From a virus, in the IMG/VR virus record IMGVR_UViG_3300047274_000223: 64,000 bases of DNA; one strand, written 5' to 3'. Each line of letters opens with the position of its first letter. Position 1 is the first letter of the stretch. Both the position numbers and the translations under genes were made by a program. Positions 1 through 64,000 of the stretch are shown here, one piece after another. The notes beneath the pieces are model-generated. The model saw only the letters and a list, made by a program, of their open reading frames with translations. It was not told the DNA's origin and did no database searches.

Positions 1-245
1 CTATCCATGGATATATTAGTTTAACTAATCATAATACGGATACTGTATTTACTGATGGTCACGATGGTAAAGAAATTTATAGAATAGAAAATAAACCACT
101 TCAACTATATCTTGGTCCTGGATATAGACATCATCATATAGAAGTAAGAGAATCTTATAGTGATGAAAGAATAACTCTTGGATTTGATATACAACTTGAC
201 GATGTTATTACAGAAAACTTTAGTTTTATACCAATCGTATTATGA
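1..245 (+). CDS. 5'-truncated probable 2OG-Fe(II) oxygenase-like protein
   Basis: Frame 3 is open from the window start (IHGYISL...HHHIEV...RITLGFD); its TGA overlaps the next ATG (ATGA). Confidence 0.6.
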   Translation, partial: IHGYISLTNHNTDTVFTDGHDGKEIYRIENKPLQLYLGPGYRHHHIEVRESYSDERITLGFDIQLDDVITENFSFIPIVL

Positions 246-829
246 ATTTAGATTTTTACTTCCCAACACCTATTTGGTGGACAGATCTTAATATTGATAA
301 TAATTTTGTTCTTGATTACTGCTATAAGAAGCGTAAAGAGAATCCTGTTGGTAGACAACTTAGTAATAGAGGTGGCTGGCAGTCTGAAGAACTCCCAATT
401 AAAGATGATTTAATTGAGTTGACTGATAGAATTATGGATTCTTCTGTTAGAACATTGGATGATTATGGATTTGAATCCAATAAGACCAGTATATTTTTTG
501 GCAATAGTTGGATCAATATCAATAAAGGATCGGACACTAATCAAATACATACCCACCATGGATCATTTTTATCTGGTGTATATTATGTAAAGGCCAATGA
601 GAATAGTGGGAATATATTTTTCTATAGAGATTTTGATCAAAATTTTATCACTACCAGTTATGCAAAGGTTACCAATCATACTTCTATAAGTAGTGGTGTG
701 GTATTTTATCCACCAAAAACTGGAAGATTGATTGTATTTCCATCCAATCTTCTTCACGCTGTAGATTCAAATCGTGATGATGAAGATAGAATCTCTATTG
801 CATTTAATATAGGTATTAAGTATGATTGA
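242..829 (+). CDS. Putative 2OG-Fe(II) oxygenase (TIGR02466-like)
   Basis: W.NIN...IHTH...LSGVYY...LIVFPS.L.H.V...R.SIAFN pattern. Confidence 0.85.
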   Translation: MNLDFYFPTPIWWTDLNIDNNFVLDYCYKKRKENPVGRQLSNRGGWQSEELPIKDDLIELTDRIMDSSVRTLDDYGFESNKTSIFFGNSWININKGSDTNQIHTHHGSFLSGVYYVKANENSGNIFFYRDFDQNFITTSYAKVTNHTSISSGVVFYPPKTGRLIVFPSNLLHAVDSNRDDEDRISIAFNIGIKYD

Positions 830-1532
830 TATTGGGCAAAGACTTTTAAATGAGTCTAATTACATCTATGAAGATAGAGCATATTATTATCCAAACTTAA
901 TTTCTAATCCAGAGACTTATCTTACTTGGGAGGATGTTGAGTACTGTGTCAATAATACTGCCTTTTATGAGTTTGAGGTTATCGATCACAACTCAAATAA
1001 AGTTAATATCAATAGATATACTAGAGCTTGGATATATGATAAGACAGTACAGGATTCATGTCAGATAGTTAATAATATCAATCATGGACACACTATCATC
1101 ATCATGAATTATGGGTATCATTCTAGAAAGACTCAAGAGTTATTAAATACTTTTGAGAGAATTTTTGATGTTGATGCTGCTATTCATGTGTATGGTGGAT
1201 TAGATGGATCAAAGTCTTTTAAGATACATGATGACTATCCATGCAACTTTATTATCCAAGTTGAGGGATCTACTGATTGGAAAGTATACAAGAACAGACT
1301 TTCTGCATTGTATATGACAGGAAAGGATCAGCACATTCTTCGAGATGATTTACTTGAAGTTGATCTTGAAGTTACTTTGAATCCTGGTGATGCTCTTTAT
1401 ATACCATCTAGAGCATATCACTGTGCTTCACCAGAAGGAAGAAGATTATCTATGAGTATACCTTGTTGGCCTAGAATGCCAGGAAGTAATCAAACCCCTG
1501 ATAGAAATTATTATAGGATTGGATATGAGTAA
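822..1532 (+). CDS. JmjC/cupin-4-like oxygenase
   Basis: SFKIHDD..NFIIQVEGS.DWKVY and L.PGDALYIP..YH motifs. Confidence 0.8.
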   Translation: MIDIGQRLLNESNYIYEDRAYYYPNLISNPETYLTWEDVEYCVNNTAFYEFEVIDHNSNKVNINRYTRAWIYDKTVQDSCQIVNNINHGHTIIIMNYGYHSRKTQELLNTFERIFDVDAAIHVYGGLDGSKSFKIHDDYPCNFIIQVEGSTDWKVYKNRLSALYMTGKDQHILRDDLLEVDLEVTLNPGDALYIPSRAYHCASPEGRRLSMSIPCWPRMPGSNQTPDRNYYRIGYE

Positions 1533-2097
1533 TCTACTTATTGACGAACAGAATAATATTATTTCGGAATCACATCAAAAGTATTTGTATGATTTGGTTA
1601 CTGATATTAAATTTGATTGGCATCATTTGGATGATGTGACATTTGAAAGAACGATTGATGGTACAAAAACTGTACCAGGGTTTTGTAATATGATATACCA
1701 AAATGGATGCTCTAATCAATGGTTTGATGTATTTTATCCTATCTTAAATGAGTATTTGAACCGTTCTGGTTATCAACTAAATACTCTGCTCAGAATGAGG
1801 ATGGGGTTTCTTTTGAATACAGTTTATTCTATGCCCCATCTGCCATATTCATATAATAATCCTCATATAGATTTTGAAGAACCACATTTCGTTGGTCTGT
1901 ATTATCTGAACACAACTGATGGTGATACTGTTATCTTCAATGAGACAGAAAAATTACAAAAGTATACTGTTAAGAAGAGAATTAAACCAGAAATGGGTAA
2001 GTTTGTGTGCTTTGATGGTAAGCAGTATCATGCAAGTACTTGCCCCAAAGTTAATACCAAAAGAATTGTTCTAACATTTAATTTCAGCGTAAAATGA
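1519..2097 (+). CDS. 2OG-Fe(II) oxygenase
   Basis: PHID...LYYLN..DGDT...FDG..YHAS...R motif; paralogue of 2702..3292. Confidence 0.8.
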   Translation: MDMSNLLIDEQNNIISESHQKYLYDLVTDIKFDWHHLDDVTFERTIDGTKTVPGFCNMIYQNGCSNQWFDVFYPILNEYLNRSGYQLNTLLRMRMGFLLNTVYSMPHLPYSYNNPHIDFEEPHFVGLYYLNTTDGDTVIFNETEKLQKYTVKKRIKPEMGKFVCFDGKQYHASTCPKVNTKRIVLTFNFSVK

Positions 2098-2705
2098 AAA
2101 CACCCATTATTGTTATAGATGAATTCTTTGAAACACCTTCACTAGTTCGTTCATACGGATTACAGCAGGAGTTTTTTAAAGGTGATCGAGGTAATTGGCC
2201 TGGTCTAAGAACAGAGTTCATTAGTGAGTTCAATAAAGAACTGTTTCATACTATTGCATCTAAATTGATGTATTATCTCCCAGGTAAGCATACCTTTACC
2301 CATCTAGAATGTGGTTTTCAGATTATAGATGAAACCTATGGTTCTGGATGGGTGCATGATGATGATCATAAATTTAATGTAGCTGGTATCATTTACTTAA
2401 ATCCAGATAATATACCAGATAATAGTGGTACTACTTTTTATGATCATCGTCTAGATGTAAATGGTGAAGATTATTCCAATATGTTCAGAAGTGAAGTTAA
2501 TGCCGAAAATGTTGAACTGAGGAACGAATACAAAAAATATAGAGATGAACATCGTAGTAAATGGAAACCAAATACAATCGTAGAAAATCGATATAATAGA
2601 TGTGTGATGTTTGACTCAACTTTGTGGCATAGTGCCGACAACTTCTTTGGGACGGATATGAATAATTCCAGGCTTACGATTGTTTTCTTTGGACATGCGA
2701 TATGA
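2094..2705 (+). CDS. 2OG-Fe(II) oxygenase (DUF6445-like)
   Basis: WVHDD..AGIIYLNP...NRYNR.VMFD...WHSA...RLT.VFF. Confidence 0.75.
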   Translation: MKTPIIVIDEFFETPSLVRSYGLQQEFFKGDRGNWPGLRTEFISEFNKELFHTIASKLMYYLPGKHTFTHLECGFQIIDETYGSGWVHDDDHKFNVAGIIYLNPDNIPDNSGTTFYDHRLDVNGEDYSNMFRSEVNAENVELRNEYKKYRDEHRSKWKPNTIVENRYNRCVMFDSTLWHSADNFFGTDMNNSRLTIVFFGHAI

Positions 2706-3292
2706 TTAAAGTTATTGACAACGTAATACCAAAAGATTATCAAGATTATATCTTTCATTTGGTAACAGAACCCGATTTTCCTTTATACTTTAAGAAAAAT
2801 ATAGTAACCCATAAGTATGATATGTCCCAAAATATTCATGGGTTTATTCATTCTCTTTATGACGAAAATGCACAAAAATCTAATTATTTCTCACCAATCT
2901 ATCCTTTGGTTTTGAATATAACAGAAAAGACTGGAGTTAAATTTCATGCTCTCGATAGAATGAGATTCAACTTTATTTTGGGCAATCCTGATTCTAAATT
3001 AGATCACCATTTACCACATGTGGATAATTTTTTACCACATTATGTTGCAATTTACTATGTTAATGATTGTGATGGCGATACTGTAATTTTTAATGAAATG
3101 TTGGATATTCCTACTATAGAAAGAGACGAAGAATTTATTGAACGAAATCATTGGACAATTAAAGAAAGAGTATCACCAAAGAAAGGAAGAATGGTAATTT
3201 TCGATGGTAGATATTATCATGCAAGTTCTTTTACTAAAACTCAACCATTTCGATGCGTTATTAATATGAATCTTGCCGTATTTCAACTATGA
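2702..3292 (+). CDS. 2OG-Fe(II) oxygenase
   Basis: PHVD..IYYVND.DGDT...FDG.YYHAS...R motif. Confidence 0.8.
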   Translation: MIKVIDNVIPKDYQDYIFHLVTEPDFPLYFKKNIVTHKYDMSQNIHGFIHSLYDENAQKSNYFSPIYPLVLNITEKTGVKFHALDRMRFNFILGNPDSKLDHHLPHVDNFLPHYVAIYYVNDCDGDTVIFNEMLDIPTIERDEEFIERNHWTIKERVSPKKGRMVIFDGRYYHASSFTKTQPFRCVINMNLAVFQL

Positions 3293-3831
3293 TTAAAGTT
3301 GTTAGACATGCTATCTCCAGGGAGATATGTAACTATGTGGCTACAAATATGGAAATGCTTAGGACAGTACTTGGTAATCCTGCAGATCCAACTATAAACA
3401 ATGCGTTTGGATATTATTCTCCAATTTTTCTTGAAAGTTTACTAGTTTATCTTCAACCATTGATTGAGAAAGAGGTTGGGAAGACCCTATATCCCACTTA
3501 TTCTTATGGGAGGATATATGGTAATGGTAGTGTCTTAGAACGCCATATAGACCGTCCTAGCGGTGAGTATGGAGTCACTTGTTGTATGGAGAAAGAGACT
3601 AATTGGCCAATAAACTTTGAGGTTGATAATAAATTTATACCATATGAATTGAACGTGGGAGATATTTGTATCTACAAGGGTATAGAGTATCCACACTGGA
3701 GAGATCCATATTCAGGTAATAGACACATTCAAGTATTTCTAATGTATGTTGATGCTGATGGAGAATATTCGTCTTGGAAATACGATCGTAGAAATTACTT
3801 ATGTGGGGGCTTGACACCTGATCGGTCCTGA
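3289..3831 (+). CDS. 2OG-Fe(II) oxygenase, prolyl-hydroxylase-like
   Basis: YSYGRIY..G..LERH.DR...HWRDP...QVFL pattern typical of cyanophage oxygenases. Confidence 0.75.
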   Translation: MIKVVRHAISREICNYVATNMEMLRTVLGNPADPTINNAFGYYSPIFLESLLVYLQPLIEKEVGKTLYPTYSYGRIYGNGSVLERHIDRPSGEYGVTCCMEKETNWPINFEVDNKFIPYELNVGDICIYKGIEYPHWRDPYSGNRHIQVFLMYVDADGEYSSWKYDRRNYLCGGLTPDRS

Positions 3832-3839
3832 GGTACTAT
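3811..3839 (+). promoter_or_regulatory. sigma70-type early promoter
   Basis: TTGACA-N17-TACTAT. Confidence 0.8.
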
Positions 3840-3872
3840 ATAGAAGTAGTTCGCAAGCAAAACCGAAAACCT

Positions 3873-4061
3873 ATGGGTCGCACCTATCGTCGAGATGACC
3901 ACCATTCCTGGGGTAAGTACAACAAAGATCGTCGCCAGAAGGGAAATTCCGAACGTTATTCTCGAACCGAAGAGTTCAATGAATTTGGTTCTCGCAAAAA
4001 AGGTAAAAAGAAGTTTGATCTTACTTCTACCGAATATTATGAGGAGGATTGGGGTTCATGA
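3873..4061 (+). CDS. Small basic hypothetical protein
   Basis: First ORF after the promoter; Arg/Lys-rich. Confidence 0.7.
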   Translation: MGRTYRRDDHHSWGKYNKDRRQKGNSERYSRTEEFNEFGSRKKGKKKFDLTSTEYYEEDWGS

Positions 4062-4174
4062 ACGAAGAAGAGTTTTTTGCCGAAGAAATTCAATCTCAAC
4101 CAGAACCTATCTTAGAGATCGACTATGATGACTATCCCGAATTTGATTCACTAGAGTACACTACTGACTGGTAA
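4058..4174 (+). CDS. Small acidic hypothetical protein
   Basis: ATGA-coupled 38-aa ORF (MNEEEFFAEE...). Confidence 0.55.
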   Translation: MNEEEFFAEEIQSQPEPILEIDYDDYPEFDSLEYTTDW

Positions 4175-4176
4175 TT

Positions 4177-4344
4177 ATGAAACTCCAAGACCCTATGCTT
4201 AACGTTGCTCTCACTGAAACCGAATGTAAGTTTCTAGTGAACGTTCTTCTTGATTGGGATCAATCACAAAAGAATCAAACTAAAACAGAAAAGAAAATGT
4301 GGGAGCATCTAATTACACAATTAGATCCCTATCTACAAAAATAA
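4177..4344 (+). CDS. Hypothetical protein
   Basis: 55-aa ORF tightly packed between neighbours. Confidence 0.55.
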   Translation: MKLQDPMLNVALTETECKFLVNVLLDWDQSQKNQTKTEKKMWEHLITQLDPYLQK

Positions 4345-4596
4345 ATGTTCTATAGCCCATCGTATTATACATTTGTAACATTCTTATGTTTACTTGGTTA
4401 TTTCTTTTGGGTTTATCCTGAAGGAATGAATCGAGTCCTGATCTTTATTAATTTGCAACTCAAAACGTTGTATATTGAGATCATGAGAATCTATTACAAA
4501 TGGATAATGCTGAGGAGACTCAACCAATTAAATAAGGAGATCGGACTTCCCCCGATCCCATGGAACCATAAGAAAGGCAAATCAATGGACCCTTGA
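4345..4596 (+). CDS. Hypothetical membrane protein
   Basis: Hydrophobic N-terminus; abuts upstream stop. Confidence 0.6.
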   Translation: MFYSPSYYTFVTFLCLLGYFFWVYPEGMNRVLIFINLQLKTLYIEIMRIYYKWIMLRRLNQLNKEIGLPPIPWNHKKGKSMDP

Positions 4597-4621
4597 CAGG
4601 GATTCGGATTTGCCTTATATT
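4568..4621 (+). promoter_or_regulatory. Early promoter with degenerate upstream 15-bp site
   Basis: ATAAG-N5-CAAAT, N10, TTGACA-N17-TATATT. Confidence 0.75.
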
Positions 4622-4643
4622 ATCTTTGTTGAACACAAAACCC

Positions 4644-4799
4644 ATGACAAAAGACTTTCTGCGGGACGACTATTCATTCTTGAATGCACTGATTCGTGAC
4701 ATTGACGATGCAGTTGATTGCATTCATGACTCAGATGAAGAATGGATTGATTCTGTTCTTGGTGATGAAGATGAAGTAATTCGACAACTAATTGCATGA
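4644..4799 (+). CDS. Acidic hypothetical protein
   Basis: ATG downstream of the promoter (MTKDFLRDD...). Confidence 0.6.
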   Translation: MTKDFLRDDYSFLNALIRDIDDAVDCIHDSDEEWIDSVLGDEDEVIRQLIA

Positions 4800-4984
4800 C
4801 CCACCACGATCAACTAATTGATTCAATTATCGACGAGATCTACTACGTCTGGACAGAGATTTGCGAATGGAATTGTGAAGAAACACAAGAAACTGTTCGT
4901 GAAACTGCACAACGTATTCTTGAACATGTAGAAGAGTTTCAAGGTAATCGAACTAAACTTAATCAATGGAGAGCAACTGACTAA
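4796..4984 (+). CDS. Hypothetical protein
   Basis: ATGA-coupled ORF. Confidence 0.65.
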   Translation: MTHHDQLIDSIIDEIYYVWTEICEWNCEETQETVRETAQRILEHVEEFQGNRTKLNQWRATD

Positions 4985-5178
4985 TGGCACTATCACAACA
5001 AGTTGAAGACAGTCTGAATGAAGCACAGTCAGCACTTCGTAATGCACTTGCTTTTGCTGCACGAAACGAACGTCCTGTGGTATGTAATGCAATTTCAGAA
5101 TCTATCTGTCGCATCGAACAAATTCAAACGTTTGATGGATTGATGGATAAATTGGATAACATGACTTACGATAAATGA
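4984..5178 (+). CDS. Conserved cyanophage hypothetical protein
   Basis: Coupled ORF; MALSQQVEDSL.EAQ..LRNALAFAAR.ERP pattern recalled from cyanomyoviruses. Confidence 0.7.
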   Translation: MALSQQVEDSLNEAQSALRNALAFAARNERPVVCNAISESICRIEQIQTFDGLMDKLDNMTYDK

Positions 5179-5717
5179 ACAAATTTAATAAATTAATTAA
5201 TCCAAGAAGTTCTACTTACTACGATATAAAAAACTTTATTCTTGGAGCAGATTTTCCTTGGTATTGGAATCCTAAGGCTACACCAGATGATGTTGATACT
5301 GGTCAATATCAGGATGTACCTTTCTACAGTCATGTCTTTATGGCAAGACCAAGATGGAAAAGTATGGCAGATAAATTGTATCCAGAACAGCACTCAATGT
5401 TGTTGGATACTATCTATCCACTGTTAGATGAAATTGTACAAATTAATAATCTACAAGTTAATTCTTTCATGAGAATTAATGCTAACTGTGTTCATCCACA
5501 ATATGATCCAAGATCAACTATTCCACACCATGATCATCAATTCGATCATACAAATCTAATTGTATATTTTACTGATGCTGGTGGGGAAACTATTTTGGTT
5601 GATGATAATGAAATGTTCAATCCATCTCAGGACGATATTGTTTCATTCAAAGGTCTTCATTGTATGAATCCACCAAAGAAAGATCGTAGAGTTATTTTAG
5701 TTGCAACATACATATGA
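5175..5717 (+). CDS. 2OG-Fe(II) oxygenase
   Basis: PHHDH..NLIVYFT..GG.T...H...P...RR.ILV motif. Confidence 0.75.
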   Translation: MNKFNKLINPRSSTYYDIKNFILGADFPWYWNPKATPDDVDTGQYQDVPFYSHVFMARPRWKSMADKLYPEQHSMLLDTIYPLLDEIVQINNLQVNSFMRINANCVHPQYDPRSTIPHHDHQFDHTNLIVYFTDAGGETILVDDNEMFNPSQDDIVSFKGLHCMNPPKKDRRVILVATYI

Positions 5718-5884
5718 CCGAAACCACACCAGAAACAGTAGATGAAGCAAACTGGGGTTTGTTCCGTGCTACAATGAATCTACCTGCTGCTGCGGCCCAT
5801 TGTGGAATGACAAAGCGGGAAATGAAAATGACATTTAGGGAGTTTCTAAAACATCATGAACCAGACTATTCCGAATCTAACTGA
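5714..5884 (+). CDS. Conserved cyanophage hypothetical protein
   Basis: Coupled 56-aa ORF (V.EAN.GLF.A.MNLP.AA.HCGMT.REMK). Confidence 0.65.
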   Translation: MTETTPETVDEANWGLFRATMNLPAAAAHCGMTKREMKMTFREFLKHHEPDYSESN

Positions 5885-6032
5885 TCGTCAGTGGCAGACT
5901 GTTTATTCTGCTGTGCGTCGGTATCAATTTGAGAAATGCTTGCTTGATTCTAAAGATTACTGGGAGTGCTCAGAAATCCTTGACGAACTGTTTGATCTTG
6001 TCTATACTCAGACAAGAGAACAACCAACCTAA
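5856..6032 (+). CDS. Hypothetical protein
   Basis: 58-aa ORF filling the gap; stop overlaps next ATG. Confidence 0.55.
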   Translation: MNQTIPNLTDRQWQTVYSAVRRYQFEKCLLDSKDYWECSEILDELFDLVYTQTREQPT

Positions 6033-6217
6033 TGAAACACTTGAGAGTTATGCGAGTCTGTGATTTGTTACAAGATGCGAGAGATCGTATGCTTGAACTT
6101 GACGAGACTGAAGATGCTGCTACACTAGAACTGCTCTACCAAAAGTACACCAAACTTTATCATGAATATCTTCGTGACGCATTTGAATCCACACCAATCA
6201 GCACGGGTTCTACCTGA
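6032..6217 (+). CDS. Hypothetical protein
   Basis: Coupled ORF. Confidence 0.5.
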   Translation: MKHLRVMRVCDLLQDARDRMLELDETEDAATLELLYQKYTKLYHEYLRDAFESTPISTGST

Positions 6218-6689
6218 CAAACATGTGGTCAAAATGCCCCTAGAATGCTGTCAAATGCTCAGCATCGTATACTCTAGTTGGTATTATGATTGGGGTACTA
6301 TTCCAAAGAAAGATGGTACTAGTTATGAAACTAAAGGTGGAGCATTTCGCAATCATCCTTGCACCAAATGGGCAGCAGAGAATATCTACAATACTGCATG
6401 GTTAATTGTACATGGCCTTGCGCTTTGTACAGAGTATAGATATCGATATGGTAAGATTCATGCCTGCACTAAATCTTTAGTTGAAGCAAAGAAAATGTTT
6501 CATCGTAAGACAGAAAAGGCAATTACATGCTATAGTATGGCAGAACACTTTGCCCGTGCTATGCCTGACGAGTACAAACTAGATACTAGCATTGATACAC
6601 CCACAGCATATAAGATGTATGTTGCATCTAAACCTTGGGTCAAAGATAACTATTTACGTAAACCTGAGAGGAAACCAGAATGGGTATGA
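6162..6689 (+). CDS. Pyrimidine-dimer DNA glycosylase/endonuclease V-like protein
   Basis: MNIF....P..SA..L.DKHVVKM.LE..QML...HPCT.W...EY..RYGK.H family signature. Confidence 0.8.
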   Translation: MNIFVTHLNPHQSARVLPDKHVVKMPLECCQMLSIVYSSWYYDWGTIPKKDGTSYETKGGAFRNHPCTKWAAENIYNTAWLIVHGLALCTEYRYRYGKIHACTKSLVEAKKMFHRKTEKAITCYSMAEHFARAMPDEYKLDTSIDTPTAYKMYVASKPWVKDNYLRKPERKPEWV

Positions 6690-6931
6690 TGTGGAGATTG
6701 TGGGCTAAAGCAATAGGAGAGAAAGCACACAGGAAGGATAATATTGCAGATAAAGTTGCGGTGATTCGTACTATTATTTTTGCAACGTATCTTATTACAA
6801 ACTGTTTTATTGTTGCTGGTGTTATTCGTCACTGGAATGATGAAACAGAGATACTTATTGAGATTCATGAAGCACAACCAACAGTGCCTTTAGTCAAAGC
6901 AAATTATAATCGTACAGGAGAATTTGAATGA
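6680..6931 (+). CDS. Hypothetical membrane protein
   Basis: WRLWAKA.GEKA...AD.VA.IRT..F..Y..TN.FIVAGVIRHW, a pattern typical of cyanophage small membrane proteins. Confidence 0.7.
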   Translation: MGMMWRLWAKAIGEKAHRKDNIADKVAVIRTIIFATYLITNCFIVAGVIRHWNDETEILIEIHEAQPTVPLVKANYNRTGEFE

Positions 6932-7137
6932 AAGAATTGATTGATGATGCCTTCTATTGTGAGGAAACTCCATATAAACTGTGGCACTCGTTTGATAAAG
7001 ATGGGAAACCTTTGATTACTGCAATGACAGAGGAACAGTGTATCTCTGGCACACGATTCTATCTCAAGGGGTTGCAAGATGGCTGGGATGATACTAATAC
7101 TATCAAACATGAGGGAACTGTAGGTGGAAAACTCTGA
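6928..7137 (+). CDS. Conserved cyanophage hypothetical protein
   Basis: Coupled ORF ending in GTVGGKL. Confidence 0.7.
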   Translation: MKELIDDAFYCEETPYKLWHSFDKDGKPLITAMTEEQCISGTRFYLKGLQDGWDDTNTIKHEGTVGGKL

Positions 7138-7291
7138 GTATCCATATCACGAATTAGATCCAACAACTCCATGGTACGAGTGGTTAATGTACTGTGAGAT
7201 CTGTCATCAACTAGATGTAAAGGATCAACCACGATTGGGTAGGTATATGGCATATCGTAGGTACTTGAAATCTGTGGGGGTTCTATGGTAG
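7124..7291 (+). CDS. Hypothetical protein
   Basis: GTG-start 55-aa ORF (YPYHELDPTTPWYEWLMYCE) filling the gap. Confidence 0.55.
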   Translation: MENSEYPYHELDPTTPWYEWLMYCEICHQLDVKDQPRLGRYMAYRRYLKSVGVLW

Positions 7292-7743
7292 ACTATGGCA
7301 ACTGGAAACTCAATGAGATTTTCAACGACACATTTCCAAACTTAGGATGGGCAAAACGTATGGATGACAAACCGAAATTTGCTGGTAATTATGAGGGCCC
7401 GTTATATGCACCTCATCCAGATCTGACTGGACCTTATCCAGATGAAATGTTCGAGGAAGCAGAACGTCGAGAGAAGAGTAATCGTGTTCTTCAACGATAC
7501 AATGACTTCTACAATGCTGAGTGTGCTGGACTCACTCATGGCACACCTATCACACCAGAGCATCAACAGGCACTTGCTCTAGATTGTATGGTTGCTGCTA
7601 TTCGTTGTGAGAACCTTAATCGTGAGTTTGATCAAGTTCCTGTTTCTGATATTGAAGATTTGATTGAAGCATTGTATCAGCAAGGTAGAGATTATCTTGA
7701 CCGAGTACAAGAATTTAAGGATAGTGCTGATGGAGTAGCATAA
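7285..7743 (+). CDS. Hypothetical protein
   Basis: 152-aa ORF in an operon-like run. Confidence 0.65.
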   Translation: MVDYGNWKLNEIFNDTFPNLGWAKRMDDKPKFAGNYEGPLYAPHPDLTGPYPDEMFEEAERREKSNRVLQRYNDFYNAECAGLTHGTPITPEHQQALALDCMVAAIRCENLNREFDQVPVSDIEDLIEALYQQGRDYLDRVQEFKDSADGVA

Positions 7744-7895
7744 TGAATCTTACATTTAAACAACATGTTATTTTGTTGGCAGGCCTTACATCGTTGTTCG
7801 ATCATGCTGAAAAAGTTGGTAATTCTCAAATGCAGCATGAGATTTTACAACTTTCTGATATTATTCAAGAGTATGCGGAGAAACTGAAACCATGA
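7743..7895 (+). CDS. Hypothetical protein
   Basis: Coupled 50-aa ORF. Confidence 0.5.
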   Translation: MNLTFKQHVILLAGLTSLFDHAEKVGNSQMQHEILQLSDIIQEYAEKLKP

Positions 7896-8086
7896 CTGAT
7901 AAAACACTATTCAACCCAGACGAGTTTCTGCTAGACAATATCAAATCTTATCACTATGAGGTGATGGATGAGGGTGAGCATGTGTGGATGGCATTCTATT
8001 TTGAGGATGGTCGCATAGGGCACTTGAACATCTTCAACAACTGTGGTAAGATCAATACCAGATACGAGGAATGGGATGAGATTTGA
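7892..8086 (+). CDS. Hypothetical protein
   Basis: Coupled ORF. Confidence 0.6.
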   Translation: MTDKTLFNPDEFLLDNIKSYHYEVMDEGEHVWMAFYFEDGRIGHLNIFNNCGKINTRYEEWDEI

Positions 8087-8294
8087 AGAACCAACTAGAT
8101 GGGAATACTTTCTTGATGGATTTCGTAATATCTACTATATTCTCGATTGTTATGATGACGGTGATGAATGGGGATATGATGAGTTCTGGGAGAGTTTGAG
8201 TATCGGTTGGTATCGTGAGTATATCTTTCCTTATGACGATCCGTTTAATATACATATCCCATCACCCGAACGTAAATTGAGGATTGGAGAATGA
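8076..8294 (+). CDS. Hypothetical protein
   Basis: Overlapping ORF (MRFEEPTRWEY...). Confidence 0.55.
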   Translation: MRFEEPTRWEYFLDGFRNIYYILDCYDDGDEWGYDEFWESLSIGWYREYIFPYDDPFNIHIPSPERKLRIGE

Positions 8295-8479
8295 ATGTAC
8301 CGACACATGAAGAACTAATGCACCTGAAGATTCAGGCTGCTATGAGAGAGAATCACTTTCAAGAAGATCAAATGAAGTATCTTGGAGAACGTGCTGGACA
8401 TCACTGGTATCTTGTTGCTGGTGAATATGAAGTATCTGCAGACCAAATTGAGGGATTTGATAAAAATGAAACTGATTGA
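8291..8479 (+). CDS. Hypothetical protein
   Basis: Coupled ORF. Confidence 0.65.
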   Translation: MNVPTHEELMHLKIQAAMRENHFQEDQMKYLGERAGHHWYLVAGEYEVSADQIEGFDKNETD

Positions 8480-8780
8480 TTATGCACACTACGAAGACTT
8501 CGGACACGAATGGTATTTCCAAATACTTTCATTCTATCCTAAGTTTGCTCTGATTGATATGGTAGTTCAGTGGGATGAATATCCTGCTACTGAATGGTTT
8601 CCATTTCTAATTGTTGGTATTGGACCCCGTGATATTGGATTCTCATTCCGTTGGAAATGGTTTGAACTTCGTTTTGATATTCTAGACTTTGATCCACGCA
8701 ATCTAAATAACTATCGAGAAGGCAGAACTGTCTATTACAAAGTGAGAAAGCAAGATGAGCAGGAAACTGAACTGGTTTGA
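8466..8780 (+). CDS. Hypothetical protein
   Basis: Aromatic-rich ORF from internal ATG (MKLIDY...). Confidence 0.6.
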   Translation: MKLIDYAHYEDFGHEWYFQILSFYPKFALIDMVVQWDEYPATEWFPFLIVGIGPRDIGFSFRWKWFELRFDILDFDPRNLNNYREGRTVYYKVRKQDEQETELV

Positions 8781-9084
8781 GTATTATTTTGGACACTGTT
8801 TCCAGACTGGCTGGAGAGAGATCTGGAACAACTTTAAGATGTGGAGAGATCTTATCAGTGGAAACTATGCTGATTATGCTCTACTGAGTACTGATGATCC
8901 ATATCAAGAATGTTATGAATGGTTCTGGTGCAGTATCAACATGGATGAAACATATCCAAAAGAGTTTCTAGAATACTTGATGGAAATGTGTGATAAGATT
9001 GATCGTGGTGAAGAGAAGTTAATACCTTTGGATGAAGATTTCTTTGATAGAATGAAAGAATTACTAGACGATGAACAAGACTGA
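8755..9084 (+). CDS. Hypothetical protein
   Basis: 109-aa ORF ending before a promoter. Confidence 0.65.
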   Translation: MSRKLNWFEYYFGHCFQTGWREIWNNFKMWRDLISGNYADYALLSTDDPYQECYEWFWCSINMDETYPKEFLEYLMEMCDKIDRGEEKLIPLDEDFFDRMKELLDDEQD

Positions 9085-9105
9085 TAAGGATAAGTTATAC
9101 GTCAT

Positions 9106-9161
9106 ATTATTTTTACTAATACTCTTCCTACTTGACATGTGCGTGGTGGGTGGGGTATTAT
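9106..9161 (+). promoter_or_regulatory. Early promoter with upstream 15-bp site
   Basis: ATTAT-N5-CTAAT, N11, TTGACA-N18-TATTAT. Confidence 0.65.
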
Positions 9162-9207
9162 ACAAGGGTAAAGCAAACTTCCCTGAACTGATCAAGCATC
9201 TGCAATC

Positions 9208-9444
9208 ATGAGAAAGGTTATCGTAAAACCCAAATCTAGCAAGGCAAAGAACCGTCTTGCTAACATCATGGAAGGCAATCCTGTCTGTATTGTAGAACAG
9301 GATACTGGTGGTGAGTTATTCTTAGCATCAGAGAATCGCAAATACTTTATGTGGGTCAGCACTCGCACTGGAACTAATCGTTTTGGTGACAAAGCTGACG
9401 CACACTGGGAAATTATCACCGAAATCAAGGATGTAATCTTATGA
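9208..9444 (+). CDS. Conserved cyanophage hypothetical protein
   Basis: V.PKS.KAKNRLAN.M pattern; first ORF after promoter. Confidence 0.7.
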   Translation: MRKVIVKPKSSKAKNRLANIMEGNPVCIVEQDTGGELFLASENRKYFMWVSTRTGTNRFGDKADAHWEIITEIKDVIL

Positions 9445-9614
9445 ATTACCTTTGTCTTGTTGATGGTCTTGTAGAATATGCTAGCACTTCTGAAAGTAGC
9501 TTTGCTCACTATCAGTTAGTGTATGCCGAAGAACACCAAGATGCTGATGTAGAGTATCTCACTCTGACTGATGATGAGTATGATGAAATGTTCCCTTATG
9601 AGGAAGAAGAATGA
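9441..9614 (+). CDS. Acidic hypothetical protein
   Basis: ATGA-coupled 57-aa ORF. Confidence 0.55.
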   Translation: MNYLCLVDGLVEYASTSESSFAHYQLVYAEEHQDADVEYLTLTDDEYDEMFPYEEEE

Positions 9615-9790
9615 AACCTAAGTTCCGTGTTATTTTAGAACAAGCAATCGAAGAAGGTGTGCGTCGTGGGTATGCGTTAGCACACAAACATGTTGAGAAT
9701 CCTTCTGAAGGTGCTATTATCGAGAGGATTGAAGATGCCGTGATGTCTGCAATCTACGAATACTTTATCTTTGACGAGGAAGATTATTGA
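9611..9790 (+). CDS. Hypothetical protein
   Basis: ATGA-coupled 59-aa ORF (ILEQAIEEGVRRGY..AHKH). Confidence 0.6.
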   Translation: MKPKFRVILEQAIEEGVRRGYALAHKHVENPSEGAIIERIEDAVMSAIYEYFIFDEEDY

Positions 9791-10050
9791 TGAGATTTCG
9801 TAACATAGAGTTCCGTTGGAGCAAATGCAACAACAAGTATGAACTCGTCAAGTGGTATCAACGTAATGGTTCTGAAAAAGAGAATTGTTATGTGATTGCC
9901 TTCTTCAATAAAGGTAAAGAATGCTACGATATGGAAACTGTAGGTGATAGGTTCTTTGAGGATAAAGATGCCTGGGTTGTGGGTAAGTATGGTTTGGAGT
10001 TTCTAAATGAAATCTTTGAGATTGAAAGGATTGAAGAGGAACTGAAATGA
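9787..10050 (+). CDS. Hypothetical protein
   Basis: Coupled ORF. Confidence 0.65.
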   Translation: MMRFRNIEFRWSKCNNKYELVKWYQRNGSEKENCYVIAFFNKGKECYDMETVGDRFFEDKDAWVVGKYGLEFLNEIFEIERIEEELK

Positions 10051-10604
10051 CTGAAAGATTAAATCACAAACTTGATACAAGCAAACTCAAAACACTCACA
10101 GATGTAAAGAATGTCTTTGAGTGTATGGGTTTGTATTCTAATGCGAGTGAAGACAACGAACAGTATGAACTCCTCAAAGAATACTTCACCATCCCAAATG
10201 AGCCACAAGAACTCAAATTTGAATTACCACGCAAGTCATTAGAAGAAATCTCACAAGAGTTTGATGAGAAGATTGATAAACAGATTGAGGATGTAGAATA
10301 CAAGTTCGCACAACTCAAATACCATCAAGAGTATCAGTTTAGTAAAAAGATTACTAAGATTATTGAGGATATTGAGTATGCTCGCAGGAATGGAAGTTTT
10401 CCAGCAAAATTAGATTACTCTAAACTTACTGCGACTGGTGGTAATATTACTTCCAGTTTTATAATCAAATCAGGTAGTAAAGAAGTAGGATATTATACAT
10501 TCGGTAATGGATATTTGAAGTATTATATGAATAAGAAACCGACTGCGATTAGTCGTTGGTTTATGAAAAATTGTCTGGCATTTACATGGGTAGATTCAAA
10601 ATGA
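10047..10604 (+). CDS. Hypothetical protein
   Basis: 185-aa coupled ORF. Confidence 0.65.
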   Translation: MTERLNHKLDTSKLKTLTDVKNVFECMGLYSNASEDNEQYELLKEYFTIPNEPQELKFELPRKSLEEISQEFDEKIDKQIEDVEYKFAQLKYHQEYQFSKKITKIIEDIEYARRNGSFPAKLDYSKLTATGGNITSSFIIKSGSKEVGYYTFGNGYLKYYMNKKPTAISRWFMKNCLAFTWVDSK

Positions 10605-10786
10605 TTGAACGAGTAAAATTCACATACATCACCCGCACGATTGATCCTAAAACTCGTATTCATTATCTTGATGCTATTGACGAGAATGGTCAACACTGGA
10701 CTGCTGAGATGTCACATCAAGTAGAAAAGTGGTTGTGCTATACTGATACCTGGAAAAAAGATGTGCAGGTGCCCTACGATAAATGA
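10601..10786 (+). CDS. Hypothetical protein
   Basis: ATGA-coupled ORF (MIERVKF...). Confidence 0.6.
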   Translation: MIERVKFTYITRTIDPKTRIHYLDAIDENGQHWTAEMSHQVEKWLCYTDTWKKDVQVPYDK

Positions 10787-10959
10787 TTACTTTACTTAGT
10801 GCTTGTGTATTGATGGGTTGCGTTGATGTGCCCATCATTGTATCTAATGATCCTGTTCGTGCTTATGCCGAACATGTTTTCAAACCTAAAGAAAAGGTTG
10901 ACAGGATCCGTCCTGCGTGCTACATTGAAGGGGTCTTTTACGAAACGTGTCCTAGATGA
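10783..10959 (+). CDS. Small secreted/lipoprotein-like hypothetical protein
   Basis: Hydrophobic N-terminus with LMGC; coupled on both sides. Confidence 0.5.
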   Translation: MITLLSACVLMGCVDVPIIVSNDPVRAYAEHVFKPKEKVDRIRPACYIEGVFYETCPR

Positions 10960-11273
10960 TTGAAACTTTGCTTGTTGCTGGACTAACCTGTGGCATCGCA
11001 ACTCATTATGGTGTTGGTGATGGATTCCACGGCAATACTACTGCTAACGGTGAAAGATTTAATGCTTACAATCGGACTGCTGCTCACCCTTACCTACCTA
11101 TGGGAACTAAGATTAGGGTTACAAATCAAGACAATCTCAAACAAGTAATCGTGAGGGTGAATGATCGTGGTCCATATTCTCATGCTGACATTGATCTTAG
11201 TTATGGTGCTTTCTCTACCATTGCTTCTCCGTCTAAGGGCAATGCTGTTGTATGCTGGAGAGTAGTTGGTTAA
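10956..11273 (+). CDS. rlpA: RlpA-like double-psi beta-barrel (lytic transglycosylase-like) protein
   Basis: ATHYG..F.G.TANGERF...TAAH..LP.GT..RVTN...V.VRVNDRGP...IDLS..AF..I signature. Confidence 0.9.
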   Translation: MIETLLVAGLTCGIATHYGVGDGFHGNTTANGERFNAYNRTAAHPYLPMGTKIRVTNQDNLKQVIVRVNDRGPYSHADIDLSYGAFSTIASPSKGNAVVCWRVVG

Positions 11274-11297
11274 ATAGTCAAAATTGCTATCAGTACA

Positions 11298-11504
11298 ATG
11301 CAAGATTTTGTTCGAAATACAATTGAATATCATCTGACATATAGAAAACCAGATGAAGCCTTTGCTAAGACAGACATTTATTATAATGTATTGATTGCAT
11401 TGAATGAAGCAAAGAGACTGATTGAGGAAGAAAAGGTATCATTCTATTCATTGAATGAAGTACACACTAACACCAAAGGATTTTTGAACGATGGGAATGT
11501 TTGA
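11298..11504 (+). CDS. Hypothetical protein
   Basis: ORF in run. Confidence 0.5.
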   Translation: MQDFVRNTIEYHLTYRKPDEAFAKTDIYYNVLIALNEAKRLIEEEKVSFYSLNEVHTNTKGFLNDGNV

Positions 11505-11886
11505 TTATTTCAGATCTTCATATGATCTGGGCGAGCAGTTTACTAATGTAGTGTGCCAAACTAAAGACATTGAAGATGGTATTGGTGGCACAATGACTGA
11601 CTATTGGTTAGACCCCAATGGTCTTTTGTGGTATCCAACTTATCATGGCACACATACATTTGAAATATATGAAGAAGGGCATCCTAAGTATGACCCTAAC
11701 ATCAAATGGGGCAACCACGAATGGATTCCAACTGGTGTGCATGGTAAGTATCAACCACACTATCTTACAAAGTATATTGAAGTGTATCCTGCTAATTGGA
11801 AAGGAGCATGGGAGGATTGGCCCAGGTTGCGTCTTCACTTCAGATGTGGTAAACTACAAGACTTCGAGGATATTACAGGAAGATGA
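11491..11886 (+). CDS. Conserved phage hypothetical protein
   Basis: MGMFDY...QTKD..M..Y pattern common in large phages. Confidence 0.7.
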   Translation: MGMFDYFRSSYDLGEQFTNVVCQTKDIEDGIGGTMTDYWLDPNGLLWYPTYHGTHTFEIYEEGHPKYDPNIKWGNHEWIPTGVHGKYQPHYLTKYIEVYPANWKGAWEDWPRLRLHFRCGKLQDFEDITGR

Positions 11887-12065
11887 TTGGTATTATTAAA
11901 ATGGTAGTTAAGTCCTACATCGCATCAATTAGATGGGGAGCATTAACAGAACAGGATGAACAATTAGTTTGGGATTCTAAACTAAGTAAGGTATTGAAAG
12001 CATCATATATTCGTCGTACACATAGATCACCACACAACATTGTAACTCTCGATGCCAAGAACTAA
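11883..12065 (+). CDS. Hypothetical protein
   Basis: Coupled ORF. Confidence 0.45.
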   Translation: MIGIIKMVVKSYIASIRWGALTEQDEQLVWDSKLSKVLKASYIRRTHRSPHNIVTLDAKN

Positions 12066-12267
12066 AAAAGTTGAATCAATCATCAAGGCCTCTGATGATG
12101 ATAAAAAGTTTCCTTATGAAACATTTCCATATCGTCTAGAAACTAAAGAGGGAAAGACTAAAAAAGTGTGCTGGTTCTCACATGAATCGCACGTTCATAA
12201 ATACATTGAACGGCACAAACTTGCCAAGAACAATTATGTTGCAGAGTGTTTCGACAATCTAAATTAA
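12052..12267 (+). CDS. Conserved cyanophage hypothetical protein
   Basis: FP.ETFPYRLE...CWF...H..KYI.R pattern. Confidence 0.7.
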   Translation: MPRTKKVESIIKASDDDKKFPYETFPYRLETKEGKTKKVCWFSHESHVHKYIERHKLAKNNYVAECFDNLN

Positions 12268-12332
12268 ACATTAAGAATCCTTGATTTGTGTTCATTTCCA
12301 TATAATATAGTACGGTAATCAAGGAGATTCCT

Positions 12333-12497
12333 ATGACCCAGGACGAATGGATTGAGTTAAAAGCATTGAAAGACGCAATTAATTACAATCCTGCATCAGT
12401 CCATCCCGAAAAGATGGAACGATTCACTGAACTTATGGTTCAGAGTCTTTATGGTAAAGGTGATTACGTTAATCAAACAAACCCTACCAATTACTAA
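12333..12497 (+). CDS. Conserved cyanophage hypothetical protein
   Basis: AAGGAG Shine-Dalgarno; MTQ.EW.EL.ALK.AI..NPASVHPEKMERF. Confidence 0.7.
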   Translation: MTQDEWIELKALKDAINYNPASVHPEKMERFTELMVQSLYGKGDYVNQTNPTNY

Positions 12498-12498
12498 T

Positions 12499-12687
12499 AT
12501 GAATCCATATATTCCTTCTATCATCGATCTGTTGCAACGTATTGAACAATTAGAAAAAAGAATTGAATATCTGGAGGATGAAAACATTGGATTGTCCAAT
12601 GAATTGTATGAATTACAAAATCGTTTAGACATTCTGCACGAGCCTAAGTGGGAACATTTAAATCAATTTAGTTTAGGAGATTCATAG
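12499..12687 (+). CDS. Coiled-coil hypothetical protein
   Basis: Heptad pattern (LLQRIEQLEKRIEYLEDEN...). Confidence 0.6.
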   Translation: MNPYIPSIIDLLQRIEQLEKRIEYLEDENIGLSNELYELQNRLDILHEPKWEHLNQFSLGDS

Positions 12688-12872
12688 TGGAAGAAGACAC
12701 ATTAAAAGTTGAAGAGAATGAGGATGGAACTCTGTCAATCTCTTGGGATAAAGAAGATCCTAAGTACGCATTTATGAATGACTTGACAGAGGCAGAGATT
12801 ACTGCTATTATCGAACAATCAATCAAGAGGATGATGGATGATGACGAGTCCCTATTGGACAGTGATGAATGA
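12687..12872 (+). CDS. Hypothetical protein
   Basis: GTG-start; EENEDGTLSISWD.EDP.Y pattern. Confidence 0.6.
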   Translation: MEEDTLKVEENEDGTLSISWDKEDPKYAFMNDLTEAEITAIIEQSIKRMMDDDESLLDSDE

Positions 12873-13329
12873 TCTGAGCAATACGATCACGCCATATCTA
12901 ACTGTGCGTGATCTTATTCGTGATAATACTGAAGATCCCAAAGTTCTTGACATGGCAGTAGATCTTCTTGAATACTTTATCAACAAACAAGATGAAGCAT
13001 TTGAGAAAGCATGGGATAAAGTTGTGAAATCACCTGTAGAAGATATTGAACCATGTATGCCACCTTGGGGCCATAGTGATCTAGAATACAATCCTGCATA
13101 TTCTGAGAATACTAAAGAGCAGATCTACAAGAACTATCGTGCTTCTATTGATGAGTATAATAAATTACAGAAAGAATACGATTCACTTCAATTAGACTAC
13201 GAACATTTACAGGATCTATTCTATCGTGTAGATTCTGAGCACGATGAACTCAAAGTGAAGTATGATGAAGTACAAAGGAATTATCATACTGTTGTTAGTG
13301 AATTGAAACAAAGTCTCAATCGAGACTAA
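12838..13329 (+). CDS. Coiled-coil hypothetical protein
   Basis: 163-aa ORF with C-terminal heptads. Confidence 0.65.
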   Translation: MMTSPYWTVMNDLSNTITPYLTVRDLIRDNTEDPKVLDMAVDLLEYFINKQDEAFEKAWDKVVKSPVEDIEPCMPPWGHSDLEYNPAYSENTKEQIYKNYRASIDEYNKLQKEYDSLQLDYEHLQDLFYRVDSEHDELKVKYDEVQRNYHTVVSELKQSLNRD

Positions 13330-13356
13330 ATATTATATCCTATTGGGAGTCGATCT

Positions 13357-13590
13357 ATGGACACTAAACAATGCTCTGTTTGTGGAGCAAAGTGGATCGA
13401 CGGACAGCATTATTGGTCTGGTACTGCTAAGAAAGGGAATGAACTAGATCTTGCTGGACTCGTCTGCAACAATTTACCCGATGAAAAGCGCCAGAACTGT
13501 GCAAATCCATGTAAAGGTATGGAAGGTGGCATGACTTGGGCCAAGAGACTAACACAAACCAACAACGCATTAGGAGAGTTTGAACTTTGA
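13357..13590 (+). CDS. Small Cys-rich protein
   Basis: CxxC.AKW..GQHYWS.G...LDLAGLVCN...C.NPC; preceded by late-type CTAAATA at 13326. Confidence 0.7.
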   Translation: MDTKQCSVCGAKWIDGQHYWSGTAKKGNELDLAGLVCNNLPDEKRQNCANPCKGMEGGMTWAKRLTQTNNALGEFEL

Positions 13591-13599
13591 TTATCACTG

Positions 13600-13653
13600 A
13601 TAAGCAACACTAATCACAAACCCCTTGACACTCTTGGGGTTTTACCCTATTAT
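13600..13653 (+). promoter_or_regulatory. Early promoter cassette (15-bp site, hairpin around -35)
   Basis: ATAAG-N5-CTAAT, N10, TTGACA-N17-TATTAT; AAACCCC/GGGGTTT flank the -35. Confidence 0.85.
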
Positions 13654-13672
13654 ACTTCAAGAGGTCAAAACA

Positions 13673-13804
13673 ATGCACCTAAAATCACATGAATCTCCAC
13701 GATCTCGTGGTAGAAACACTAAGAGTCCTAAGCGATCCGCTCGGACTCGTCAACTCAAAAAAGCAAAAAAACTCTTCCTCAGGAGACTACAAAATGCTCA
13801 GTAA
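13673..13804 (+). CDS. Small, highly basic protein
   Basis: MHLKSHESPRSRGRNTKSPKRSARTRQLKKAKKLFLRRLQNAQ; first ATG after the promoter. Confidence 0.6.
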   Translation: MHLKSHESPRSRGRNTKSPKRSARTRQLKKAKKLFLRRLQNAQ

Positions 13805-14027
13805 GTCAAAACTTACTAAACTCTTTCGTGAACCATCTAAACATGCAAATGAGATCATTCAAGATCAACTAGAACGCATGGAAGTTCTGTTTAATGAACA
13901 TGTAGAAAACGAGGATAAATATAACGCATTGGCCATTTACCAAGAATATAAAGAATGGATCGATGCTGAAGATGGTGAATCATATGGATTCATATTGTTA
14001 GAGTTTATTGGTGAAACTAAATCATGA
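13794..14027 (+). CDS. Hypothetical protein
   Basis: Start at MLSKSKLTK overlaps upstream stop. Confidence 0.6.
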   Translation: MLSKSKLTKLFREPSKHANEIIQDQLERMEVLFNEHVENEDKYNALAIYQEYKEWIDAEDGESYGFILLEFIGETKS

Positions 14028-14527
14028 CAGAAGAAAATACTATTCAGGATGAGATTACTAAACAATATACTGTAGAAACCTCTGGGTATGAACGTACCTG
14101 CGGAGAGTGTACAATGTGTTGCCAAGGGTGGTTATCTGGTGAGGCATATGAGTATGTTTTTACAAAGAATCATCCATGTCACTTTCTTGACAAATGTGGT
14201 GACAAATGTACAATCTACAGTATTCGCCCACAAGTATGTCAAGACTTCAAATGTGAATGGTTACGTCAACCTGTAGCATTTCCTCTGTGGATGAAGCCTT
14301 CACTCACAAATGTTATTGTGACGTGGAGAATCGAAACTCACAACAATGAGGAGTTTGGTTATTGGTCAGTTCGTGAATGTGGTGAGAAAATTGACTCCAA
14401 CGTTCTGAACTGGTTAATACAACAAGCAATCCAACATGAGATCAACATTCGATACGAGGTTGATGGTGTTGGTTACTGCATCGGCACAGATGTATTCAAG
14501 GAGTGGCATCAGTTGAATAGTTACTGA
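14024..14527 (+). CDS. YkgJ-like CxxCxxCC cysteine-cluster protein
   Basis: CGECTMCC...C.FL...C.IY..RP..C..F.C motif. Confidence 0.8.
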   Translation: MTEENTIQDEITKQYTVETSGYERTCGECTMCCQGWLSGEAYEYVFTKNHPCHFLDKCGDKCTIYSIRPQVCQDFKCEWLRQPVAFPLWMKPSLTNVIVTWRIETHNNEEFGYWSVRECGEKIDSNVLNWLIQQAIQHEINIRYEVDGVGYCIGTDVFKEWHQLNSY

Positions 14528-14540
14528 TTGTAACGACCCC

Positions 14541-14569
14541 TTGACAAACCCAGATTGCTCTGGTAAATT
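14541..14569 (+). promoter_or_regulatory. sigma70-type promoter
   Basis: TTGACA-N17-TAAATT. Confidence 0.7.
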
Positions 14570-14672
14570 ACTTTCATACATGGGAATGTGGACGCCCTAA
14601 AGATCGCAATCTTCTACAACTAACTATCGTTGTAGTGAGAACCAAACACACTTAACTGAGGACAAACTATCC

Positions 14673-15881
14673 ATGCCTATTTCTGACTACTCTCGGATTC
14701 CTTTTCTGTATCCGATTAAGAAAGATCCAGCTGCAATCGCACTGGATTACATGAAACAAAAATATGATAAAAATGTTGCACCTACTGAAGTGCAACGACC
14801 TATTGCTTGGGGTCCTAAAGATCGCAAAGCGTATTTCGAGTCTATGTGTATGGGACGAACTGAAGGTGGATTTGTGTTCGTCAACATGGAATATGCTGTG
14901 CAAGCAATGGAAGATCATGGTTATACTAATGACCGTGCTTATCGTTACTTTAAGAAACTTATTAGTCAAGGTTATAAGTATTTGACTCTCGATGGTAACA
15001 ATCGTTGGACGTTTATTCGTGACCTGATTGAGGATCGTTATACCATTCCTCTCGGTACTTATAACATGCTGATTCAAGATACACTGCACACCTTTACTGT
15101 TACCAAGCGTAATAACGTGTTCAGTAAGCTTACTGGACTTGAGCAACGTGTGCTGCTTGATCGTGTATTTGTGATCACTGAATATACTCAACTCGACTAT
15201 AAAGGTCTCTCGGAAATCTTCCTGAGTATCAACAGCGGTGTCCCTCTCAATCCACAAGAAAAGCGTAACGCAATGGACTCTGATTGGTCCGATTATGTTC
15301 GCAAACTGTCGCTTGATCTTGCACCTCTGCTCACGCTGTCTCTTGGTGAAAACTATACCAAGCGTCTTGCTGGTGATGATTGGATTGCTACAACTCTTGC
15401 ATATACAATTTATTGTAATCCTGATGAACCTTGTGGTATCGTTCAGTCTACGAAGAATAAACTTTACAGTGCAGACTTTGGCACACATTTTACTGAAGAT
15501 TATCGTGCATTGTTCCTGCAACTGCAAGACTATGTACTTGATTTGTTGAATGATAAAACAATGCCTGTCAGTGAAAAAGACATCACTCTGCCATCATTTG
15601 TACAGAATCTTTATTGGATGATGTGCAATGGTCTTCAAGAATATGAAGATGTATTTGCTGCAACTGTGCTTCACAAAGATGCTCGCAAAGACTCTTCTCG
15701 TGTGAACGAAGATGGTAACAACTATGTGTGGGCCTGTGGTGGTACTGGCACCAAGAATAATGCTTTCAAGATGGAAGTATTGACCGAGATTCTTGACAAA
15801 ACCTCTGGTTATGTTCCTAATGCTCGTACTCTCGGATTTGTCTTTGAGGATGAAACTGAAGAGGATGAGGTGGAAGTATAA
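14673..15881 (+). CDS. DUF262/GmrS-like (ParB/Srx fold) domain protein
   Basis: QRP.AW...YF.S..G...F.F...LTLDGNNR.TF...IF.SINSGVPLN.QEKRN motifs. Confidence 0.7.
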   Translation: MPISDYSRIPFLYPIKKDPAAIALDYMKQKYDKNVAPTEVQRPIAWGPKDRKAYFESMCMGRTEGGFVFVNMEYAVQAMEDHGYTNDRAYRYFKKLISQGYKYLTLDGNNRWTFIRDLIEDRYTIPLGTYNMLIQDTLHTFTVTKRNNVFSKLTGLEQRVLLDRVFVITEYTQLDYKGLSEIFLSINSGVPLNPQEKRNAMDSDWSDYVRKLSLDLAPLLTLSLGENYTKRLAGDDWIATTLAYTIYCNPDEPCGIVQSTKNKLYSADFGTHFTEDYRALFLQLQDYVLDLLNDKTMPVSEKDITLPSFVQNLYWMMCNGLQEYEDVFAATVLHKDARKDSSRVNEDGNNYVWACGGTGTKNNAFKMEVLTEILDKTSGYVPNARTLGFVFEDETEEDEVEV

Positions 15882-15883
15882 TC

Positions 15884-15938
15884 ATAAGCAACGCTAATGG
15901 TTTGGGGGCTTGACTTCGCCCCCTTTTTCCTCTATTCT
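15884..15938 (+). promoter_or_regulatory. Early promoter cassette overlapping a terminator-like hairpin
   Basis: ATAAG-N5-CTAAT, N11, TTGACT-N17-TATTCT; GGGGGC/GCCCCC hairpin followed by T5. Confidence 0.85.
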
Positions 15939-15961
15939 ACCAAGGTACTCAAGAAAACCAC

Positions 15962-16195
15962 ATGAGCATCACTTACGAGCGCAACATGGCAGATCCAGCA
16001 TATCAAGAATGGATCTTTGCTGATGGTCAATATATTGGTGAGATTTACGGTGGTGTTCTCGAAGGATTTGAACTTCGTAAGGTAAAAGAGATTGAACTTG
16101 CTGCAGGTGCTGCTGCTGTTGATCTCGAAACTATCGCATACTTCGATACAGTTTGCGATGCCAAGTCATTTGTTAATCAAGCAGGAGGACTTTGA
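15962..16195 (+). CDS. Hypothetical protein
   Basis: First ORF after promoter. Confidence 0.65.
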   Translation: MSITYERNMADPAYQEWIFADGQYIGEIYGGVLEGFELRKVKEIELAAGAAAVDLETIAYFDTVCDAKSFVNQAGGL

Positions 16196-16311
16196 TGGTG
16201 ACTTTTCTATTTGCTTTCAGTGGTGCTATGATTGGTGGATTAATCATCAATTATATACTACAAGGCCCAGAACGTATTCTTGATGAGAATGAATCCAACT
16301 ATGATGACTGA
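16195..16311 (+). CDS. Small membrane peptide
   Basis: 38-aa coupled ORF with one hydrophobic helix. Confidence 0.45.
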   Translation: MVTFLFAFSGAMIGGLIINYILQGPERILDENESNYDD

Positions 16312-16312
16312 C

Positions 16313-16507
16313 ATGACTCCTGATACTTACACTTTCACTGGTGATGCTGTTACCTTCCTTGGTTTGGTTGGTGTTGTTTCGGCATTTATTATTGTTGTTA
16401 CTGCTTTCCGCAGGTTCTTCAATTCTCCTTACAACATTCGAGTAAAGATTCCTGCACAACAAGGAGAAAATGCTCCTGAAATTACTATTCAATCTACTGA
16501 AAACTGA
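16313..16507 (+). CDS. Small membrane protein
   Basis: TP.TY.F.GDA.TFLGLVGVVS..II...F.R.FNSP pattern. Confidence 0.65.
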   Translation: MTPDTYTFTGDAVTFLGLVGVVSAFIIVVTAFRRFFNSPYNIRVKIPAQQGENAPEITIQSTEN

Positions 16508-16695
16508 TGAAAACTTCTACTGCTATTGGTGTTGCTTTTGGTGTAATTGTCCTTGCTGTTGCAGGACTATTCTTTGAAGCAGCACTGTTAGGATTAATTC
16601 TGTCTTGGTTTAGTGTGAACTTGACTATTTGGCAGAACTTTGCTATTGTTCTTCTTGCTAATCTTATCTTCAAATCTAACGTATCTACAAAATGA
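16507..16695 (+). CDS. Small two-helix membrane protein
   Basis: Almost entirely hydrophobic; coupled. Confidence 0.65.
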   Translation: MKTSTAIGVAFGVIVLAVAGLFFEAALLGLILSWFSVNLTIWQNFAIVLLANLIFKSNVSTK

Positions 16696-17099
16696 CACAA
16701 CAAGATAATACTCTCCGTAATGCTGGCATTATCGGAACCTCATTTATTCTCTCTCTGTTTATCATCAACGCTGTGGTTGGTCCTCTCTATAATGTGTGGG
16801 CACAATCTCTACAAGGTAAAGCAGAATTGCAGAAAGCAGAATACACTCGTCAAGTGGCAGTGTTGGAAGCACAAGCAAAGAAAGATTCTGCACAACAACT
16901 AGCTGATGCTGAAGTGATTCGTGCCACTGGTGTTGCTAAAGCAAACCAAATCATCGGTGATTCTCTGAAAGATAATCGTGAGTATCTTCAGTATCTGTAT
17001 ATCACTGGACTGGAAGAAGGATCCAACAAAGGTAACGTAACGATCTATGTTCCTACCGAAGGTGGTATGCCTGTTCCCACACTTCAGATGAATAAGTAA
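16692..17099 (+). CDS. Membrane-anchored coiled-coil protein (band-7/SPFH C-terminus-like)
   Basis: TM helix, Ala/Glu coiled coil, YLQYL and IYVPTE.G.P tail. Confidence 0.6.
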   Translation: MTQQDNTLRNAGIIGTSFILSLFIINAVVGPLYNVWAQSLQGKAELQKAEYTRQVAVLEAQAKKDSAQQLADAEVIRATGVAKANQIIGDSLKDNREYLQYLYITGLEEGSNKGNVTIYVPTEGGMPVPTLQMNK

Positions 17100-17123
17100 A
17101 CTTAATGGTTCATAATTAAACTC

Positions 17124-17177
17124 ATAAAATACTATGATGGGCAGGGGGTTGACTTCTGCCCATTTCTATGCAATACT
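17124..17177 (+). promoter_or_regulatory. Early promoter cassette
   Basis: ATAAA-N5-ATGAT, N10, TTGACT-N17-AATACT; GGGCAG/CTGCCC hairpin around -35. Confidence 0.7.
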
Positions 17178-17183
17178 AAAAGC

Positions 17184-18098
17184 ATGAAGAACACACATCT
17201 CGAACATCCTGAAGATTCTGTACTGCTGGGCAAGGAATCTGTGATGCAAACTATCAACTACCTTCGCAACTGCAAGGGTAATTGTAGTGTGAAATATGAT
17301 GGTGCTCCGGCTATTGTGTTTGGTACAAATCCTGAGAATGGTAAGAAGTTTGTTGGTACTAAAAGTGTATTCAACAAGGTAAAAGTTAAAATCAATTATA
17401 CTCATGCCGACATTGAAAAGAATCACGGCAACAATCCTAAAGTCGCAGCGATTCTTCATACCTGCCTCGCTACGTTCCCGCAGTTTGAAGGGATTTATCA
17501 GTGCGATTTTATTGGTTATGGTGGGCAAACATCTTTTACGCCTAATACTCTTACCTATGATTTTGATGCCGTTCCAGGTATTCTGGACGTTGATATTGTT
17601 GTTGCTCCTCATACACATTATGTGGGAGATTCCATCAAAGAATTGGATGCAGTATTTGGCGTGCCTAATTATCTTTCTGGTCGTTTTCTTGGTATTCATT
17701 TTGTAGATGGAAATGCACAATTTACCTCCCGTCGTCGTAGAATTGATTACATTCTTGGTCTTGCAAGTGTGGTTAGCAATTTTGTTAAATACCCTGACGC
17801 AAAAGAAGTAGCAGCACTGAAGATTGCAGTCAATAAATGTATCCGAGAGAATCGTCCTGTTTCTAGTGTTTTGAGTGGTAATCTGCTGCTATTGTTCAAT
17901 CTGTTGACTCAGGCCAAACTACTCATTATGGAAGGAATCACCATCACTGGTGATCAGGTTGATGCCAAGATTGACTTTGGTGTTGACTATCTGCCTGGTC
18001 ATGAAGGATATGTTCACTGCAACGAATATGGTGCATTTAAGTTAGTCAATCGCAACGTATTCTCTCACTATAACTTTACTTTGCCTAAGGGATGGTGA
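17184..18098 (+). CDS. Conserved T4-like protein with ATP-dependent ligase/nucleotidyltransferase motifs (DUF6267-like)
   Basis: NTHLEHPED, VKYDGAPA (motif I KxDG), EGYV (motif IV), FKLV (motif V). Confidence 0.65.
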   Translation: MKNTHLEHPEDSVLLGKESVMQTINYLRNCKGNCSVKYDGAPAIVFGTNPENGKKFVGTKSVFNKVKVKINYTHADIEKNHGNNPKVAAILHTCLATFPQFEGIYQCDFIGYGGQTSFTPNTLTYDFDAVPGILDVDIVVAPHTHYVGDSIKELDAVFGVPNYLSGRFLGIHFVDGNAQFTSRRRRIDYILGLASVVSNFVKYPDAKEVAALKIAVNKCIRENRPVSSVLSGNLLLLFNLLTQAKLLIMEGITITGDQVDAKIDFGVDYLPGHEGYVHCNEYGAFKLVNRNVFSHYNFTLPKGW

Positions 18099-18101
18099 AC
18101 G

Positions 18102-18155
18102 ATAAGGAACACTGATCAATGAGGGGTTGACTTTTGCCCCTAGATCCTATATTGT
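18102..18155 (+). promoter_or_regulatory. Early promoter cassette
   Basis: ATAAG-N5-CTGAT, N10, TTGACT-N17-TATTGT. Confidence 0.85.
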
Positions 18156-18179
18156 ATCTAAGTAATCGACAGAACACAC

Positions 18180-18302
18180 ATGTTTGACGAAATCATGGAC
18201 ATGCCTGGTGAGATCTTCGACATTAGTGATGAAGATCGTGAGGAAATGGCAAAGGTATTTGCTATGTCCGAAGAAGAGTATGATCTTTACTGGAACTCCT
18301 GA
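18180..18302 (+). CDS. Small acidic hypothetical protein
   Basis: First ATG after promoter; 40 aa. Confidence 0.55.
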   Translation: MFDEIMDMPGEIFDISDEDREEMAKVFAMSEEEYDLYWNS

Positions 18303-18326
18303 ACTTTCACTTTAACTAACAACATC

Positions 18327-18746
18327 ATGGCAACACGTTCACGCATTGGTATTCAACTTGCTGACGGATCTGTTCTGTCTGTTTATCACCACTGGGATGG
18401 TTATCCTGAGTGGTTGGGTCGTATTCTTCGCACACATTACAACGATCGTTCTAAAGTTGCAGAACTGATTGATGGTGGAGACATGAGCTCTGCATGGACA
18501 AATTGTGGTTGGAATAATGAAACTCGACCCACAACTGGTCCTCTATACTATTCTGAACGTGGTGAAGAGTATCAACCACCTCGTCTTGATGAAAACAAAT
18601 ATGAATATCTTGGTCGTAACAACTCTGGTGAAGAGTATGCTTATCTATTTGTAAATAACGAATGGATTTGCTATAATCTTCATCTGTTTGAAGAAAACAC
18701 TATGCCTACGATTGCTGAGATCCCCAGTGGAGCACTTATGGCATGA
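18327..18746 (+). CDS. Conserved phage hypothetical protein
   Basis: MATRSRIG...SVY.HWDGYPE.LG..L..HY...LI.GGD.S...EEYAYLF family. Confidence 0.8.
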   Translation: MATRSRIGIQLADGSVLSVYHHWDGYPEWLGRILRTHYNDRSKVAELIDGGDMSSAWTNCGWNNETRPTTGPLYYSERGEEYQPPRLDENKYEYLGRNNSGEEYAYLFVNNEWICYNLHLFEENTMPTIAEIPSGALMA

Positions 18747-19018
18747 AACTATTATTTCACAAAGCACCCGAAGGTTATCACTATGAGCGCACCAATTTTA
18801 AGACTAATCTTAGTGCAATTTGGATTGTTAATGACAATCACTTTGACTATTGTGGGTGCTCTGGTGTTAAGTCTATCTGGGGATTCTACAACACCAAGAC
18901 AAAACAATTCCACGCACCAGTTAATAGTAAGACAGTGGGAAGTGTAGTAGAACTGAATAAAACTACTGCCTACAGTGCGATGCAAAAGTTAAAAGATAAT
19001 TTGACAGAAACAGTATGA
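18743..19018 (+). CDS. Conserved cyanophage hypothetical protein
   Basis: H.APEGY.Y...IW...SIWGFY.TKT...AP.NS..VG pattern. Confidence 0.7.
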   Translation: MKLLFHKAPEGYHYERTNFKTNLSAIWIVNDNHFDYCGCSGVKSIWGFYNTKTKQFHAPVNSKTVGSVVELNKTTAYSAMQKLKDNLTETV

Positions 19019-19635
19019 TAACTCACTTATTTTCTCATCCACTATGGAAATCAAAATTAAAACTTGATTCTGAGACTAAACACCATCTTCTCCAACAGAT
19101 TGAGGAGAACTATCAAATTTTTCAAGATTATGTTCACCCAAAGTGGAATTGTAATGTTCATTCATCTTGCTTAGAAAACAACGAAATAGATTATACTTCA
19201 CTGTTAAAGTATATTAATCAGCAGTATTCTGAGTTTTCTAATCTGAGGCAACTGAAAGTACACTTATATAAGATTGGTGGGCCTTGGTACAACTATTATC
19301 TGAACGGATCTAATCAAGAACCACACTCACATGCTGATCAAGATGTAATCTATAGTGGTGTTTATTTTCTTAAACTCAACCAGGATCATCCACGAATAAC
19401 ATTTTACAACACATCTGGATCATTCTTATACTATGAAGGTCAAAGACAACTTCTTAGTTTATATGATCGTTCAAATATAGATCACACAAACACCTGCCCA
19501 TTCTATGATCTCAATGTAAGTGAAGATGATCTAATTTTCTTCCCAGCATATCTAAGTCACGGAGTTTATATACAAAAGACGGCCGAACCGAGAATAACTA
19601 TAAGTTTTAATTTTGTCTTAGATAAGCACTGCTGA
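19015..19635 (+). CDS. Putative 2OG-Fe(II) oxygenase (TIGR02466-like)
   Basis: WYNYY...QEPHSH..YSGVYFL...LIFFPAYL.H.V...RITISFN. Confidence 0.85.
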   Translation: MITHLFSHPLWKSKLKLDSETKHHLLQQIEENYQIFQDYVHPKWNCNVHSSCLENNEIDYTSLLKYINQQYSEFSNLRQLKVHLYKIGGPWYNYYLNGSNQEPHSHADQDVIYSGVYFLKLNQDHPRITFYNTSGSFLYYEGQRQLLSLYDRSNIDHTNTCPFYDLNVSEDDLIFFPAYLSHGVYIQKTAEPRITISFNFVLDKHC

Positions 19636-19675
19636 TGGATCAGGGGTTGACTTCTGCCCTCTGATCCTTTATTGT
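19622..19675 (+). promoter_or_regulatory. Early promoter cassette
   Basis: ATAAG-N5-CTGAT, N10, TTGACT-N17-TATTGT. Confidence 0.85.
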
Positions 19676-19697
19676 ATTCACATACCAATCAAATCAC

Positions 19698-20927
19698 ATG
19701 AAACTTCGTCATCACCAAGCAGAGATCCTTGATGCAATGAATCAGCACAAGATCGGTCAAATTGTTGTGCCTACTGGTGGCGGTAAAACTCTCTGCATGA
19801 TCATGAATCTGCTGCAACGTTTTGTGCGGAATCCTGGTCAGGTTGCTGTTGTTGTTGCTCCTCGTATTCTGCTTGCTGAACAACTCTCTAGCGAGTTTCT
19901 GGAGTTTATCACCAGTGCAAATGTGATGCACGTTCATAGTGGTGAAACTCATCACTATTCTACTACCAAATCCGACAAGATTGCGGATTGGGTTACTCAA
20001 CATGCGGACACCAATCGCATCATCTTCACCACTTATCACTCCCTCGGCCGTGTAGTCGATGCTGGTGTGAATGTGGACGTTGCTTATTTCGATGAGGCAC
20101 ACAATTCTACGCAGAAAAAGCACTTCATCTCTGTTGCTGCTACATCTCTGTCCGCAGATAGCAAGTATTTCTTTACTGCTACTCCCAAACATCACACCAA
20201 TCCTAATGCTAACGGCATGAACAACGTTAGCATCTACGGAAACGTGATTCACAACGTTCGTGCTCAACAACTGATCGAGTCTGGTTGTATCATTCCTCCG
20301 CAAGTTGATACCTACAAGGTAGACATCACCCGCGATAAGCGCACCGCTGCTGAGGCAGATCGCAATATGATTGTGGATATTCTTGACACTCTGGAGGGAA
20401 CTCCTAAGGTGTTGGTTGCTGCTCCTAGCACCAAAGTTATGTGGAATATGCTCACTAACTCTGACATCCTTAAGGAACTCGAAGATCGTGGATTTGGCAT
20501 CCTTCACATTACATCTAAGCATGGGGCCTATGTTAATCGTACCAAGGTCAATCGTGAGAAGTTCTTTGACACTCTGACTGAGTGGGGCAAAGACAAATCC
20601 AAGAAGTTTGTGCTCCTTCACTATAGCATCCTGTCCGAAGGTATCAACGTGCCAGGTCTCACCAACTGCATCATGTTGCGTCAAATGCCTATCATCGAGA
20701 TGGCACAGACTGTAGGACGTGTTATCCGTATGGACAAAGATGATGCTGCTGATATTGCTTCTGGCAAGATTCCTGCTGGTGCATGTCATCTGTATCGCAA
20801 ACAGTTTGGTAGTGTGATCGTGCCAGTGTTCACCAACTATGGTAGTGCTATTGCCAAGCGATTGCAGGGTGTTGTTGATACCATCTTCGTGCAAGGTTTG
20901 CCTGCTATTTCTACCATGACTCGCTGA
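19698..20927 (+). CDS. Superfamily 2 (DEAD/DEAH-like) helicase
   Basis: PTGGGKT (motif I), FDEAH (II), FTATP (III), ILSEGINVP (V), QTVGRVIR (VI). Confidence 0.92.
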   Translation: MKLRHHQAEILDAMNQHKIGQIVVPTGGGKTLCMIMNLLQRFVRNPGQVAVVVAPRILLAEQLSSEFLEFITSANVMHVHSGETHHYSTTKSDKIADWVTQHADTNRIIFTTYHSLGRVVDAGVNVDVAYFDEAHNSTQKKHFISVAATSLSADSKYFFTATPKHHTNPNANGMNNVSIYGNVIHNVRAQQLIESGCIIPPQVDTYKVDITRDKRTAAEADRNMIVDILDTLEGTPKVLVAAPSTKVMWNMLTNSDILKELEDRGFGILHITSKHGAYVNRTKVNREKFFDTLTEWGKDKSKKFVLLHYSILSEGINVPGLTNCIMLRQMPIIEMAQTVGRVIRMDKDDAADIASGKIPAGACHLYRKQFGSVIVPVFTNYGSAIAKRLQGVVDTIFVQGLPAISTMTR

Positions 20928-20968
20928 CATGTGGCCATGAGGATACTTTATCGGTCCTCATGTGGCCT

Positions 20969-21023
20969 ATAAGCAACATTGATGGTCTAGGGGGTTGACT
21001 TCTGCCCCCATCCGTCCTATCCT
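20969..21023 (+). promoter_or_regulatory. Early promoter cassette
   Basis: ATAAG-N5-TTGAT, N11, TTGACT-N17-TATCCT. Confidence 0.8.
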
Positions 21024-21049
21024 TACAAGGTAATCAGGAAACGCCTCAA

Positions 21050-21211
21050 ATGCGAATCGATGTTCTCTGTCCTTCCGCTCCTTGGGAGAACACTACCACC
21101 GATGAAGATCGTGCCTACGATCTAGCCTACAATCTGTCTGAAGAGTATCAGTGTGGTGTCGATCTTCGTTATAACGAGACTGGCATCATCTTCACCACTG
21201 TGTATGCTTGA
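21050..21211 (+). CDS. Hypothetical protein
   Basis: 53-aa first ORF after promoter. Confidence 0.6.
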   Translation: MRIDVLCPSAPWENTTTDEDRAYDLAYNLSEEYQCGVDLRYNETGIIFTTVYA

Positions 21212-21213
21212 TC

Positions 21214-21375
21214 ATGAAGAACTTCCGCGTTCGTGTTGAGACCTACGATGGATGTGTGACCATTTGGCATGAGAAATCCAAAGCAAAGTCCGCAGACAAA
21301 TTGATTCTCAACCGTGTCTACAATCAACTCTGTGGGTTGAACATTAAAGAAATCGAAGTTACTCCTTCTGTCTGA
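21214..21375 (+). CDS. Hypothetical protein
   Basis: 53-aa packed ORF. Confidence 0.55.
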   Translation: MKNFRVRVETYDGCVTIWHEKSKAKSADKLILNRVYNQLCGLNIKEIEVTPSV

Positions 21376-21378
21376 ATC

Positions 21379-21576
21379 ATGCAATTCCAAGTTACTGCAA
21401 TCGAGTTCGATTTTGACTCTGATGATGACTTTCCAGAGCATCAGTTTAGTAACATTACCGATGAAACTATCGGTATGATTTGGGAAGCATGTGATGAGGA
21501 AGATCTAATCGAAGAGATCACATGTGCAACAGGTTGGTGCATCAAATCCATTGATTATCGTGTGGTGTTGAAATGA
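21379..21576 (+). CDS. Conserved cyanophage hypothetical protein
   Basis: IEFDF...WEA.DEEDLIEEIT.ATGWCIKSIDY pattern. Confidence 0.7.
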   Translation: MQFQVTAIEFDFDSDDDFPEHQFSNITDETIGMIWEACDEEDLIEEITCATGWCIKSIDYRVVLK

Positions 21577-21770
21577 TTGAGTTCGTCCTGGCTACTGTCC
21601 TTTCGAATAGTCAAGCACACGCAATTCAGAACTCTGAAGATGTAAATAAGGTGTGCGCGTATGTTGTTGGTATCCCATACGCATCTGACAACTTTACTGA
21701 TGCTGAGTGGGAACGATTCAAGATATGCAAAGAACTTATCACAGAGAATAAGACTCATCAAATACTCTAA
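21573..21770 (+). CDS. Hypothetical protein
   Basis: C.YVVGIPYASDNFTD.EW.RF..C pattern; coupled. Confidence 0.65.
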   Translation: MIEFVLATVLSNSQAHAIQNSEDVNKVCAYVVGIPYASDNFTDAEWERFKICKELITENKTHQIL

Positions 21771-21811
21771 TGGTTCAGGGGGTTGACTTTTCCCCTGATC
21801 CGTTCTATCCT
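21757..21811 (+). promoter_or_regulatory. Early promoter cassette
   Basis: ATCAA-N5-CTAAT, N11, TTGACT-N17-TATCCT; TCAGGGG/CCCCTGA hairpin around -35. Confidence 0.8.
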
Positions 21812-21834
21812 TACAAAGTAATCGACAGAAACCC

Positions 21835-22032
21835 ATGGCAATCTTCTCGCTCGCCACTGATCTCGAAACTCGTGAAATGCGCTACGTTCCGCGTAACGTA
21901 GAAACCGACAAACAATCTACTTTTGCTGGACAGATTCAAGCACATGAAGGTTGGTGGTTTGCAGGATGTCACGCGGATCGTTATGCTGATGACGTGGTAA
22001 TTCCTGACATCGACGCGATCGAATTGTTCTGA
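21835..22032 (+). CDS. Hypothetical protein
   Basis: First ORF after promoter. Confidence 0.65.
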   Translation: MAIFSLATDLETREMRYVPRNVETDKQSTFAGQIQAHEGWWFAGCHADRYADDVVIPDIDAIELF

Positions 22033-22059
22033 GTTCATTCACACTTACCAAACAAACAA

Positions 22060-22332
22060 ATGACTGAGTTTATCTGCATTTCTTTCGGTCCTTCTGAAGA
22101 TGTTGCCCGCAACGGTTGGTGGAATCGTAAAGAGCGATTTGCCACTCAAGGTGAAGCCGAACGTTGTGGTCTTAATCAAATGCCAATCGCAGGAACATTT
22201 GGTTACGTTGTTATCCGCGAGCGGTCATCTGATTGGTGCATTGTGGATGAAATTGGCCTTGCTGGTGCAACTGTAGAAGCAAAAGGTTTCACCTACGTTG
22301 TATCTCCTGCCCCTGCACTTCACCTGGTTTGA
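22060..22332 (+). CDS. Hypothetical protein
   Basis: 90-aa ORF after an AC-rich leader. Confidence 0.65.
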   Translation: MTEFICISFGPSEDVARNGWWNRKERFATQGEAERCGLNQMPIAGTFGYVVIRERSSDWCIVDEIGLAGATVEAKGFTYVVSPAPALHLV

Positions 22333-22511
22333 TGAACATGAACATGTCACCTAAGTATATCATTGCATTTGTGATTGCAGTGGTTTCGATGTTTGGATGG
22401 AACGCATTTCTTGTCACTCGTGATAACAAAATGTTTGACGCATACTATACTAAGAAGGCACAAGTATGCCAGGAGATGAAGTCATTTCACCCAGATTGTC
22501 ACGTTGAGTAA
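22332..22511 (+). CDS. Small membrane-anchored protein
   Basis: N-terminal TM helix; coupled. Confidence 0.55.
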   Translation: MNMNMSPKYIIAFVIAVVSMFGWNAFLVTRDNKMFDAYYTKKAQVCQEMKSFHPDCHVE

Positions 22512-22512
22512 T

Positions 22513-22549
22513 ATCAGTTTGCCTTATCTCACCCATAAGCACCACTGAT
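22513..22549. promoter_or_regulatory. Inverted pair of 15-bp sites (37-bp imperfect palindrome)
   Basis: ATCAG-N5-CTTAT-N7-ATAAG-N5-CTGAT. Confidence 0.7.
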
Positions 22550-22659
22550 CAAAAAAAGTCTGGTTTTGTATCACCACGAACTACGGGCCCCCTGGTGATC
22601 GGTTATTGTATGTTCATCGGGGTTGAGAGAGACCCCAAACACACACAAACTTCACTCAA

Positions 22660-22914
22660 ATGACTGTTACCTACCAAACCAACATTGCCGACCAAACCTA
22701 TAACGGTTGGACAAATTACGAGACCTGGAATGTTGCTCTGTGGTTGCAGAATGATCAGGGTTTGTATGATCTTGCCCGTGAGTATTTCACCTATGATGTT
22801 CTTGCTGAAGTGCTCTATCTTGAGTTCGGACTGAAAGAAACTCCTGACGGTGTTAAGTTCAACGATCCTAAAATCAATCGGATCGAGATGAACGAAATGC
22901 TCGAAGATCTCTGA
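22660..22914 (+). CDS. Conserved phage hypothetical protein
   Basis: YNGWTNYETWNVALW..ND.GLY...TPDGV...D..IN..E..EM family. Confidence 0.8.
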   Translation: MTVTYQTNIADQTYNGWTNYETWNVALWLQNDQGLYDLAREYFTYDVLAEVLYLEFGLKETPDGVKFNDPKINRIEMNEMLEDL

Positions 22915-22958
22915 TTCCGCATCACTAACTCTTTTCACACTCATTCACTCAAACTCCC

Positions 22959-23177
22959 ATGACTTTCGTTGATTCTCTGATTGCTGCTGGTTACGTCTTC
23001 GATGATGAGAACTTTGATGCTTGTTATGTAAAGCACGATGAAGAAGAAGGCGTGATTCACTGTTATCAAGAAGGCGAAGATGATGGTCTTTGGAATTACG
23101 TCAAGATGACAGATGGTGTGTTCGATGTTATCACTGAGGTGACATTTGATCCTAACGTGAACACCATCTCTCTCTGA
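22959..23177 (+). CDS. Acidic hypothetical protein
   Basis: ORF after AC-rich leader. Confidence 0.6.
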   Translation: MTFVDSLIAAGYVFDDENFDACYVKHDEEEGVIHCYQEGEDDGLWNYVKMTDGVFDVITEVTFDPNVNTISL

Positions 23178-23212
23178 TGACTAAACGTTTAACCTGCAAA
23201 TCACCTAACAAA

Positions 23213-23329
23213 ATGAATCTCTTCACTGTTCTGATTGTCCTCCTGTGTATTCTTTCTCCACAAGCACGATATACAATAGGAAGTGCATTTGTGTTCGTTG
23301 GCCAAACTTTGCAAGGTGAAGTTAAATGA
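23213..23329 (+). CDS. Small membrane peptide
   Basis: 38-aa hydrophobic ORF coupled to next gene. Confidence 0.45.
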   Translation: MNLFTVLIVLLCILSPQARYTIGSAFVFVGQTLQGEVK

Positions 23330-23493
23330 CTGATGCAGACAAAGTATTCGCTCTGACTGAAGTTCTCAATGATGTAATTCACACTCTTGAGATGAAACAA
23401 TACGACATTGAAGATCCTACTCTGTCGTATGAATGTGTGACAGATGCTGATAAGTTTCACCAGATCATGACCAACATTCTTCACTCAAACTGA
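23326..23493 (+). CDS. Hypothetical protein
   Basis: ATGA-coupled 55-aa ORF. Confidence 0.55.
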   Translation: MTDADKVFALTEVLNDVIHTLEMKQYDIEDPTLSYECVTDADKFHQIMTNILHSN

Positions 23494-23605
23494 TGTCACG
23501 AGCACAACGCCAAGTCAACGCATTTCGCAAACAAACTGAACAAATCCGTCACATCCTATTCAACAGGAAACCGACCTCAAAAGCAAACAAAATCACTCAG
23601 TTAAA

Positions 23606-23863
23606 ATGACTGAAGATCTTTACACTGAAATCCTCAAATCCGAACCCATGCCTCTCAGCACTCAACAAGTTCACGATCTGACTGAAGCCTATGCTAATCA
23701 TGTTATTGATGGAATGGACATGGACAGTTTGATTCAGTTTGCCTTTGAAAGTCTTGTTGCTGAGTTGAACAAATATACACCTGAAGAACTAGTTACCGAG
23801 ATCGAAGAATTGTACGATACCGATACACTTAACATGCTCTTGAATGAAACACTTGCAGGTTGA
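23606..23863 (+). CDS. Hypothetical protein
   Basis: L..AY...VIDGMD...L.Q...E.....Y...L pattern. Confidence 0.65.
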   Translation: MTEDLYTEILKSEPMPLSTQQVHDLTEAYANHVIDGMDMDSLIQFAFESLVAELNKYTPEELVTEIEELYDTDTLNMLLNETLAG

Positions 23864-23888
23864 CAAGATGACTCATTTCCAGTATAAT
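23860..23888 (+). promoter_or_regulatory. Consensus sigma70 promoter lacking the 15-bp site
   Basis: TTGACA-N17-TATAAT. Confidence 0.75.
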
Positions 23889-23891
23889 TAA

Positions 23892-24026
23892 ATGACTCAC
23901 GATTACTACAACACCGATTACACTGAACGAGATGATCTTGATTGGGATGATGTAATGAATCCAGATGAATATCTCGATCATTTGGATAAGCGTCTCTATG
24001 AAAGATCACAGAGAATGTATGATTGA
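23892..24026 (+). CDS. Small acidic hypothetical protein
   Basis: 44-aa ORF; ATG only 3 nt after the -10, so start or expression is uncertain. Confidence 0.4.
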   Translation: MTHDYYNTDYTERDDLDWDDVMNPDEYLDHLDKRLYERSQRMYD

Positions 24027-24027
24027 G

Positions 24028-24216
24028 TTTTCCACAAGTCTGCGGAAAAAGTATAAAGTTTTCCACAGGTTTTTCCACAATTAAAAATAGTTAAAAAAAC
24101 ATATGTTTGTGTTTTGTTTAACTCTTAGGAAACGTACAGTAAAGGTCACTCAGAGATGAATAAATGCCTCTCTGAATATAAGATAGAAAGCACACAGTAA
24201 AGGTCACTCAGAGATG
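24028..24216. repeat. DnaA-box-like repeats, AT-rich tract and 23-bp direct repeat (candidate origin)
   Basis: TTTTCCACA at 24028, 24059, 24071; inverted TGCGGAAAA at 24041; ACAGTAAAGGTCACTCAGAGATG at 24136 and 24194. Confidence 0.75.
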
Positions 24217-24230
24217 CAAGTTAAGCCCGC

Positions 24231-24285
24231 AGGCTATCACGACTTCTCGAATCTGTCAACCCCCAGACTCATAAAATCACCTTAT
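24231..24285 (-). promoter_or_regulatory. Leftward promoter cassette
   Basis: Minus strand: ATAAG-N5-TTTAT, N11, TTGACA-N17-TAGCCT. Confidence 0.65.
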
Positions 24286-24292
24286 CTCAATG

Positions 24293-24346
24293 ATAAGCAG
24301 CACTGATCAGAAAACGCTTGACATGCCCTCCCAAATGCCCTATATT
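24293..24346 (+). promoter_or_regulatory. Early promoter cassette
   Basis: ATAAG-N5-CTGAT, N10, TTGACA-N17-TATATT. Confidence 0.85.
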
Positions 24347-24413
24347 GAGTGCATCGGAGGGAAGGGAAACAACCCCACCCCCGACCTCTCAAACCCCTCT
24401 CAAATCGCCTCCC

Positions 24414-24737
24414 ATGCGTAAGATCGAACGTCTCATGAACCAGGCTATCACTGCCTCGAAAGATTGGAAACTCGATAACACTTCTGTCGAGTATTTCTCG
24501 GGCATGGATATCTCTCGCGTCTATCTTCATGGCAATCTGATCGCTGAGGTTGGTCCTACCTATATCCAACTGTTCGACGGTGGTTGGCAATCTAACACCA
24601 CGAAGTCTCGCCTGAATGCTATTCTTCGTGAGCATGGAATTGGCAACGAAGGTGTATTCCAGAAGAAAGGAGAATGGTTCTTTAGTTCTAACGACTATGG
24701 CACGATTCCCTTCTTCTCAGGTATGCGTATCGCCTGA
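24414..24737 (+). CDS. Conserved cyanophage hypothetical protein
   Basis: MRKIE..M..AI...DW...NT.V...VYLHGN.IA...DGGW.S.TTKSRLNAIL family. Confidence 0.8.
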   Translation: MRKIERLMNQAITASKDWKLDNTSVEYFSGMDISRVYLHGNLIAEVGPTYIQLFDGGWQSNTTKSRLNAILREHGIGNEGVFQKKGEWFFSSNDYGTIPFFSGMRIA

Positions 24738-24808
24738 ACTTTCTGACCTGGTGATGTCATTAAACCCACCACATTTCACCCAACACACTAACACACAAAA
24801 CCCCAACT

Positions 24809-24964
24809 ATGTCTAAGCAAGTTCTCATCTCCATGCTCCGTCAGGGTAACACTGGCAGCGAGATTCTGAGCATTCTCGATGTTATTGCCAGCGATGCGAT
24901 TAGCGAGGGAGAGGATAGCACTCAGCCTGCTAATCTGCCCACCCTGGAGTATATCGACTTCTGA
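24809..24964 (+). CDS. Conserved cyanophage small protein
   Basis: MSKQVLISMLRQG.TG.EIL.ILD.I pattern; AC-rich leader. Confidence 0.7.
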   Translation: MSKQVLISMLRQGNTGSEILSILDVIASDAISEGEDSTQPANLPTLEYIDF

Positions 24965-24971
24965 TCAGTTA

Positions 24972-25010
24972 GTTATACAGAGGGGCACACACACCCCTCT
25001 TAAGTATAAC
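24972..25010. other. Long hairpin at the end of the early region
   Basis: GTTATAC-AGAGGGG / CCCCTCT-(TAA)-GTATAAC: 14 bp with a 3-nt bulge. Confidence 0.7.
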
Positions 25011-25180
25011 AAACACAGCCCAGATCCCAGTCGTGGTGCGGGTTTTGGGGTCGGCGGGGCGCCCTTATATATAAAAAAGGGTCCTATCTAATCTATAAAG
25101 TGTTGCTGAGGGCAGCTAAATATATTCCGATGGGTCCCCTTTTGGGTCCCCCTATTTTAAAAATTTTTTTGAGGCTAAAA

Positions 25181-25480
25181 ATGGATCACTGGGTTATTCG
25201 TTACACTGACACTAAAAAAGTTACTCGACTAGTTCCTGTACTTGCTGAGGATGTCCAATCGGCACTGAGGTCATTCACCTGGCATGTCAAGGATGCCGTT
25301 GAGGATTCTATTACAGTACTAACAGTAGAGGAATTCAAAGATTTACGTGAAGCATATGGTTTTGACCGCGATACCCCCTCTGAGGATGAACTGACACCCC
25401 TAGAGAGAAGTATGCTGAGAATCTACAATTCACCTGAATTCCAAGCAAGGCTCGCAAGTGGTGGATATGACGACTACTAA
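25181..25480 (+). CDS. Hypothetical protein
   Basis: ATG after the non-coding block; late-type CTAAATA at 25116. Confidence 0.6.
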   Translation: MDHWVIRYTDTKKVTRLVPVLAEDVQSALRSFTWHVKDAVEDSITVLTVEEFKDLREAYGFDRDTPSEDELTPLERSMLRIYNSPEFQARLASGGYDDY

Positions 25481-25700
25481 GTATTATGTGAGAGTTGCTG
25501 TACCGTTCGATCAGCAGAAACAACCCGCACCAATCTTTCACAATTTTGCAGAGTGGATCGATGAAAAGCAAGGTACACTGAGATGTTGTGATGATGAAGG
25601 TGAATATCTTTCATTTACTACATATAAAGAGGCTGAAGTTTTAGCACAGAAAATTTCAAAGTTTTTTTATATTGTAGAGGTAAAAGAAGATGTCACGTAA
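25458..25700 (+). CDS. Hypothetical protein
   Basis: Overlapping ORF. Confidence 0.55.
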   Translation: MVDMTTTKYYVRVAVPFDQQKQPAPIFHNFAEWIDEKQGTLRCCDDEGEYLSFTTYKEAEVLAQKISKFFYIVEVKEDVT

Positions 25701-25857
25701 GTTTATTATCGAACTACAAGAGACTCCTGAGGGTGATCTGATTTTAGAATTCCCTCAGGAGATTGTAGATGAACTCGGACTTGTCGAAGGGGATATCATG
25801 CGCTATGAGTTAGATGACGATGGCACAGGTTTCCGCATGTACAAGGACAACGTTTGA
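25690..25857 (+). CDS. AbrB/MazE-like (swapped-hairpin) small protein
   Basis: G.L.L.FP.EI...LGL.EGD...Y.L pattern. Confidence 0.65.
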   Translation: MSRKFIIELQETPEGDLILEFPQEIVDELGLVEGDIMRYELDDDGTGFRMYKDNV

Positions 25858-25909
25858 AAAAACCCGCGGCCCGCGCTTTCAGCGCGAAAGATCTTAGAGG
25901 TACTTTAAT

Positions 25910-26230
25910 ATGACTGAGAATCCCAATACAAAACTAAGGGAGTTGCTAGAAAAGCAATCCAATGGTATGGATTTTAAATTTAAGGATAATGAAAAAGCAC
26001 ATGAGATTCTGAATAAGTTCCTTACAGATCTCACCAAGCGGATTGAAGCAGATGAAGAAATCACTGCTAAACGCTTAAGTAATCTTGAGGTCTTTGTAAC
26101 TACAGAACTAGTTGGACCTCAGAGTTTACAATACAAACCTCCTGGTTGTCCTGAGTATTTAAATCTCGCTACCACGTTTGACCTCATTTTCGACAAACTA
26201 AATAGAATTGAGAAGAAACTAGGTCTTTAA
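25910..26230 (+). CDS. Conserved cyanophage hypothetical protein
   Basis: 106-aa ORF (L.YKPPG..EY.NL...FD.IF.KL). Confidence 0.65.
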   Translation: MTENPNTKLRELLEKQSNGMDFKFKDNEKAHEILNKFLTDLTKRIEADEEITAKRLSNLEVFVTTELVGPQSLQYKPPGCPEYLNLATTFDLIFDKLNRIEKKLGL

Positions 26231-26236
26231 TTTATA

Positions 26237-29200
26237 ATGGGTTGCAATAGTAAGAACTGTAATACCTATTCGCCTTTGGGTGATCCAGATACGTATGGTG
26301 TGTATATGGAAAAGGTACAGAAGCCTTATCCAAACACCAAACGTATTAATGCACCTACATGGGATAGAGACCGTGTGATGTATGACTTTGAGGACGTATG
26401 CTCTGCAATTGTTCCTTCAAGTCGTTATTCAACAGATTCAACATATAGCGAAACAACAACTACAGATCCACAGACAGGACAAACATCAACTACCAGTACA
26501 TTAACACCTGGTTATGGTTTTCTTTCAATTAATCGTTGGGGAGAAAACTCTGGTAAGTTAAATGAAGTCATTAGTGGAACTTCCTGGTGGGATCTATACA
26601 AGGATTGTGCAACGATTCCAACTGTTGGCCAGTACAGTGGAGGTGTGCAGAAAGTTAGATATTGGGATAACTATCCATCAGAACTAAGTTTTGAACCAAT
26701 CTTTTCGGATACTTGGTTCTACTATTTGTTTGATACTCGTAACGGTGTGACTGGTACTCCATGTCACACCTATTGCTTTATTGTCACATACTACAACTCA
26801 GAAGGTTCTCAGGGTGGTAGCGGATCCACACAACCTAGAGTTAATTGGGTATACAGTGTAGTTAAGAGACCCTATGAGTGTCCTTGCTATCCAGATGAAA
26901 CGTATATTAAGTATACTCTGGAAGATGGTATGACAAACCCAGCATACAATGAAGATCCATACCCAACATTCTGGGCCGTTGGCACAAGAAGAAATGCAAT
27001 TGCATTTAAATATAATGTTAATGCAGGAAATAGAATTTTAAAGTATCAACCAAAGGAGAGTAGTGAGAAGTATCCTTTGTGGAGAAATAATGCTGCAACT
27101 GGAGAAAGAGTTTGGACCAAATATGGTGTAAAGATGTTTGGTAAGGTTGGAGCATCTAATGCCAAAGAAGATGGATTTGAAACCACCCAGGACGTTACAT
27201 TCTCCAATGGCATGGTTTTGAACATGACATTTACTTGTCATAGAGGAGCATATGGCAATCTTCCTATTGGTGGTAATGCTAACACCTTCGTAAAAATTAA
27301 TTCTGTCGTCTCTGCTCCTTCTGGAGGATGGCCATCAACTAGAACTAAAGTTCCAGTAAGACCACGCACAGCAACGGATAATTCTCTGATCACAAATAAT
27401 ATTATGGGTCATATTTGGATTATCCCCCCTGGTGGTACTGATAATCCTGATGATGGTATTGCTGGTGTGCCAGTTGATTTCATGCTGAATGAGTCTAAGT
27501 ACATTGGTGGTGTTTATGCTGTCAGTGGTGGACCAGGATGGAGTTCTTGGTTCAATCAATATGCTATATGGACTAACAATGTTCAAGAGAACCTAGTTGG
27601 TCGTGAGATGACTATCTCAAATAGAAAGATACCTGTTGCGACTACAGGTACTTACACCTTAGAGATTGGTATTGATAATGCTGGATCAGTAACTCTAGAT
27701 ACCTGGGGAAGAACCGCACAAGAAGATGAAGATGTTTTAGCAGATGCGGATGAAGGCCGAATTATTTCTGTTACTGGAGGATTTACTGGTAGTTTTGTTA
27801 CCACAACATTTAGTGTTGTTAAGACAGGATTTATCAATCTAGTGGTAGACATTGAAAATCAAGGTACAGACATTAACTGGGCAACAAATCCAGGTGGATA
27901 TGCTATTGTCTTAAGAAACCCATCTGGTAACATTGTATGGACTACCAGAGATGCGGTGAATGGTCAGAATGCTGGAGATGCATTCCGAGGTATGAAATTA
28001 TCTGATGCTGGTTGGGTGGATGCTTGGGATGGAAGTACTGGTATTCCATTTAGGTCAACTAAAGGTCAATGCTGGAATGCAAACAATGTAGTTGTATACA
28101 AGGATTATAAGTTTCCTGGTGGATTAAAACTAAGAATGAAGTTACAATCTGAATGGGATGATGATAATGATAGGTATAACACCATTTGGAGAATTCACAA
28201 AATTTTAAAGTATGGTAGCGATTATCAAGATGGTAATGGAGTTGATTTTATTGATCAACAAAAGTTTACGATGTGGTTTCCCGATAAACAAGATCCAAAT
28301 AGAATTTCTCTTTCTCTCCTAATCAGTCAGGTAGATAATCAATCTCAGATTATTCCACAATCGATCAGTAAAATCGGTGAGAACATGTCTGTTAATGGAT
28401 GGTCCATACGAGATGTTCGTCATTCAAATGATGAATTGAATATGCACTTTGCTGAAATTTCTGGTGGAACAACAAACTTTGTAAAGGATGGTGTATATAC
28501 GGTATCTAACGGGGCTTCCATTACAGTCAAAGCAGGAAAGGGAATTACTGATAGAGCAGTTTTGATTGGGTTATATGAATTCAGAAAAAAAGAGATTGAA
28601 TTTGGTGTCGGTGTTCCCACAGAAGGAATTCCTTTCAGTCCAGATATTATCAGACCAAGAGTATCTGCACAAATTGAGAATGGAAGAGTAACTGGAGTAC
28701 AAATCATCGGTAGGGGTAAGGGACTTCAAAATAAAAATATTGAAACACCAAAATTAGTTGTTGAACCACCACCAACATATTTCAACCATGACTTATATAA
28801 CAAATTATTAGAAAAAGGTGTTGGCGTTCAAAAGGCAAAGAATAAATGTAAAGGTACTGGTAAGATTGCTCAACTCAGGCCTACCTTTAGTAAGGGTAGA
28901 CTAGTTAGTGTTGAAGTTCTTGATGGTGGTAGTGGATATTCAACTACAAATCCACCTAATGTTTTTGTACCATATATTGCCAGAACTGATCAAATTGTTG
29001 CTCAAGAAAAACAAGATATGAATGCAGTGGAGTTTTCAAATAAGCAACTATTTGAAAAATCCCCAATATTCCAAAATTTTGCAAAGCAAACTTGGAAGGC
29101 TCCAACGTATGAAATTGATTCTAATGGGAACGCAAAGATAACTGGAAGCAAACAGCAAGCAGGATTCAAATGGTCAGACTATCAAAAATTACAAACTGAT

Positions 29201-30652
29201 GTACACAAAGAAATTACTTTTCCTCTCACCAAACCAGACGTAGCTACTATGACAACTGGAAATAGTAAGTGGCAAACTAAGTTTGAACTCAAAGGTATCG
29301 ATAAGAAATTCGCACAAAGTTTTAAAACTGGAAAATCCACAGATACAAATACTAATGTTAAACAAGTAAAATCAAAGACATCGGATAATTACAAACCAGG
29401 AAAATATGCACAGAATCTTGGTGTTGACGATGAGAAACTAAAACTATCAGATTACAATGTAAAATTGCCATCAGGAAATTTCCCCAAGGTTTCTGGAGTA
29501 TCTAAATTCGACTATATTGGTGCTGATGAAAAATTATCAGCAAAAACTAATAACCCACAATCTAATTCTCAGGTCGATTCTTATGGAAAAAGTATTGGTA
29601 GCGTTAAAGCATCTTCACCCAAAGTACCAAGTAAGAAAGATGGCAATATAGCATATACCAAAGACTTCCTAAAGTTTACTGAGGGTATGGCAAATGGTGG
29701 AAACGTCACTACTCCGCAATGGTCAAAACTAGAATGGTCAAAGACTGCAGGAAAGCAATCAATTCCACAAGATAAAATATTTCCAAAGTACAATAATCCA
29801 AAAATTATTGCGGAGACACTAGCTTCTCAGGAGGCATCTATGGATGCATCCTTTGATGAAATGTGGGAAAGGGATGAATCTACTAATAGAATTGGTTCTT
29901 GGTATAATACTGAGATGAGAGTTGTTAAGCAATCATTCTTCAATCTACCATGCAGATCAAATAAAGAAATTTATCTCATGAGAAGATTTTGTCCAGATCC
30001 TAGACCATGGACTCACATTACACTTCGTCTAGGAGTTATTAAAAATCCTGTCGATCCGGCTGATCCAGATAAAACACATTGCAAGAAATGTCTAGAAGAT
30101 CAACCAGCACTAGTTACTATTAGAAATCAAATTAGAAGTCAATTTAATGACAATTCTTTGGATATTGAAGATGCGTATTGCGTTTCCCTTTATGGATTAC
30201 CTTATTTTGGTTGGTACGGAGGATTAGGTGCTGGAGTTGGTGCTAATGGAACTTCATATGCAGTTCCATTTGGTGAGAATGGATACACTGGGGGTATTTG
30301 GTATACTCAACCAGGAAGTCTTAAAGCACTGACTGGATATCAGAAAGATGATACTAGATTGGAAGATGGATGCAGAAGCTATGAAGTTGGTGGTAGACTC
30401 CAGATTTATCATAGTTTGACCAATGAAACTAACACTTGGGCTGATGCAGTATCATCATATGGCAATCCTTATGATTTTATGTGTGAACGAGAGTATGGTG
30501 ATAGTGGAGAAGAAGATCTATATAGTACAGAAGACGCTACAAATAGCGAAAATTCTGATGCTGGCATAATGCCAGGTAATTATACAACAACTATCAATGG
30601 TCAACAGTATGATACTGGAATATCACAAACAGTTCCAGAGGAGGGATATTAA
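26237..30652 (+). CDS. Large virion structural protein (tail/baseplate-associated)
   Basis: 1471 aa, Gly/Trp/Tyr-rich; beta-sandwich segment (YTLEIGIDNAG) and G.V..V.I...G.GY repeats; immediately upstream of PAAR. Confidence 0.7.
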   Translation: MGCNSKNCNTYSPLGDPDTYGVYMEKVQKPYPNTKRINAPTWDRDRVMYDFEDVCSAIVPSSRYSTDSTYSETTTTDPQTGQTSTTSTLTPGYGFLSINRWGENSGKLNEVISGTSWWDLYKDCATIPTVGQYSGGVQKVRYWDNYPSELSFEPIFSDTWFYYLFDTRNGVTGTPCHTYCFIVTYYNSEGSQGGSGSTQPRVNWVYSVVKRPYECPCYPDETYIKYTLEDGMTNPAYNEDPYPTFWAVGTRRNAIAFKYNVNAGNRILKYQPKESSEKYPLWRNNAATGERVWTKYGVKMFGKVGASNAKEDGFETTQDVTFSNGMVLNMTFTCHRGAYGNLPIGGNANTFVKINSVVSAPSGGWPSTRTKVPVRPRTATDNSLITNNIMGHIWIIPPGGTDNPDDGIAGVPVDFMLNESKYIGGVYAVSGGPGWSSWFNQYAIWTNNVQENLVGREMTISNRKIPVATTGTYTLEIGIDNAGSVTLDTWGRTAQEDEDVLADADEGRIISVTGGFTGSFVTTTFSVVKTGFINLVVDIENQGTDINWATNPGGYAIVLRNPSGNIVWTTRDAVNGQNAGDAFRGMKLSDAGWVDAWDGSTGIPFRSTKGQCWNANNVVVYKDYKFPGGLKLRMKLQSEWDDDNDRYNTIWRIHKILKYGSDYQDGNGVDFIDQQKFTMWFPDKQDPNRISLSLLISQVDNQSQIIPQSISKIGENMSVNGWSIRDVRHSNDELNMHFAEISGGTTNFVKDGVYTVSNGASITVKAGKGITDRAVLIGLYEFRKKEIEFGVGVPTEGIPFSPDIIRPRVSAQIENGRVTGVQIIGRGKGLQNKNIETPKLVVEPPPTYFNHDLYNKLLEKGVGVQKAKNKCKGTGKIAQLRPTFSKGRLVSVEVLDGGSGYSTTNPPNVFVPYIARTDQIVAQEKQDMNAVEFSNKQLFEKSPIFQNFAKQTWKAPTYEIDSNGNAKITGSKQQAGFKWSDYQKLQTDVHKEITFPLTKPDVATMTTGNSKWQTKFELKGIDKKFAQSFKTGKSTDTNTNVKQVKSKTSDNYKPGKYAQNLGVDDEKLKLSDYNVKLPSGNFPKVSGVSKFDYIGADEKLSAKTNNPQSNSQVDSYGKSIGSVKASSPKVPSKKDGNIAYTKDFLKFTEGMANGGNVTTPQWSKLEWSKTAGKQSIPQDKIFPKYNNPKIIAETLASQEASMDASFDEMWERDESTNRIGSWYNTEMRVVKQSFFNLPCRSNKEIYLMRRFCPDPRPWTHITLRLGVIKNPVDPADPDKTHCKKCLEDQPALVTIRNQIRSQFNDNSLDIEDAYCVSLYGLPYFGWYGGLGAGVGANGTSYAVPFGENGYTGGIWYTQPGSLKALTGYQKDDTRLEDGCRSYEVGGRLQIYHSLTNETNTWADAVSSYGNPYDFMCEREYGDSGEEDLYSTEDATNSENSDAGIMPGNYTTTINGQQYDTGISQTVPEEGY

Positions 30653-31207
30653 ATGCCAGCATTAGGGATTAAATCTGCAGTTGGTCTCGCTGCTACTGTT
30701 GCAGGAACGTGTAGTGGTCATGGTGTCTGTATTCCTGCACACATTCACTTTGCTTTACCTCCTTGTGAATTACCATTTACTACTCCAAGTCCAGTTCCAG
30801 TATATCCAGTTGCTACAAAGGACGCTACATGTCTCTGGCCTCCGTTCAATACTATGTTAATGACGGCAACTCCAAGAAATGTACTTATAAATGGTCAAAT
30901 ACCACTTTTAGATCAAGATATATTGACCCTACATCCAGCTTCTTGTAGTAATACAGTGACTAGATTATGTACAAGTGGGGATAGTTGTTCTAGATTGGAC
31001 ACAAAAATGCTTCCTTGTGGGGAGTTAACAACTGAAGATAAGAAAAATGGTGGTTCTGGGCACGAAAGAAAGGTTATTGCATCAGCAAAAACTGTACTTG
31101 TTAATGGAAAACCACTTGCAGTTGTAGGAGATGCACTAGGACCACCGTGTTTATCACTAATTTCGACTGGTTCTATCAATGTAATGGCTGGCACTGGTGG
31201 CGGATAA
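30653..31207 (+). CDS. PAAR-like spike-tip protein (gp5.4-like)
   Basis: CSGHG, NVLINGQIP..DQD, H.R......TVLVNGKPLAVVGD..G..C..I.TGS.NV.AG. Confidence 0.8.
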   Translation: MPALGIKSAVGLAATVAGTCSGHGVCIPAHIHFALPPCELPFTTPSPVPVYPVATKDATCLWPPFNTMLMTATPRNVLINGQIPLLDQDILTLHPASCSNTVTRLCTSGDSCSRLDTKMLPCGELTTEDKKNGGSGHERKVIASAKTVLVNGKPLAVVGDALGPPCLSLISTGSINVMAGTGGG

Positions 31208-31248
31208 CGAAAAAATATGGTATAATATGTTTTTCCATCGGAGAAATT

Positions 31249-31395
31249 ATGGCAAAACCCAAAGGTTCGTTCAATAAATCAAACTACATCCCTGGTCCTC
31301 CTAAAAAATCTCGTCAAGGACTGGGTTTAGGCACTAAATATGCCGCGACAAGTCGTAATAAAGCACGCAAAAAGTATCGCGGGCAAGGAAAATAA
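31249..31395 (+). CDS. Small basic conserved protein
   Basis: 48 aa; PKKSRQG.G..TKYAATSRNKARKKYRGQG; TATAAT at 31221. Confidence 0.75.
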   Translation: MAKPKGSFNKSNYIPGPPKKSRQGLGLGTKYAATSRNKARKKYRGQGK

Positions 31396-31406
31396 TATTT
31401 TTTGGG

Positions 31407-31443
31407 GCGAGATTTGGCATTATAGCTAAATTTCGCTTTTTTT
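31407..31443 (+). terminator. Rho-independent terminator
   Basis: GCGAGATTTGGC/GCTAAATTTCGC 12-bp stem (2 G-U) followed by T7. Confidence 0.8.
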
Positions 31444-31505
31444 GTTAGAAATTCGGGATAGCAACCCCGTAAAAAGTTCTGTTTAACCCTTATTGGAGCA
31501 AACAG

Positions 31506-31706
31506 ATGGCAAAAAACCCAAATCCAGACCGCAATTCGAGCATCATGGAAGAAAATTTTGGTACAGTTTGTTTAATTACAGACATACAAGCTGATAGATA
31601 TCTAAAAATGGCAAGAAAAAAGGTTAGCGAACCACCAACAGATCGTTATTCACGTCCATGCGGAGGAAAAGGTGGGTTTGATGATTATGTGGAAAGGTGG
31701 CATTAA
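31506..31706 (+). CDS. Conserved cyanophage hypothetical protein
   Basis: 66-aa ORF upstream of gp25 (LITD...YL..A...GGFDDY.ERW). Confidence 0.7.
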   Translation: MAKNPNPDRNSSIMEENFGTVCLITDIQADRYLKMARKKVSEPPTDRYSRPCGGKGGFDDYVERWH

Positions 31707-31709
31707 GCA

Positions 31710-31717
31710 TATAAATA
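31710..31717 (+). promoter_or_regulatory. T4-type late promoter
   Basis: Exact TATAAATA 20 bp upstream of gp25. Confidence 0.85.
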
Positions 31718-31737
31718 CTTAAAACCGTTAATCAATA

Positions 31738-32163
31738 ATGGACTCTCAAGATATCGATGGGTTGTTTAGTAGGGTTCCTAGATCTTTTTATGATCTAGGA
31801 ACCTCTTTTGCGAGAAATCCTGTCACTGGTGATGCCTTGAGAGTTAGAGATGAAGCTGCAGTACTGCAAGCAATGAAAAATTTAGTTATGACTAAATTTG
31901 GTGAAAGGCTTATGGACCCAAGTATCGGGTCAGATGTGTATGGAATGCTGTTCGAACCATTAGATGCATTCTCATCTATGGAACTACAAGATAAGATACT
32001 AAATACTATCAGAAATTTTGAACCTAGAGTAGAAGTATTAGACGTTACTGTGAGTGCTGCTGAAACATCAGATGATATAGTTTCTGTAGACATTACCTTC
32101 AGAATTATTGGTGAACCTAATATTATAAACCAACAATTCATCCTAGAGAGACCTTCAAGTTAA
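31738..32163 (+). CDS. gp25: Baseplate wedge subunit gp25
   Basis: DL..SF.RNP.TGD....DE.AV..A.KNLV.T..GER..P..GS...LFEP...I..FEPRV. Confidence 0.92.
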   Translation: MDSQDIDGLFSRVPRSFYDLGTSFARNPVTGDALRVRDEAAVLQAMKNLVMTKFGERLMDPSIGSDVYGMLFEPLDAFSSMELQDKILNTIRNFEPRVEVLDVTVSAAETSDDIVSVDITFRIIGEPNIINQQFILERPSS

Positions 32164-34895
32164 TGAGACCTTCAAACTTAACATCTATAGATTTTGAAGA
32201 AATTAGAGAGTCTATAAAGTCCTACATGAGGACTAGGCCCGAATTTACGGACTATGATTTTTCTGGTTCTACACTATCTTATCTGCTAGATGTCTTAGCG
32301 TATAATACATATTACTCATCATTTAACGCGAATATGGCGTTAAATGAGTTGTTTTTGGATACAGCGACATTACGAGATAACGTTGCAAGTATTTCCAGAA
32401 TGCTAAATTATCTCCCAAGGTCAGCAAAGTCTGCTTGGGGATGCGTTACTCTTACTGTACAGACAGATTTAAATACTAGTGGAAACTTCCCTACCCACAT
32501 AACTCTCAAGAAGGGTCAAGTTGCCTCAGGAAACAATAGAGATAAGGGATTTTCATTCTGTATTCTACAAGACAAAGTAGTTGAAGTAGATAAAACTACA
32601 GGTATTTCAGTTGTTGGTCCTTTTAAGGTATACGAAGGAGATTTGTTATCATATAGTTATACTGTAGATACTACAATTGATCAAAAATTTGTCATTCCAA
32701 ATGAATATGTTGATATTGATACTCTTAGTGTATATGTAAAACAAAATGCTCAGTCAACAACAGTAGACAGATATAGTTTAGTAACAAACATTACAAATGT
32801 AGACTCAACCTCAAGATCATTTTTTGTTAGTGAGTATGAAGATAGAAGATACGAAGTTACATTTGGGGATGGCGTTATTGGAAGAGCTCTTGAAGATGGT
32901 AATGTTGTTATTATGGAATATGTTGTAACTAATGGACCAGATGGCAACAACATTAAGAGTATGAGATATGGTGGAACTATTGTAGATATTGATGGTAATA
33001 GCATCACTGCAGGATCCGTCAAATTTGAATTAAATTCCAAGACTCAACTTGGAGAAAAACCAGAAACACTAAAGTCAATCAAATTTAACGCACCAAGATT
33101 TTATTCTGCACAGAATAGAGCTGTAACAACTAAAGATTATGAAAATATCGTAAAGAGTATCTATCCAAATGCTCGCTATGTCATGGCAACTGGAGGAGAA
33201 ACATTAAGTCCTCCCATTTACGGAAAGGTCTATGTATCAGTTAAAACTAGAAACAATACAAAGTTAAACAATCTTACCAAGAAGCAGATTGTAGACGATC
33301 TCAGACCCTATACAATGGCATCTATTGAGGTTATTGTACAAGATCCAGATGAAGTTTTTATTGAATTGAACGTTTTGGTTGTTGCCGATTTGTTCCAGTC
33401 AGCAACTTCAGCAACTTCCAGTACACAAACAACACCAGATAACCTAGCATTGCCTGCAGGTAGCGCCGATCTAATTAAAGAGAAAACCCTGTTTGCAATT
33501 AAAAGATTTGCAGCTTTAGAAGATCTGGGCAATTTTAACAAGACTCTTTCAACATCAAAGATCCAAAAAGAGATTCTACAGTCAGATCCTGCAATTGTTG
33601 ATGTACTACTACAAGTAACTGTATATAAATTACTTGGATATCCTGAGGAGCAAAATAAAGGTAAGCCAATGACATGGGATGTCAATTTTGGTATTGCCTT
33701 AGATTGCTCCTGTTCGTCTTCACCTGGAGATGTAATTAAGACCAGTGGATTTTACACTGCAGAGAGACCCCAAACATTACAGTATCTAGAAGATGATGGT
33801 GCTGGTAACTTACGTCAATATTATATTGAAAATAATACAAAAGTTTATACAAACTTGTTTGCTGGTCTATATGATTGCGATAGTGGAATTATTAGAGTAG
33901 GTCCTATTGTTCCTGTTGGAGAAGCTGAATATATTCAATTATCAGTCAAACCAAAAAATCCAGCAAATATTGCCCCTGGTGAAGTAACTGGTAAATTATT
34001 AGCCAGAAGTGGTTTACTTCCTGGTACTAGTACCTCTTCTGGCGTTGGTACACCATCTGGAACTTTTACTGGTGCATCTGCTGGTGCATCTGCACCAACA
34101 ACAACTCAACAATTTACTGGTTCTTCAACTGGTCTTGGTGTTGGAGCAGCACAATCTTATGTACCAACAACACAAGCGACAAGATCCGTTCAAACTACAA
34201 CTACAGATGGATTAACTAATCTAGATGTTCCTGCATCTGTTGCAACCCAGAACTCAACTTCATCATTAACAAGTACTGGATTCCAGACACCCAATGCACC
34301 AGTTTCAATTAATGGAGTGACATTAAGCACTGGCGGTCAAATAGTTTCTGGCGGTACTCTTACATCTGGCGGTACTCTTACCGCTGGAGGAGCTATTACT
34401 TCTGGCGGAACAATCGCTGCTAGTGGAACTCTTACAGTTGGTGGAATTACTACTGTTGGAGTTGGTACTACAGCGGTTGGAGGTACAGCAACGGCAGGAA
34501 CTGCTTCTGTTGGTATTGCAGGAAATCTGGCAGTAGGATCGACTGCAACTGGCATTTCTGTAGCAGTACCTGGTACTACACTAGCAGCCGGAACTGCTGC
34601 TGTTGTAGGTCAAGGAGGAGCAGGTCCTGGAGGAAATATTGTAGTTCCTGGTGGTGGTGTAGTAGGCGGTGGTGGTGTTGTAATTGCCCCAGGTAATGCA
34701 GGAGCTCCTGGAGCAGTATTGCAAATTGCTCCACCACAAATTACTGTTGTTCCACCAGGTTCTGTACAGATTCCGAATTTCAATCCAGGTGGAATTGCTG
34801 TTGCTCCTGCTACGGCAATTAGTACTGTTCCACCTACTCTAGTAATCCCACAAATAGCTCCAGCACCTTCAAGTAGTGCAGGATGTTTTGCCTAA
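32163..34895 (+). CDS. gp6: Baseplate wedge subunit gp6 with C-terminal low-complexity extension
   Basis: LTS.DF..I...KSY...EFTDYDFSGS.LS.LLDVLAYNTYY..FNANM..NE.FLDTAT; IKFNAPRFYSAQNRAVT..DY. Confidence 0.92.
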   Translation: MRPSNLTSIDFEEIRESIKSYMRTRPEFTDYDFSGSTLSYLLDVLAYNTYYSSFNANMALNELFLDTATLRDNVASISRMLNYLPRSAKSAWGCVTLTVQTDLNTSGNFPTHITLKKGQVASGNNRDKGFSFCILQDKVVEVDKTTGISVVGPFKVYEGDLLSYSYTVDTTIDQKFVIPNEYVDIDTLSVYVKQNAQSTTVDRYSLVTNITNVDSTSRSFFVSEYEDRRYEVTFGDGVIGRALEDGNVVIMEYVVTNGPDGNNIKSMRYGGTIVDIDGNSITAGSVKFELNSKTQLGEKPETLKSIKFNAPRFYSAQNRAVTTKDYENIVKSIYPNARYVMATGGETLSPPIYGKVYVSVKTRNNTKLNNLTKKQIVDDLRPYTMASIEVIVQDPDEVFIELNVLVVADLFQSATSATSSTQTTPDNLALPAGSADLIKEKTLFAIKRFAALEDLGNFNKTLSTSKIQKEILQSDPAIVDVLLQVTVYKLLGYPEEQNKGKPMTWDVNFGIALDCSCSSSPGDVIKTSGFYTAERPQTLQYLEDDGAGNLRQYYIENNTKVYTNLFAGLYDCDSGIIRVGPIVPVGEAEYIQLSVKPKNPANIAPGEVTGKLLARSGLLPGTSTSSGVGTPSGTFTGASAGASAPTTTQQFTGSSTGLGVGAAQSYVPTTQATRSVQTTTTDGLTNLDVPASVATQNSTSSLTSTGFQTPNAPVSINGVTLSTGGQIVSGGTLTSGGTLTAGGAITSGGTIAASGTLTVGGITTVGVGTTAVGGTATAGTASVGIAGNLAVGSTATGISVAVPGTTLAAGTAAVVGQGGAGPGGNIVVPGGGVVGGGGVVIAPGNAGAPGAVLQIAPPQITVVPPGSVQIPNFNPGGIAVAPATAISTVPPTLVIPQIAPAPSSSAGCFA

Positions 34896-34904
34896 AAAAC
34901 ATTG

Positions 34905-34911
34905 TTAAATA
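34905..34911 (+). promoter_or_regulatory. Late promoter (variant)
   Basis: TTAAATA 23 bp upstream of gp7. Confidence 0.6.
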
Positions 34912-34934
34912 GATATACGGAGATATTTTAAGCA

Positions 34935-37900
34935 ATGCATAACGAACCCCAAGTATCCTTATCTGTTCTCAATCAGATTCCAGATTTTATCAGGGAAGAA
35001 CATCCACTATTTGAAGAGTTTCTACGTTCATATTATAGTTCGCTGGAAAGGGGTAGCGGACCTGTCAATATTCTAAATAATCTTCCAGATTACTTCAATC
35101 TATCGAAATATGATTTAAGGAAGTTAAATTCCACCACAAACTTAATTGGTAATATTTCACCAGATTCTAGAAATATTGAAGTTGAGTCAACGGATAATTT
35201 TCCAGATGAAAATGGAACTATTCTGATTGACGATGAAGTAATTTATTATGAGAGTGTTAGAAAATCCCCTAATGTGGTTTTAACTCCAGACATCTCTTAT
35301 AGTGAATTTAATAAGAAATTAATTACTCTTTCCAATCCATACGAGCAACTTGATGGGATAAGAGACACTTTTGACTTAAAAGCAAATAACGAACCAGTAT
35401 TTCCACCATCGGCAAGACACCTGATTGTAAGGTTATACAATGAAGTTTTGATCCCAGATGTAGATTATATTGTTCTTGGAGATAAAATTAAATTTACTTC
35501 TGTCCCAAGAGAGTTTGATCCAGTAGATCTTGGAGATTCATTTGAAGACATCAGTATTAAATATTTGAAAGGATTTAGTGAATCTACTATCACTACAATT
35601 GATAACATTGGAGTAATTAATACAGCTGTTGATGAAGAAAGATACGATTTCAATCTCAGAATTGATGGTGTACCTTTTGAACCATCATCATTAAGTTTAA
35701 TGGTCGTTATTGTAGATAATATTTTACTACGACCAAATTTAGACTATACCGTTTATGGTAGTTCTATCCTACTTAAGAATTATCCTACACAAAACTCATA
35801 CATTGGTGTTATCAATGCTCCATTATTATCGGTTGGTAATGGATTTGTTGGATATAGTGTAGTTAATAGTCAAGGGCAAGTAGAAAGAATTCTAGTTAAG
35901 AATGGTGGAAAAAATTATTCTATTGATAACACACCAAAAGTATCTCTTGTCAAAGGAGCTGGAAAGAATGCAACTGCTAGGGCTCTAATTAGTGGTGTTA
36001 AAGAAATTACATTATTGGAGGGTGGTAGAGGATATTCTAAAGAAAATCCACCAAGAGTTCTAGTCCAATCCCCAGATAATCCTGATGGATCCGTAGCAAG
36101 AGCCGCAGTAGAAGTTGATGAACAAGGACACGTATCAGAAGTTCATGTAACCTTCAGTGGAAGTGGATATGATTTTGTACCTAGAGTACAATTTATTAAT
36201 CCAACTGGTGCTGCTGTTGGAAATGTCGTTGTCAATCAAAATGGTTCTATTGTATCTGTAGATGTTCTATCTGGTGGTATTGGATACACTGTTGCTCCAT
36301 TAATTTATATTGATGATCCAATCGCCCCCAATGGTATTAAGGCATTACTTCAAGGGAATTTGGGTTCCGATGGAATACTACAATCCGTATCGGTATTGAC
36401 TGGAGGAACTGGGTATGATCAATATAATCCACCAAGAGTTGCGGTAATTCAACCAACAGGTGCTCAAGTACTGTCAGTTGATGTAGATTCATTTGGTAGA
36501 GTTGTTAATATTGAATTATTGAGTGGTGGATTTGGTTATGAGGATGTTCCTAGTGTTTATATTGTTGACGATAGAGTTGATAATATTGGAAATCCCATAG
36601 GTGGTACTGGAGCAACTGCAGTTGCTACTGTTTTTAATGGTGAGATTATTGATATTAATATTACTAATTTTGGTGAGGGTTATTCTTTAGAAGAACCTCC
36701 AAAAATCTTTATCTCTTCTCCAGTTGGAGCAAAAGCTTCTGCACAAATTGGAGAACAGCAGATTACTGGATTTGAAGTTATTGAATCTGGAATCAACTAT
36801 GTTAAATCTGAATTTGTTGGTTGTAGTAGAGGTGTGAGTGGTATTATTGGTTATGATTCCGATGAGAATGCAATTTTTAGTGGTGAGGATACTTCCACCC
36901 CATCACTACATCTTGAAGGATCTTTAGTTAAAGGTTTAGACTCAGTATTTCTAACTACCATACTAGATAGAATCGTAAAACAGTATATTCCAGGACTTCC
37001 AAAATTAGACTACAATACTGTTAATATTGCAAATATCCTAAGAACAGTAAAAGATTTTTATTCATCGAAAGGAACTAGGCAAGCAATTTCATATTTGTTT
37101 AAGGTTCTTTACGGTGTAGATATTGATATCTCGTATCCGAAAGATCAAATCATTAAGCCTTCAGCAGCATCGTGGTCAATCGATACTATCTTAAGAGCAA
37201 GATTAATTTCTGGTAATCCAGAAAATATTAGAGATACTAGCATTATTCAGGAAGAAGATGCTGTAGATACTAATGTCAAATATGCTGAAGCTACGGTTGA
37301 AAACTTTATCGCAATTCAAACTTCAGACTATGATGTTTATGAACTAGTTTTGTCTGAAGAATCTATTGTTGGTTCTTTTACAATTCCATATAAGACTAAA
37401 CTGGCAGAACCAATGACGCCAGAAACTTCAATTATTACTGTAGACTCTACAATTGGTTGGCCGGAAAGAAATGGTGAAATTATTGTTGGTACTGAAATCA
37501 TTCGATATAAAGAAAAGTCATTAACACAATTTATTGAATGTACTAGAGGAATTAATGAAACACCAGGTTCTTGGGATTCTGGTACTATCATTTCTTCAAA
37601 TTTCTACATTAGAGCAAATCCAGGTACACAGAATGAAGTCGTCATGTCTGTCCTCGGTATTGTTGAGTCTAACAATACCACATTAACCGATGAAAGTAGT
37701 TATTACTTACCTGGAGATAAACTGAGTATTTCTAAATTAGGATCTTTAGATGCATCTCCTCTTGTAACTTCATGGTTGTATAATGTTAAGAAACTAATTG
37801 AAGTTGAGTCAATTACATATGGTGGTATTGGAGATAGAACCGCAACCGTCACTTGTTCCAATCCACATGGTTTATTGGTTGGTGATCAGGTAACAGTTTA

Positions 37901-40900
37901 TGGTGCAAACCCAATTGTATATAATGGTTCTTTCCTAGTTTCTGCAAGAGAAAGTGCTTTAGTATTTAAGTATGAATTACCACAACCTGCGACATTAAAT
38001 CCACAAGGTAATATCTTAATTTCCGTTGATTTAAACAAAGGTAAGAGCGATGAGGAATCAATTAATTCTGCTATTACCAACTTTGCAACAAATATTCAGA
38101 ACACTTTCTTCAATTCATCTGATGTATATGTTGCGGCATCGGGAATTCCAAACTATAAGATTGGTCCTTTCTTAGGAACATCACTACTTCCAGGAAATCA
38201 GAGAAAGTTATATAGATTCCCAAGACTCCCACAAACAATTTCACTAAAGCCAGAAACTAAGTATGGATCAGTTGGTTCATTTATCAACGGTGTTTCGGCA
38301 TGGAATTATAAATCAAATGATATTTTTAAATATGGACCAGTAACTAAGGTAAATATTATAAATCCTGGCTCTGATTATGACGCAGATTCTCCACCAGTTT
38401 TATCAATTCGTGGTGGGGGAGGATCTGGTGCAGTCGGAAGTGTAATTGTAGACGGATCCGTAACATCCATTGAAGTCACTAATCAGGGTGATGGATATAC
38501 ATCATCACCACTAGTTTCGATTTCTGGAGGAAAAGGTTCTGGCGCATCAGCTACTGCAATTATCACAAACGGTAAGGTAACTCGTATTTTAGTAAATACG
38601 ACTGGATCTGGATATACTTCAGCACCAACAATTACTGTTACTGGCGGGGGAGGTTTTGGTTGTACTGCTGTAGCATCAGTTAGAGGTCCAATCAAAGAAG
38701 TTGTTGTCGAAGATTATGGAAATGATTACACTTCAGCACCTTCAGTTTCTCTGAGTAGTGGGGAAGGTGCAGCTGCTCAAGCATATGTAAGTAATGGAAG
38801 AATTCTGTCTATTGCTGTTATTGCATCAGGTAATGGTTACACTACTGCACCAAAGGTTGTAATTGTTGGTGAGGGATATGGTGCTGTTGCTATTGCAAAT
38901 ATTCAGACCGAAGGATCTGAAGCAGGAAAGGTAACTTCAATTACAATCCTAAACAGAGGTATTGGTTATAAACAAGGTACTACACAAATCAGATTAGAAT
39001 CTGTTGGTCAAGGAGCAGTATTTAATACTGAAATTTTTGGGTGGACATTTAATTTACAAGAAACCGTCAATTTTGATTATGCTAATGGTTCAATTTTTGA
39101 GGGATTCAATAAACAGTTTGGTGGTGAATATGGTCACGTATCCAATCCAAAGCAACTCAGATATGTTCTCGGAGATAACTTAACTGTTGTCCAGGGACAA
39201 ATTGTAGAAAAGGAAAGTGGTATTGTTCACTCCCCCATTATTGGTTGGGCTTTTGATGGTAATCCAATTTACGGTCCATATGGACTATCAGACCCAACCA
39301 ATCTTTCTAGTACAATTGTACCAATTAATAGTAGTTATGTATTAAAGAGTAATCTGGTATTTGACGCTCAAATCAATCCCACTCCAGTCAGAATTGATGG
39401 ACCATCCCTGGATGAATATCCAGCTGGTACTTTTATTGAAGATTATATCTATCAATTCAGAAGTGAACAATTCTATTTGGATGAATATAATGGTAGATAT
39501 TGCAAAACACCAGAGTATCCAGAAGGAACCTATGCGTATTTCATTACACTAAATTCTGATGGTTCTCCAGCATTTCCGTATATTGTTGGACCAAACTTTT
39601 ATTCTATTCCAGATTCTTGGAACTTGACTCAGTTTGCTGTTCAGTCAAATATCCCGTCTGGTATTGTTAGATATAGAGCACCATTTGAAAATGTTGATAT
39701 TGATGTTGATAGAGCTCCAAATGAAAGCACAAATGCACTAACTTTAGAAAATGGAGACATTTTAACCTTTGAGGTCGAAGATGAGAATAGAGATGGTGTT
39801 ATTGATGAATTTGAAGAAGGAGATCCAGATCAAATCTTCGAAGAGTCTAAACTACAACTATTTGATTACTTCCCCAAAATCGACTTTTCCTCAAAGGTCG
39901 ATATCGAAATTGAAACCACTACCAAATTTGAAGACGCTAAGATTAGTGGATTCCTAATCGAAAATGCGGGAGAAAATCATCAGGTTGGTGACAGACTCAT
40001 TTTTGATGATACTGGAACTGAAGGATATGGAGCTTCTGCTGTAGTTTCCGAAATTGTTGGTAAAAATATCACCTCATACAACTATGAATATAGTGCATCC
40101 CAAGATGAATATTTTGGTATTGTGCAGACAGATTCTCCACATAACATGGTTATCGGAGACATTGTTAATGTGACTACAGTTCCATTAATGGAACCAACTA
40201 CAAAGAGCATCTATGTTAGAACTATTCAAGGTCTTGAAGATGTTGTTGTAGTAACTCCAGGACTAGGATACGATCCAGAAATTGATATTCAAGCGGTAAT
40301 TGATAGTGATACTGGAATTGGTGCAGTTGTAGAACCGATTATTTCATCTACTGGTTCATTGAATGATGTGAGAATTATCAATTCGGGCAGAAATTATCTA
40401 ACGGATCCAAAAATTAGGATTTCTCATCCACAAGTACAGAAGAGATCTATTTATTTTGCAATTAGTAGATACTATGAAGGTTCAGTAAAGATCTTTAAGT
40501 CTATTTCAGATTCGTCAAAAAATACTTATATTGTTGGATCTGTAAAATCATCAAACAATGATACTCATGCATTTATTTCAAAGATTAATAGTGAAGGTAC
40601 TGTACTTTGGTCTAAGTCGCTAACAGCAATCCAACCAGGAAGTACAAAGAGAGCAGAATTTGTTGATATTGTGAAGAATGGATCTGATCTCTATGTAATT
40701 GGTAATACATATCCAAATACTCCTTCAGCAGATAACTTTAATCCTGATCTTCTCTTTGCAAAGTATACGGAAAATACTAGTGGTACTTCAGTAACATTAA
40801 CTTGGCAAAAAGAAGCTGCTGGTATTAGTGGTGTCTTAAGAAAAGACTATATCACTGGAATTTCTGCACTTAACAATAATATTATTATCTGTGGACATAC

Positions 40901-43900
40901 GACTACTAATTCTACTGGTGCATATGATGGTATCTTAATGTACTTATCTCCTGGTGGAGACATTTTACATAAGAGAAAATTAACATCAACAACAGGAACA
41001 GAAAAATTACTTGGAATTAAGGTTGATTCTGATGATAATATCTACGTTGTTGGTCAAACAGTAGAGAATAATTTACTTGTAGCAAAATTAAGAATCGTTG
41101 AGAGTAAAATTATTTCAACTTGGCAAAAACAGGTTGTTTATAGTGGTCAAGAATTCCATGATATTGCATTTGATATTGATGAATATGATGAATTGTTCAT
41201 CACTGCGTCAATTGGTACAACAACTAGAAATAAACTTGGTCTAGTTAAACTTGATGGAAATGCAAATGTTATCGCACAGAAGGAATATAGTATCCCAAGC
41301 ATTTATTCGATTATTGGAGCCGGATGTACTATTGATGTATTCTCCGATCTGAATGTTGGTTATTCTGCTGTTGATACCAACGGTAAGAAGACCTCAGGCG
41401 TAATTAAATTGGACTATAGGGGTAATGTAATCAATTCATATACTTTGGGTGGTGTTGAAGGTTATAACCTAGTGCAGGTCCTCTCGGACGTGTCTGGTGA
41501 TCCATACTTTGTGGGTAACATCCAACCAAATAGATCACAATTCCTATACAACGGAAATGACTATACCGATTTTATCGGTAGACAAGGCAATTTAACAACA
41601 TCTGGCACTGTAAGTATCAATACAGATCCAAAGTGGGGTACTAACGCATTTACTGTTGGTCAAAATGGCGTTCTATCTACTCCAACACTATCAAGTTCTG
41701 GTAATTGGACTGTTGATGCTTGGATTAAGTGGGACTCAGCGGCTACGGCAAAGGTTGCTCAAATTTTCAGAATCTATGATTCGTCTTTAACTGATGGTAT
41801 CAAGGTTCAATTATTTGCAGATAATAGTTCACCATCGACTTTAGGGAAATGGAGAATTTCAAATGATGGTGCTACTGTATCAACGTTCTCGGCATCAACA
41901 AATAATGTAACTCTTCTTTCTAGTGGTTATTACTATATTGCTGTCAATAAGTCATACAATTCTTCTACTGGTATTTCAACTTATACTCTATACTTTAATG
42001 GTACTCAGCAAGCACAAATTACATTAACAAATAATATCAACCCAACTCAAATTCAAGTTGGTTCGTCAACTACCTATAATTCTTGGCCAACGAAGATTGA
42101 TAGTTTCAGACTGTCAAATTATGCAATTACTGCAACAACTATTCCAACAGCGGCATTCTCTGGATACGATTATGGAACAGAAGTTGGTTACTTAATGAAG
42201 TTCGATAAGAATGCAGATGCAGAAAGAATGGGTGATATCACCTTAACAAATAATGGTATTATTACTACAAGAACTACATCGTCAATTAGTGATAATCAAC
42301 TAGAACTTCTAGTTGAAACATATGCTTTGGGCCCAGATGGTCTACAAGTGTTAGATATGAACGATACTACTTCATACCTAACACAAGACTATCATTTACC
42401 ATCATCATATGCTGATGTATGGAGCAGTAGAACTGCAACAATTCCCTCCCCTGGAGGAAGAAAGGCCGTATTTGAAACTAGTGCGTATGGTAAATACTTC
42501 TTTAGGCATTTTGTAATTGATAAGTTTGATAATGTTAGAGTCCTAGAAATCAATCAGGATTTCAATTTTGATATTGGTACTAGAATCAATCAGAAAAATT
42601 CTATTGGTTCAACAGTTGGTTCTGCAAGAATTGTCGATATCGACACATCTAACGATCTTTTATATGTTACCGATGTCTCTGGAACTTTCTCCACAAATAG
42701 TGGTTATTTAGAAAGTTCCGATCTCAAGATTAATGAAATTGAAGATTACACATTTGCATATATTGATGCTTCTAGCCCAGGAACTTTTGGCATCTCAATT
42801 CCCGCTGAGGTGGAAGCAACATTTAAAACTTACTCCGATGAAGATTATCTAATCAGAATTGATGAAATAATCACTGGAGCTTCTTATGCCAGAGGATCTG
42901 TAGTTTCTCTTGGACCAGAGTATTTTAGTTTCTCAGCAGATAGAAGATCTGTAACTATTTCTGGACTAGCATCCGTAACACAAATTACACTAATTGTCAA
43001 TTTAACAAAGACTCTTCAAATTGATTTAATTTCAAACACGAACAGAATCTTTGCAAGATCTACAACTTCGCACTATCTATCCGTTGGAGAAAACATTTAT
43101 ACAGAAACTGCTCCACAATATTCATATGCCGATGGATCTTTCTACATCAAAGAAATTTTAAGCAAGAAAGAATTCATTTTCGAAATTGATAGCGTCCCAG
43201 GATCGTTTATTGGAAGTGGTACTCAACTATATGTCTATGTTAAGCATCCTGTGTTTAAGTTCATTTATGGACAGCAGTATACTTTTGATGTTACTCACGT
43301 ATCGAATGAAGGTTACTATCTATCATTCTATAGAGATAATTTAAATAAGATTGAATATACATTCAAGAATATTGTTAGAAAGGGTATTCCTGGTAGAGAT
43401 GCACCAGGAGCATCTCCATTCATTTCATTCAAGGTCACTGATGATGTCTCAAATATCAGTTACTATGCAGACCCATCTAGAATTGGTCCAAAGAGCCCTG
43501 TTTCGAACTTCTCGTATATTGACGTTGTAAAGAGTCCATACATCGGTAAATTTGAAATTATCGAAACTTCTGGTGGTACAGTAACAGTTGGAGATAATAA
43601 GTTTAAATTTAAGATTGGTATTGATCCAGAAAAGAACGCACAATCTTCACTATCATCATATTCAACCCAATCGTCTAAAGTTGCTGGATCTATTGCAAAT
43701 ATTAGACTTGTTAATGGTGGAGGTTTCTATAAGAAACTACCTGTGATTACTGACATTCAATCAGTAAGAAAAATCGAAAGAGTTGAAATTAGAAGCCCTG
43801 GAACAGAATATCAACCAGGTGAATATTTTGGTGTACCTATTTTAGGTGATGGTGCTGGTGGAAAAGTCAGAATTATTGTAGATGAGAATAGTGATCCTGC

Positions 43901-46900
43901 AGGACAAATCATTGAAGTCGCTGTAACAGATCCTGGTAAAGGATATACTGAAGCATATATTGATGTTGACGCTATTGATGGTATTCTGGGTCCACAATTG
44001 AGTGGTTCTGGTGCTGTTTTAGATGTCATCATTCCACCAAAAGGAACTGGATCTTCTATCTTTGTGAAAGGAGAAAATGTAGGTAAGATTAAGAAACTGA
44101 AGAATAATAACTTTGGTTTTAATTATACACATGATTATACATTAAGACCAGAAATTACATTCCCAGTAAACTTACAATTAATTAATACGAGTATTCTTAG
44201 CAACATAAAAGTTACAGATCCTGGTACTGGTTATACATCTATTCCTCAGGTAGTGATCACAGGTGGTGGTGGATCTGGAGCTGAAGCTATTGCGGAAATT
44301 AGAAATGGTAGAATTAGTGGTATTGTAATCAAGAATGCTGGATTTGGTTACAGTACTGCTCCTGTAGTTGAGTTAAAGACATCCTTTACTTATGTTGTGA
44401 ACTTAGACCTCGGACTATTCCAGATGGCATATCCCCATGGAATTACTAATGGATCTGAGGTTACATTTACTGTAGAGGATTTGGGTGAAGGAACTGCATT
44501 CCCACTAACCTCATTCGGTTATATCATCCCAGGTCAGATCTATTATGCAATTGCAGGAGAATTGGCAGGTCTGGAAGATGATCAACTAAGAATTGCATTA
44601 ACCCCACAAGATGCAGAATCTGGCAACTATATCTCTTTTGCTAATGCTGGTAATGGAAGACAAATTTTATTAACTAACTCATTTGGTGGCGCAGCAGAGG
44701 CCATTGTTGAAACTGGAAGATTCTTATCTGGTGAACAGATATTCCAAGGTGAAAGTTTAGAAACTGCATCAGCAATTGGTTATGTTTCCAATAATGACGG
44801 ATGGCAAATTGGACCAAGAATCCTCAAATTAATTAACACAACAGGAACATTCTCAGTAGGTCAAATTGTAAATGGTGTCATCTCAAAAGCAAGTGGTACT
44901 ATTGATAACATCAACGCTGCAAAAGGAGTTATTGAGGTTGATTCAATCACCAAGACTCCTGGTAAGTTCTTAGATGATGTCGGCAAACCAAATGAAATTG
45001 TACAGAAAATTCAAGACTCATACTTATACCAACAGTTCTCTTATAATGTAAAATCTCCGATTTCTATCGATCAATGGAAGACCACAGTAATTGACAATAC
45101 TCACCCAACAGGATTTAAGATCTTTGGTGAAATTCAAATTGAAGAGAACCAGAAAGGTCTCACCGATAAGGTCGATTTTGAACTAACGAAGAGCGTAAAT
45201 CTCGTCGAAAGTTCTGTGGTTGCTCACATTGACAACTTTGGTCTAGTAGAACCAGTTTACAAAGAATTTGATAATACTCAAGTACTATTCAGAACCAAAA
45301 AACTAACATCATCCGAGGAAATTCTAACTTCATATGTGCAGAAAATTGATGATATTGCATACCTATTTGATGGGGAGAGAACATCTTTCCCACTAACCAT
45401 TGATGGGAATACGGTAATTGCTAACACCAATCAATTACAACTAGTGATTAATGGTGTTGCACAGTCTCCTGGAACATCTTTCCAAGTTCAGCAAGGAAGT
45501 ATCGTATTTAATGAGGCTCCTCCCGCTCCAACTAAGATCAGTTATGCTAGATTGACACTGCAATTCTTGCAAAGTTTTGAACTTCAAATTAGTAATGTCA
45601 GTGGTATTTTGCCCGAGCTCGGACAAACTATTAGAGGTCTCATTAGTGGTGTTTCGGCAACTGTGATTGAATCAACAACATCAACAATCACAGTATTTAA
45701 CAAGAGTGGAAATTTTACTCCTGGGGAACTACTCCTCGGATCTGCTACTGGACTTAGTGCCCAATTCGATTCTGAAGTATTACTTGTAAATGATAATGTA
45801 TTTGAATTCAAAGAATCCATCACAAATACAAACAAAAAAACAGCAGAAGTTGAAGAGATTAATTTAAATATTACAAATAGCGTTGTAACTAACGAGATTG
45901 TAATTAGTAAGACTTCTGGTACTTATAATAGTCCCGCAGGTCTTCTAGCGATTGGAATTAATGATTTTATTGTTTCGGCCAAAACCAAAGTTATTGCTAA
46001 AGTAATTTCGGTTTCACCATATATTGATCCTGAAACTGGAGCTCCTATTTCATCAATCGCAATTAGTGATCCAAGTACTTTCTTCGGATTGTTATATAAT
46101 AGAATTGTCTCACCAGATTATCCAAACGTAATCTTAGATGACATCAGCAAGTCTAGTGTAGAAATTGTAGATATCTCAGATTCCGATTTGAAGATTGAGG
46201 GAAGAATTCCAGAGTTCGAAACAATTAATAATATTACTGCAGAGTATACCGTAAACTCTGGCACTGGTATTGTAGAAGAAGAGTTTATCCAAAACATCAA
46301 AATTAACTACATTAATTCGACTGGAGATTATGCCAATGGTGAGGTCGTCAAAGTTAATAAGTTAGCATATAAGAATCTAACTGGAGGAAACTTCCAGGCT
46401 GGAGATATTGTTTCAAATGGATCTGGATATACTGCCAATGTTATTGGTGTAAGTTATGCATTGAAATATCTATTCTTAGGAGAGCAAACAGGTTCGTTTA
46501 GTATTGGTGACACATTATCATGTGATAGATCATTTGTATCTAATGATGATATTGTTGCTGGTAGAAATGCTGATGCATCCGACCTAATTCTTGCCAACAA
46601 ACTTCTGATTGCAGATGTTGCAGTCGGTAGAATGCTTGCTGCCTACCCTGGATTTACTGTACCAGGAGGAAACCAAAATTGCAAGGATGATATTGTTGAT
46701 GTTCTAGATGAAATTTGCTTTAACCTTAAGTATGGTGGAAACCACAGGGCATATGATGTAGGTCAACTCTATATCGACAACACATATCTACAGGATGAGA
46801 GAGATGAATCGGTTTATGCTTTCAACCAAGCAAGAGATATGGCAATTCAGGCCATGCGTAATGAATCAATTACTATTGGCGGATATTCGTCTCTCAGTCA

Positions 46901-49900
46901 GTATTTTGATCTAACTGTAGAAGGAGATCAGTCTGGAGAAGCAGGGGTTTATGTTCCTGGTGACTGTGCCGATGTTGCAGCATCACTAACTACATTATTT
47001 GGTATTGTAACTCAAGCTATTGGAAGTGATGCTACTCCTGGCAATTTAACTGGTATTACAAGAACTAATATTGGAACAGTATTTGCAGAAATCTCAGCAT
47101 ATTTGGAGATTCCATTTAATGTGGAGCAAATTAATCCTACGACCGATACTATTACAACTTTCCAATACTTTGACGATACCCAACATAGATTTAGAGATGC
47201 AGCGAACTTACTAAGATTGAATTCCACTTATATTATTGAAGAAGCTGTTGGTAGAATGAAGAATTTGTATCCAGATTTGATTATCCCAGGTGATGAAACT
47301 GGAGGATCTGATGGAACTTCCAGATGTAAACTCGACCTATCATTACTTCTAAATGCTACCATCGATGATTTGGAGTATGGTGGAAATTATGAAACTCTTG
47401 CTGCTGGACGTTTTTACTTAGATGAAAACGGTGGTATTAGATTTATATCCAGACAAATTCTGCAGAGCGTATATGCTCACCAACAGATGAGTCTATTGTG
47501 TCAGGAAGCAGTACAAGGTACTTTATCAAATACACCAGAATATACCAATGAAATTCCAGTATTACCTCTAGACATTACCATTGATCCATCACCAGTAAAC
47601 GGAGTATATTGTGCAGATGTAGTGTCAAAAATTGATACTTTATGGTCTTTAATCAATGAGGTAATTACTACTACTGGAGATGTGTATAAGGATGCATCAA
47701 ATGCTCTTTGGTTTAATAGAGACTTTATTGCAGATGAAGCGGTAGGTAAAACAACTAACTATTTCACATATTACTTGAATGGAACTGAGTATAAGGCCTT
47801 CGAATATCCAGGTGGAAATAATGGTGTAACCAAGTGTACCAGAGATATTGCAGATTATATCATCCCATCGATTATTGCAGACTTAATGAGTGGAGGCGAC
47901 TCAAATATAATTGATGCAATGACATATTATATTGATGTTAATGACGTTCTCCATGTTAAAGATGAACTTCTACCAACAATCTATGCATTTGAGCAAGTAA
48001 ATATTCTTTGCCAATATGCAATTGATAATTGGGTAATAACGGGTACTTCTACTGTCTATTCACCACAATTTGGTAATGTGGCAAATATGTATTTTGATGA
48101 ATCGATCACAGAAGATGATGGTACTTATGGTACAAACTGTGCAAGAGTAAAGTCTGCAATTGACACTTTATTCACAAAAGCTATTGCTATTCTATTACCA
48201 GAAAGAGATCAATATATTCTCTCGGGTAGACATTACGATGCGGCCAATCTTATCGAGTCCAATAAACTTCTAATTGCTGATGTTGCAGTTGGCAGAATGC
48301 TTGCTGCCTTCCCTGGATTTACTGTACCAAATGGCAATCAAAATTGTAAAGATGATATTGTCGATATTCTTGATACTCTTTGCTTTAACTTGAGATTTGG
48401 TGGAAATCATAAAGTATATGATGCAGCGCAGATTTATATTACAAATTCAGGATTGTTGAATGGGGAGCAAACAGAATCTATCTATGCATTTAATCAGGCA
48501 AGAGATCTGGCAATTGAGGTCATGCGTAATCAGACTATTGCGATTGGCGGATATTCATCAAGAACTCAAGTTAAAGATCTGACAATTGTTGCCGATCCTA
48601 TAACTGGTTCCAATACAAGTGCATCTTCTTGTGCAAATGTAGCATCTACAATTACGACATTGATTGCAATTGTAACTCAAGCAGTGCAAAATGGCAATTT
48701 AACTGGGATTACAAGAACAACTGATAGTACATCAAATAACTTATATAGAGATGCTGCTAAGTTGATCCTATTCAACAAAGAGTATTTCAAGGAGGAGATT
48801 GCTGGAGCAGTAACTGCACAGTATCCTGGATTTAATTTTGGTGGGGCAAACTCTACCGAATTGCCAACATACAGAACAAAATGCAAGAGAGACATTGGAT
48901 ATATTGTAGATGCAATTGTATATGACTTACTAACAAATGGCAACTCCGCAATCCTTTTTGCAACACAGTCCTATATTGATGCTGCAACGGGAACTTTAAT
49001 CTCCTTACAGGGTGAACTGGTTCAGACTCTATATGCATATACACTATTAAAAACTTTCATGAAGTCTGCTATTAGAGAGAACTTAACTTCACCTTCACCA
49101 AATGTTTCATTTTATGCATACTCTGATAATAATATCGCTCTAACTGCCGATCATCTAACTACAATTGATACCTTCCTAGATGATAGGATGTCAATTCTAT
49201 TAGGAACTCTTAATAATTCAAACTATATTGAAGCAAATGAAATTATTGAATATAATGCAATCACAATTCCATCTAGAGTGTATCCATCCAGAATTGATAT
49301 TACTGGAATTAGCGGTAGACTAAGTGCTGGTGATTATATCTATGGACAAACTTCAGGTATCAAAGGAGAAATAGAATCTATCTTTACAAATAGAGCTACT
49401 ATTAAGAAGACTTTGAAGAGAGTAAGAATTAACTTCACTCTTCCACTAGAGAGATTCATTGAGAATGACACAGTAACCGTTCAAGGTTCAGCAACAAATA
49501 ATGGTATAGTGTATTCATACTCATACTCAGAAAACTTTAATTATATTGATGTTGATGTAAACTCTGGTTCTTTCACCCCAGGTGATATTCTAATTAATGG
49601 TGAAGGTTACACGGCAACGGTAGTTTCTGTAACAGATAAAGTACAGATTTCAAAACTAATTGGTCAATTTAGCAATGGAGATAAGATTAGAGAATTTGGT
49701 TCTAGTACAGAATTTACAATTTCTAATTATTCTAATGTAAGTGCTCCAGTTTTAGATAACACTGGTTCCAAATTGACCCTGGAAACGGAGTCTTATTTTG
49801 GAAACTTTAATGTTTCGAATGTCATTTATTCAAACACTAGTGATGTTTATATTGATGTGAAATATAACTTGGGAACACAAGTTGGTCTTGGTGATCTAGT

Positions 49901-51275
49901 ACTAACTAAAAAAATCTATAAACTAGAAGTTGTATTGAGTGATCCAGCTGTTGTAAGTTTTCCTTTGGGAAATCAACTTCAAGATTCGGCATTGTTAACA
50001 ACAATTGGCACTATTGTTGCATTTATTCCAAATGATCCTGAGGCGCCTACAACTGCAGAGATTTATGTCGGTAACTTAGAACAAGACTTCTTTACAAATG
50101 GATCTACAGTAAATTGTTATGAACCTGGAAATAACTTCCCAATTGGTATTGCAACTGTTACTTCTGCACAAGAAATAACATCTGAGGCTTATGGATTTAT
50201 TGAAAAAATTGATCAGGTTGGTGAAGGCTATAGAATTTATTTAAGTTCTGTAAAAGGTACTTTTAATCCATACGCACAACTGTTGGGAAGATTCGGTTAC
50301 AAGTCTCTGATTACAGATACAAAATCTATTATTGGAAGAGTGTCAAGAAGTTTTAGAGGATTTGATGGTGTACAAGATACTTTTGATCTAACTATCAATA
50401 ATGGAACCGCATATCTACCAAACCCAGATGGTCATATGTTGGTATTCTTGAATGGCGTTCTACAACCACCAACAACTTCGTATTCTGCGTTTAGTGATGT
50501 TATTCAGTTCACCGAACCACCAGAACTAGGAGCTTCTTTCCACGCCGTTTATATTGGCAAATTGAGACAACTAGATGATATTGGATTTGAATTTGATTCT
50601 CTGAGAAATAGTTTCAACTTGAAACTAGATGAAGTTTTCTACTCACTAACAGTTACTTCTGGTTCGGAAGCATCAAATATTAAACCAGAAAATAATATTA
50701 TTATTTCACTAAATGGTATCATTCAAGAACCTGGAGTTGCGTTTGAACTTGTTGGTTCTCGTGTAATTTTTGCTGAGATTCCAAGAGCAGGTTCTAGTTT
50801 TGTTGCATTCTCATATATTGGTTCTGACGCTGACGTTATTGCTTCTGAAGTTATCCCACCAATTGAAGCGGGAGATCAACTTTTACTTGAAGGTGAAGAT
50901 CAGGATAGAACAGTTGCTATTATTGAATCTTCAAACTCTCTAGTAACATTTGACTACACTGGATCTGTTTTTGGTAGAAATGCATCTGCTCTTGTATCCT
51001 TGATCAAGGGAAGAATTACTGAGTTGTCAGTAACCTCATCAGGTAACGGTTATACTTCGAGACCGTCCGTATCCATTGACTCCACAACTGGTTTTGATGG
51101 GCAAGTTAAGGCTCTAGTCGGTGTTTCTAGAGTTGATGTCGTTGATCGAGGAGGTGGATACAAGTATCCAGAGATTGAAATTGTTAATGATGTATCTGAT
51201 ACTCCCGCACTACTTATCTTCGACTCCACTGGTACATCTTTCGATACGGAAGATATTACGTTCGACCAGGCATAA
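34935..51275 (+). CDS. gp7: Giant baseplate wedge initiator gp7-like protein (5446 aa)
   Basis: N-terminal Q.P.FIREE.P.F..FL..YY; gp7 block IKDFY.SKGT..AI..LFK.LYG...I.YP; HP.GFKIFGE; position between gp6 and gp8. Confidence 0.85.
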   Translation: MHNEPQVSLSVLNQIPDFIREEHPLFEEFLRSYYSSLERGSGPVNILNNLPDYFNLSKYDLRKLNSTTNLIGNISPDSRNIEVESTDNFPDENGTILIDDEVIYYESVRKSPNVVLTPDISYSEFNKKLITLSNPYEQLDGIRDTFDLKANNEPVFPPSARHLIVRLYNEVLIPDVDYIVLGDKIKFTSVPREFDPVDLGDSFEDISIKYLKGFSESTITTIDNIGVINTAVDEERYDFNLRIDGVPFEPSSLSLMVVIVDNILLRPNLDYTVYGSSILLKNYPTQNSYIGVINAPLLSVGNGFVGYSVVNSQGQVERILVKNGGKNYSIDNTPKVSLVKGAGKNATARALISGVKEITLLEGGRGYSKENPPRVLVQSPDNPDGSVARAAVEVDEQGHVSEVHVTFSGSGYDFVPRVQFINPTGAAVGNVVVNQNGSIVSVDVLSGGIGYTVAPLIYIDDPIAPNGIKALLQGNLGSDGILQSVSVLTGGTGYDQYNPPRVAVIQPTGAQVLSVDVDSFGRVVNIELLSGGFGYEDVPSVYIVDDRVDNIGNPIGGTGATAVATVFNGEIIDINITNFGEGYSLEEPPKIFISSPVGAKASAQIGEQQITGFEVIESGINYVKSEFVGCSRGVSGIIGYDSDENAIFSGEDTSTPSLHLEGSLVKGLDSVFLTTILDRIVKQYIPGLPKLDYNTVNIANILRTVKDFYSSKGTRQAISYLFKVLYGVDIDISYPKDQIIKPSAASWSIDTILRARLISGNPENIRDTSIIQEEDAVDTNVKYAEATVENFIAIQTSDYDVYELVLSEESIVGSFTIPYKTKLAEPMTPETSIITVDSTIGWPERNGEIIVGTEIIRYKEKSLTQFIECTRGINETPGSWDSGTIISSNFYIRANPGTQNEVVMSVLGIVESNNTTLTDESSYYLPGDKLSISKLGSLDASPLVTSWLYNVKKLIEVESITYGGIGDRTATVTCSNPHGLLVGDQVTVYGANPIVYNGSFLVSARESALVFKYELPQPATLNPQGNILISVDLNKGKSDEESINSAITNFATNIQNTFFNSSDVYVAASGIPNYKIGPFLGTSLLPGNQRKLYRFPRLPQTISLKPETKYGSVGSFINGVSAWNYKSNDIFKYGPVTKVNIINPGSDYDADSPPVLSIRGGGGSGAVGSVIVDGSVTSIEVTNQGDGYTSSPLVSISGGKGSGASATAIITNGKVTRILVNTTGSGYTSAPTITVTGGGGFGCTAVASVRGPIKEVVVEDYGNDYTSAPSVSLSSGEGAAAQAYVSNGRILSIAVIASGNGYTTAPKVVIVGEGYGAVAIANIQTEGSEAGKVTSITILNRGIGYKQGTTQIRLESVGQGAVFNTEIFGWTFNLQETVNFDYANGSIFEGFNKQFGGEYGHVSNPKQLRYVLGDNLTVVQGQIVEKESGIVHSPIIGWAFDGNPIYGPYGLSDPTNLSSTIVPINSSYVLKSNLVFDAQINPTPVRIDGPSLDEYPAGTFIEDYIYQFRSEQFYLDEYNGRYCKTPEYPEGTYAYFITLNSDGSPAFPYIVGPNFYSIPDSWNLTQFAVQSNIPSGIVRYRAPFENVDIDVDRAPNESTNALTLENGDILTFEVEDENRDGVIDEFEEGDPDQIFEESKLQLFDYFPKIDFSSKVDIEIETTTKFEDAKISGFLIENAGENHQVGDRLIFDDTGTEGYGASAVVSEIVGKNITSYNYEYSASQDEYFGIVQTDSPHNMVIGDIVNVTTVPLMEPTTKSIYVRTIQGLEDVVVVTPGLGYDPEIDIQAVIDSDTGIGAVVEPIISSTGSLNDVRIINSGRNYLTDPKIRISHPQVQKRSIYFAISRYYEGSVKIFKSISDSSKNTYIVGSVKSSNNDTHAFISKINSEGTVLWSKSLTAIQPGSTKRAEFVDIVKNGSDLYVIGNTYPNTPSADNFNPDLLFAKYTENTSGTSVTLTWQKEAAGISGVLRKDYITGISALNNNIIICGHTTTNSTGAYDGILMYLSPGGDILHKRKLTSTTGTEKLLGIKVDSDDNIYVVGQTVENNLLVAKLRIVESKIISTWQKQVVYSGQEFHDIAFDIDEYDELFITASIGTTTRNKLGLVKLDGNANVIAQKEYSIPSIYSIIGAGCTIDVFSDLNVGYSAVDTNGKKTSGVIKLDYRGNVINSYTLGGVEGYNLVQVLSDVSGDPYFVGNIQPNRSQFLYNGNDYTDFIGRQGNLTTSGTVSINTDPKWGTNAFTVGQNGVLSTPTLSSSGNWTVDAWIKWDSAATAKVAQIFRIYDSSLTDGIKVQLFADNSSPSTLGKWRISNDGATVSTFSASTNNVTLLSSGYYYIAVNKSYNSSTGISTYTLYFNGTQQAQITLTNNINPTQIQVGSSTTYNSWPTKIDSFRLSNYAITATTIPTAAFSGYDYGTEVGYLMKFDKNADAERMGDITLTNNGIITTRTTSSISDNQLELLVETYALGPDGLQVLDMNDTTSYLTQDYHLPSSYADVWSSRTATIPSPGGRKAVFETSAYGKYFFRHFVIDKFDNVRVLEINQDFNFDIGTRINQKNSIGSTVGSARIVDIDTSNDLLYVTDVSGTFSTNSGYLESSDLKINEIEDYTFAYIDASSPGTFGISIPAEVEATFKTYSDEDYLIRIDEIITGASYARGSVVSLGPEYFSFSADRRSVTISGLASVTQITLIVNLTKTLQIDLISNTNRIFARSTTSHYLSVGENIYTETAPQYSYADGSFYIKEILSKKEFIFEIDSVPGSFIGSGTQLYVYVKHPVFKFIYGQQYTFDVTHVSNEGYYLSFYRDNLNKIEYTFKNIVRKGIPGRDAPGASPFISFKVTDDVSNISYYADPSRIGPKSPVSNFSYIDVVKSPYIGKFEIIETSGGTVTVGDNKFKFKIGIDPEKNAQSSLSSYSTQSSKVAGSIANIRLVNGGGFYKKLPVITDIQSVRKIERVEIRSPGTEYQPGEYFGVPILGDGAGGKVRIIVDENSDPAGQIIEVAVTDPGKGYTEAYIDVDAIDGILGPQLSGSGAVLDVIIPPKGTGSSIFVKGENVGKIKKLKNNNFGFNYTHDYTLRPEITFPVNLQLINTSILSNIKVTDPGTGYTSIPQVVITGGGGSGAEAIAEIRNGRISGIVIKNAGFGYSTAPVVELKTSFTYVVNLDLGLFQMAYPHGITNGSEVTFTVEDLGEGTAFPLTSFGYIIPGQIYYAIAGELAGLEDDQLRIALTPQDAESGNYISFANAGNGRQILLTNSFGGAAEAIVETGRFLSGEQIFQGESLETASAIGYVSNNDGWQIGPRILKLINTTGTFSVGQIVNGVISKASGTIDNINAAKGVIEVDSITKTPGKFLDDVGKPNEIVQKIQDSYLYQQFSYNVKSPISIDQWKTTVIDNTHPTGFKIFGEIQIEENQKGLTDKVDFELTKSVNLVESSVVAHIDNFGLVEPVYKEFDNTQVLFRTKKLTSSEEILTSYVQKIDDIAYLFDGERTSFPLTIDGNTVIANTNQLQLVINGVAQSPGTSFQVQQGSIVFNEAPPAPTKISYARLTLQFLQSFELQISNVSGILPELGQTIRGLISGVSATVIESTTSTITVFNKSGNFTPGELLLGSATGLSAQFDSEVLLVNDNVFEFKESITNTNKKTAEVEEINLNITNSVVTNEIVISKTSGTYNSPAGLLAIGINDFIVSAKTKVIAKVISVSPYIDPETGAPISSIAISDPSTFFGLLYNRIVSPDYPNVILDDISKSSVEIVDISDSDLKIEGRIPEFETINNITAEYTVNSGTGIVEEEFIQNIKINYINSTGDYANGEVVKVNKLAYKNLTGGNFQAGDIVSNGSGYTANVIGVSYALKYLFLGEQTGSFSIGDTLSCDRSFVSNDDIVAGRNADASDLILANKLLIADVAVGRMLAAYPGFTVPGGNQNCKDDIVDVLDEICFNLKYGGNHRAYDVGQLYIDNTYLQDERDESVYAFNQARDMAIQAMRNESITIGGYSSLSQYFDLTVEGDQSGEAGVYVPGDCADVAASLTTLFGIVTQAIGSDATPGNLTGITRTNIGTVFAEISAYLEIPFNVEQINPTTDTITTFQYFDDTQHRFRDAANLLRLNSTYIIEEAVGRMKNLYPDLIIPGDETGGSDGTSRCKLDLSLLLNATIDDLEYGGNYETLAAGRFYLDENGGIRFISRQILQSVYAHQQMSLLCQEAVQGTLSNTPEYTNEIPVLPLDITIDPSPVNGVYCADVVSKIDTLWSLINEVITTTGDVYKDASNALWFNRDFIADEAVGKTTNYFTYYLNGTEYKAFEYPGGNNGVTKCTRDIADYIIPSIIADLMSGGDSNIIDAMTYYIDVNDVLHVKDELLPTIYAFEQVNILCQYAIDNWVITGTSTVYSPQFGNVANMYFDESITEDDGTYGTNCARVKSAIDTLFTKAIAILLPERDQYILSGRHYDAANLIESNKLLIADVAVGRMLAAFPGFTVPNGNQNCKDDIVDILDTLCFNLRFGGNHKVYDAAQIYITNSGLLNGEQTESIYAFNQARDLAIEVMRNQTIAIGGYSSRTQVKDLTIVADPITGSNTSASSCANVASTITTLIAIVTQAVQNGNLTGITRTTDSTSNNLYRDAAKLILFNKEYFKEEIAGAVTAQYPGFNFGGANSTELPTYRTKCKRDIGYIVDAIVYDLLTNGNSAILFATQSYIDAATGTLISLQGELVQTLYAYTLLKTFMKSAIRENLTSPSPNVSFYAYSDNNIALTADHLTTIDTFLDDRMSILLGTLNNSNYIEANEIIEYNAITIPSRVYPSRIDITGISGRLSAGDYIYGQTSGIKGEIESIFTNRATIKKTLKRVRINFTLPLERFIENDTVTVQGSATNNGIVYSYSYSENFNYIDVDVNSGSFTPGDILINGEGYTATVVSVTDKVQISKLIGQFSNGDKIREFGSSTEFTISNYSNVSAPVLDNTGSKLTLETESYFGNFNVSNVIYSNTSDVYIDVKYNLGTQVGLGDLVLTKKIYKLEVVLSDPAVVSFPLGNQLQDSALLTTIGTIVAFIPNDPEAPTTAEIYVGNLEQDFFTNGSTVNCYEPGNNFPIGIATVTSAQEITSEAYGFIEKIDQVGEGYRIYLSSVKGTFNPYAQLLGRFGYKSLITDTKSIIGRVSRSFRGFDGVQDTFDLTINNGTAYLPNPDGHMLVFLNGVLQPPTTSYSAFSDVIQFTEPPELGASFHAVYIGKLRQLDDIGFEFDSLRNSFNLKLDEVFYSLTVTSGSEASNIKPENNIIISLNGIIQEPGVAFELVGSRVIFAEIPRAGSSFVAFSYIGSDADVIASEVIPPIEAGDQLLLEGEDQDRTVAIIESSNSLVTFDYTGSVFGRNASALVSLIKGRITELSVTSSGNGYTSRPSVSIDSTTGFDGQVKALVGVSRVDVVDRGGGYKYPEIEIVNDVSDTPALLIFDSTGTSFDTEDITFDQA
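46572..49210 (+). repeat. Five tandem helical repeats resembling the phycobiliprotein core, inside gp7
   Basis: DA..L...N...I.....A......P...C..D........DL..GG(N/D) recurs, starting at 46572, 47196, 47691, 48237 and 48750. Confidence 0.85.
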
Positions 51276-51278
51276 ATA
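51272..51278 (+). promoter_or_regulatory. Late promoter
   Basis: ATAAATA upstream of the fibre gene. Confidence 0.7.
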
Positions 51279-51306
51279 AACTTGAGAAGGAGTTTTTTAA
51301 AACGAA

Positions 51307-52497
51307 ATGGCTAGACAAAGCATTGGTGTTGGTTCGCAGGCAAATGATGGAACAGGTGATACCCTGCGAACTGGTGCTCAAAAAGTTAATTCAAACTTCA
51401 ATGAAGTGTATAATAAACTAGGTAATGGTACTGATTTGCAAATTAGTATTACTGGTGCTTTTGCCGAAGGGATGACTTTAAGATCTAATGGTCAAGAATT
51501 TGTACCTTCCAGTTTAAATTATAATGATCTGTTAAATAGACCAACAATCCCAGATCCACAAGTCCAATCAAATTGGATCGAATCCGATATCAATTCTGCA
51601 TCATACATTCAAAATAAACCAGGAATTCCAACTACTGTATCAACACTATCTGACGTTTTGGTTTCGGGCCCTTCGATTGGAGATGCATTACGTTGGAATG
51701 GTACTGGATGGATCAATCAAGCAGTACAAGAATCCATTGTAACATCATTAGACAATCTGACTGACGTTACAATCACTTCGGCAGCAGTTGGTAATGTAAT
51801 TAGATTTAACGGTACTGCTTGGGTAAATACCGCTTTAAATTATTCCGATTTATATAATGCTCCTTCGTTATCTACTGTTGCTACTAGTGGTGACTATGAT
51901 GATTTGACAAATAAACCAGATCTTAGTGTGTATTTGACATCTCAAGTACAAAGTGACTGGAATGCCACTAGTGGAACTGCACAGATTTTAAACAAACCTA
52001 CATTATCTACAGTAGCAACCTCAGGTAGTTATACAGATTTATCTAATACACCAACACTATCTACTGTAGCAACAACTGGTGACTATGATGATTTGACAAA
52101 TAAACCAGATTCACTAGCGCCTTCTAGAACAACTGCGAGTGGAACAACAACATCCATTAATAATAATTTTTCTGCAAATTTAACGATTAATGGATTTAAA
52201 ACTTATGCATTATATAAAGTAGAGACTTCGGAATCTGCATGGGTTACTATTTACACAGATGTGAATGCTAGATCAAATGATACTTCTAGACAAGAAACTA
52301 CGGATCCTGCTCCTGGTTCTGGAATTATCGCTGAAGTTATTACAACTGGGGCCGAGACAGTAATGCTAACTCCAGGAACTATTGGATGGAACAATGATGA
52401 TCCAGCATCCAGTAATATATACCTAAAAGTTGTAAATAAGTCTGGAGGACCAGCTGCGATTACAGTAACGTTAACCCTTCTTCAATTAGAACTCTGA
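51307..52497 (+). CDS. gp9/gp10-like baseplate fibre protein
   Basis: MARQ.I.VG..ANDGTGD.LR.G..KVN.NF.E.Y N-terminus; L..L.DV.....G..L.WNG..W.N and LSTVAT.G.Y.DL.NKP repeats. Confidence 0.75.
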   Translation: MARQSIGVGSQANDGTGDTLRTGAQKVNSNFNEVYNKLGNGTDLQISITGAFAEGMTLRSNGQEFVPSSLNYNDLLNRPTIPDPQVQSNWIESDINSASYIQNKPGIPTTVSTLSDVLVSGPSIGDALRWNGTGWINQAVQESIVTSLDNLTDVTITSAAVGNVIRFNGTAWVNTALNYSDLYNAPSLSTVATSGDYDDLTNKPDLSVYLTSQVQSDWNATSGTAQILNKPTLSTVATSGSYTDLSNTPTLSTVATTGDYDDLTNKPDSLAPSRTTASGTTTSINNNFSANLTINGFKTYALYKVETSESAWVTIYTDVNARSNDTSRQETTDPAPGSGIIAEVITTGAETVMLTPGTIGWNNDDPASSNIYLKVVNKSGGPAAITVTLTLLQLEL

Positions 52498-52498
52498 T

Positions 52499-54184
52499 AT
52501 GGAAAGAGAATACGTAGTAACTCTAAAGGAATACGAGCAATTGGAGGAATTCTATGATGACATGGAAACTCCAGGAGGAAATTTGTACATACCAAATAGG
52601 ATGGTGGAATGTGCATTGAGGAGAGATATTTCCAGAAATACACACTACATGCTTACTGATGAAGAGGCAGAAGAAGTGAGAAATGATCCTAGAGTTCTTG
52701 CTGTGGAATTGCTTCCAAAAGAAAGAGGTATCGAACCTGTTCTTTTTTGGGACCAAACTGGTAATTTTGAAAAATCTTCGACTGTAGATCAAGCAGACAA
52801 AAATTGGGGACTACTTAGATGCATTAATGGTTTCCAAATTTCTGGATGGGGTACTAATGGAGGATCCGAGACACAAAAAACAAGTTTAAATATCAAAACA
52901 ACAAGCTCTGGCAAGAATGTTGATGTTGTGATTGTTGATGCACATGTAAATCCAAATCATCCTGAGTTTGCAGTAAATCCAGATGGATCTGGTGGGGGAA
53001 GAGTAAATACTATAGATTGGTATGAATATAATGATTATACTGGTGCTGTCGTAAGTGGATCTTATGATTACTCCACCGTTTCCAGCAATCACGGAACTCA
53101 CGTAGCTGGAACTGCTGTGGGTAATACCCAAGGATGGGCAAGAGATGCAAATGTTTATACAATAGAATTCAATTACTCAAATAGTCCCGTAGCTGAATGG
53201 GATCTAATTTTATTTGATTACTTAAGGGCATTTCATAGAAATAAACCAATTAATCCAGAAACAGGTAGAAGAAATCCAACTGTAACAAATCATAGTTGGG
53301 GATATTCATATGGAAATATTGGACTAGCAAATATTACTTCGGTAACATACAGAGGAGTAACTACTGATATATCTACATTAAATACAGCAGATAAAAAGAT
53401 TGCTCTAGAGACAAGAGGTGTACCAGTTCCATTTGGAACATATCTATACAGAATGCCAGTCAGAGTTGCTGCATTGGATGCTGATATTCAAGATGCAATT
53501 AATGATGGTGTAATTGTTGTTTCTTCTGCAGGTAATTCATATTGGCAAATTTGCAAAGATGCTGGAGATGCAGACTTCAATAATTATATCACTATTGGTG
53601 GTACTGATTACTATCATGCACAAGGATCTTCTCCAGGAGCTGCAAATAATGTTATTTGTGTAGGTTCTATTGGGTCCGAGCATGTAGAGAAAAAAGCAAA
53701 TTACAGTAATTGGGGATCTAGAGTGGATGTATGGGCTCCTGGAACAAATATTATATCAAGTGTATACAATTCTTCAGCAGCATCTGAATTTGGAATTAGT
53801 ATAGTTAATGATCAAAGAAATGGTTCATATTATCTTGGATCTATTAGTGGAACTAGTATGGCATCCCCACAGGTCACTGGTATTCTGGCATGTTTAGCAG
53901 AACAAGAACCAGATATGACTCAAGCAGATGCAATTACATATATTAGTCAATATGCAGTAAAGCAAAATCAACTATTCAATCAAGAACCTAATGTGGATTG
54001 GGTAAATGCGGGTTCTGTTCCACCAACTCAAAGTCCATATGATTCCCTATCGGCAAGTGACAATAATATATTTTTATATTATGTCAAAGAACGTCCTTTG
54101 GATGGTGTCACTACACCAAAATGCAATTTCAAAAGACGACCACAAACAGGAGTAGTTTATCCAAGAATAAGAGGTAGAAGATAA
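52499..54184 (+). CDS. Subtilisin-like (S8) serine protease
   Basis: Catalytic triad VDVVIVD / HGTHVAGT / SGTSMASPQV; oxyanion SAGN; N-terminal I9-like prodomain (EYVVTL). Confidence 0.92.
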   Translation: MEREYVVTLKEYEQLEEFYDDMETPGGNLYIPNRMVECALRRDISRNTHYMLTDEEAEEVRNDPRVLAVELLPKERGIEPVLFWDQTGNFEKSSTVDQADKNWGLLRCINGFQISGWGTNGGSETQKTSLNIKTTSSGKNVDVVIVDAHVNPNHPEFAVNPDGSGGGRVNTIDWYEYNDYTGAVVSGSYDYSTVSSNHGTHVAGTAVGNTQGWARDANVYTIEFNYSNSPVAEWDLILFDYLRAFHRNKPINPETGRRNPTVTNHSWGYSYGNIGLANITSVTYRGVTTDISTLNTADKKIALETRGVPVPFGTYLYRMPVRVAALDADIQDAINDGVIVVSSAGNSYWQICKDAGDADFNNYITIGGTDYYHAQGSSPGAANNVICVGSIGSEHVEKKANYSNWGSRVDVWAPGTNIISSVYNSSAASEFGISIVNDQRNGSYYLGSISGTSMASPQVTGILACLAEQEPDMTQADAITYISQYAVKQNQLFNQEPNVDWVNAGSVPPTQSPYDSLSASDNNIFLYYVKERPLDGVTTPKCNFKRRPQTGVVYPRIRGRR

Positions 54185-56304
54185 TGGCATTAGTACCTGG
54201 ATCTGGAGCTATCATTCAACCACGTTTTGATCCCGTAAAACTTGGTGTAGATTCTGTTGTAGTTATTAATGGTGGATCTGGATATTCTCAATCAAATCCC
54301 CCAAAACTCCAAGTAAAAAATTGTGGCAATCCATTACGAGATGCTAGATTACAACCAGTAATCAATAATGGAAGAATTGTGGCTGTAAAAATAATCGACC
54401 CAGGTGAAGGGTATGATCCATTGAGGGTTGTATTTACTCCACAAGTCCCAAGTGATGTTGAACCAGAGAACTTACCAACAAAAAATTTGTCAGCCGAAGC
54501 AATATTAAAAGAAGATGGGTCTGGAGAAATTGATTATATTAAAGTAACAAATTCTGGTGACAACCAATACTATGATGTTGATGCTCAAGTAGTTGGAGGT
54601 GAAGGAATTGGAGCTTCTATCAGAGCAACATCAAAAGCAGTTACAAGTTTAGTCTTATTAAATTCAGGAAGAAACTATGAAACTCCGCCATTCATTACTA
54701 TCAATGGTGGGGGTGGCCAGGGTGCCTCTGGGGTTGTTGATATTGATACTAGAGGTATTGTAGATTTAGACGTTTCAATCAGTAATCCTGGTCAATTTTA
54801 TTTAAAATCTCCTTATGTATTATTGGTTGGTGGAGGTGGCCAGGGTGCCAAGGCTAGGGCAATTGTGAATCAAGGTGAAATTGTAGATATTGAAATTTTA
54901 GATCAAGGTAAAGGATATATTACAGAACCCAAAGTCATTTTCACTAGAAACGTAAAAGTAAAGAGAATATCCAGAAATAGACAATCTTACAACTTAATAT
55001 ACTACAATATTGCAGGTTTAACAAAAGATGCTGCTAGAGATGATTCATCAATTTATTTAAATACCACAGATCCTTTCCCTGGAAGTGGACTTGTTCTACT
55101 AGAAAAGGAACTAATTAGATATACTGGTAAAGATGCAAATAGACTTACTGGTTGTACTAGGGGACTAAACTTCAGATATGATCAAAGAATTGTTTTAGAC
55201 ACACTTCAAGATGATGACGATGGAAATACAGCATATGAATTTAACGTTGGCGATAGAATTGTAAGATTGACAGAATCTGCTAATAATAAAATTGCTGTTG
55301 TATATGATTGGAGACCAGAAACAAAAGAACTATTCGTAGTATTCCAAGTAGATGAATTAGCATTTATTGATGCTGGAACTCCAGGTGAAAAGACAAACGT
55401 TAGATTTGATGCTGGAGTATCCGATTCTACTGGTAGCGGAGATTTACCGCACAATTTGGTGGATGATGAGTTTGGAATCATTTATATGTTGACAACTCCC
55501 CTTTCATCAATGACTGGATTTGCATTTGAGGATATTGCCGAGTTTGATGGCCAAGGTGACGGACTTCCAGATTTGATCAATAGTGGAACTGCATTCGAAA
55601 ATCAAACATTACTTGATGGTGGCATTCCATCTACCTTATATGGTATTGAAGAAACTGTCGGAGGTCAAAACACTACACTATTTGTTAATGGGGATCAAAT
55701 TAAAGATTCTAGTCAACCATTCAAGATTGCTGGTATTACAGATGCTGGACAACTTGATGAAGGTGTTGATCATTTTGCAAAATTGGTAATTATTTTGGAC
55801 ACTTCAAATCCTTCATATTATAATGGAACTGGATTTGTTCCTGGTGAAGTTGTTACTGGCGTCAATTCGTTAGTTCAAGCAACAGTTGAATCTTGGGATC
55901 CAGATACTGCCACTTTAATTGTATCTAATATAGTTCCATATGATACTGGAAATCCTGACGATGGAATTTTATATAAGTTCTCAATGGATAGTACTGTAGT
56001 CGAAATTAGAATTAATGAAGTTGGACAGAACTACACTTCCGAACCAATTGTTACCATTGCTGATACGGGAACGTTCCAAGCAACTGCAATAGCAACAATT
56101 ACTGCCGACCAAGTTACTTCTATTGCAGTGGATAATGGTGGATATGGTTATACGAGCAAACCAAATGTAACTTTCTCTGGTGGAGGTGGATCTGGTGCTG
56201 TTGCTGAAGCAATTTTAGGTGGTGAAAGAATTAGTGGACAAAATGGCGGAATATGGAAAATTAAGTCCATTAATTATTCAACATCATTAAGGAATGAAGA
56301 ATAA
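54184..56304 (+). CDS. Virion structural protein
   Basis: 706 aa with repeated V..V...N.G.GY...P.V.I.GGGG.GA units shared with gp7. Confidence 0.75.
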   Translation: MALVPGSGAIIQPRFDPVKLGVDSVVVINGGSGYSQSNPPKLQVKNCGNPLRDARLQPVINNGRIVAVKIIDPGEGYDPLRVVFTPQVPSDVEPENLPTKNLSAEAILKEDGSGEIDYIKVTNSGDNQYYDVDAQVVGGEGIGASIRATSKAVTSLVLLNSGRNYETPPFITINGGGGQGASGVVDIDTRGIVDLDVSISNPGQFYLKSPYVLLVGGGGQGAKARAIVNQGEIVDIEILDQGKGYITEPKVIFTRNVKVKRISRNRQSYNLIYYNIAGLTKDAARDDSSIYLNTTDPFPGSGLVLLEKELIRYTGKDANRLTGCTRGLNFRYDQRIVLDTLQDDDDGNTAYEFNVGDRIVRLTESANNKIAVVYDWRPETKELFVVFQVDELAFIDAGTPGEKTNVRFDAGVSDSTGSGDLPHNLVDDEFGIIYMLTTPLSSMTGFAFEDIAEFDGQGDGLPDLINSGTAFENQTLLDGGIPSTLYGIEETVGGQNTTLFVNGDQIKDSSQPFKIAGITDAGQLDEGVDHFAKLVIILDTSNPSYYNGTGFVPGEVVTGVNSLVQATVESWDPDTATLIVSNIVPYDTGNPDDGILYKFSMDSTVVEIRINEVGQNYTSEPIVTIADTGTFQATAIATITADQVTSIAVDNGGYGYTSKPNVTFSGGGGSGAVAEAILGGERISGQNGGIWKIKSINYSTSLRNEE

Positions 56305-56307
56305 TCA

Positions 56308-56314
56308 CTAAATA
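56308..56314 (+). promoter_or_regulatory. Late promoter (variant)
   Basis: CTAAATA upstream of gp8. Confidence 0.65.
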
Positions 56315-56346
56315 TAATAGGTAAGTAAAAACTTCGGAAAGAACTC

Positions 56347-57879
56347 ATGGCTGCACTGCTAACAGATCAATTTAGAATTTATGCAGCGGCAAAGTTTATC
56401 AAATCTTTGGAAGGTCCAGATCCAGAGGCAACAGACTTAGCTGCTGGTACAAATAGAGATAGACTTTATGTATTCATCGGTAGACCACAATCTTGGGAAG
56501 ATGAAAATAATCCTCCGCAAGCTATCGATAGTTTTGCTCAGTATAGCGATTTATATGATGATCTAATTTCTCTGAAAAGAGTTCTTGCTAATGATACTAC
56601 CCAGGTCGTAAGAAGAATTGATTGGATTCCACCAGAAAAGACCACTGGTGGATTGGGTTACATTTACGACATGTATCGTCATGACTATTCACCAACAAAA
56701 ACTGCAGCGTCTGGTTCCACACGTTTATATGATGCTGATTTCTACGTAGTCAATTCATCTTACCAAGTTTATAAGTGTATCTATAATGGCACTTCTCCAT
56801 CTGACCCAAATGGAAAACCATCAACCATCGAACCTACTGGTACTTCCACTTCTATCATCACTACCTCAGATGGTTACCGTTGGAAGTACATGTACACTAT
56901 TCCTGTCGCACAGGTTCTAAAGTTTTTCTCATCCGATTATATTCCCGTACTAGTAGATTCCGCAATTAAGTCTAATGCTTCTGATGGTGAAATTGATACT
57001 GTTGTAATTCAATCATCTGGAGCTGGATACAATAACGGTACTTACGATAATGTTCCGATTAATGGAGATGGTACAGGAGGAAGGGTTACGATTATTGTTG
57101 ATGGCGGTAAAATTGTCAATGCCACAGTAACTTCTGGTGGTACTGCTTATACCTTTGGTAAGATTGTTGTTGATCAAATTAATGGTATTGGTACTGGAAC
57201 TGGTGGACAAATTGACGTAATTATTCCTCCTCAAGGTGGTCATGGTTACGATCCAGCATTTGAACTTGGTGGATATCGCGTAATGGTAAATGCCAAACTG
57301 CAGTATTCGGAAGGATCTGGAGATTTCCCAACAGACAACGACTATCGTAGAATTGGTCTTCTCCTAAATCCATTTAAATTTAACACCGCAGAACTGGCTT
57401 CCGACCTAACCCTAAGTGGTACTAGAGCAGTTATTTTCCCACCAACCTTCCAAGGTACATTCTTTGTTGATGAAATTATTTCGCAAACAAGAATTGTTGG
57501 TGGGGGAACTATTACTTCAAGAGGAAGAGTCATTTCATGGAATTCCACAACAAAAGTTCTAAAGTATTATCAGAACCAAATTGATGGTATCTATCCAGAA
57601 ATTACAGGATCACTAAATGAGTTTGCAGGAAGTAATGTTATTACTGGTGCTTCTTCAGGATCTTCTGGTGAACCAGATGTCGCTTTCCCTTCAGTACCAG
57701 GTTCTTCAACAAGAACCATTAATAATACAGAATATGATTTGGGTATGAGATTCACCTCTGGATATGCGTTCTCAGAGATTGAAAAGAACTCTGGACAAGT
57801 CATCTATATAGATAATAGAAGACCGATCTCTCGTGCGAACGATCAGATCGAAGATATCAAAATTGTAATCGAATTCTAA
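56347..57879 (+). CDS. gp8: Baseplate wedge subunit gp8
   Basis: LYVFIGRPQ.W..E..PP...RR.DW...YDMYRHDY...VYKC..NG...DGY.WKYMYTI...SG.VIY.DNR.PI.R..DQ.EDIKIV.EF. Confidence 0.93.
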   Translation: MAALLTDQFRIYAAAKFIKSLEGPDPEATDLAAGTNRDRLYVFIGRPQSWEDENNPPQAIDSFAQYSDLYDDLISLKRVLANDTTQVVRRIDWIPPEKTTGGLGYIYDMYRHDYSPTKTAASGSTRLYDADFYVVNSSYQVYKCIYNGTSPSDPNGKPSTIEPTGTSTSIITTSDGYRWKYMYTIPVAQVLKFFSSDYIPVLVDSAIKSNASDGEIDTVVIQSSGAGYNNGTYDNVPINGDGTGGRVTIIVDGGKIVNATVTSGGTAYTFGKIVVDQINGIGTGTGGQIDVIIPPQGGHGYDPAFELGGYRVMVNAKLQYSEGSGDFPTDNDYRRIGLLLNPFKFNTAELASDLTLSGTRAVIFPPTFQGTFFVDEIISQTRIVGGGTITSRGRVISWNSTTKVLKYYQNQIDGIYPEITGSLNEFAGSNVITGASSGSSGEPDVAFPSVPGSSTRTINNTEYDLGMRFTSGYAFSEIEKNSGQVIYIDNRRPISRANDQIEDIKIVIEF

Positions 57880-57894
57880 TAGGTAGTAAAAAAG

Positions 57895-60800
57895 ATGCCA
57901 CAAAATACCAACCTGAACGTAACTCCTTATTATGATGATTTCGATAAGGATAAGAACTTTTATAAAGTTCTATTCAGACCAGGATTTCCAATTCAAGCTA
58001 GAGAACTTACTACCTTACAATCTGTTTTGCAGAATCAGATTGAAAGTATGGGAAACCATTTTTTCAAAGATGGTTCCATGGTTATTCCAGGCCAGGTTGG
58101 ATTTGACAACAACGTTGATGGTATATTAGTACAGTCGAGTTTCTTAGGAACTAACGTTGAGGAATATCGTTCTCAATTGGATGGAGCGATTATCACTGGT
58201 CTTAGCAGTGGCGTAAAGGCCAAGGTAATCTATACTATCTCATCAACTGAATCGGAATTAGGATTCATTACAATTTACGTAAAATACATCGAATCTGGTG
58301 GTGTTAATAGAGACATTATTAAATTCCAAAATAATGAACAGTTAATTATTAATAAGGAATTGACTTATGGACAAAATCTATTGGAGATTGGAAGTCCATT
58401 TGCTCAGTTACTACCAAATAATGCTACTACTACTGCATCTACAGCATATATAAACAGTGGTGTATACTTCATTCGTGGTTATTTTATTGATGTTTCATAT
58501 CAGTATGTTATTCTTGAGCAATATGCACAAAATCCATCATATAGAGTTGGTCTTGAAATCTCAGAATCAATCATCACTTCAGAAGATGACCCATCTCTAA
58601 ATGATAATGCCGCAGGGTCATCTAATTATGCTGCTCCTGGTGCTCATAGATTTAGGATTAAAACAACCCTCATCAAAAAACCAATTGAGGATACATCAGA
58701 TAAAAACTTCATTGAACTTTTAAGAGTTGTAAATGGTAAAGTTCAGAAGTTTGTAGAAAGAACTGCATATAATGAAATTGAGAAAGAACTCGCCAGAAGA
58801 GTCTATGATCAAGCTGGTGATTTCATGATCAAACCATTTGATATTAGAGTTAGAGAGTGTTATAACGATGGTTTTAATAATGGTGTATTTGCAGTAAATG
58901 AAGTAACTCATGGACCAACAGGAGTTCCTGGTAGTGGTGTTTTATTGGATTCAACAACTGGAAGTGCTTCTGGTTATCTTGGATTAAATACAACACTATC
59001 TGGGGTTGACTATGGTAAATCTTTATACTCGGTTGAAGTATCTCCAGGTAAAGTATACCTTAAAGGTTATCCAGTAGAGACAACTCAACCAACTTATATT
59101 GATATTCCAAAATCAAGACAGTTTTCGTGCTTCCAAAACAATATTATCCCATTTGAAATTGGTAATTATGTTAAGGTAACTAATGTTTGGGGTCAACCAG
59201 TTATCTCGGGTCCAGATGTAAGTTCATCTTATCAAATTATTGAATTTAGAGATGCATACACGTCTGTTCAGGGTACAGGAACTGGAAATGTAATTGGTAC
59301 TGCGAGAGTGATGAATTTCCAACAAGACTCTTCTGGTGGGGATGGAATTTCTGGTACTGATGATGATCAGTACGAACTATACTTATTTGATGTAACTCTT
59401 CATACAAAATTAAGACTAACTTCATCAACAACAATCGATGCTGGTTCTATGATTGTTGGTAAGATTAGCGGTGCAAGAGGACTACTTCGAGTTGATCCAG
59501 GTGCAAGCTCATTCACTGGACAAACACTAACCCTCACGAATGTTCAAGGTATCTTTAGAGCAAATGAAGTAATTCAGGTCGATGGTAGAGACGTTGGAAC
59601 TGTTTCTATTGCACCATATGACTATCAACTTTCGGATGTGAGACAATTAGTTGGTAAGAATAGCACCAATACGACAACAGTATTTACTTGCGATTCTGTT
59701 CTTGATGATCAAATTCCCCTATCTGGCAACTACTTCACTTATTCCACATCTGGTACAAAACTAACAGGATTTAACAGCAATATTGCAGCAGAAGTAAGAT
59801 CTGGCGATAGACTATATGTAAGTCCTACACAATACTTCACTGTTGCGGCCGTACCAGCAAACTTAAACTTTAGTACAGTATTTAACTATACGACCCAAGA
59901 GATTACAGTAACACCTTCCGCAGGATTTACTCCAACTAACGGACAGCAATTCCAAACTATCGTTAGATTTAGACCACAATTAAATGGAACTAATAATGGT
60001 GATTTGTTTACGGAAATGCCAAAGGCCGCAATCCGAAGCATCTCCGATGAAAGTATGTCCATTAAGAGGACTTATGAATCTCAAGTAACAAGCAGCAGTT
60101 TCTCTATCTCCTTGTCGGAAAATGAACAGTTCTCGGCTATTGATACAGATAACTACTTGATGGTTGTTACTGGAATTAGTGGTGGAAGTACTTATGCTGT
60201 AGGAGATGTTGTTGTTATCCAAGATGATGTACCAGGAAATGCTGCATATGCAACCTTCAATACTACTGGTACACCAAGAACAACTCTAACTGTATCAAAT
60301 CTTGTTGGGATTACTTCAATCCGAATCTACGCAACTATTTCCAGAAACGTAGTTATTGAAAAAATTAAGAATGCGAATAAAATGACTGTCTGGAAAGTTA
60401 ATAGAACTTCCAAACAAAGTGATCAAATTCCTTTTGGTCTCGCATACTCCAATCTGTATGGAACAAGAATTGAAGATAACGAGATCTCATTGGGTGTAAA
60501 AGACGCTTATAGAATCCATGCAATTTATGAGTCATATGATGATAATGAAGCTATCTTACCATCAGTAACTTTGGTTGAATCTGCATTCTTTGCTGTTGGT
60601 ACTATTATCACTGGAAGAACTTCTGGTGCTAAGGGTATGGTCATCGACTTTAACCCAACAACACTAAAACTATCGTTAGTATATCAAACATCGTCTTCAT
60701 TTATTCAAAATGAAGTAATCACTGGAACCAATTCTCAAGGTACTGCAATTCAAGCACTTGTTAGTGATGCTGATGGATCTGTAGAATTGGGCAGTAAAAA

Positions 60801-63800
60801 TATCACATCATCTTTCGAATTGGTTGATGGGCAAACACCATTCCAGTATGGAATTTCATATATTCGCAGAACTAAAGGTTCTTCGTCTCCGATCAGAAAA
60901 CTAAAGATTGTTGGTGACTATTTTGGACATGAATTGACTGGAGACTATTTCAATATCGATTCTTATGTTGGTATTGATTACGCGGATATTCCAGCTTATG
61001 TCAATAGAGCAGGATCTGGTACTACCCTAAACACCAGAAAGCAACTTAGAGATGTTCTGGATTTCAGACCAGGTGTTAAGAACTTAGCATCTGGAGGCGG
61101 AAACGTTGCCAATCCATTCTATATTCAGTGTTCTTCACTAGACTTCTCTAGTAGAGTATTTGATGATAGTGCAACTATCACAGATATCCCAAAAGTCAAC
61201 TCAGACTTTAGATGCGACTACTGTTATTATCTAAAGAGAATCGATACTTTATCATGCGATATGTTGGGTAATTTCTTCGTGTCCTTAGGTACACCTTCAG
61301 AACAACCAGTACCACCACCTCCAGTCGAAAACTCCATGCTTCTCGCCGTCATTGGACACGAAGCCTATGGTTTTGATCCTAGTGTTGATGCATTAGTGTT
61401 TGCAGAAAACATTAAGCGATATACAATGAAGGATGTGGCTCTACTTGATAAGAGAGTACAAAATATTGAATACTACAGTGCATTGACTCTTCTTGAGCAA
61501 GACACAAATATGCTCAATATTAAAGATGAATTTGGAAACGATAAATTTAAGAATGGATACGTTGTTGATTCATTCGAAAATCAAAACGTTGCCGAATTAA
61601 CTGATCCTGACTATAACGCATCACTTGACTTCTCCAATAAAGTTCTAAGACCTTCCCACTATACAACTAATGTTTCTATGGCAATTAATGTTGCCACTTC
61701 GGGAAATATTGCAGTAAACAATAGAGTTGTAACTCTCCCGTATACCGATGTAGTGTTAATTCAGCAACCATATGCATCTCAAGTTGAAAATGTAAATCCA
61801 TTCAACGTTTTTGCCTTCATTGGATCAATTGAATTGAATCCTGCTTCGGATGACTGGGTAGACACTATTGTTGCACCAGCACAGGTACAGCAAATCGAAG
61901 GAAACTACGCTGCTCAGGCAGAGAGAATTGGAGCAGATCCAAATACAGGTCTTGGTCCACAGGTTTGGAACTCATGGCAAGAAGACTGGTCTGGTGCTAC
62001 AACTACCACTTCTGGTGGTCAGTGGCAAGGATGGCTTGGTCCTCTCGGTAGATGGATTCCTGTATATGGAACTAGAACCACTACGACAACAGGTATTGTT
62101 GAGAGAAGAACTGGTACTCAACAGAGACTTGTTACTAGATTTGAACAGAGAAGTCTTGGATCTAGAGTCATCTCAAGAACAAATGTTCCTTGGATTAGAT
62201 CAAGAAACGTTTCATTTGTTGCTGAAAGATTGAAGCCTTCTGCACAATTCTATGGATTCTTTGATAATGTTTCAATTTCTCAGTATGTAACTCCAAAACT
62301 AATCGAATTAATTAAGGATCCTGATGAAGACTTTGCAACTACCAATACTCCATTTGTAATCGGAGAAGATATTATTGGTTATAGAATTACATCAAGAAAC
62401 GCGGATGGTGGTGCAGTTTATACAACAAGAGATCCTATTTTCAGAGCAAGAGTACTGGCACCAAATAACGGATTGAGGTATAATTCTTATACCGATACAG
62501 AATTACCAGAAACTTATTCATCAACTACACCATATGTAAACATTGATACTGATGCTTTAGCATCTCAGGCAAATGGAACCTATTATGGTAATATTGAAAT
62601 TGGTTGCATTCTAGTTGGTAGTAGTTCTGGTGCTAGAGCAATCGTAAGAGATAGAAGAATTGTAACCGACAGAAAAGGAACTGTAAAGGGAACATTCTTT
62701 ATTCCAAGACCAGCAAATACATCAAACCCAAGATGGGCTACTGGAACGAGAACTTTTGCTCTATCAAACAGTTCAACTAACCAGGTTGGAGTTCCTGGTG
62801 GTACAAGTATCTCAAATGCACAAACAAACTATACTGCATCTGGAGTTATTGAGACCACACAGGAAACTATTCTTTCTATCAGAAATGCTGAGATTGTTAC
62901 GGATCAACTATTTGAGCAGAGGACAACTTCAAGAACTACCCAAGAAACCGTTCAGATTGGTTATTGGGACCCTCTTGCACAATCATTCATTGTGCAGGAA
63001 AGAGGTGGTGTATTCTTGACTGGAGCAGATGTATTCTTCAATAGCAAGGATACAAATATTCCAGTTAGTGCTCAGTTAAGACTGATGGAAAATGGTATTC
63101 CAACTCCAAAAATTCTACCACTATCAACTGTTACTGTGTATCCAGAGGATGTAGAAATTTCAGAGAATGCATCGATTCCAACTAGATTCACATTCCCAGC
63201 TCCAGTATATGTAAATGATACTGATGAATATTGCTTGGTTATCTTCTCAGACTCAAACGAATATACCGTTTGGATCTCAGAGATGGGTAGAGTTGACATT
63301 ACTGGTGATAGAACAATCTCCGCACAACCTTATGCTGGTGTTCTATTCAAGTCGCAGAATGCTTCTACATGGTCACCAAACCAGTTACAAGACTTGAAGT
63401 TCACCATCTACAGAGCAGAGTTTAGCACCTCTCCTGGTAAATTAACTCTGAATAACTCGGAGTTAGGTCGTGGTAACGGTGGTATTATCTCATTAAGAGA
63501 GAACCCCATCGAAACCAGAAGAGCAAACCTATCTTTAACACTACAAGATGACACTCCAGTATTTACTTTAGGTGCTAGAATCTACCAGAAGACTACTAAT
63601 GCATCTGGTACTGTCATTGAAATGGATACTACATCATCACCAAATAAGATTGTAGTTACCGATATTGAAGGTCAATTCAATGAAGGTGCATTGATTGGTG
63701 ATGTTGTAACTTATCCTCTAGTAAGTAGTCAGTCAACTGCAACCCTGTATGTTTCTACTCAGGGTGGTGTCTTGACTGGAAACTATACCGTTGGTAAGAC

Positions 63801-64000
63801 TGTTACTGGTCAAACTTCTGGTGCTACGGCTACTATTACTGCTTGGAACTTAGCAACAGGTCAGTTACAGTTAAATTATGTCTCTGATGAATTTGAGGTT
63901 GGAGAAGTTCTTCGTCAATCAAGTCCAACAGTAGATAGCGTAATTCTAAGCACACCAGCAAATCCAGTATACTCTGGTGATACCAAGAATGCTTATATCT
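57895..64000 (+). CDS. DUF4815/VrlC-like virion structural protein, 3'-truncated by the window
   Basis: MPQ.TNLNV.PYYDDFD..KNFYKVLFRPG.P.QARELT..QS.LQNQIE; DEFG..KFKNG..VD.F; in frame to the window end (>2035 codons). Confidence 0.88.
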   Translation, partial: MPQNTNLNVTPYYDDFDKDKNFYKVLFRPGFPIQARELTTLQSVLQNQIESMGNHFFKDGSMVIPGQVGFDNNVDGILVQSSFLGTNVEEYRSQLDGAIITGLSSGVKAKVIYTISSTESELGFITIYVKYIESGGVNRDIIKFQNNEQLIINKELTYGQNLLEIGSPFAQLLPNNATTTASTAYINSGVYFIRGYFIDVSYQYVILEQYAQNPSYRVGLEISESIITSEDDPSLNDNAAGSSNYAAPGAHRFRIKTTLIKKPIEDTSDKNFIELLRVVNGKVQKFVERTAYNEIEKELARRVYDQAGDFMIKPFDIRVRECYNDGFNNGVFAVNEVTHGPTGVPGSGVLLDSTTGSASGYLGLNTTLSGVDYGKSLYSVEVSPGKVYLKGYPVETTQPTYIDIPKSRQFSCFQNNIIPFEIGNYVKVTNVWGQPVISGPDVSSSYQIIEFRDAYTSVQGTGTGNVIGTARVMNFQQDSSGGDGISGTDDDQYELYLFDVTLHTKLRLTSSTTIDAGSMIVGKISGARGLLRVDPGASSFTGQTLTLTNVQGIFRANEVIQVDGRDVGTVSIAPYDYQLSDVRQLVGKNSTNTTTVFTCDSVLDDQIPLSGNYFTYSTSGTKLTGFNSNIAAEVRSGDRLYVSPTQYFTVAAVPANLNFSTVFNYTTQEITVTPSAGFTPTNGQQFQTIVRFRPQLNGTNNGDLFTEMPKAAIRSISDESMSIKRTYESQVTSSSFSISLSENEQFSAIDTDNYLMVVTGISGGSTYAVGDVVVIQDDVPGNAAYATFNTTGTPRTTLTVSNLVGITSIRIYATISRNVVIEKIKNANKMTVWKVNRTSKQSDQIPFGLAYSNLYGTRIEDNEISLGVKDAYRIHAIYESYDDNEAILPSVTLVESAFFAVGTIITGRTSGAKGMVIDFNPTTLKLSLVYQTSSSFIQNEVITGTNSQGTAIQALVSDADGSVELGSKNITSSFELVDGQTPFQYGISYIRRTKGSSSPIRKLKIVGDYFGHELTGDYFNIDSYVGIDYADIPAYVNRAGSGTTLNTRKQLRDVLDFRPGVKNLASGGGNVANPFYIQCSSLDFSSRVFDDSATITDIPKVNSDFRCDYCYYLKRIDTLSCDMLGNFFVSLGTPSEQPVPPPPVENSMLLAVIGHEAYGFDPSVDALVFAENIKRYTMKDVALLDKRVQNIEYYSALTLLEQDTNMLNIKDEFGNDKFKNGYVVDSFENQNVAELTDPDYNASLDFSNKVLRPSHYTTNVSMAINVATSGNIAVNNRVVTLPYTDVVLIQQPYASQVENVNPFNVFAFIGSIELNPASDDWVDTIVAPAQVQQIEGNYAAQAERIGADPNTGLGPQVWNSWQEDWSGATTTTSGGQWQGWLGPLGRWIPVYGTRTTTTTGIVERRTGTQQRLVTRFEQRSLGSRVISRTNVPWIRSRNVSFVAERLKPSAQFYGFFDNVSISQYVTPKLIELIKDPDEDFATTNTPFVIGEDIIGYRITSRNADGGAVYTTRDPIFRARVLAPNNGLRYNSYTDTELPETYSSTTPYVNIDTDALASQANGTYYGNIEIGCILVGSSSGARAIVRDRRIVTDRKGTVKGTFFIPRPANTSNPRWATGTRTFALSNSSTNQVGVPGGTSISNAQTNYTASGVIETTQETILSIRNAEIVTDQLFEQRTTSRTTQETVQIGYWDPLAQSFIVQERGGVFLTGADVFFNSKDTNIPVSAQLRLMENGIPTPKILPLSTVTVYPEDVEISENASIPTRFTFPAPVYVNDTDEYCLVIFSDSNEYTVWISEMGRVDITGDRTISAQPYAGVLFKSQNASTWSPNQLQDLKFTIYRAEFSTSPGKLTLNNSELGRGNGGIISLRENPIETRRANLSLTLQDDTPVFTLGARIYQKTTNASGTVIEMDTTSSPNKIVVTDIEGQFNEGALIGDVVTYPLVSSQSTATLYVSTQGGVLTGNYTVGKTVTGQTSGATATITAWNLATGQLQLNYVSDEFEVGEVLRQSSPTVDSVILSTPANPVYSGDTKNAYI

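Follow-up and report, generated by a model that had tools for sequence, protein, structure and literature searches.

Tandem phycobiliprotein-like domains with conserved putative bilin sites in the giant gp7-like baseplate protein of a T4-like cyanophage

The giant baseplate ORF

The window—the whole stretch of 64,000 nucleotides analyzed here, taken from the virus record IMGVR_UViG_3300047274_000223—belongs to a marine T4-like cyanophage, the closest isolate of which is S-CREM1. It contains a giant ORF with phycobiliprotein (PBP)-like domains in the distal half of its product (Table 1). The gp6-like protein encoded in front of it has a counterpart in the gp6 region of all 20 cyanomyovirus genomes compared (E 0 to 2e-74). 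The giant protein is modular and features a weak Baseplate_wedge match (PF23786; 26.6 bits, just under the cut-off of 27, across 46 residues only), a YHYH domain, a ConA-like lectin domain, and five PBP-like domains. Besides PF23786, the Pfam matches are PF14240 and PF13385; the PHROGs matches belong to virion structural and tail fibre families, and the C-terminal approximately 670 residues are without a family match. The closest homologue is SCREM1_163 of S-CREM1, annotated as "baseplate wedge subunit" and 62% identical in amino acids across the repeat region. The homologues of P-SSM4 and P-SSM2 are annotated as gp7 and positioned after gp6; in P-SSM2, it is the gp6 homologue that precedes gp7. 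Synteny with gp6 and the annotated homologues of these three phages support the originally proposed identity, a putative gp7-like baseplate wedge protein.

Table 1. Positions of the baseplate genes, the repeats, and their cysteine codons in the window
Feature	Position	Strand	Remarks
gp6-like baseplate wedge subunit	32163..34895	+	Directly upstream of the gp7-like ORF; synteny anchor
Putative gp7-like giant baseplate wedge protein	34935..51275	+	5446 aa
R1, PBP-like globin domain, beta type	46554..47096	+	HMM envelope; site A NCKDD (Cys codon 46680)
R1 third Cys	codon 46716	+
R1 site B	Cys codon 46965	+	GDCADV
R2	47178..47690	+	HMM envelope; site A RCKLD (Cys codon 47325)
R2 site B	Cys codon 47610	+	YCADV
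R3	47673..48239	+	HMM envelope and alignments; site A KCTRD, full C-x-R-D (Cys codon 47835)
R3 site B	Cys codon 48138	+	NCARV
R4	48219..48749	+	Site A NCKDD (Cys codon 48345); 59% identity to R1
R4 site B	Cys codon 48630	+	SCANV
R5, alpha-like	48732..49262	+	Site A KCKRDIGY, full C-x-R-D (Cys codon 48882); without site B Cys

The five repeats and their cysteines

Five tandem repeats of approximately 170 residues each (R1–R5) occupy residues 3876 to 4777 of the gp7-like protein. The original prediction had placed them at 46572–49210, a region that lies in frame within the single giant ORF. The repeats are real, as judged by pairwise identities of 25 to 59% and by the match of each to a joint HMM of the repeats (E 1e-62 to 1e-75). 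The site A cysteines are residues 3916, 4131, 4301, 4471, and 4650; their codons stand exactly where the prediction had them, each opening a C-x-x-D motif. This motif occurs six times in the entire protein, five times at homologous positions in the repeats. The repeat region makes up 16% of the length and holds 13 of the 22 cysteines. R1 to R4 carry three cysteines each, and R3 has a 9-residue insertion following its second helix.

Equivalents of the PBP residues Cys82/84 and Asp85/87 are present in all five repeats. Two features had escaped the first reading of the sequence: a second conserved cysteine in R1 to R4 (site B), which aligns with beta-Cys153, and the restriction of the Arg of C-x-R-D to R3 and R5, the other repeats reading CKDD (R1, R4) or CKLD (R2).

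Homology to phycobiliproteins

The array matches the Pfam family PF00502 in four stretches with 54 bits (cut-off 22.2; E 2.5e-14), the best stretch lying in R2 (profile positions 16–84). Taken singly, the repeats stay below the Pfam threshold—three reach 13.5 to 18 bits, with R2 at 18 bits and E 0.003, and two give no match. Searched with a profile built from 33 copies of the repeat, the PDB yields 137 sequences with E values of 1 or less (best E 7e-6), and the best 60 of these 137 matches are all PBP subunits. Comparison with CpcB/CpcA by hhalign yields a probability of 96.5% over 124 columns (E 7.5e-10). In a phmmer search of the region against PDB sequences, the top matches are phycocyanin and phycoerythrin alpha chains (E 0.002). 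KCKRDIGY of R5 is here identical to KCARDIGY of 6hrn_A in seven of eight positions with its cysteine on Cys84, in agreement with the likeness to phycocyanin alpha in the original prediction. The top tblastn matches in 7.3 Gb of plasmid sequence are cpcA genes.

The AlphaFold model of R5 (pLDDT 90.5, pTM 0.89) has exclusively PBPs as its top Foldseek matches (TM 0.57–0.67) and is superposed by VIA-align with a Z of 17.0 and an rmsd of 2.2 Å over 147 residues, model residues 1–161 lying on residues 31–184 of a PBP beta chain. The model of R1 (pLDDT 88.8, pTM 0.88) aligns with the phycoerythrin beta chain 7ap5_B with a Z of 17.5 and an rmsd of 2.0 Å over 142 residues, residues 1–157 on 31–184. 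The superposed part of the PBP beta chains spans residues 33–177. In the structural alignment of both models, the top entries are PBPs in 50 of 50 cases. Pfam, the PDB profile search, hhalign, and the two models confirm that the repeats are diverged PBP homologues comprising the globin core helices A to H.

The N-terminal X/Y hairpin of PBPs builds alpha-beta monomers. Its absence from the repeats had been suspected and is borne out by three alignments: repeat profile positions 6–64 match PBP chain residues 38–102, hhalign columns 7–156 match residues 39–171, and residue 1 of the AlphaFold models aligns at residue 31–33. The repeats hence begin at the equivalent of chain residue 31–39, without the X/Y helices, and would not be expected to form alpha-beta monomers, trimers, or rods. 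This also counts against the domains serving as intracellular mimics or decoys of host PBPs that bind host lyases, linkers, NblA-type factors, or free bilins, with their place in a structural protein being incidental, since these helices are used in PBP–PBP assembly. The domains do derive from the host, and cyanophages interfere with phycobilisomes, as described for viral NblA (PMC12695635). However, the domains invariably form part of giant baseplate or fibre proteins encoded in the structural gene block, and no free-standing phage copy occurs among the matches examined, which leaves a decoy role highly improbable.

Conservation of the putative bilin sites

Site A keeps its cysteine and aspartate without exception in 33 copies of this clade. 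In a larger set of 1505 copies, drawn from 150 representative giant proteins, Cys is kept in 97%, Arg in 94%, and Asp in 99%; these are among the most conserved positions, although the copies are just 25 to 30% identical overall. Of 392 copies, 45% retain the site B cysteine, which both the PDB profile search and hhalign align with "GDCS" of beta-Cys153. Profiles, hhalign, and the two AlphaFold models support the alignment of the repeat cysteine with the bilin-attachment cysteine and of the aspartate with the bilin-contacting aspartate of PBPs. In PBP structures, Asp85/87 forms hydrogen bonds with the pyrrole nitrogens of the bilin, and Arg84/86 contacts a propionate group. As contacts of the bilin, these two residues lack an evident function once the domain is empty, and the retention of all three across the 1505 copies favors real bilin binding. 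As far as can be judged from sequence, the domains may still bind bilin with a probability of about one half.

A purely structural or adhesive role is the most serious alternative and a distinct, if tentative, possibility. A captured host PBP gene would have lost the X/Y helices and been multiplied as a rigid helical block or spacer, Cys, Arg, and Asp now serving folding or interdomain contacts with no bilin attached. The loss of helices that PBP assembly requires fits such a history, as does the very wide use of the domain in repeat arrays (1373 representative proteins, with as many as 33 matched domains in one), which is typical of structural modules. So does P-SSM4, whose gp7 keeps three or four copies of the domain with both cysteines replaced in every detected copy while cpeT is present—the fold can persist, and be useful, without the sites. 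The Arg, moreover, is lost in three of the five repeats and also in the NCEDD and RCKTD copies found in many gp7 proteins. On the other hand, conservation at precisely the three bilin-contacting positions is hard to account for on structure alone, the gp7-like protein is otherwise poor in cysteine, and the single cysteine of R5-type copies cannot form a disulfide within its domain. The domains also co-occur with, and sometimes adjoin, an orphan lyase gene.

The number of cysteines in R1 to R4 admits a further explanation, namely redox, metal-binding, or cross-linking functions—intersubunit disulfides or thioether links—that stabilize the baseplate outside the cell. Extracellular virion proteins can use disulfides, and every R2-type and R3-type copy keeps the third cysteine, set in an "LCQ" motif. 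That of R1 and R4, however, shows no such conservation in more distant relatives, and the site A cysteines are accompanied by the other two residues of the PBP chromophore motif, Arg and Asp. Given a conserved fold, sites A and B would correspond to the separate bilin pockets of the beta subunit and should be far apart, as inferred from PBP structures. Such a role is given a slim chance.

Co-occurrence with cpeT

The distribution of the domains was compared with that of the T-type lyase gene cpeT (scored as PF06206) in 17 T4-like cyanophage genomes. Both are present in 12 (S-CREM1, S-PM2, P-SSM4, P-HM1, P-HM2, S-SM1, Syn33, Syn19, Syn1, S-SSM5, P-SSM7, and Syn9) and both are absent from five (P-SSM2, S-SM2, S-SSM7, S-CREM2, and S-CRM01). 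This exact co-occurrence in 17 of 17 genomes is new here; on the gp6 tree it requires approximately two events, the negatives forming two clades, and an independent-pairs test cannot reach significance. S-SKS1, which has the domain with both cysteines and no cpeT, is an exception, along with P-SSM4. cpeT is absent from the window; in S-PM2 and Syn1, it lies 1 to 1.5 kb upstream of a giant ORF with PBP-like domains. The CpeT of P-HM1, studied by Gasper et al. in 2017, reportedly binds phycoerythrobilin tightly and could not transfer it to a host beta subunit. T-type lyases act on the beta-153 position (PMC10452541).

The original prediction saw in the domains a phage-side substrate for phage bilin genes. 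This view fits cpeT alone and not the genes of bilin synthesis. Bilin reductase genes, unlike cpeT, do not co-occur with the domains: P-SSM2 has a bilin reductase and lacks the domain, and S-PM2 and the nearest relative S-CREM1 have the domains, with no gene found for a bilin reductase or a haem oxygenase. Haem oxygenase was not found in the three genomes searched. Cluster C cyanophages possess an S-type lyase gene (PMC10665884), and the PBP-like domain was not found in them; a phage lyase alone hence does not imply a phage substrate.

Light-dependent adsorption

P-HM1 and P-HM2 fail to adsorb without light, the adsorption of S-PM2 is light-dependent and independent of host photosynthesis, and P-SSM2 as well as the podovirus P-SSP7 adsorb in the dark (PMC6628666). 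Cys-bearing domains are present in P-HM1, P-HM2, and S-PM2, and such domains are lacking in P-SSM2 and P-SSP7. The published phenotypes thus agree with the distribution of the domains in a few phages—a very small sample of about three to four independent lineages.

A possible bilin-carrying baseplate

If the domains do bind bilin, the most likely course is the following. Synthesis of the gp7-like protein would take place in the host cytoplasm at a late stage of infection, in the presence of host lyases and of phycoerythrobilin, phycourobilin, or phycocyanobilin. Site A of R1 to R5, beside the invariant Asp, would receive its bilin autocatalytically or from a host S/U-type lyase; site B of R1 to R4 would receive it from CpeT, the T-type lyase of the phage itself. 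The finished baseplate would then display bilins on its periphery, with up to nine sites per chain and, if the copy number is as in T4, six chains. More speculatively, light absorption by the bilins might make the distal baseplate or fibre apparatus change its conformation or dynamics and so favor attachment to the host in the light.

Several observations count against this scheme: the Arg missing from R1, R2, and R4, the scores of single repeats below the Pfam threshold, and the exceptions P-SSM4 and S-SKS1.

That the virion itself is a biliprotein photoreceptor—carrying bilins attached by host lyases and the orphan CpeT, sensing light as a free particle, and gating adsorption to daytime—is unlikely. 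If true, it would account for two things: the light dependence of cyanomyovirus adsorption, long without an explanation, and the occurrence of cpeT in phages that infect hosts without the CpeT target site. A giant cyanophage baseplate protein holds true relatives of the light-harvesting pigment proteins of the host with the attachment residues kept, and the virus particle may, by its sequence, carry pigment and respond to light.

Comparison with known systems

No published description of PBP-like domains in a cyanophage baseplate was found in the literature. The PBP beta subunits (CpeB, CpcB, and the beta subunits of cryptophyte PE/PC; PF00502) share the globin core with the phage domains at a Z of 17 and an rmsd of approximately 2 Å. 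Common to both are the equivalents of Cys82 and Asp85 in R1 to R5 and of Cys153 in R1 to R4, with "GDCA" in place of "GDCS". The phage domains differ in lacking the X/Y hairpin, in being fused in tandem within a 5446-residue protein, in an identity of merely 11 to 22%, and in the missing Arg84 equivalent of R1, R2, and R4.

The PBP alpha subunits CpcA and CpeA resemble R5 in particular, which has a single cysteine and a site A close to that of C-phycocyanin alpha; alpha chains also lead the single-sequence matches. R5 nevertheless lacks the X/Y helices, and beta chains rank slightly higher in the structural alignment.

The bilin biosynthesis-associated globins (BBAGs) are non-antenna PBP paralogues, the CXRD members of which attach bilins covalently without lyases (Rockwell et al. 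2023, PMC10151467), a precedent for bilin binding by the phage domains; their function is not light harvesting (PMC10151467). Compared by description, they share with the phage domains the status of PBP paralogues working outside the phycobilisome. BBAGs are, however, single-domain cellular proteins whose genes cluster with those of bilin reductase and haem oxygenase, whereas the phage domains reside in virion proteins, here in a baseplate gene with further baseplate genes on both sides and without such clustering.

The gp7 of T4 phage is likewise encoded after gp6 in a baseplate block, and the likeness extends to the homologues annotated as gp7, with the weak Baseplate_wedge match falling just short of its cut-off. 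T4 gp7 has a length of approximately 1030 residues; the phage protein, in contrast, has more than 4000 extra residues with lectin-like, YHYH, and PBP-like modules.

Phycobiliprotein-like repeats in the giant baseplate protein

The repeat region belongs to a single giant protein of 5446 amino acids and features five tandem phycobiliprotein (PBP)-like repeats, R1 to R5. Homology to PBPs and retention of the attachment residues are established. The five Cys codons claimed in the original prediction are present as residues 3916, 4131, 4301, 4471, and 4650 of the open reading frame (ORF). They anchor five units of approximately 170 amino acids each, which share pairwise identities of 25 to 59% and match their joint hidden Markov model (HMM) with E-values of 1e-62 to 1e-75. 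The motif C-x-x-D occurs six times in the entire protein, five of these within the repeat region, where 13 of the 22 Cys also fall.

The label "giant gp7", likewise part of the original prediction, is justified by the gp6-like neighbor, by annotated homologues (gp7 or baseplate wedge), and by Pfam domains, including a Baseplate_wedge match that at 26.6 bits remains below the cut-off of 27. The homologues of P-SSM4 and P-SSM2 are annotated as gp7 and placed after gp25 and gp6. The YHYH and lectin domains that precede the array are consistent, as judged by sequence, with a putative host-binding distal part.

Features of the window, with the Cys motifs of the five repeats (site A, Cys82/84-equivalent; site B, β-Cys153-equivalent, codon position in parentheses)
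Feature	Coordinates	Strand	Basis	Site A	Site B
gp6-like ORF, upstream of giant ORF	32163-34895	+	matches gp6 in 20/20 cyanomyoviruses		
Giant gp7-like ORF	34935-51275	+	contains whole repeat region		
YHYH domain (PF14240), same giant protein, upstream of array	38943-39554		E 3.9e-27		
ConA-like lectin/Laminin_G_3 (PF13385), same giant protein, upstream of array	41673-42143		E 2.4e-10		
R1	46554-47096	+	repeat HMM envelope	NCKDD	GDCADV (46965)
R2	47178-47690	+	repeat HMM envelope	RCKLD	YCADV (47610)
R3	47673-48239	+	repeat HMM envelope	KCTRD	NCARV (48138)
R4	48219-48749	+	repeat HMM envelope	NCKDD	SCANV (48630)
R5	48732-49262	+	repeat HMM envelope	KCKRD	

Homology to phycobiliproteins

Four independent lines, namely Pfam, phmmer, a repeat profile with hhalign, and AlphaFold models, bear on the proposed kinship with PBPs, and all agree. 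The 879-amino-acid region matches PF00502 in four stretches with an E-value of 2.5e-14 and 54 bits versus a cut-off of 22.2. Isolated repeats reach 13.5 to 18 bits or give no match, so the significance stems from the array. When phmmer compares the region with the full set of PDB sequences, phycocyanin and phycoerythrin α chains come out best. The similarity of R5 to phycocyanin α, noted in the original prediction, reappears in this alignment: KCKRDIGY pairs with KCARDIGY, which places its Cys at Cys84. Profile A1, built from 33 repeat copies of the window and eight IMG/VR contigs, matches 137 PDB sequences with a best E-value of 7e-6; all 60 listed of the 137 are PBPs. When aligned by hhalign with CpcB/CpcA sequences taken from two cyanobacterial plasmids, its columns 7–156 correspond to residues 39–171 at a probability of 96.5% and an E-value of 7.5e-10.

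The predicted fold is that of a PBP as well. The AlphaFold models of R5 (pLDDT 90.5, pTM 0.89) and R1 (pLDDT 88.8, pTM 0.88) are superimposed by VIA-align on PBP chains of the PDB with Z-scores of 17.0 and 17.5 and an rmsd of 2.0 to 2.2 Å over 142 to 147 residues, the best 50 entries all being PBP chains. In Foldseek against the PDB, the listed matches of the R5 model are all PBPs with TM-scores of 0.57 to 0.67. The X/Y helices are missing, as had been suspected, with model residue 1 falling on residue 31–33 of the PBP chain.

Relatives of the repeat region

Relatives are detectable at the protein level only: megablast of the repeat region against 50,697 phage records gave zero matches and hence no close DNA relative. 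The protein-level matches comprise 363 phage records, all cyanophages by organism name; among those examined, only two fall outside the T4-like cyanomyoviruses, namely the siphovirus-like S-SKS1 and an unclassified marine virus. The top match is SCREM1_163 of S-CREM1 ("baseplate wedge subunit"), with 62% identity and an identical five-repeat layout. Searched with the repeat profile, 1.84 billion representative proteins yield a family of 1373 proteins at E-values up to 0.001. Some library proteins of approximately 6000 amino acids (P0003, P0005) contain 33 to 35 matched stretches each, far above the number in the window.

A scan of bacterial genomes with a single protein returned one MAG contig only. 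This 42-kb contig, CAYVOK010000024.1 (locus L095, 19302-25923), encodes the five-repeat region in full, at 68% identity. Its GTDB MAG bears the label "uncultured Acidimicrobiaceae bacterium"; most likely, the contig derives from a cyanophage and was mis-binned. S-SKS1 (genus Llyrvirus, outside Kyanoviridae) features a single PBP-like domain in the 928-amino-acid protein SWZG_00012 (L069:8521-11307) that keeps both Cys (NCADD, GSCANV); the spread of the domain thus reaches further than the T4-like cyanophages.

In S-PM2 p088 (L002:7980-10540) and Syn1 (record 21459-23132), the domain copies are not simply tandem: three to four N-terminal helix pairs (profile positions 2–40) are followed by one full domain and three to four remainders (41–164). 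It looks as if domains were nested into each other at the loop preceding the Cys helix. In P-SSM4 gp7 (locus L003; record 70560-77051), both Cys are gone from all three or four PBP-like copies, with site A reading AQLAR, QKKTD, and VVQNN; the sisters Syn19 and P-SSM7 retain the Cys. The S-PM2 GenBank record places 16 tRNA features tagged S-PM2p218 inside the p218 coding sequence (L020:10557-15384; record 168556-173383). The region translates as a stop-free open frame of 3792 amino acids despite these features, whose coordinates look stale or shifted.

Chromophore sites and possible bilin binding

In PBPs, the bilin is held or contacted by the Cys, Arg, and Asp of site A. All 33 clade copies have both the Cys and, three positions further on, the Asp. 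In 1505 family copies covering site A, drawn from the best 150 of the 1373 proteins, Cys is found in 97%, Arg (two residues on) in 94%, and Asp in 99%; one Tyr aside, no other position of the family is conserved as strongly. Conservation of precisely the three bilin-contacting or bilin-holding residues, in a giant protein otherwise poor in Cys, argues for bilin binding, as does the precedent of the bilin biosynthesis-associated globins (BBAGs): cellular PBP paralogues outside antennae, of which those with CXRD attach bilin without a lyase (PMC10151467). The most likely reading of these sequences is that the PBP-like domains bind bilin, with a probability of approximately 50%.

The main rival, an empty structural module, is a tentative alternative that draws on two observations counted against binding. 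The Arg is present in R3 and R5 only and gone from three of the five window repeats (R1, R2, and R4, which read C-K-D-D or C-K-L-D), and the P-SSM4 gp7 copies persist after the loss of both Cys.

As for site B, the Cys of R1 to R4 aligns with β-Cys153 ("GDCS") in both the HMM and the hhalign alignments, and it is retained in 45% of 392 family copies. R5 lacks this Cys, as do the α subunits of PBPs. Copies of the R5 type have one Cys and, hence, no intradomain disulfide, which likewise counts in favor of bilin binding.

Co-occurrence with cpeT

The original prediction also tied phage bilin genes to the domains. This is in keeping with the distribution of cpeT, the phage T-type bilin lyase gene (PF06206), and not with that of the bilin reductase genes. 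Whole records of 17 phage genomes were searched with the repeat model and Pfam families, and the two traits go together in 17/17. Domains and cpeT are both present in S-CREM1, S-PM2, P-SSM4, P-HM1, P-HM2, S-SM1, Syn33, Syn19, Syn1, S-SSM5, P-SSM7, and Syn9, and both absent from P-SSM2, S-SM2, S-SSM7, S-CREM2, and S-CRM01; an unfiltered hmmsearch of the P-SSM2 gp7 region again gave no domain. Phage bilin synthesis genes were rejected as the counterpart of the domains: a reductase is found in domain-less P-SSM2 and is missing from domain-bearing S-PM2 and S-CREM1. In the window, tblastn with four phage CpeT proteins did not find cpeT.

The negatives form two clades on the gp6 tree, cluster C and S-SM2 + S-SSM7 + P-SSM2 (support 99). 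Each trait therefore requires no more than two changes. The paired test has one to two usable pairs, and the co-occurrence was rejected as statistical proof. Exceptions to the link are S-SKS1, of another lineage, where cpeT is absent, and P-SSM4, which has cpeT yet only Cys-less copies. The repeat model, with its positive control detected, found no domain in the cluster C cyanophages S-CREM2, S-B68, S-N03, S-H34, and S-CRM01, although cluster C cyanophages have an S-type lyase gene (PMC10665884).

A T-type lyase gene occurs in most T4-like cyanophages, and its role "remains unresolved" (PMC3037559). The β-153 position is the target of T-type lyases (PMC10452541), and its equivalent is the site retained in R1 to R4. 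In S-PM2 and Syn1, a full-length type cpeT lies 1 to 1.5 kb upstream of a giant ORF with PBP-like domains, of 3792 and 4026 amino acids, respectively (L020:5953-7929 in S-PM2; record 19950-21459 in Syn1). In S-PM2, the two are separated by a gene for a 2OG-Fe(II) oxygenase.

Light-dependent adsorption

In the dark, adsorption fails for P-HM1 and P-HM2 and proceeds for P-SSM2 and the podoviruses P-SSP7 and P-GSP1 (Liu et al. 2019, PMC6628666). Adsorption of S-PM2 needs light independently of host photosynthesis (PMC6628666). Cys-bearing domains are present in P-HM1, P-HM2, and S-PM2; P-SSM2 and P-SSP7 have none. Across this handful of lineages, the distribution agrees with the light sensing proposed in the original prediction. 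A light-gating role of the domains would be a minority possibility and is rather unlikely.

Implications

The literature searched contains no account of virion proteins with PBP-like domains, and the papers on S-CREM1 and S-CREM2, Sullivan 2005, and Sullivan 2010 do not mention them. If bilins are carried, this would be, to our knowledge, the first virus particle known with a photopigment. It would offer a concrete mechanism for the failure of S-PM2, P-HM1, and P-HM2 to adsorb in the dark and for the puzzle of the phage cpeT. Natural controls exist in the domain-less P-SSM2, S-SM2, S-SSM7, and cluster C phages and in the Cys-less P-SSM4, with Syn9, S-SM1, and Syn1 as carriers of intact copies. 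Even as an empty module, a host antenna protein captured and hugely multiplied as a virion building block would be an unusual exaptation. With bilin bound, the uses of the PBP fold would extend past the antennae, beside those of the BBAGs.
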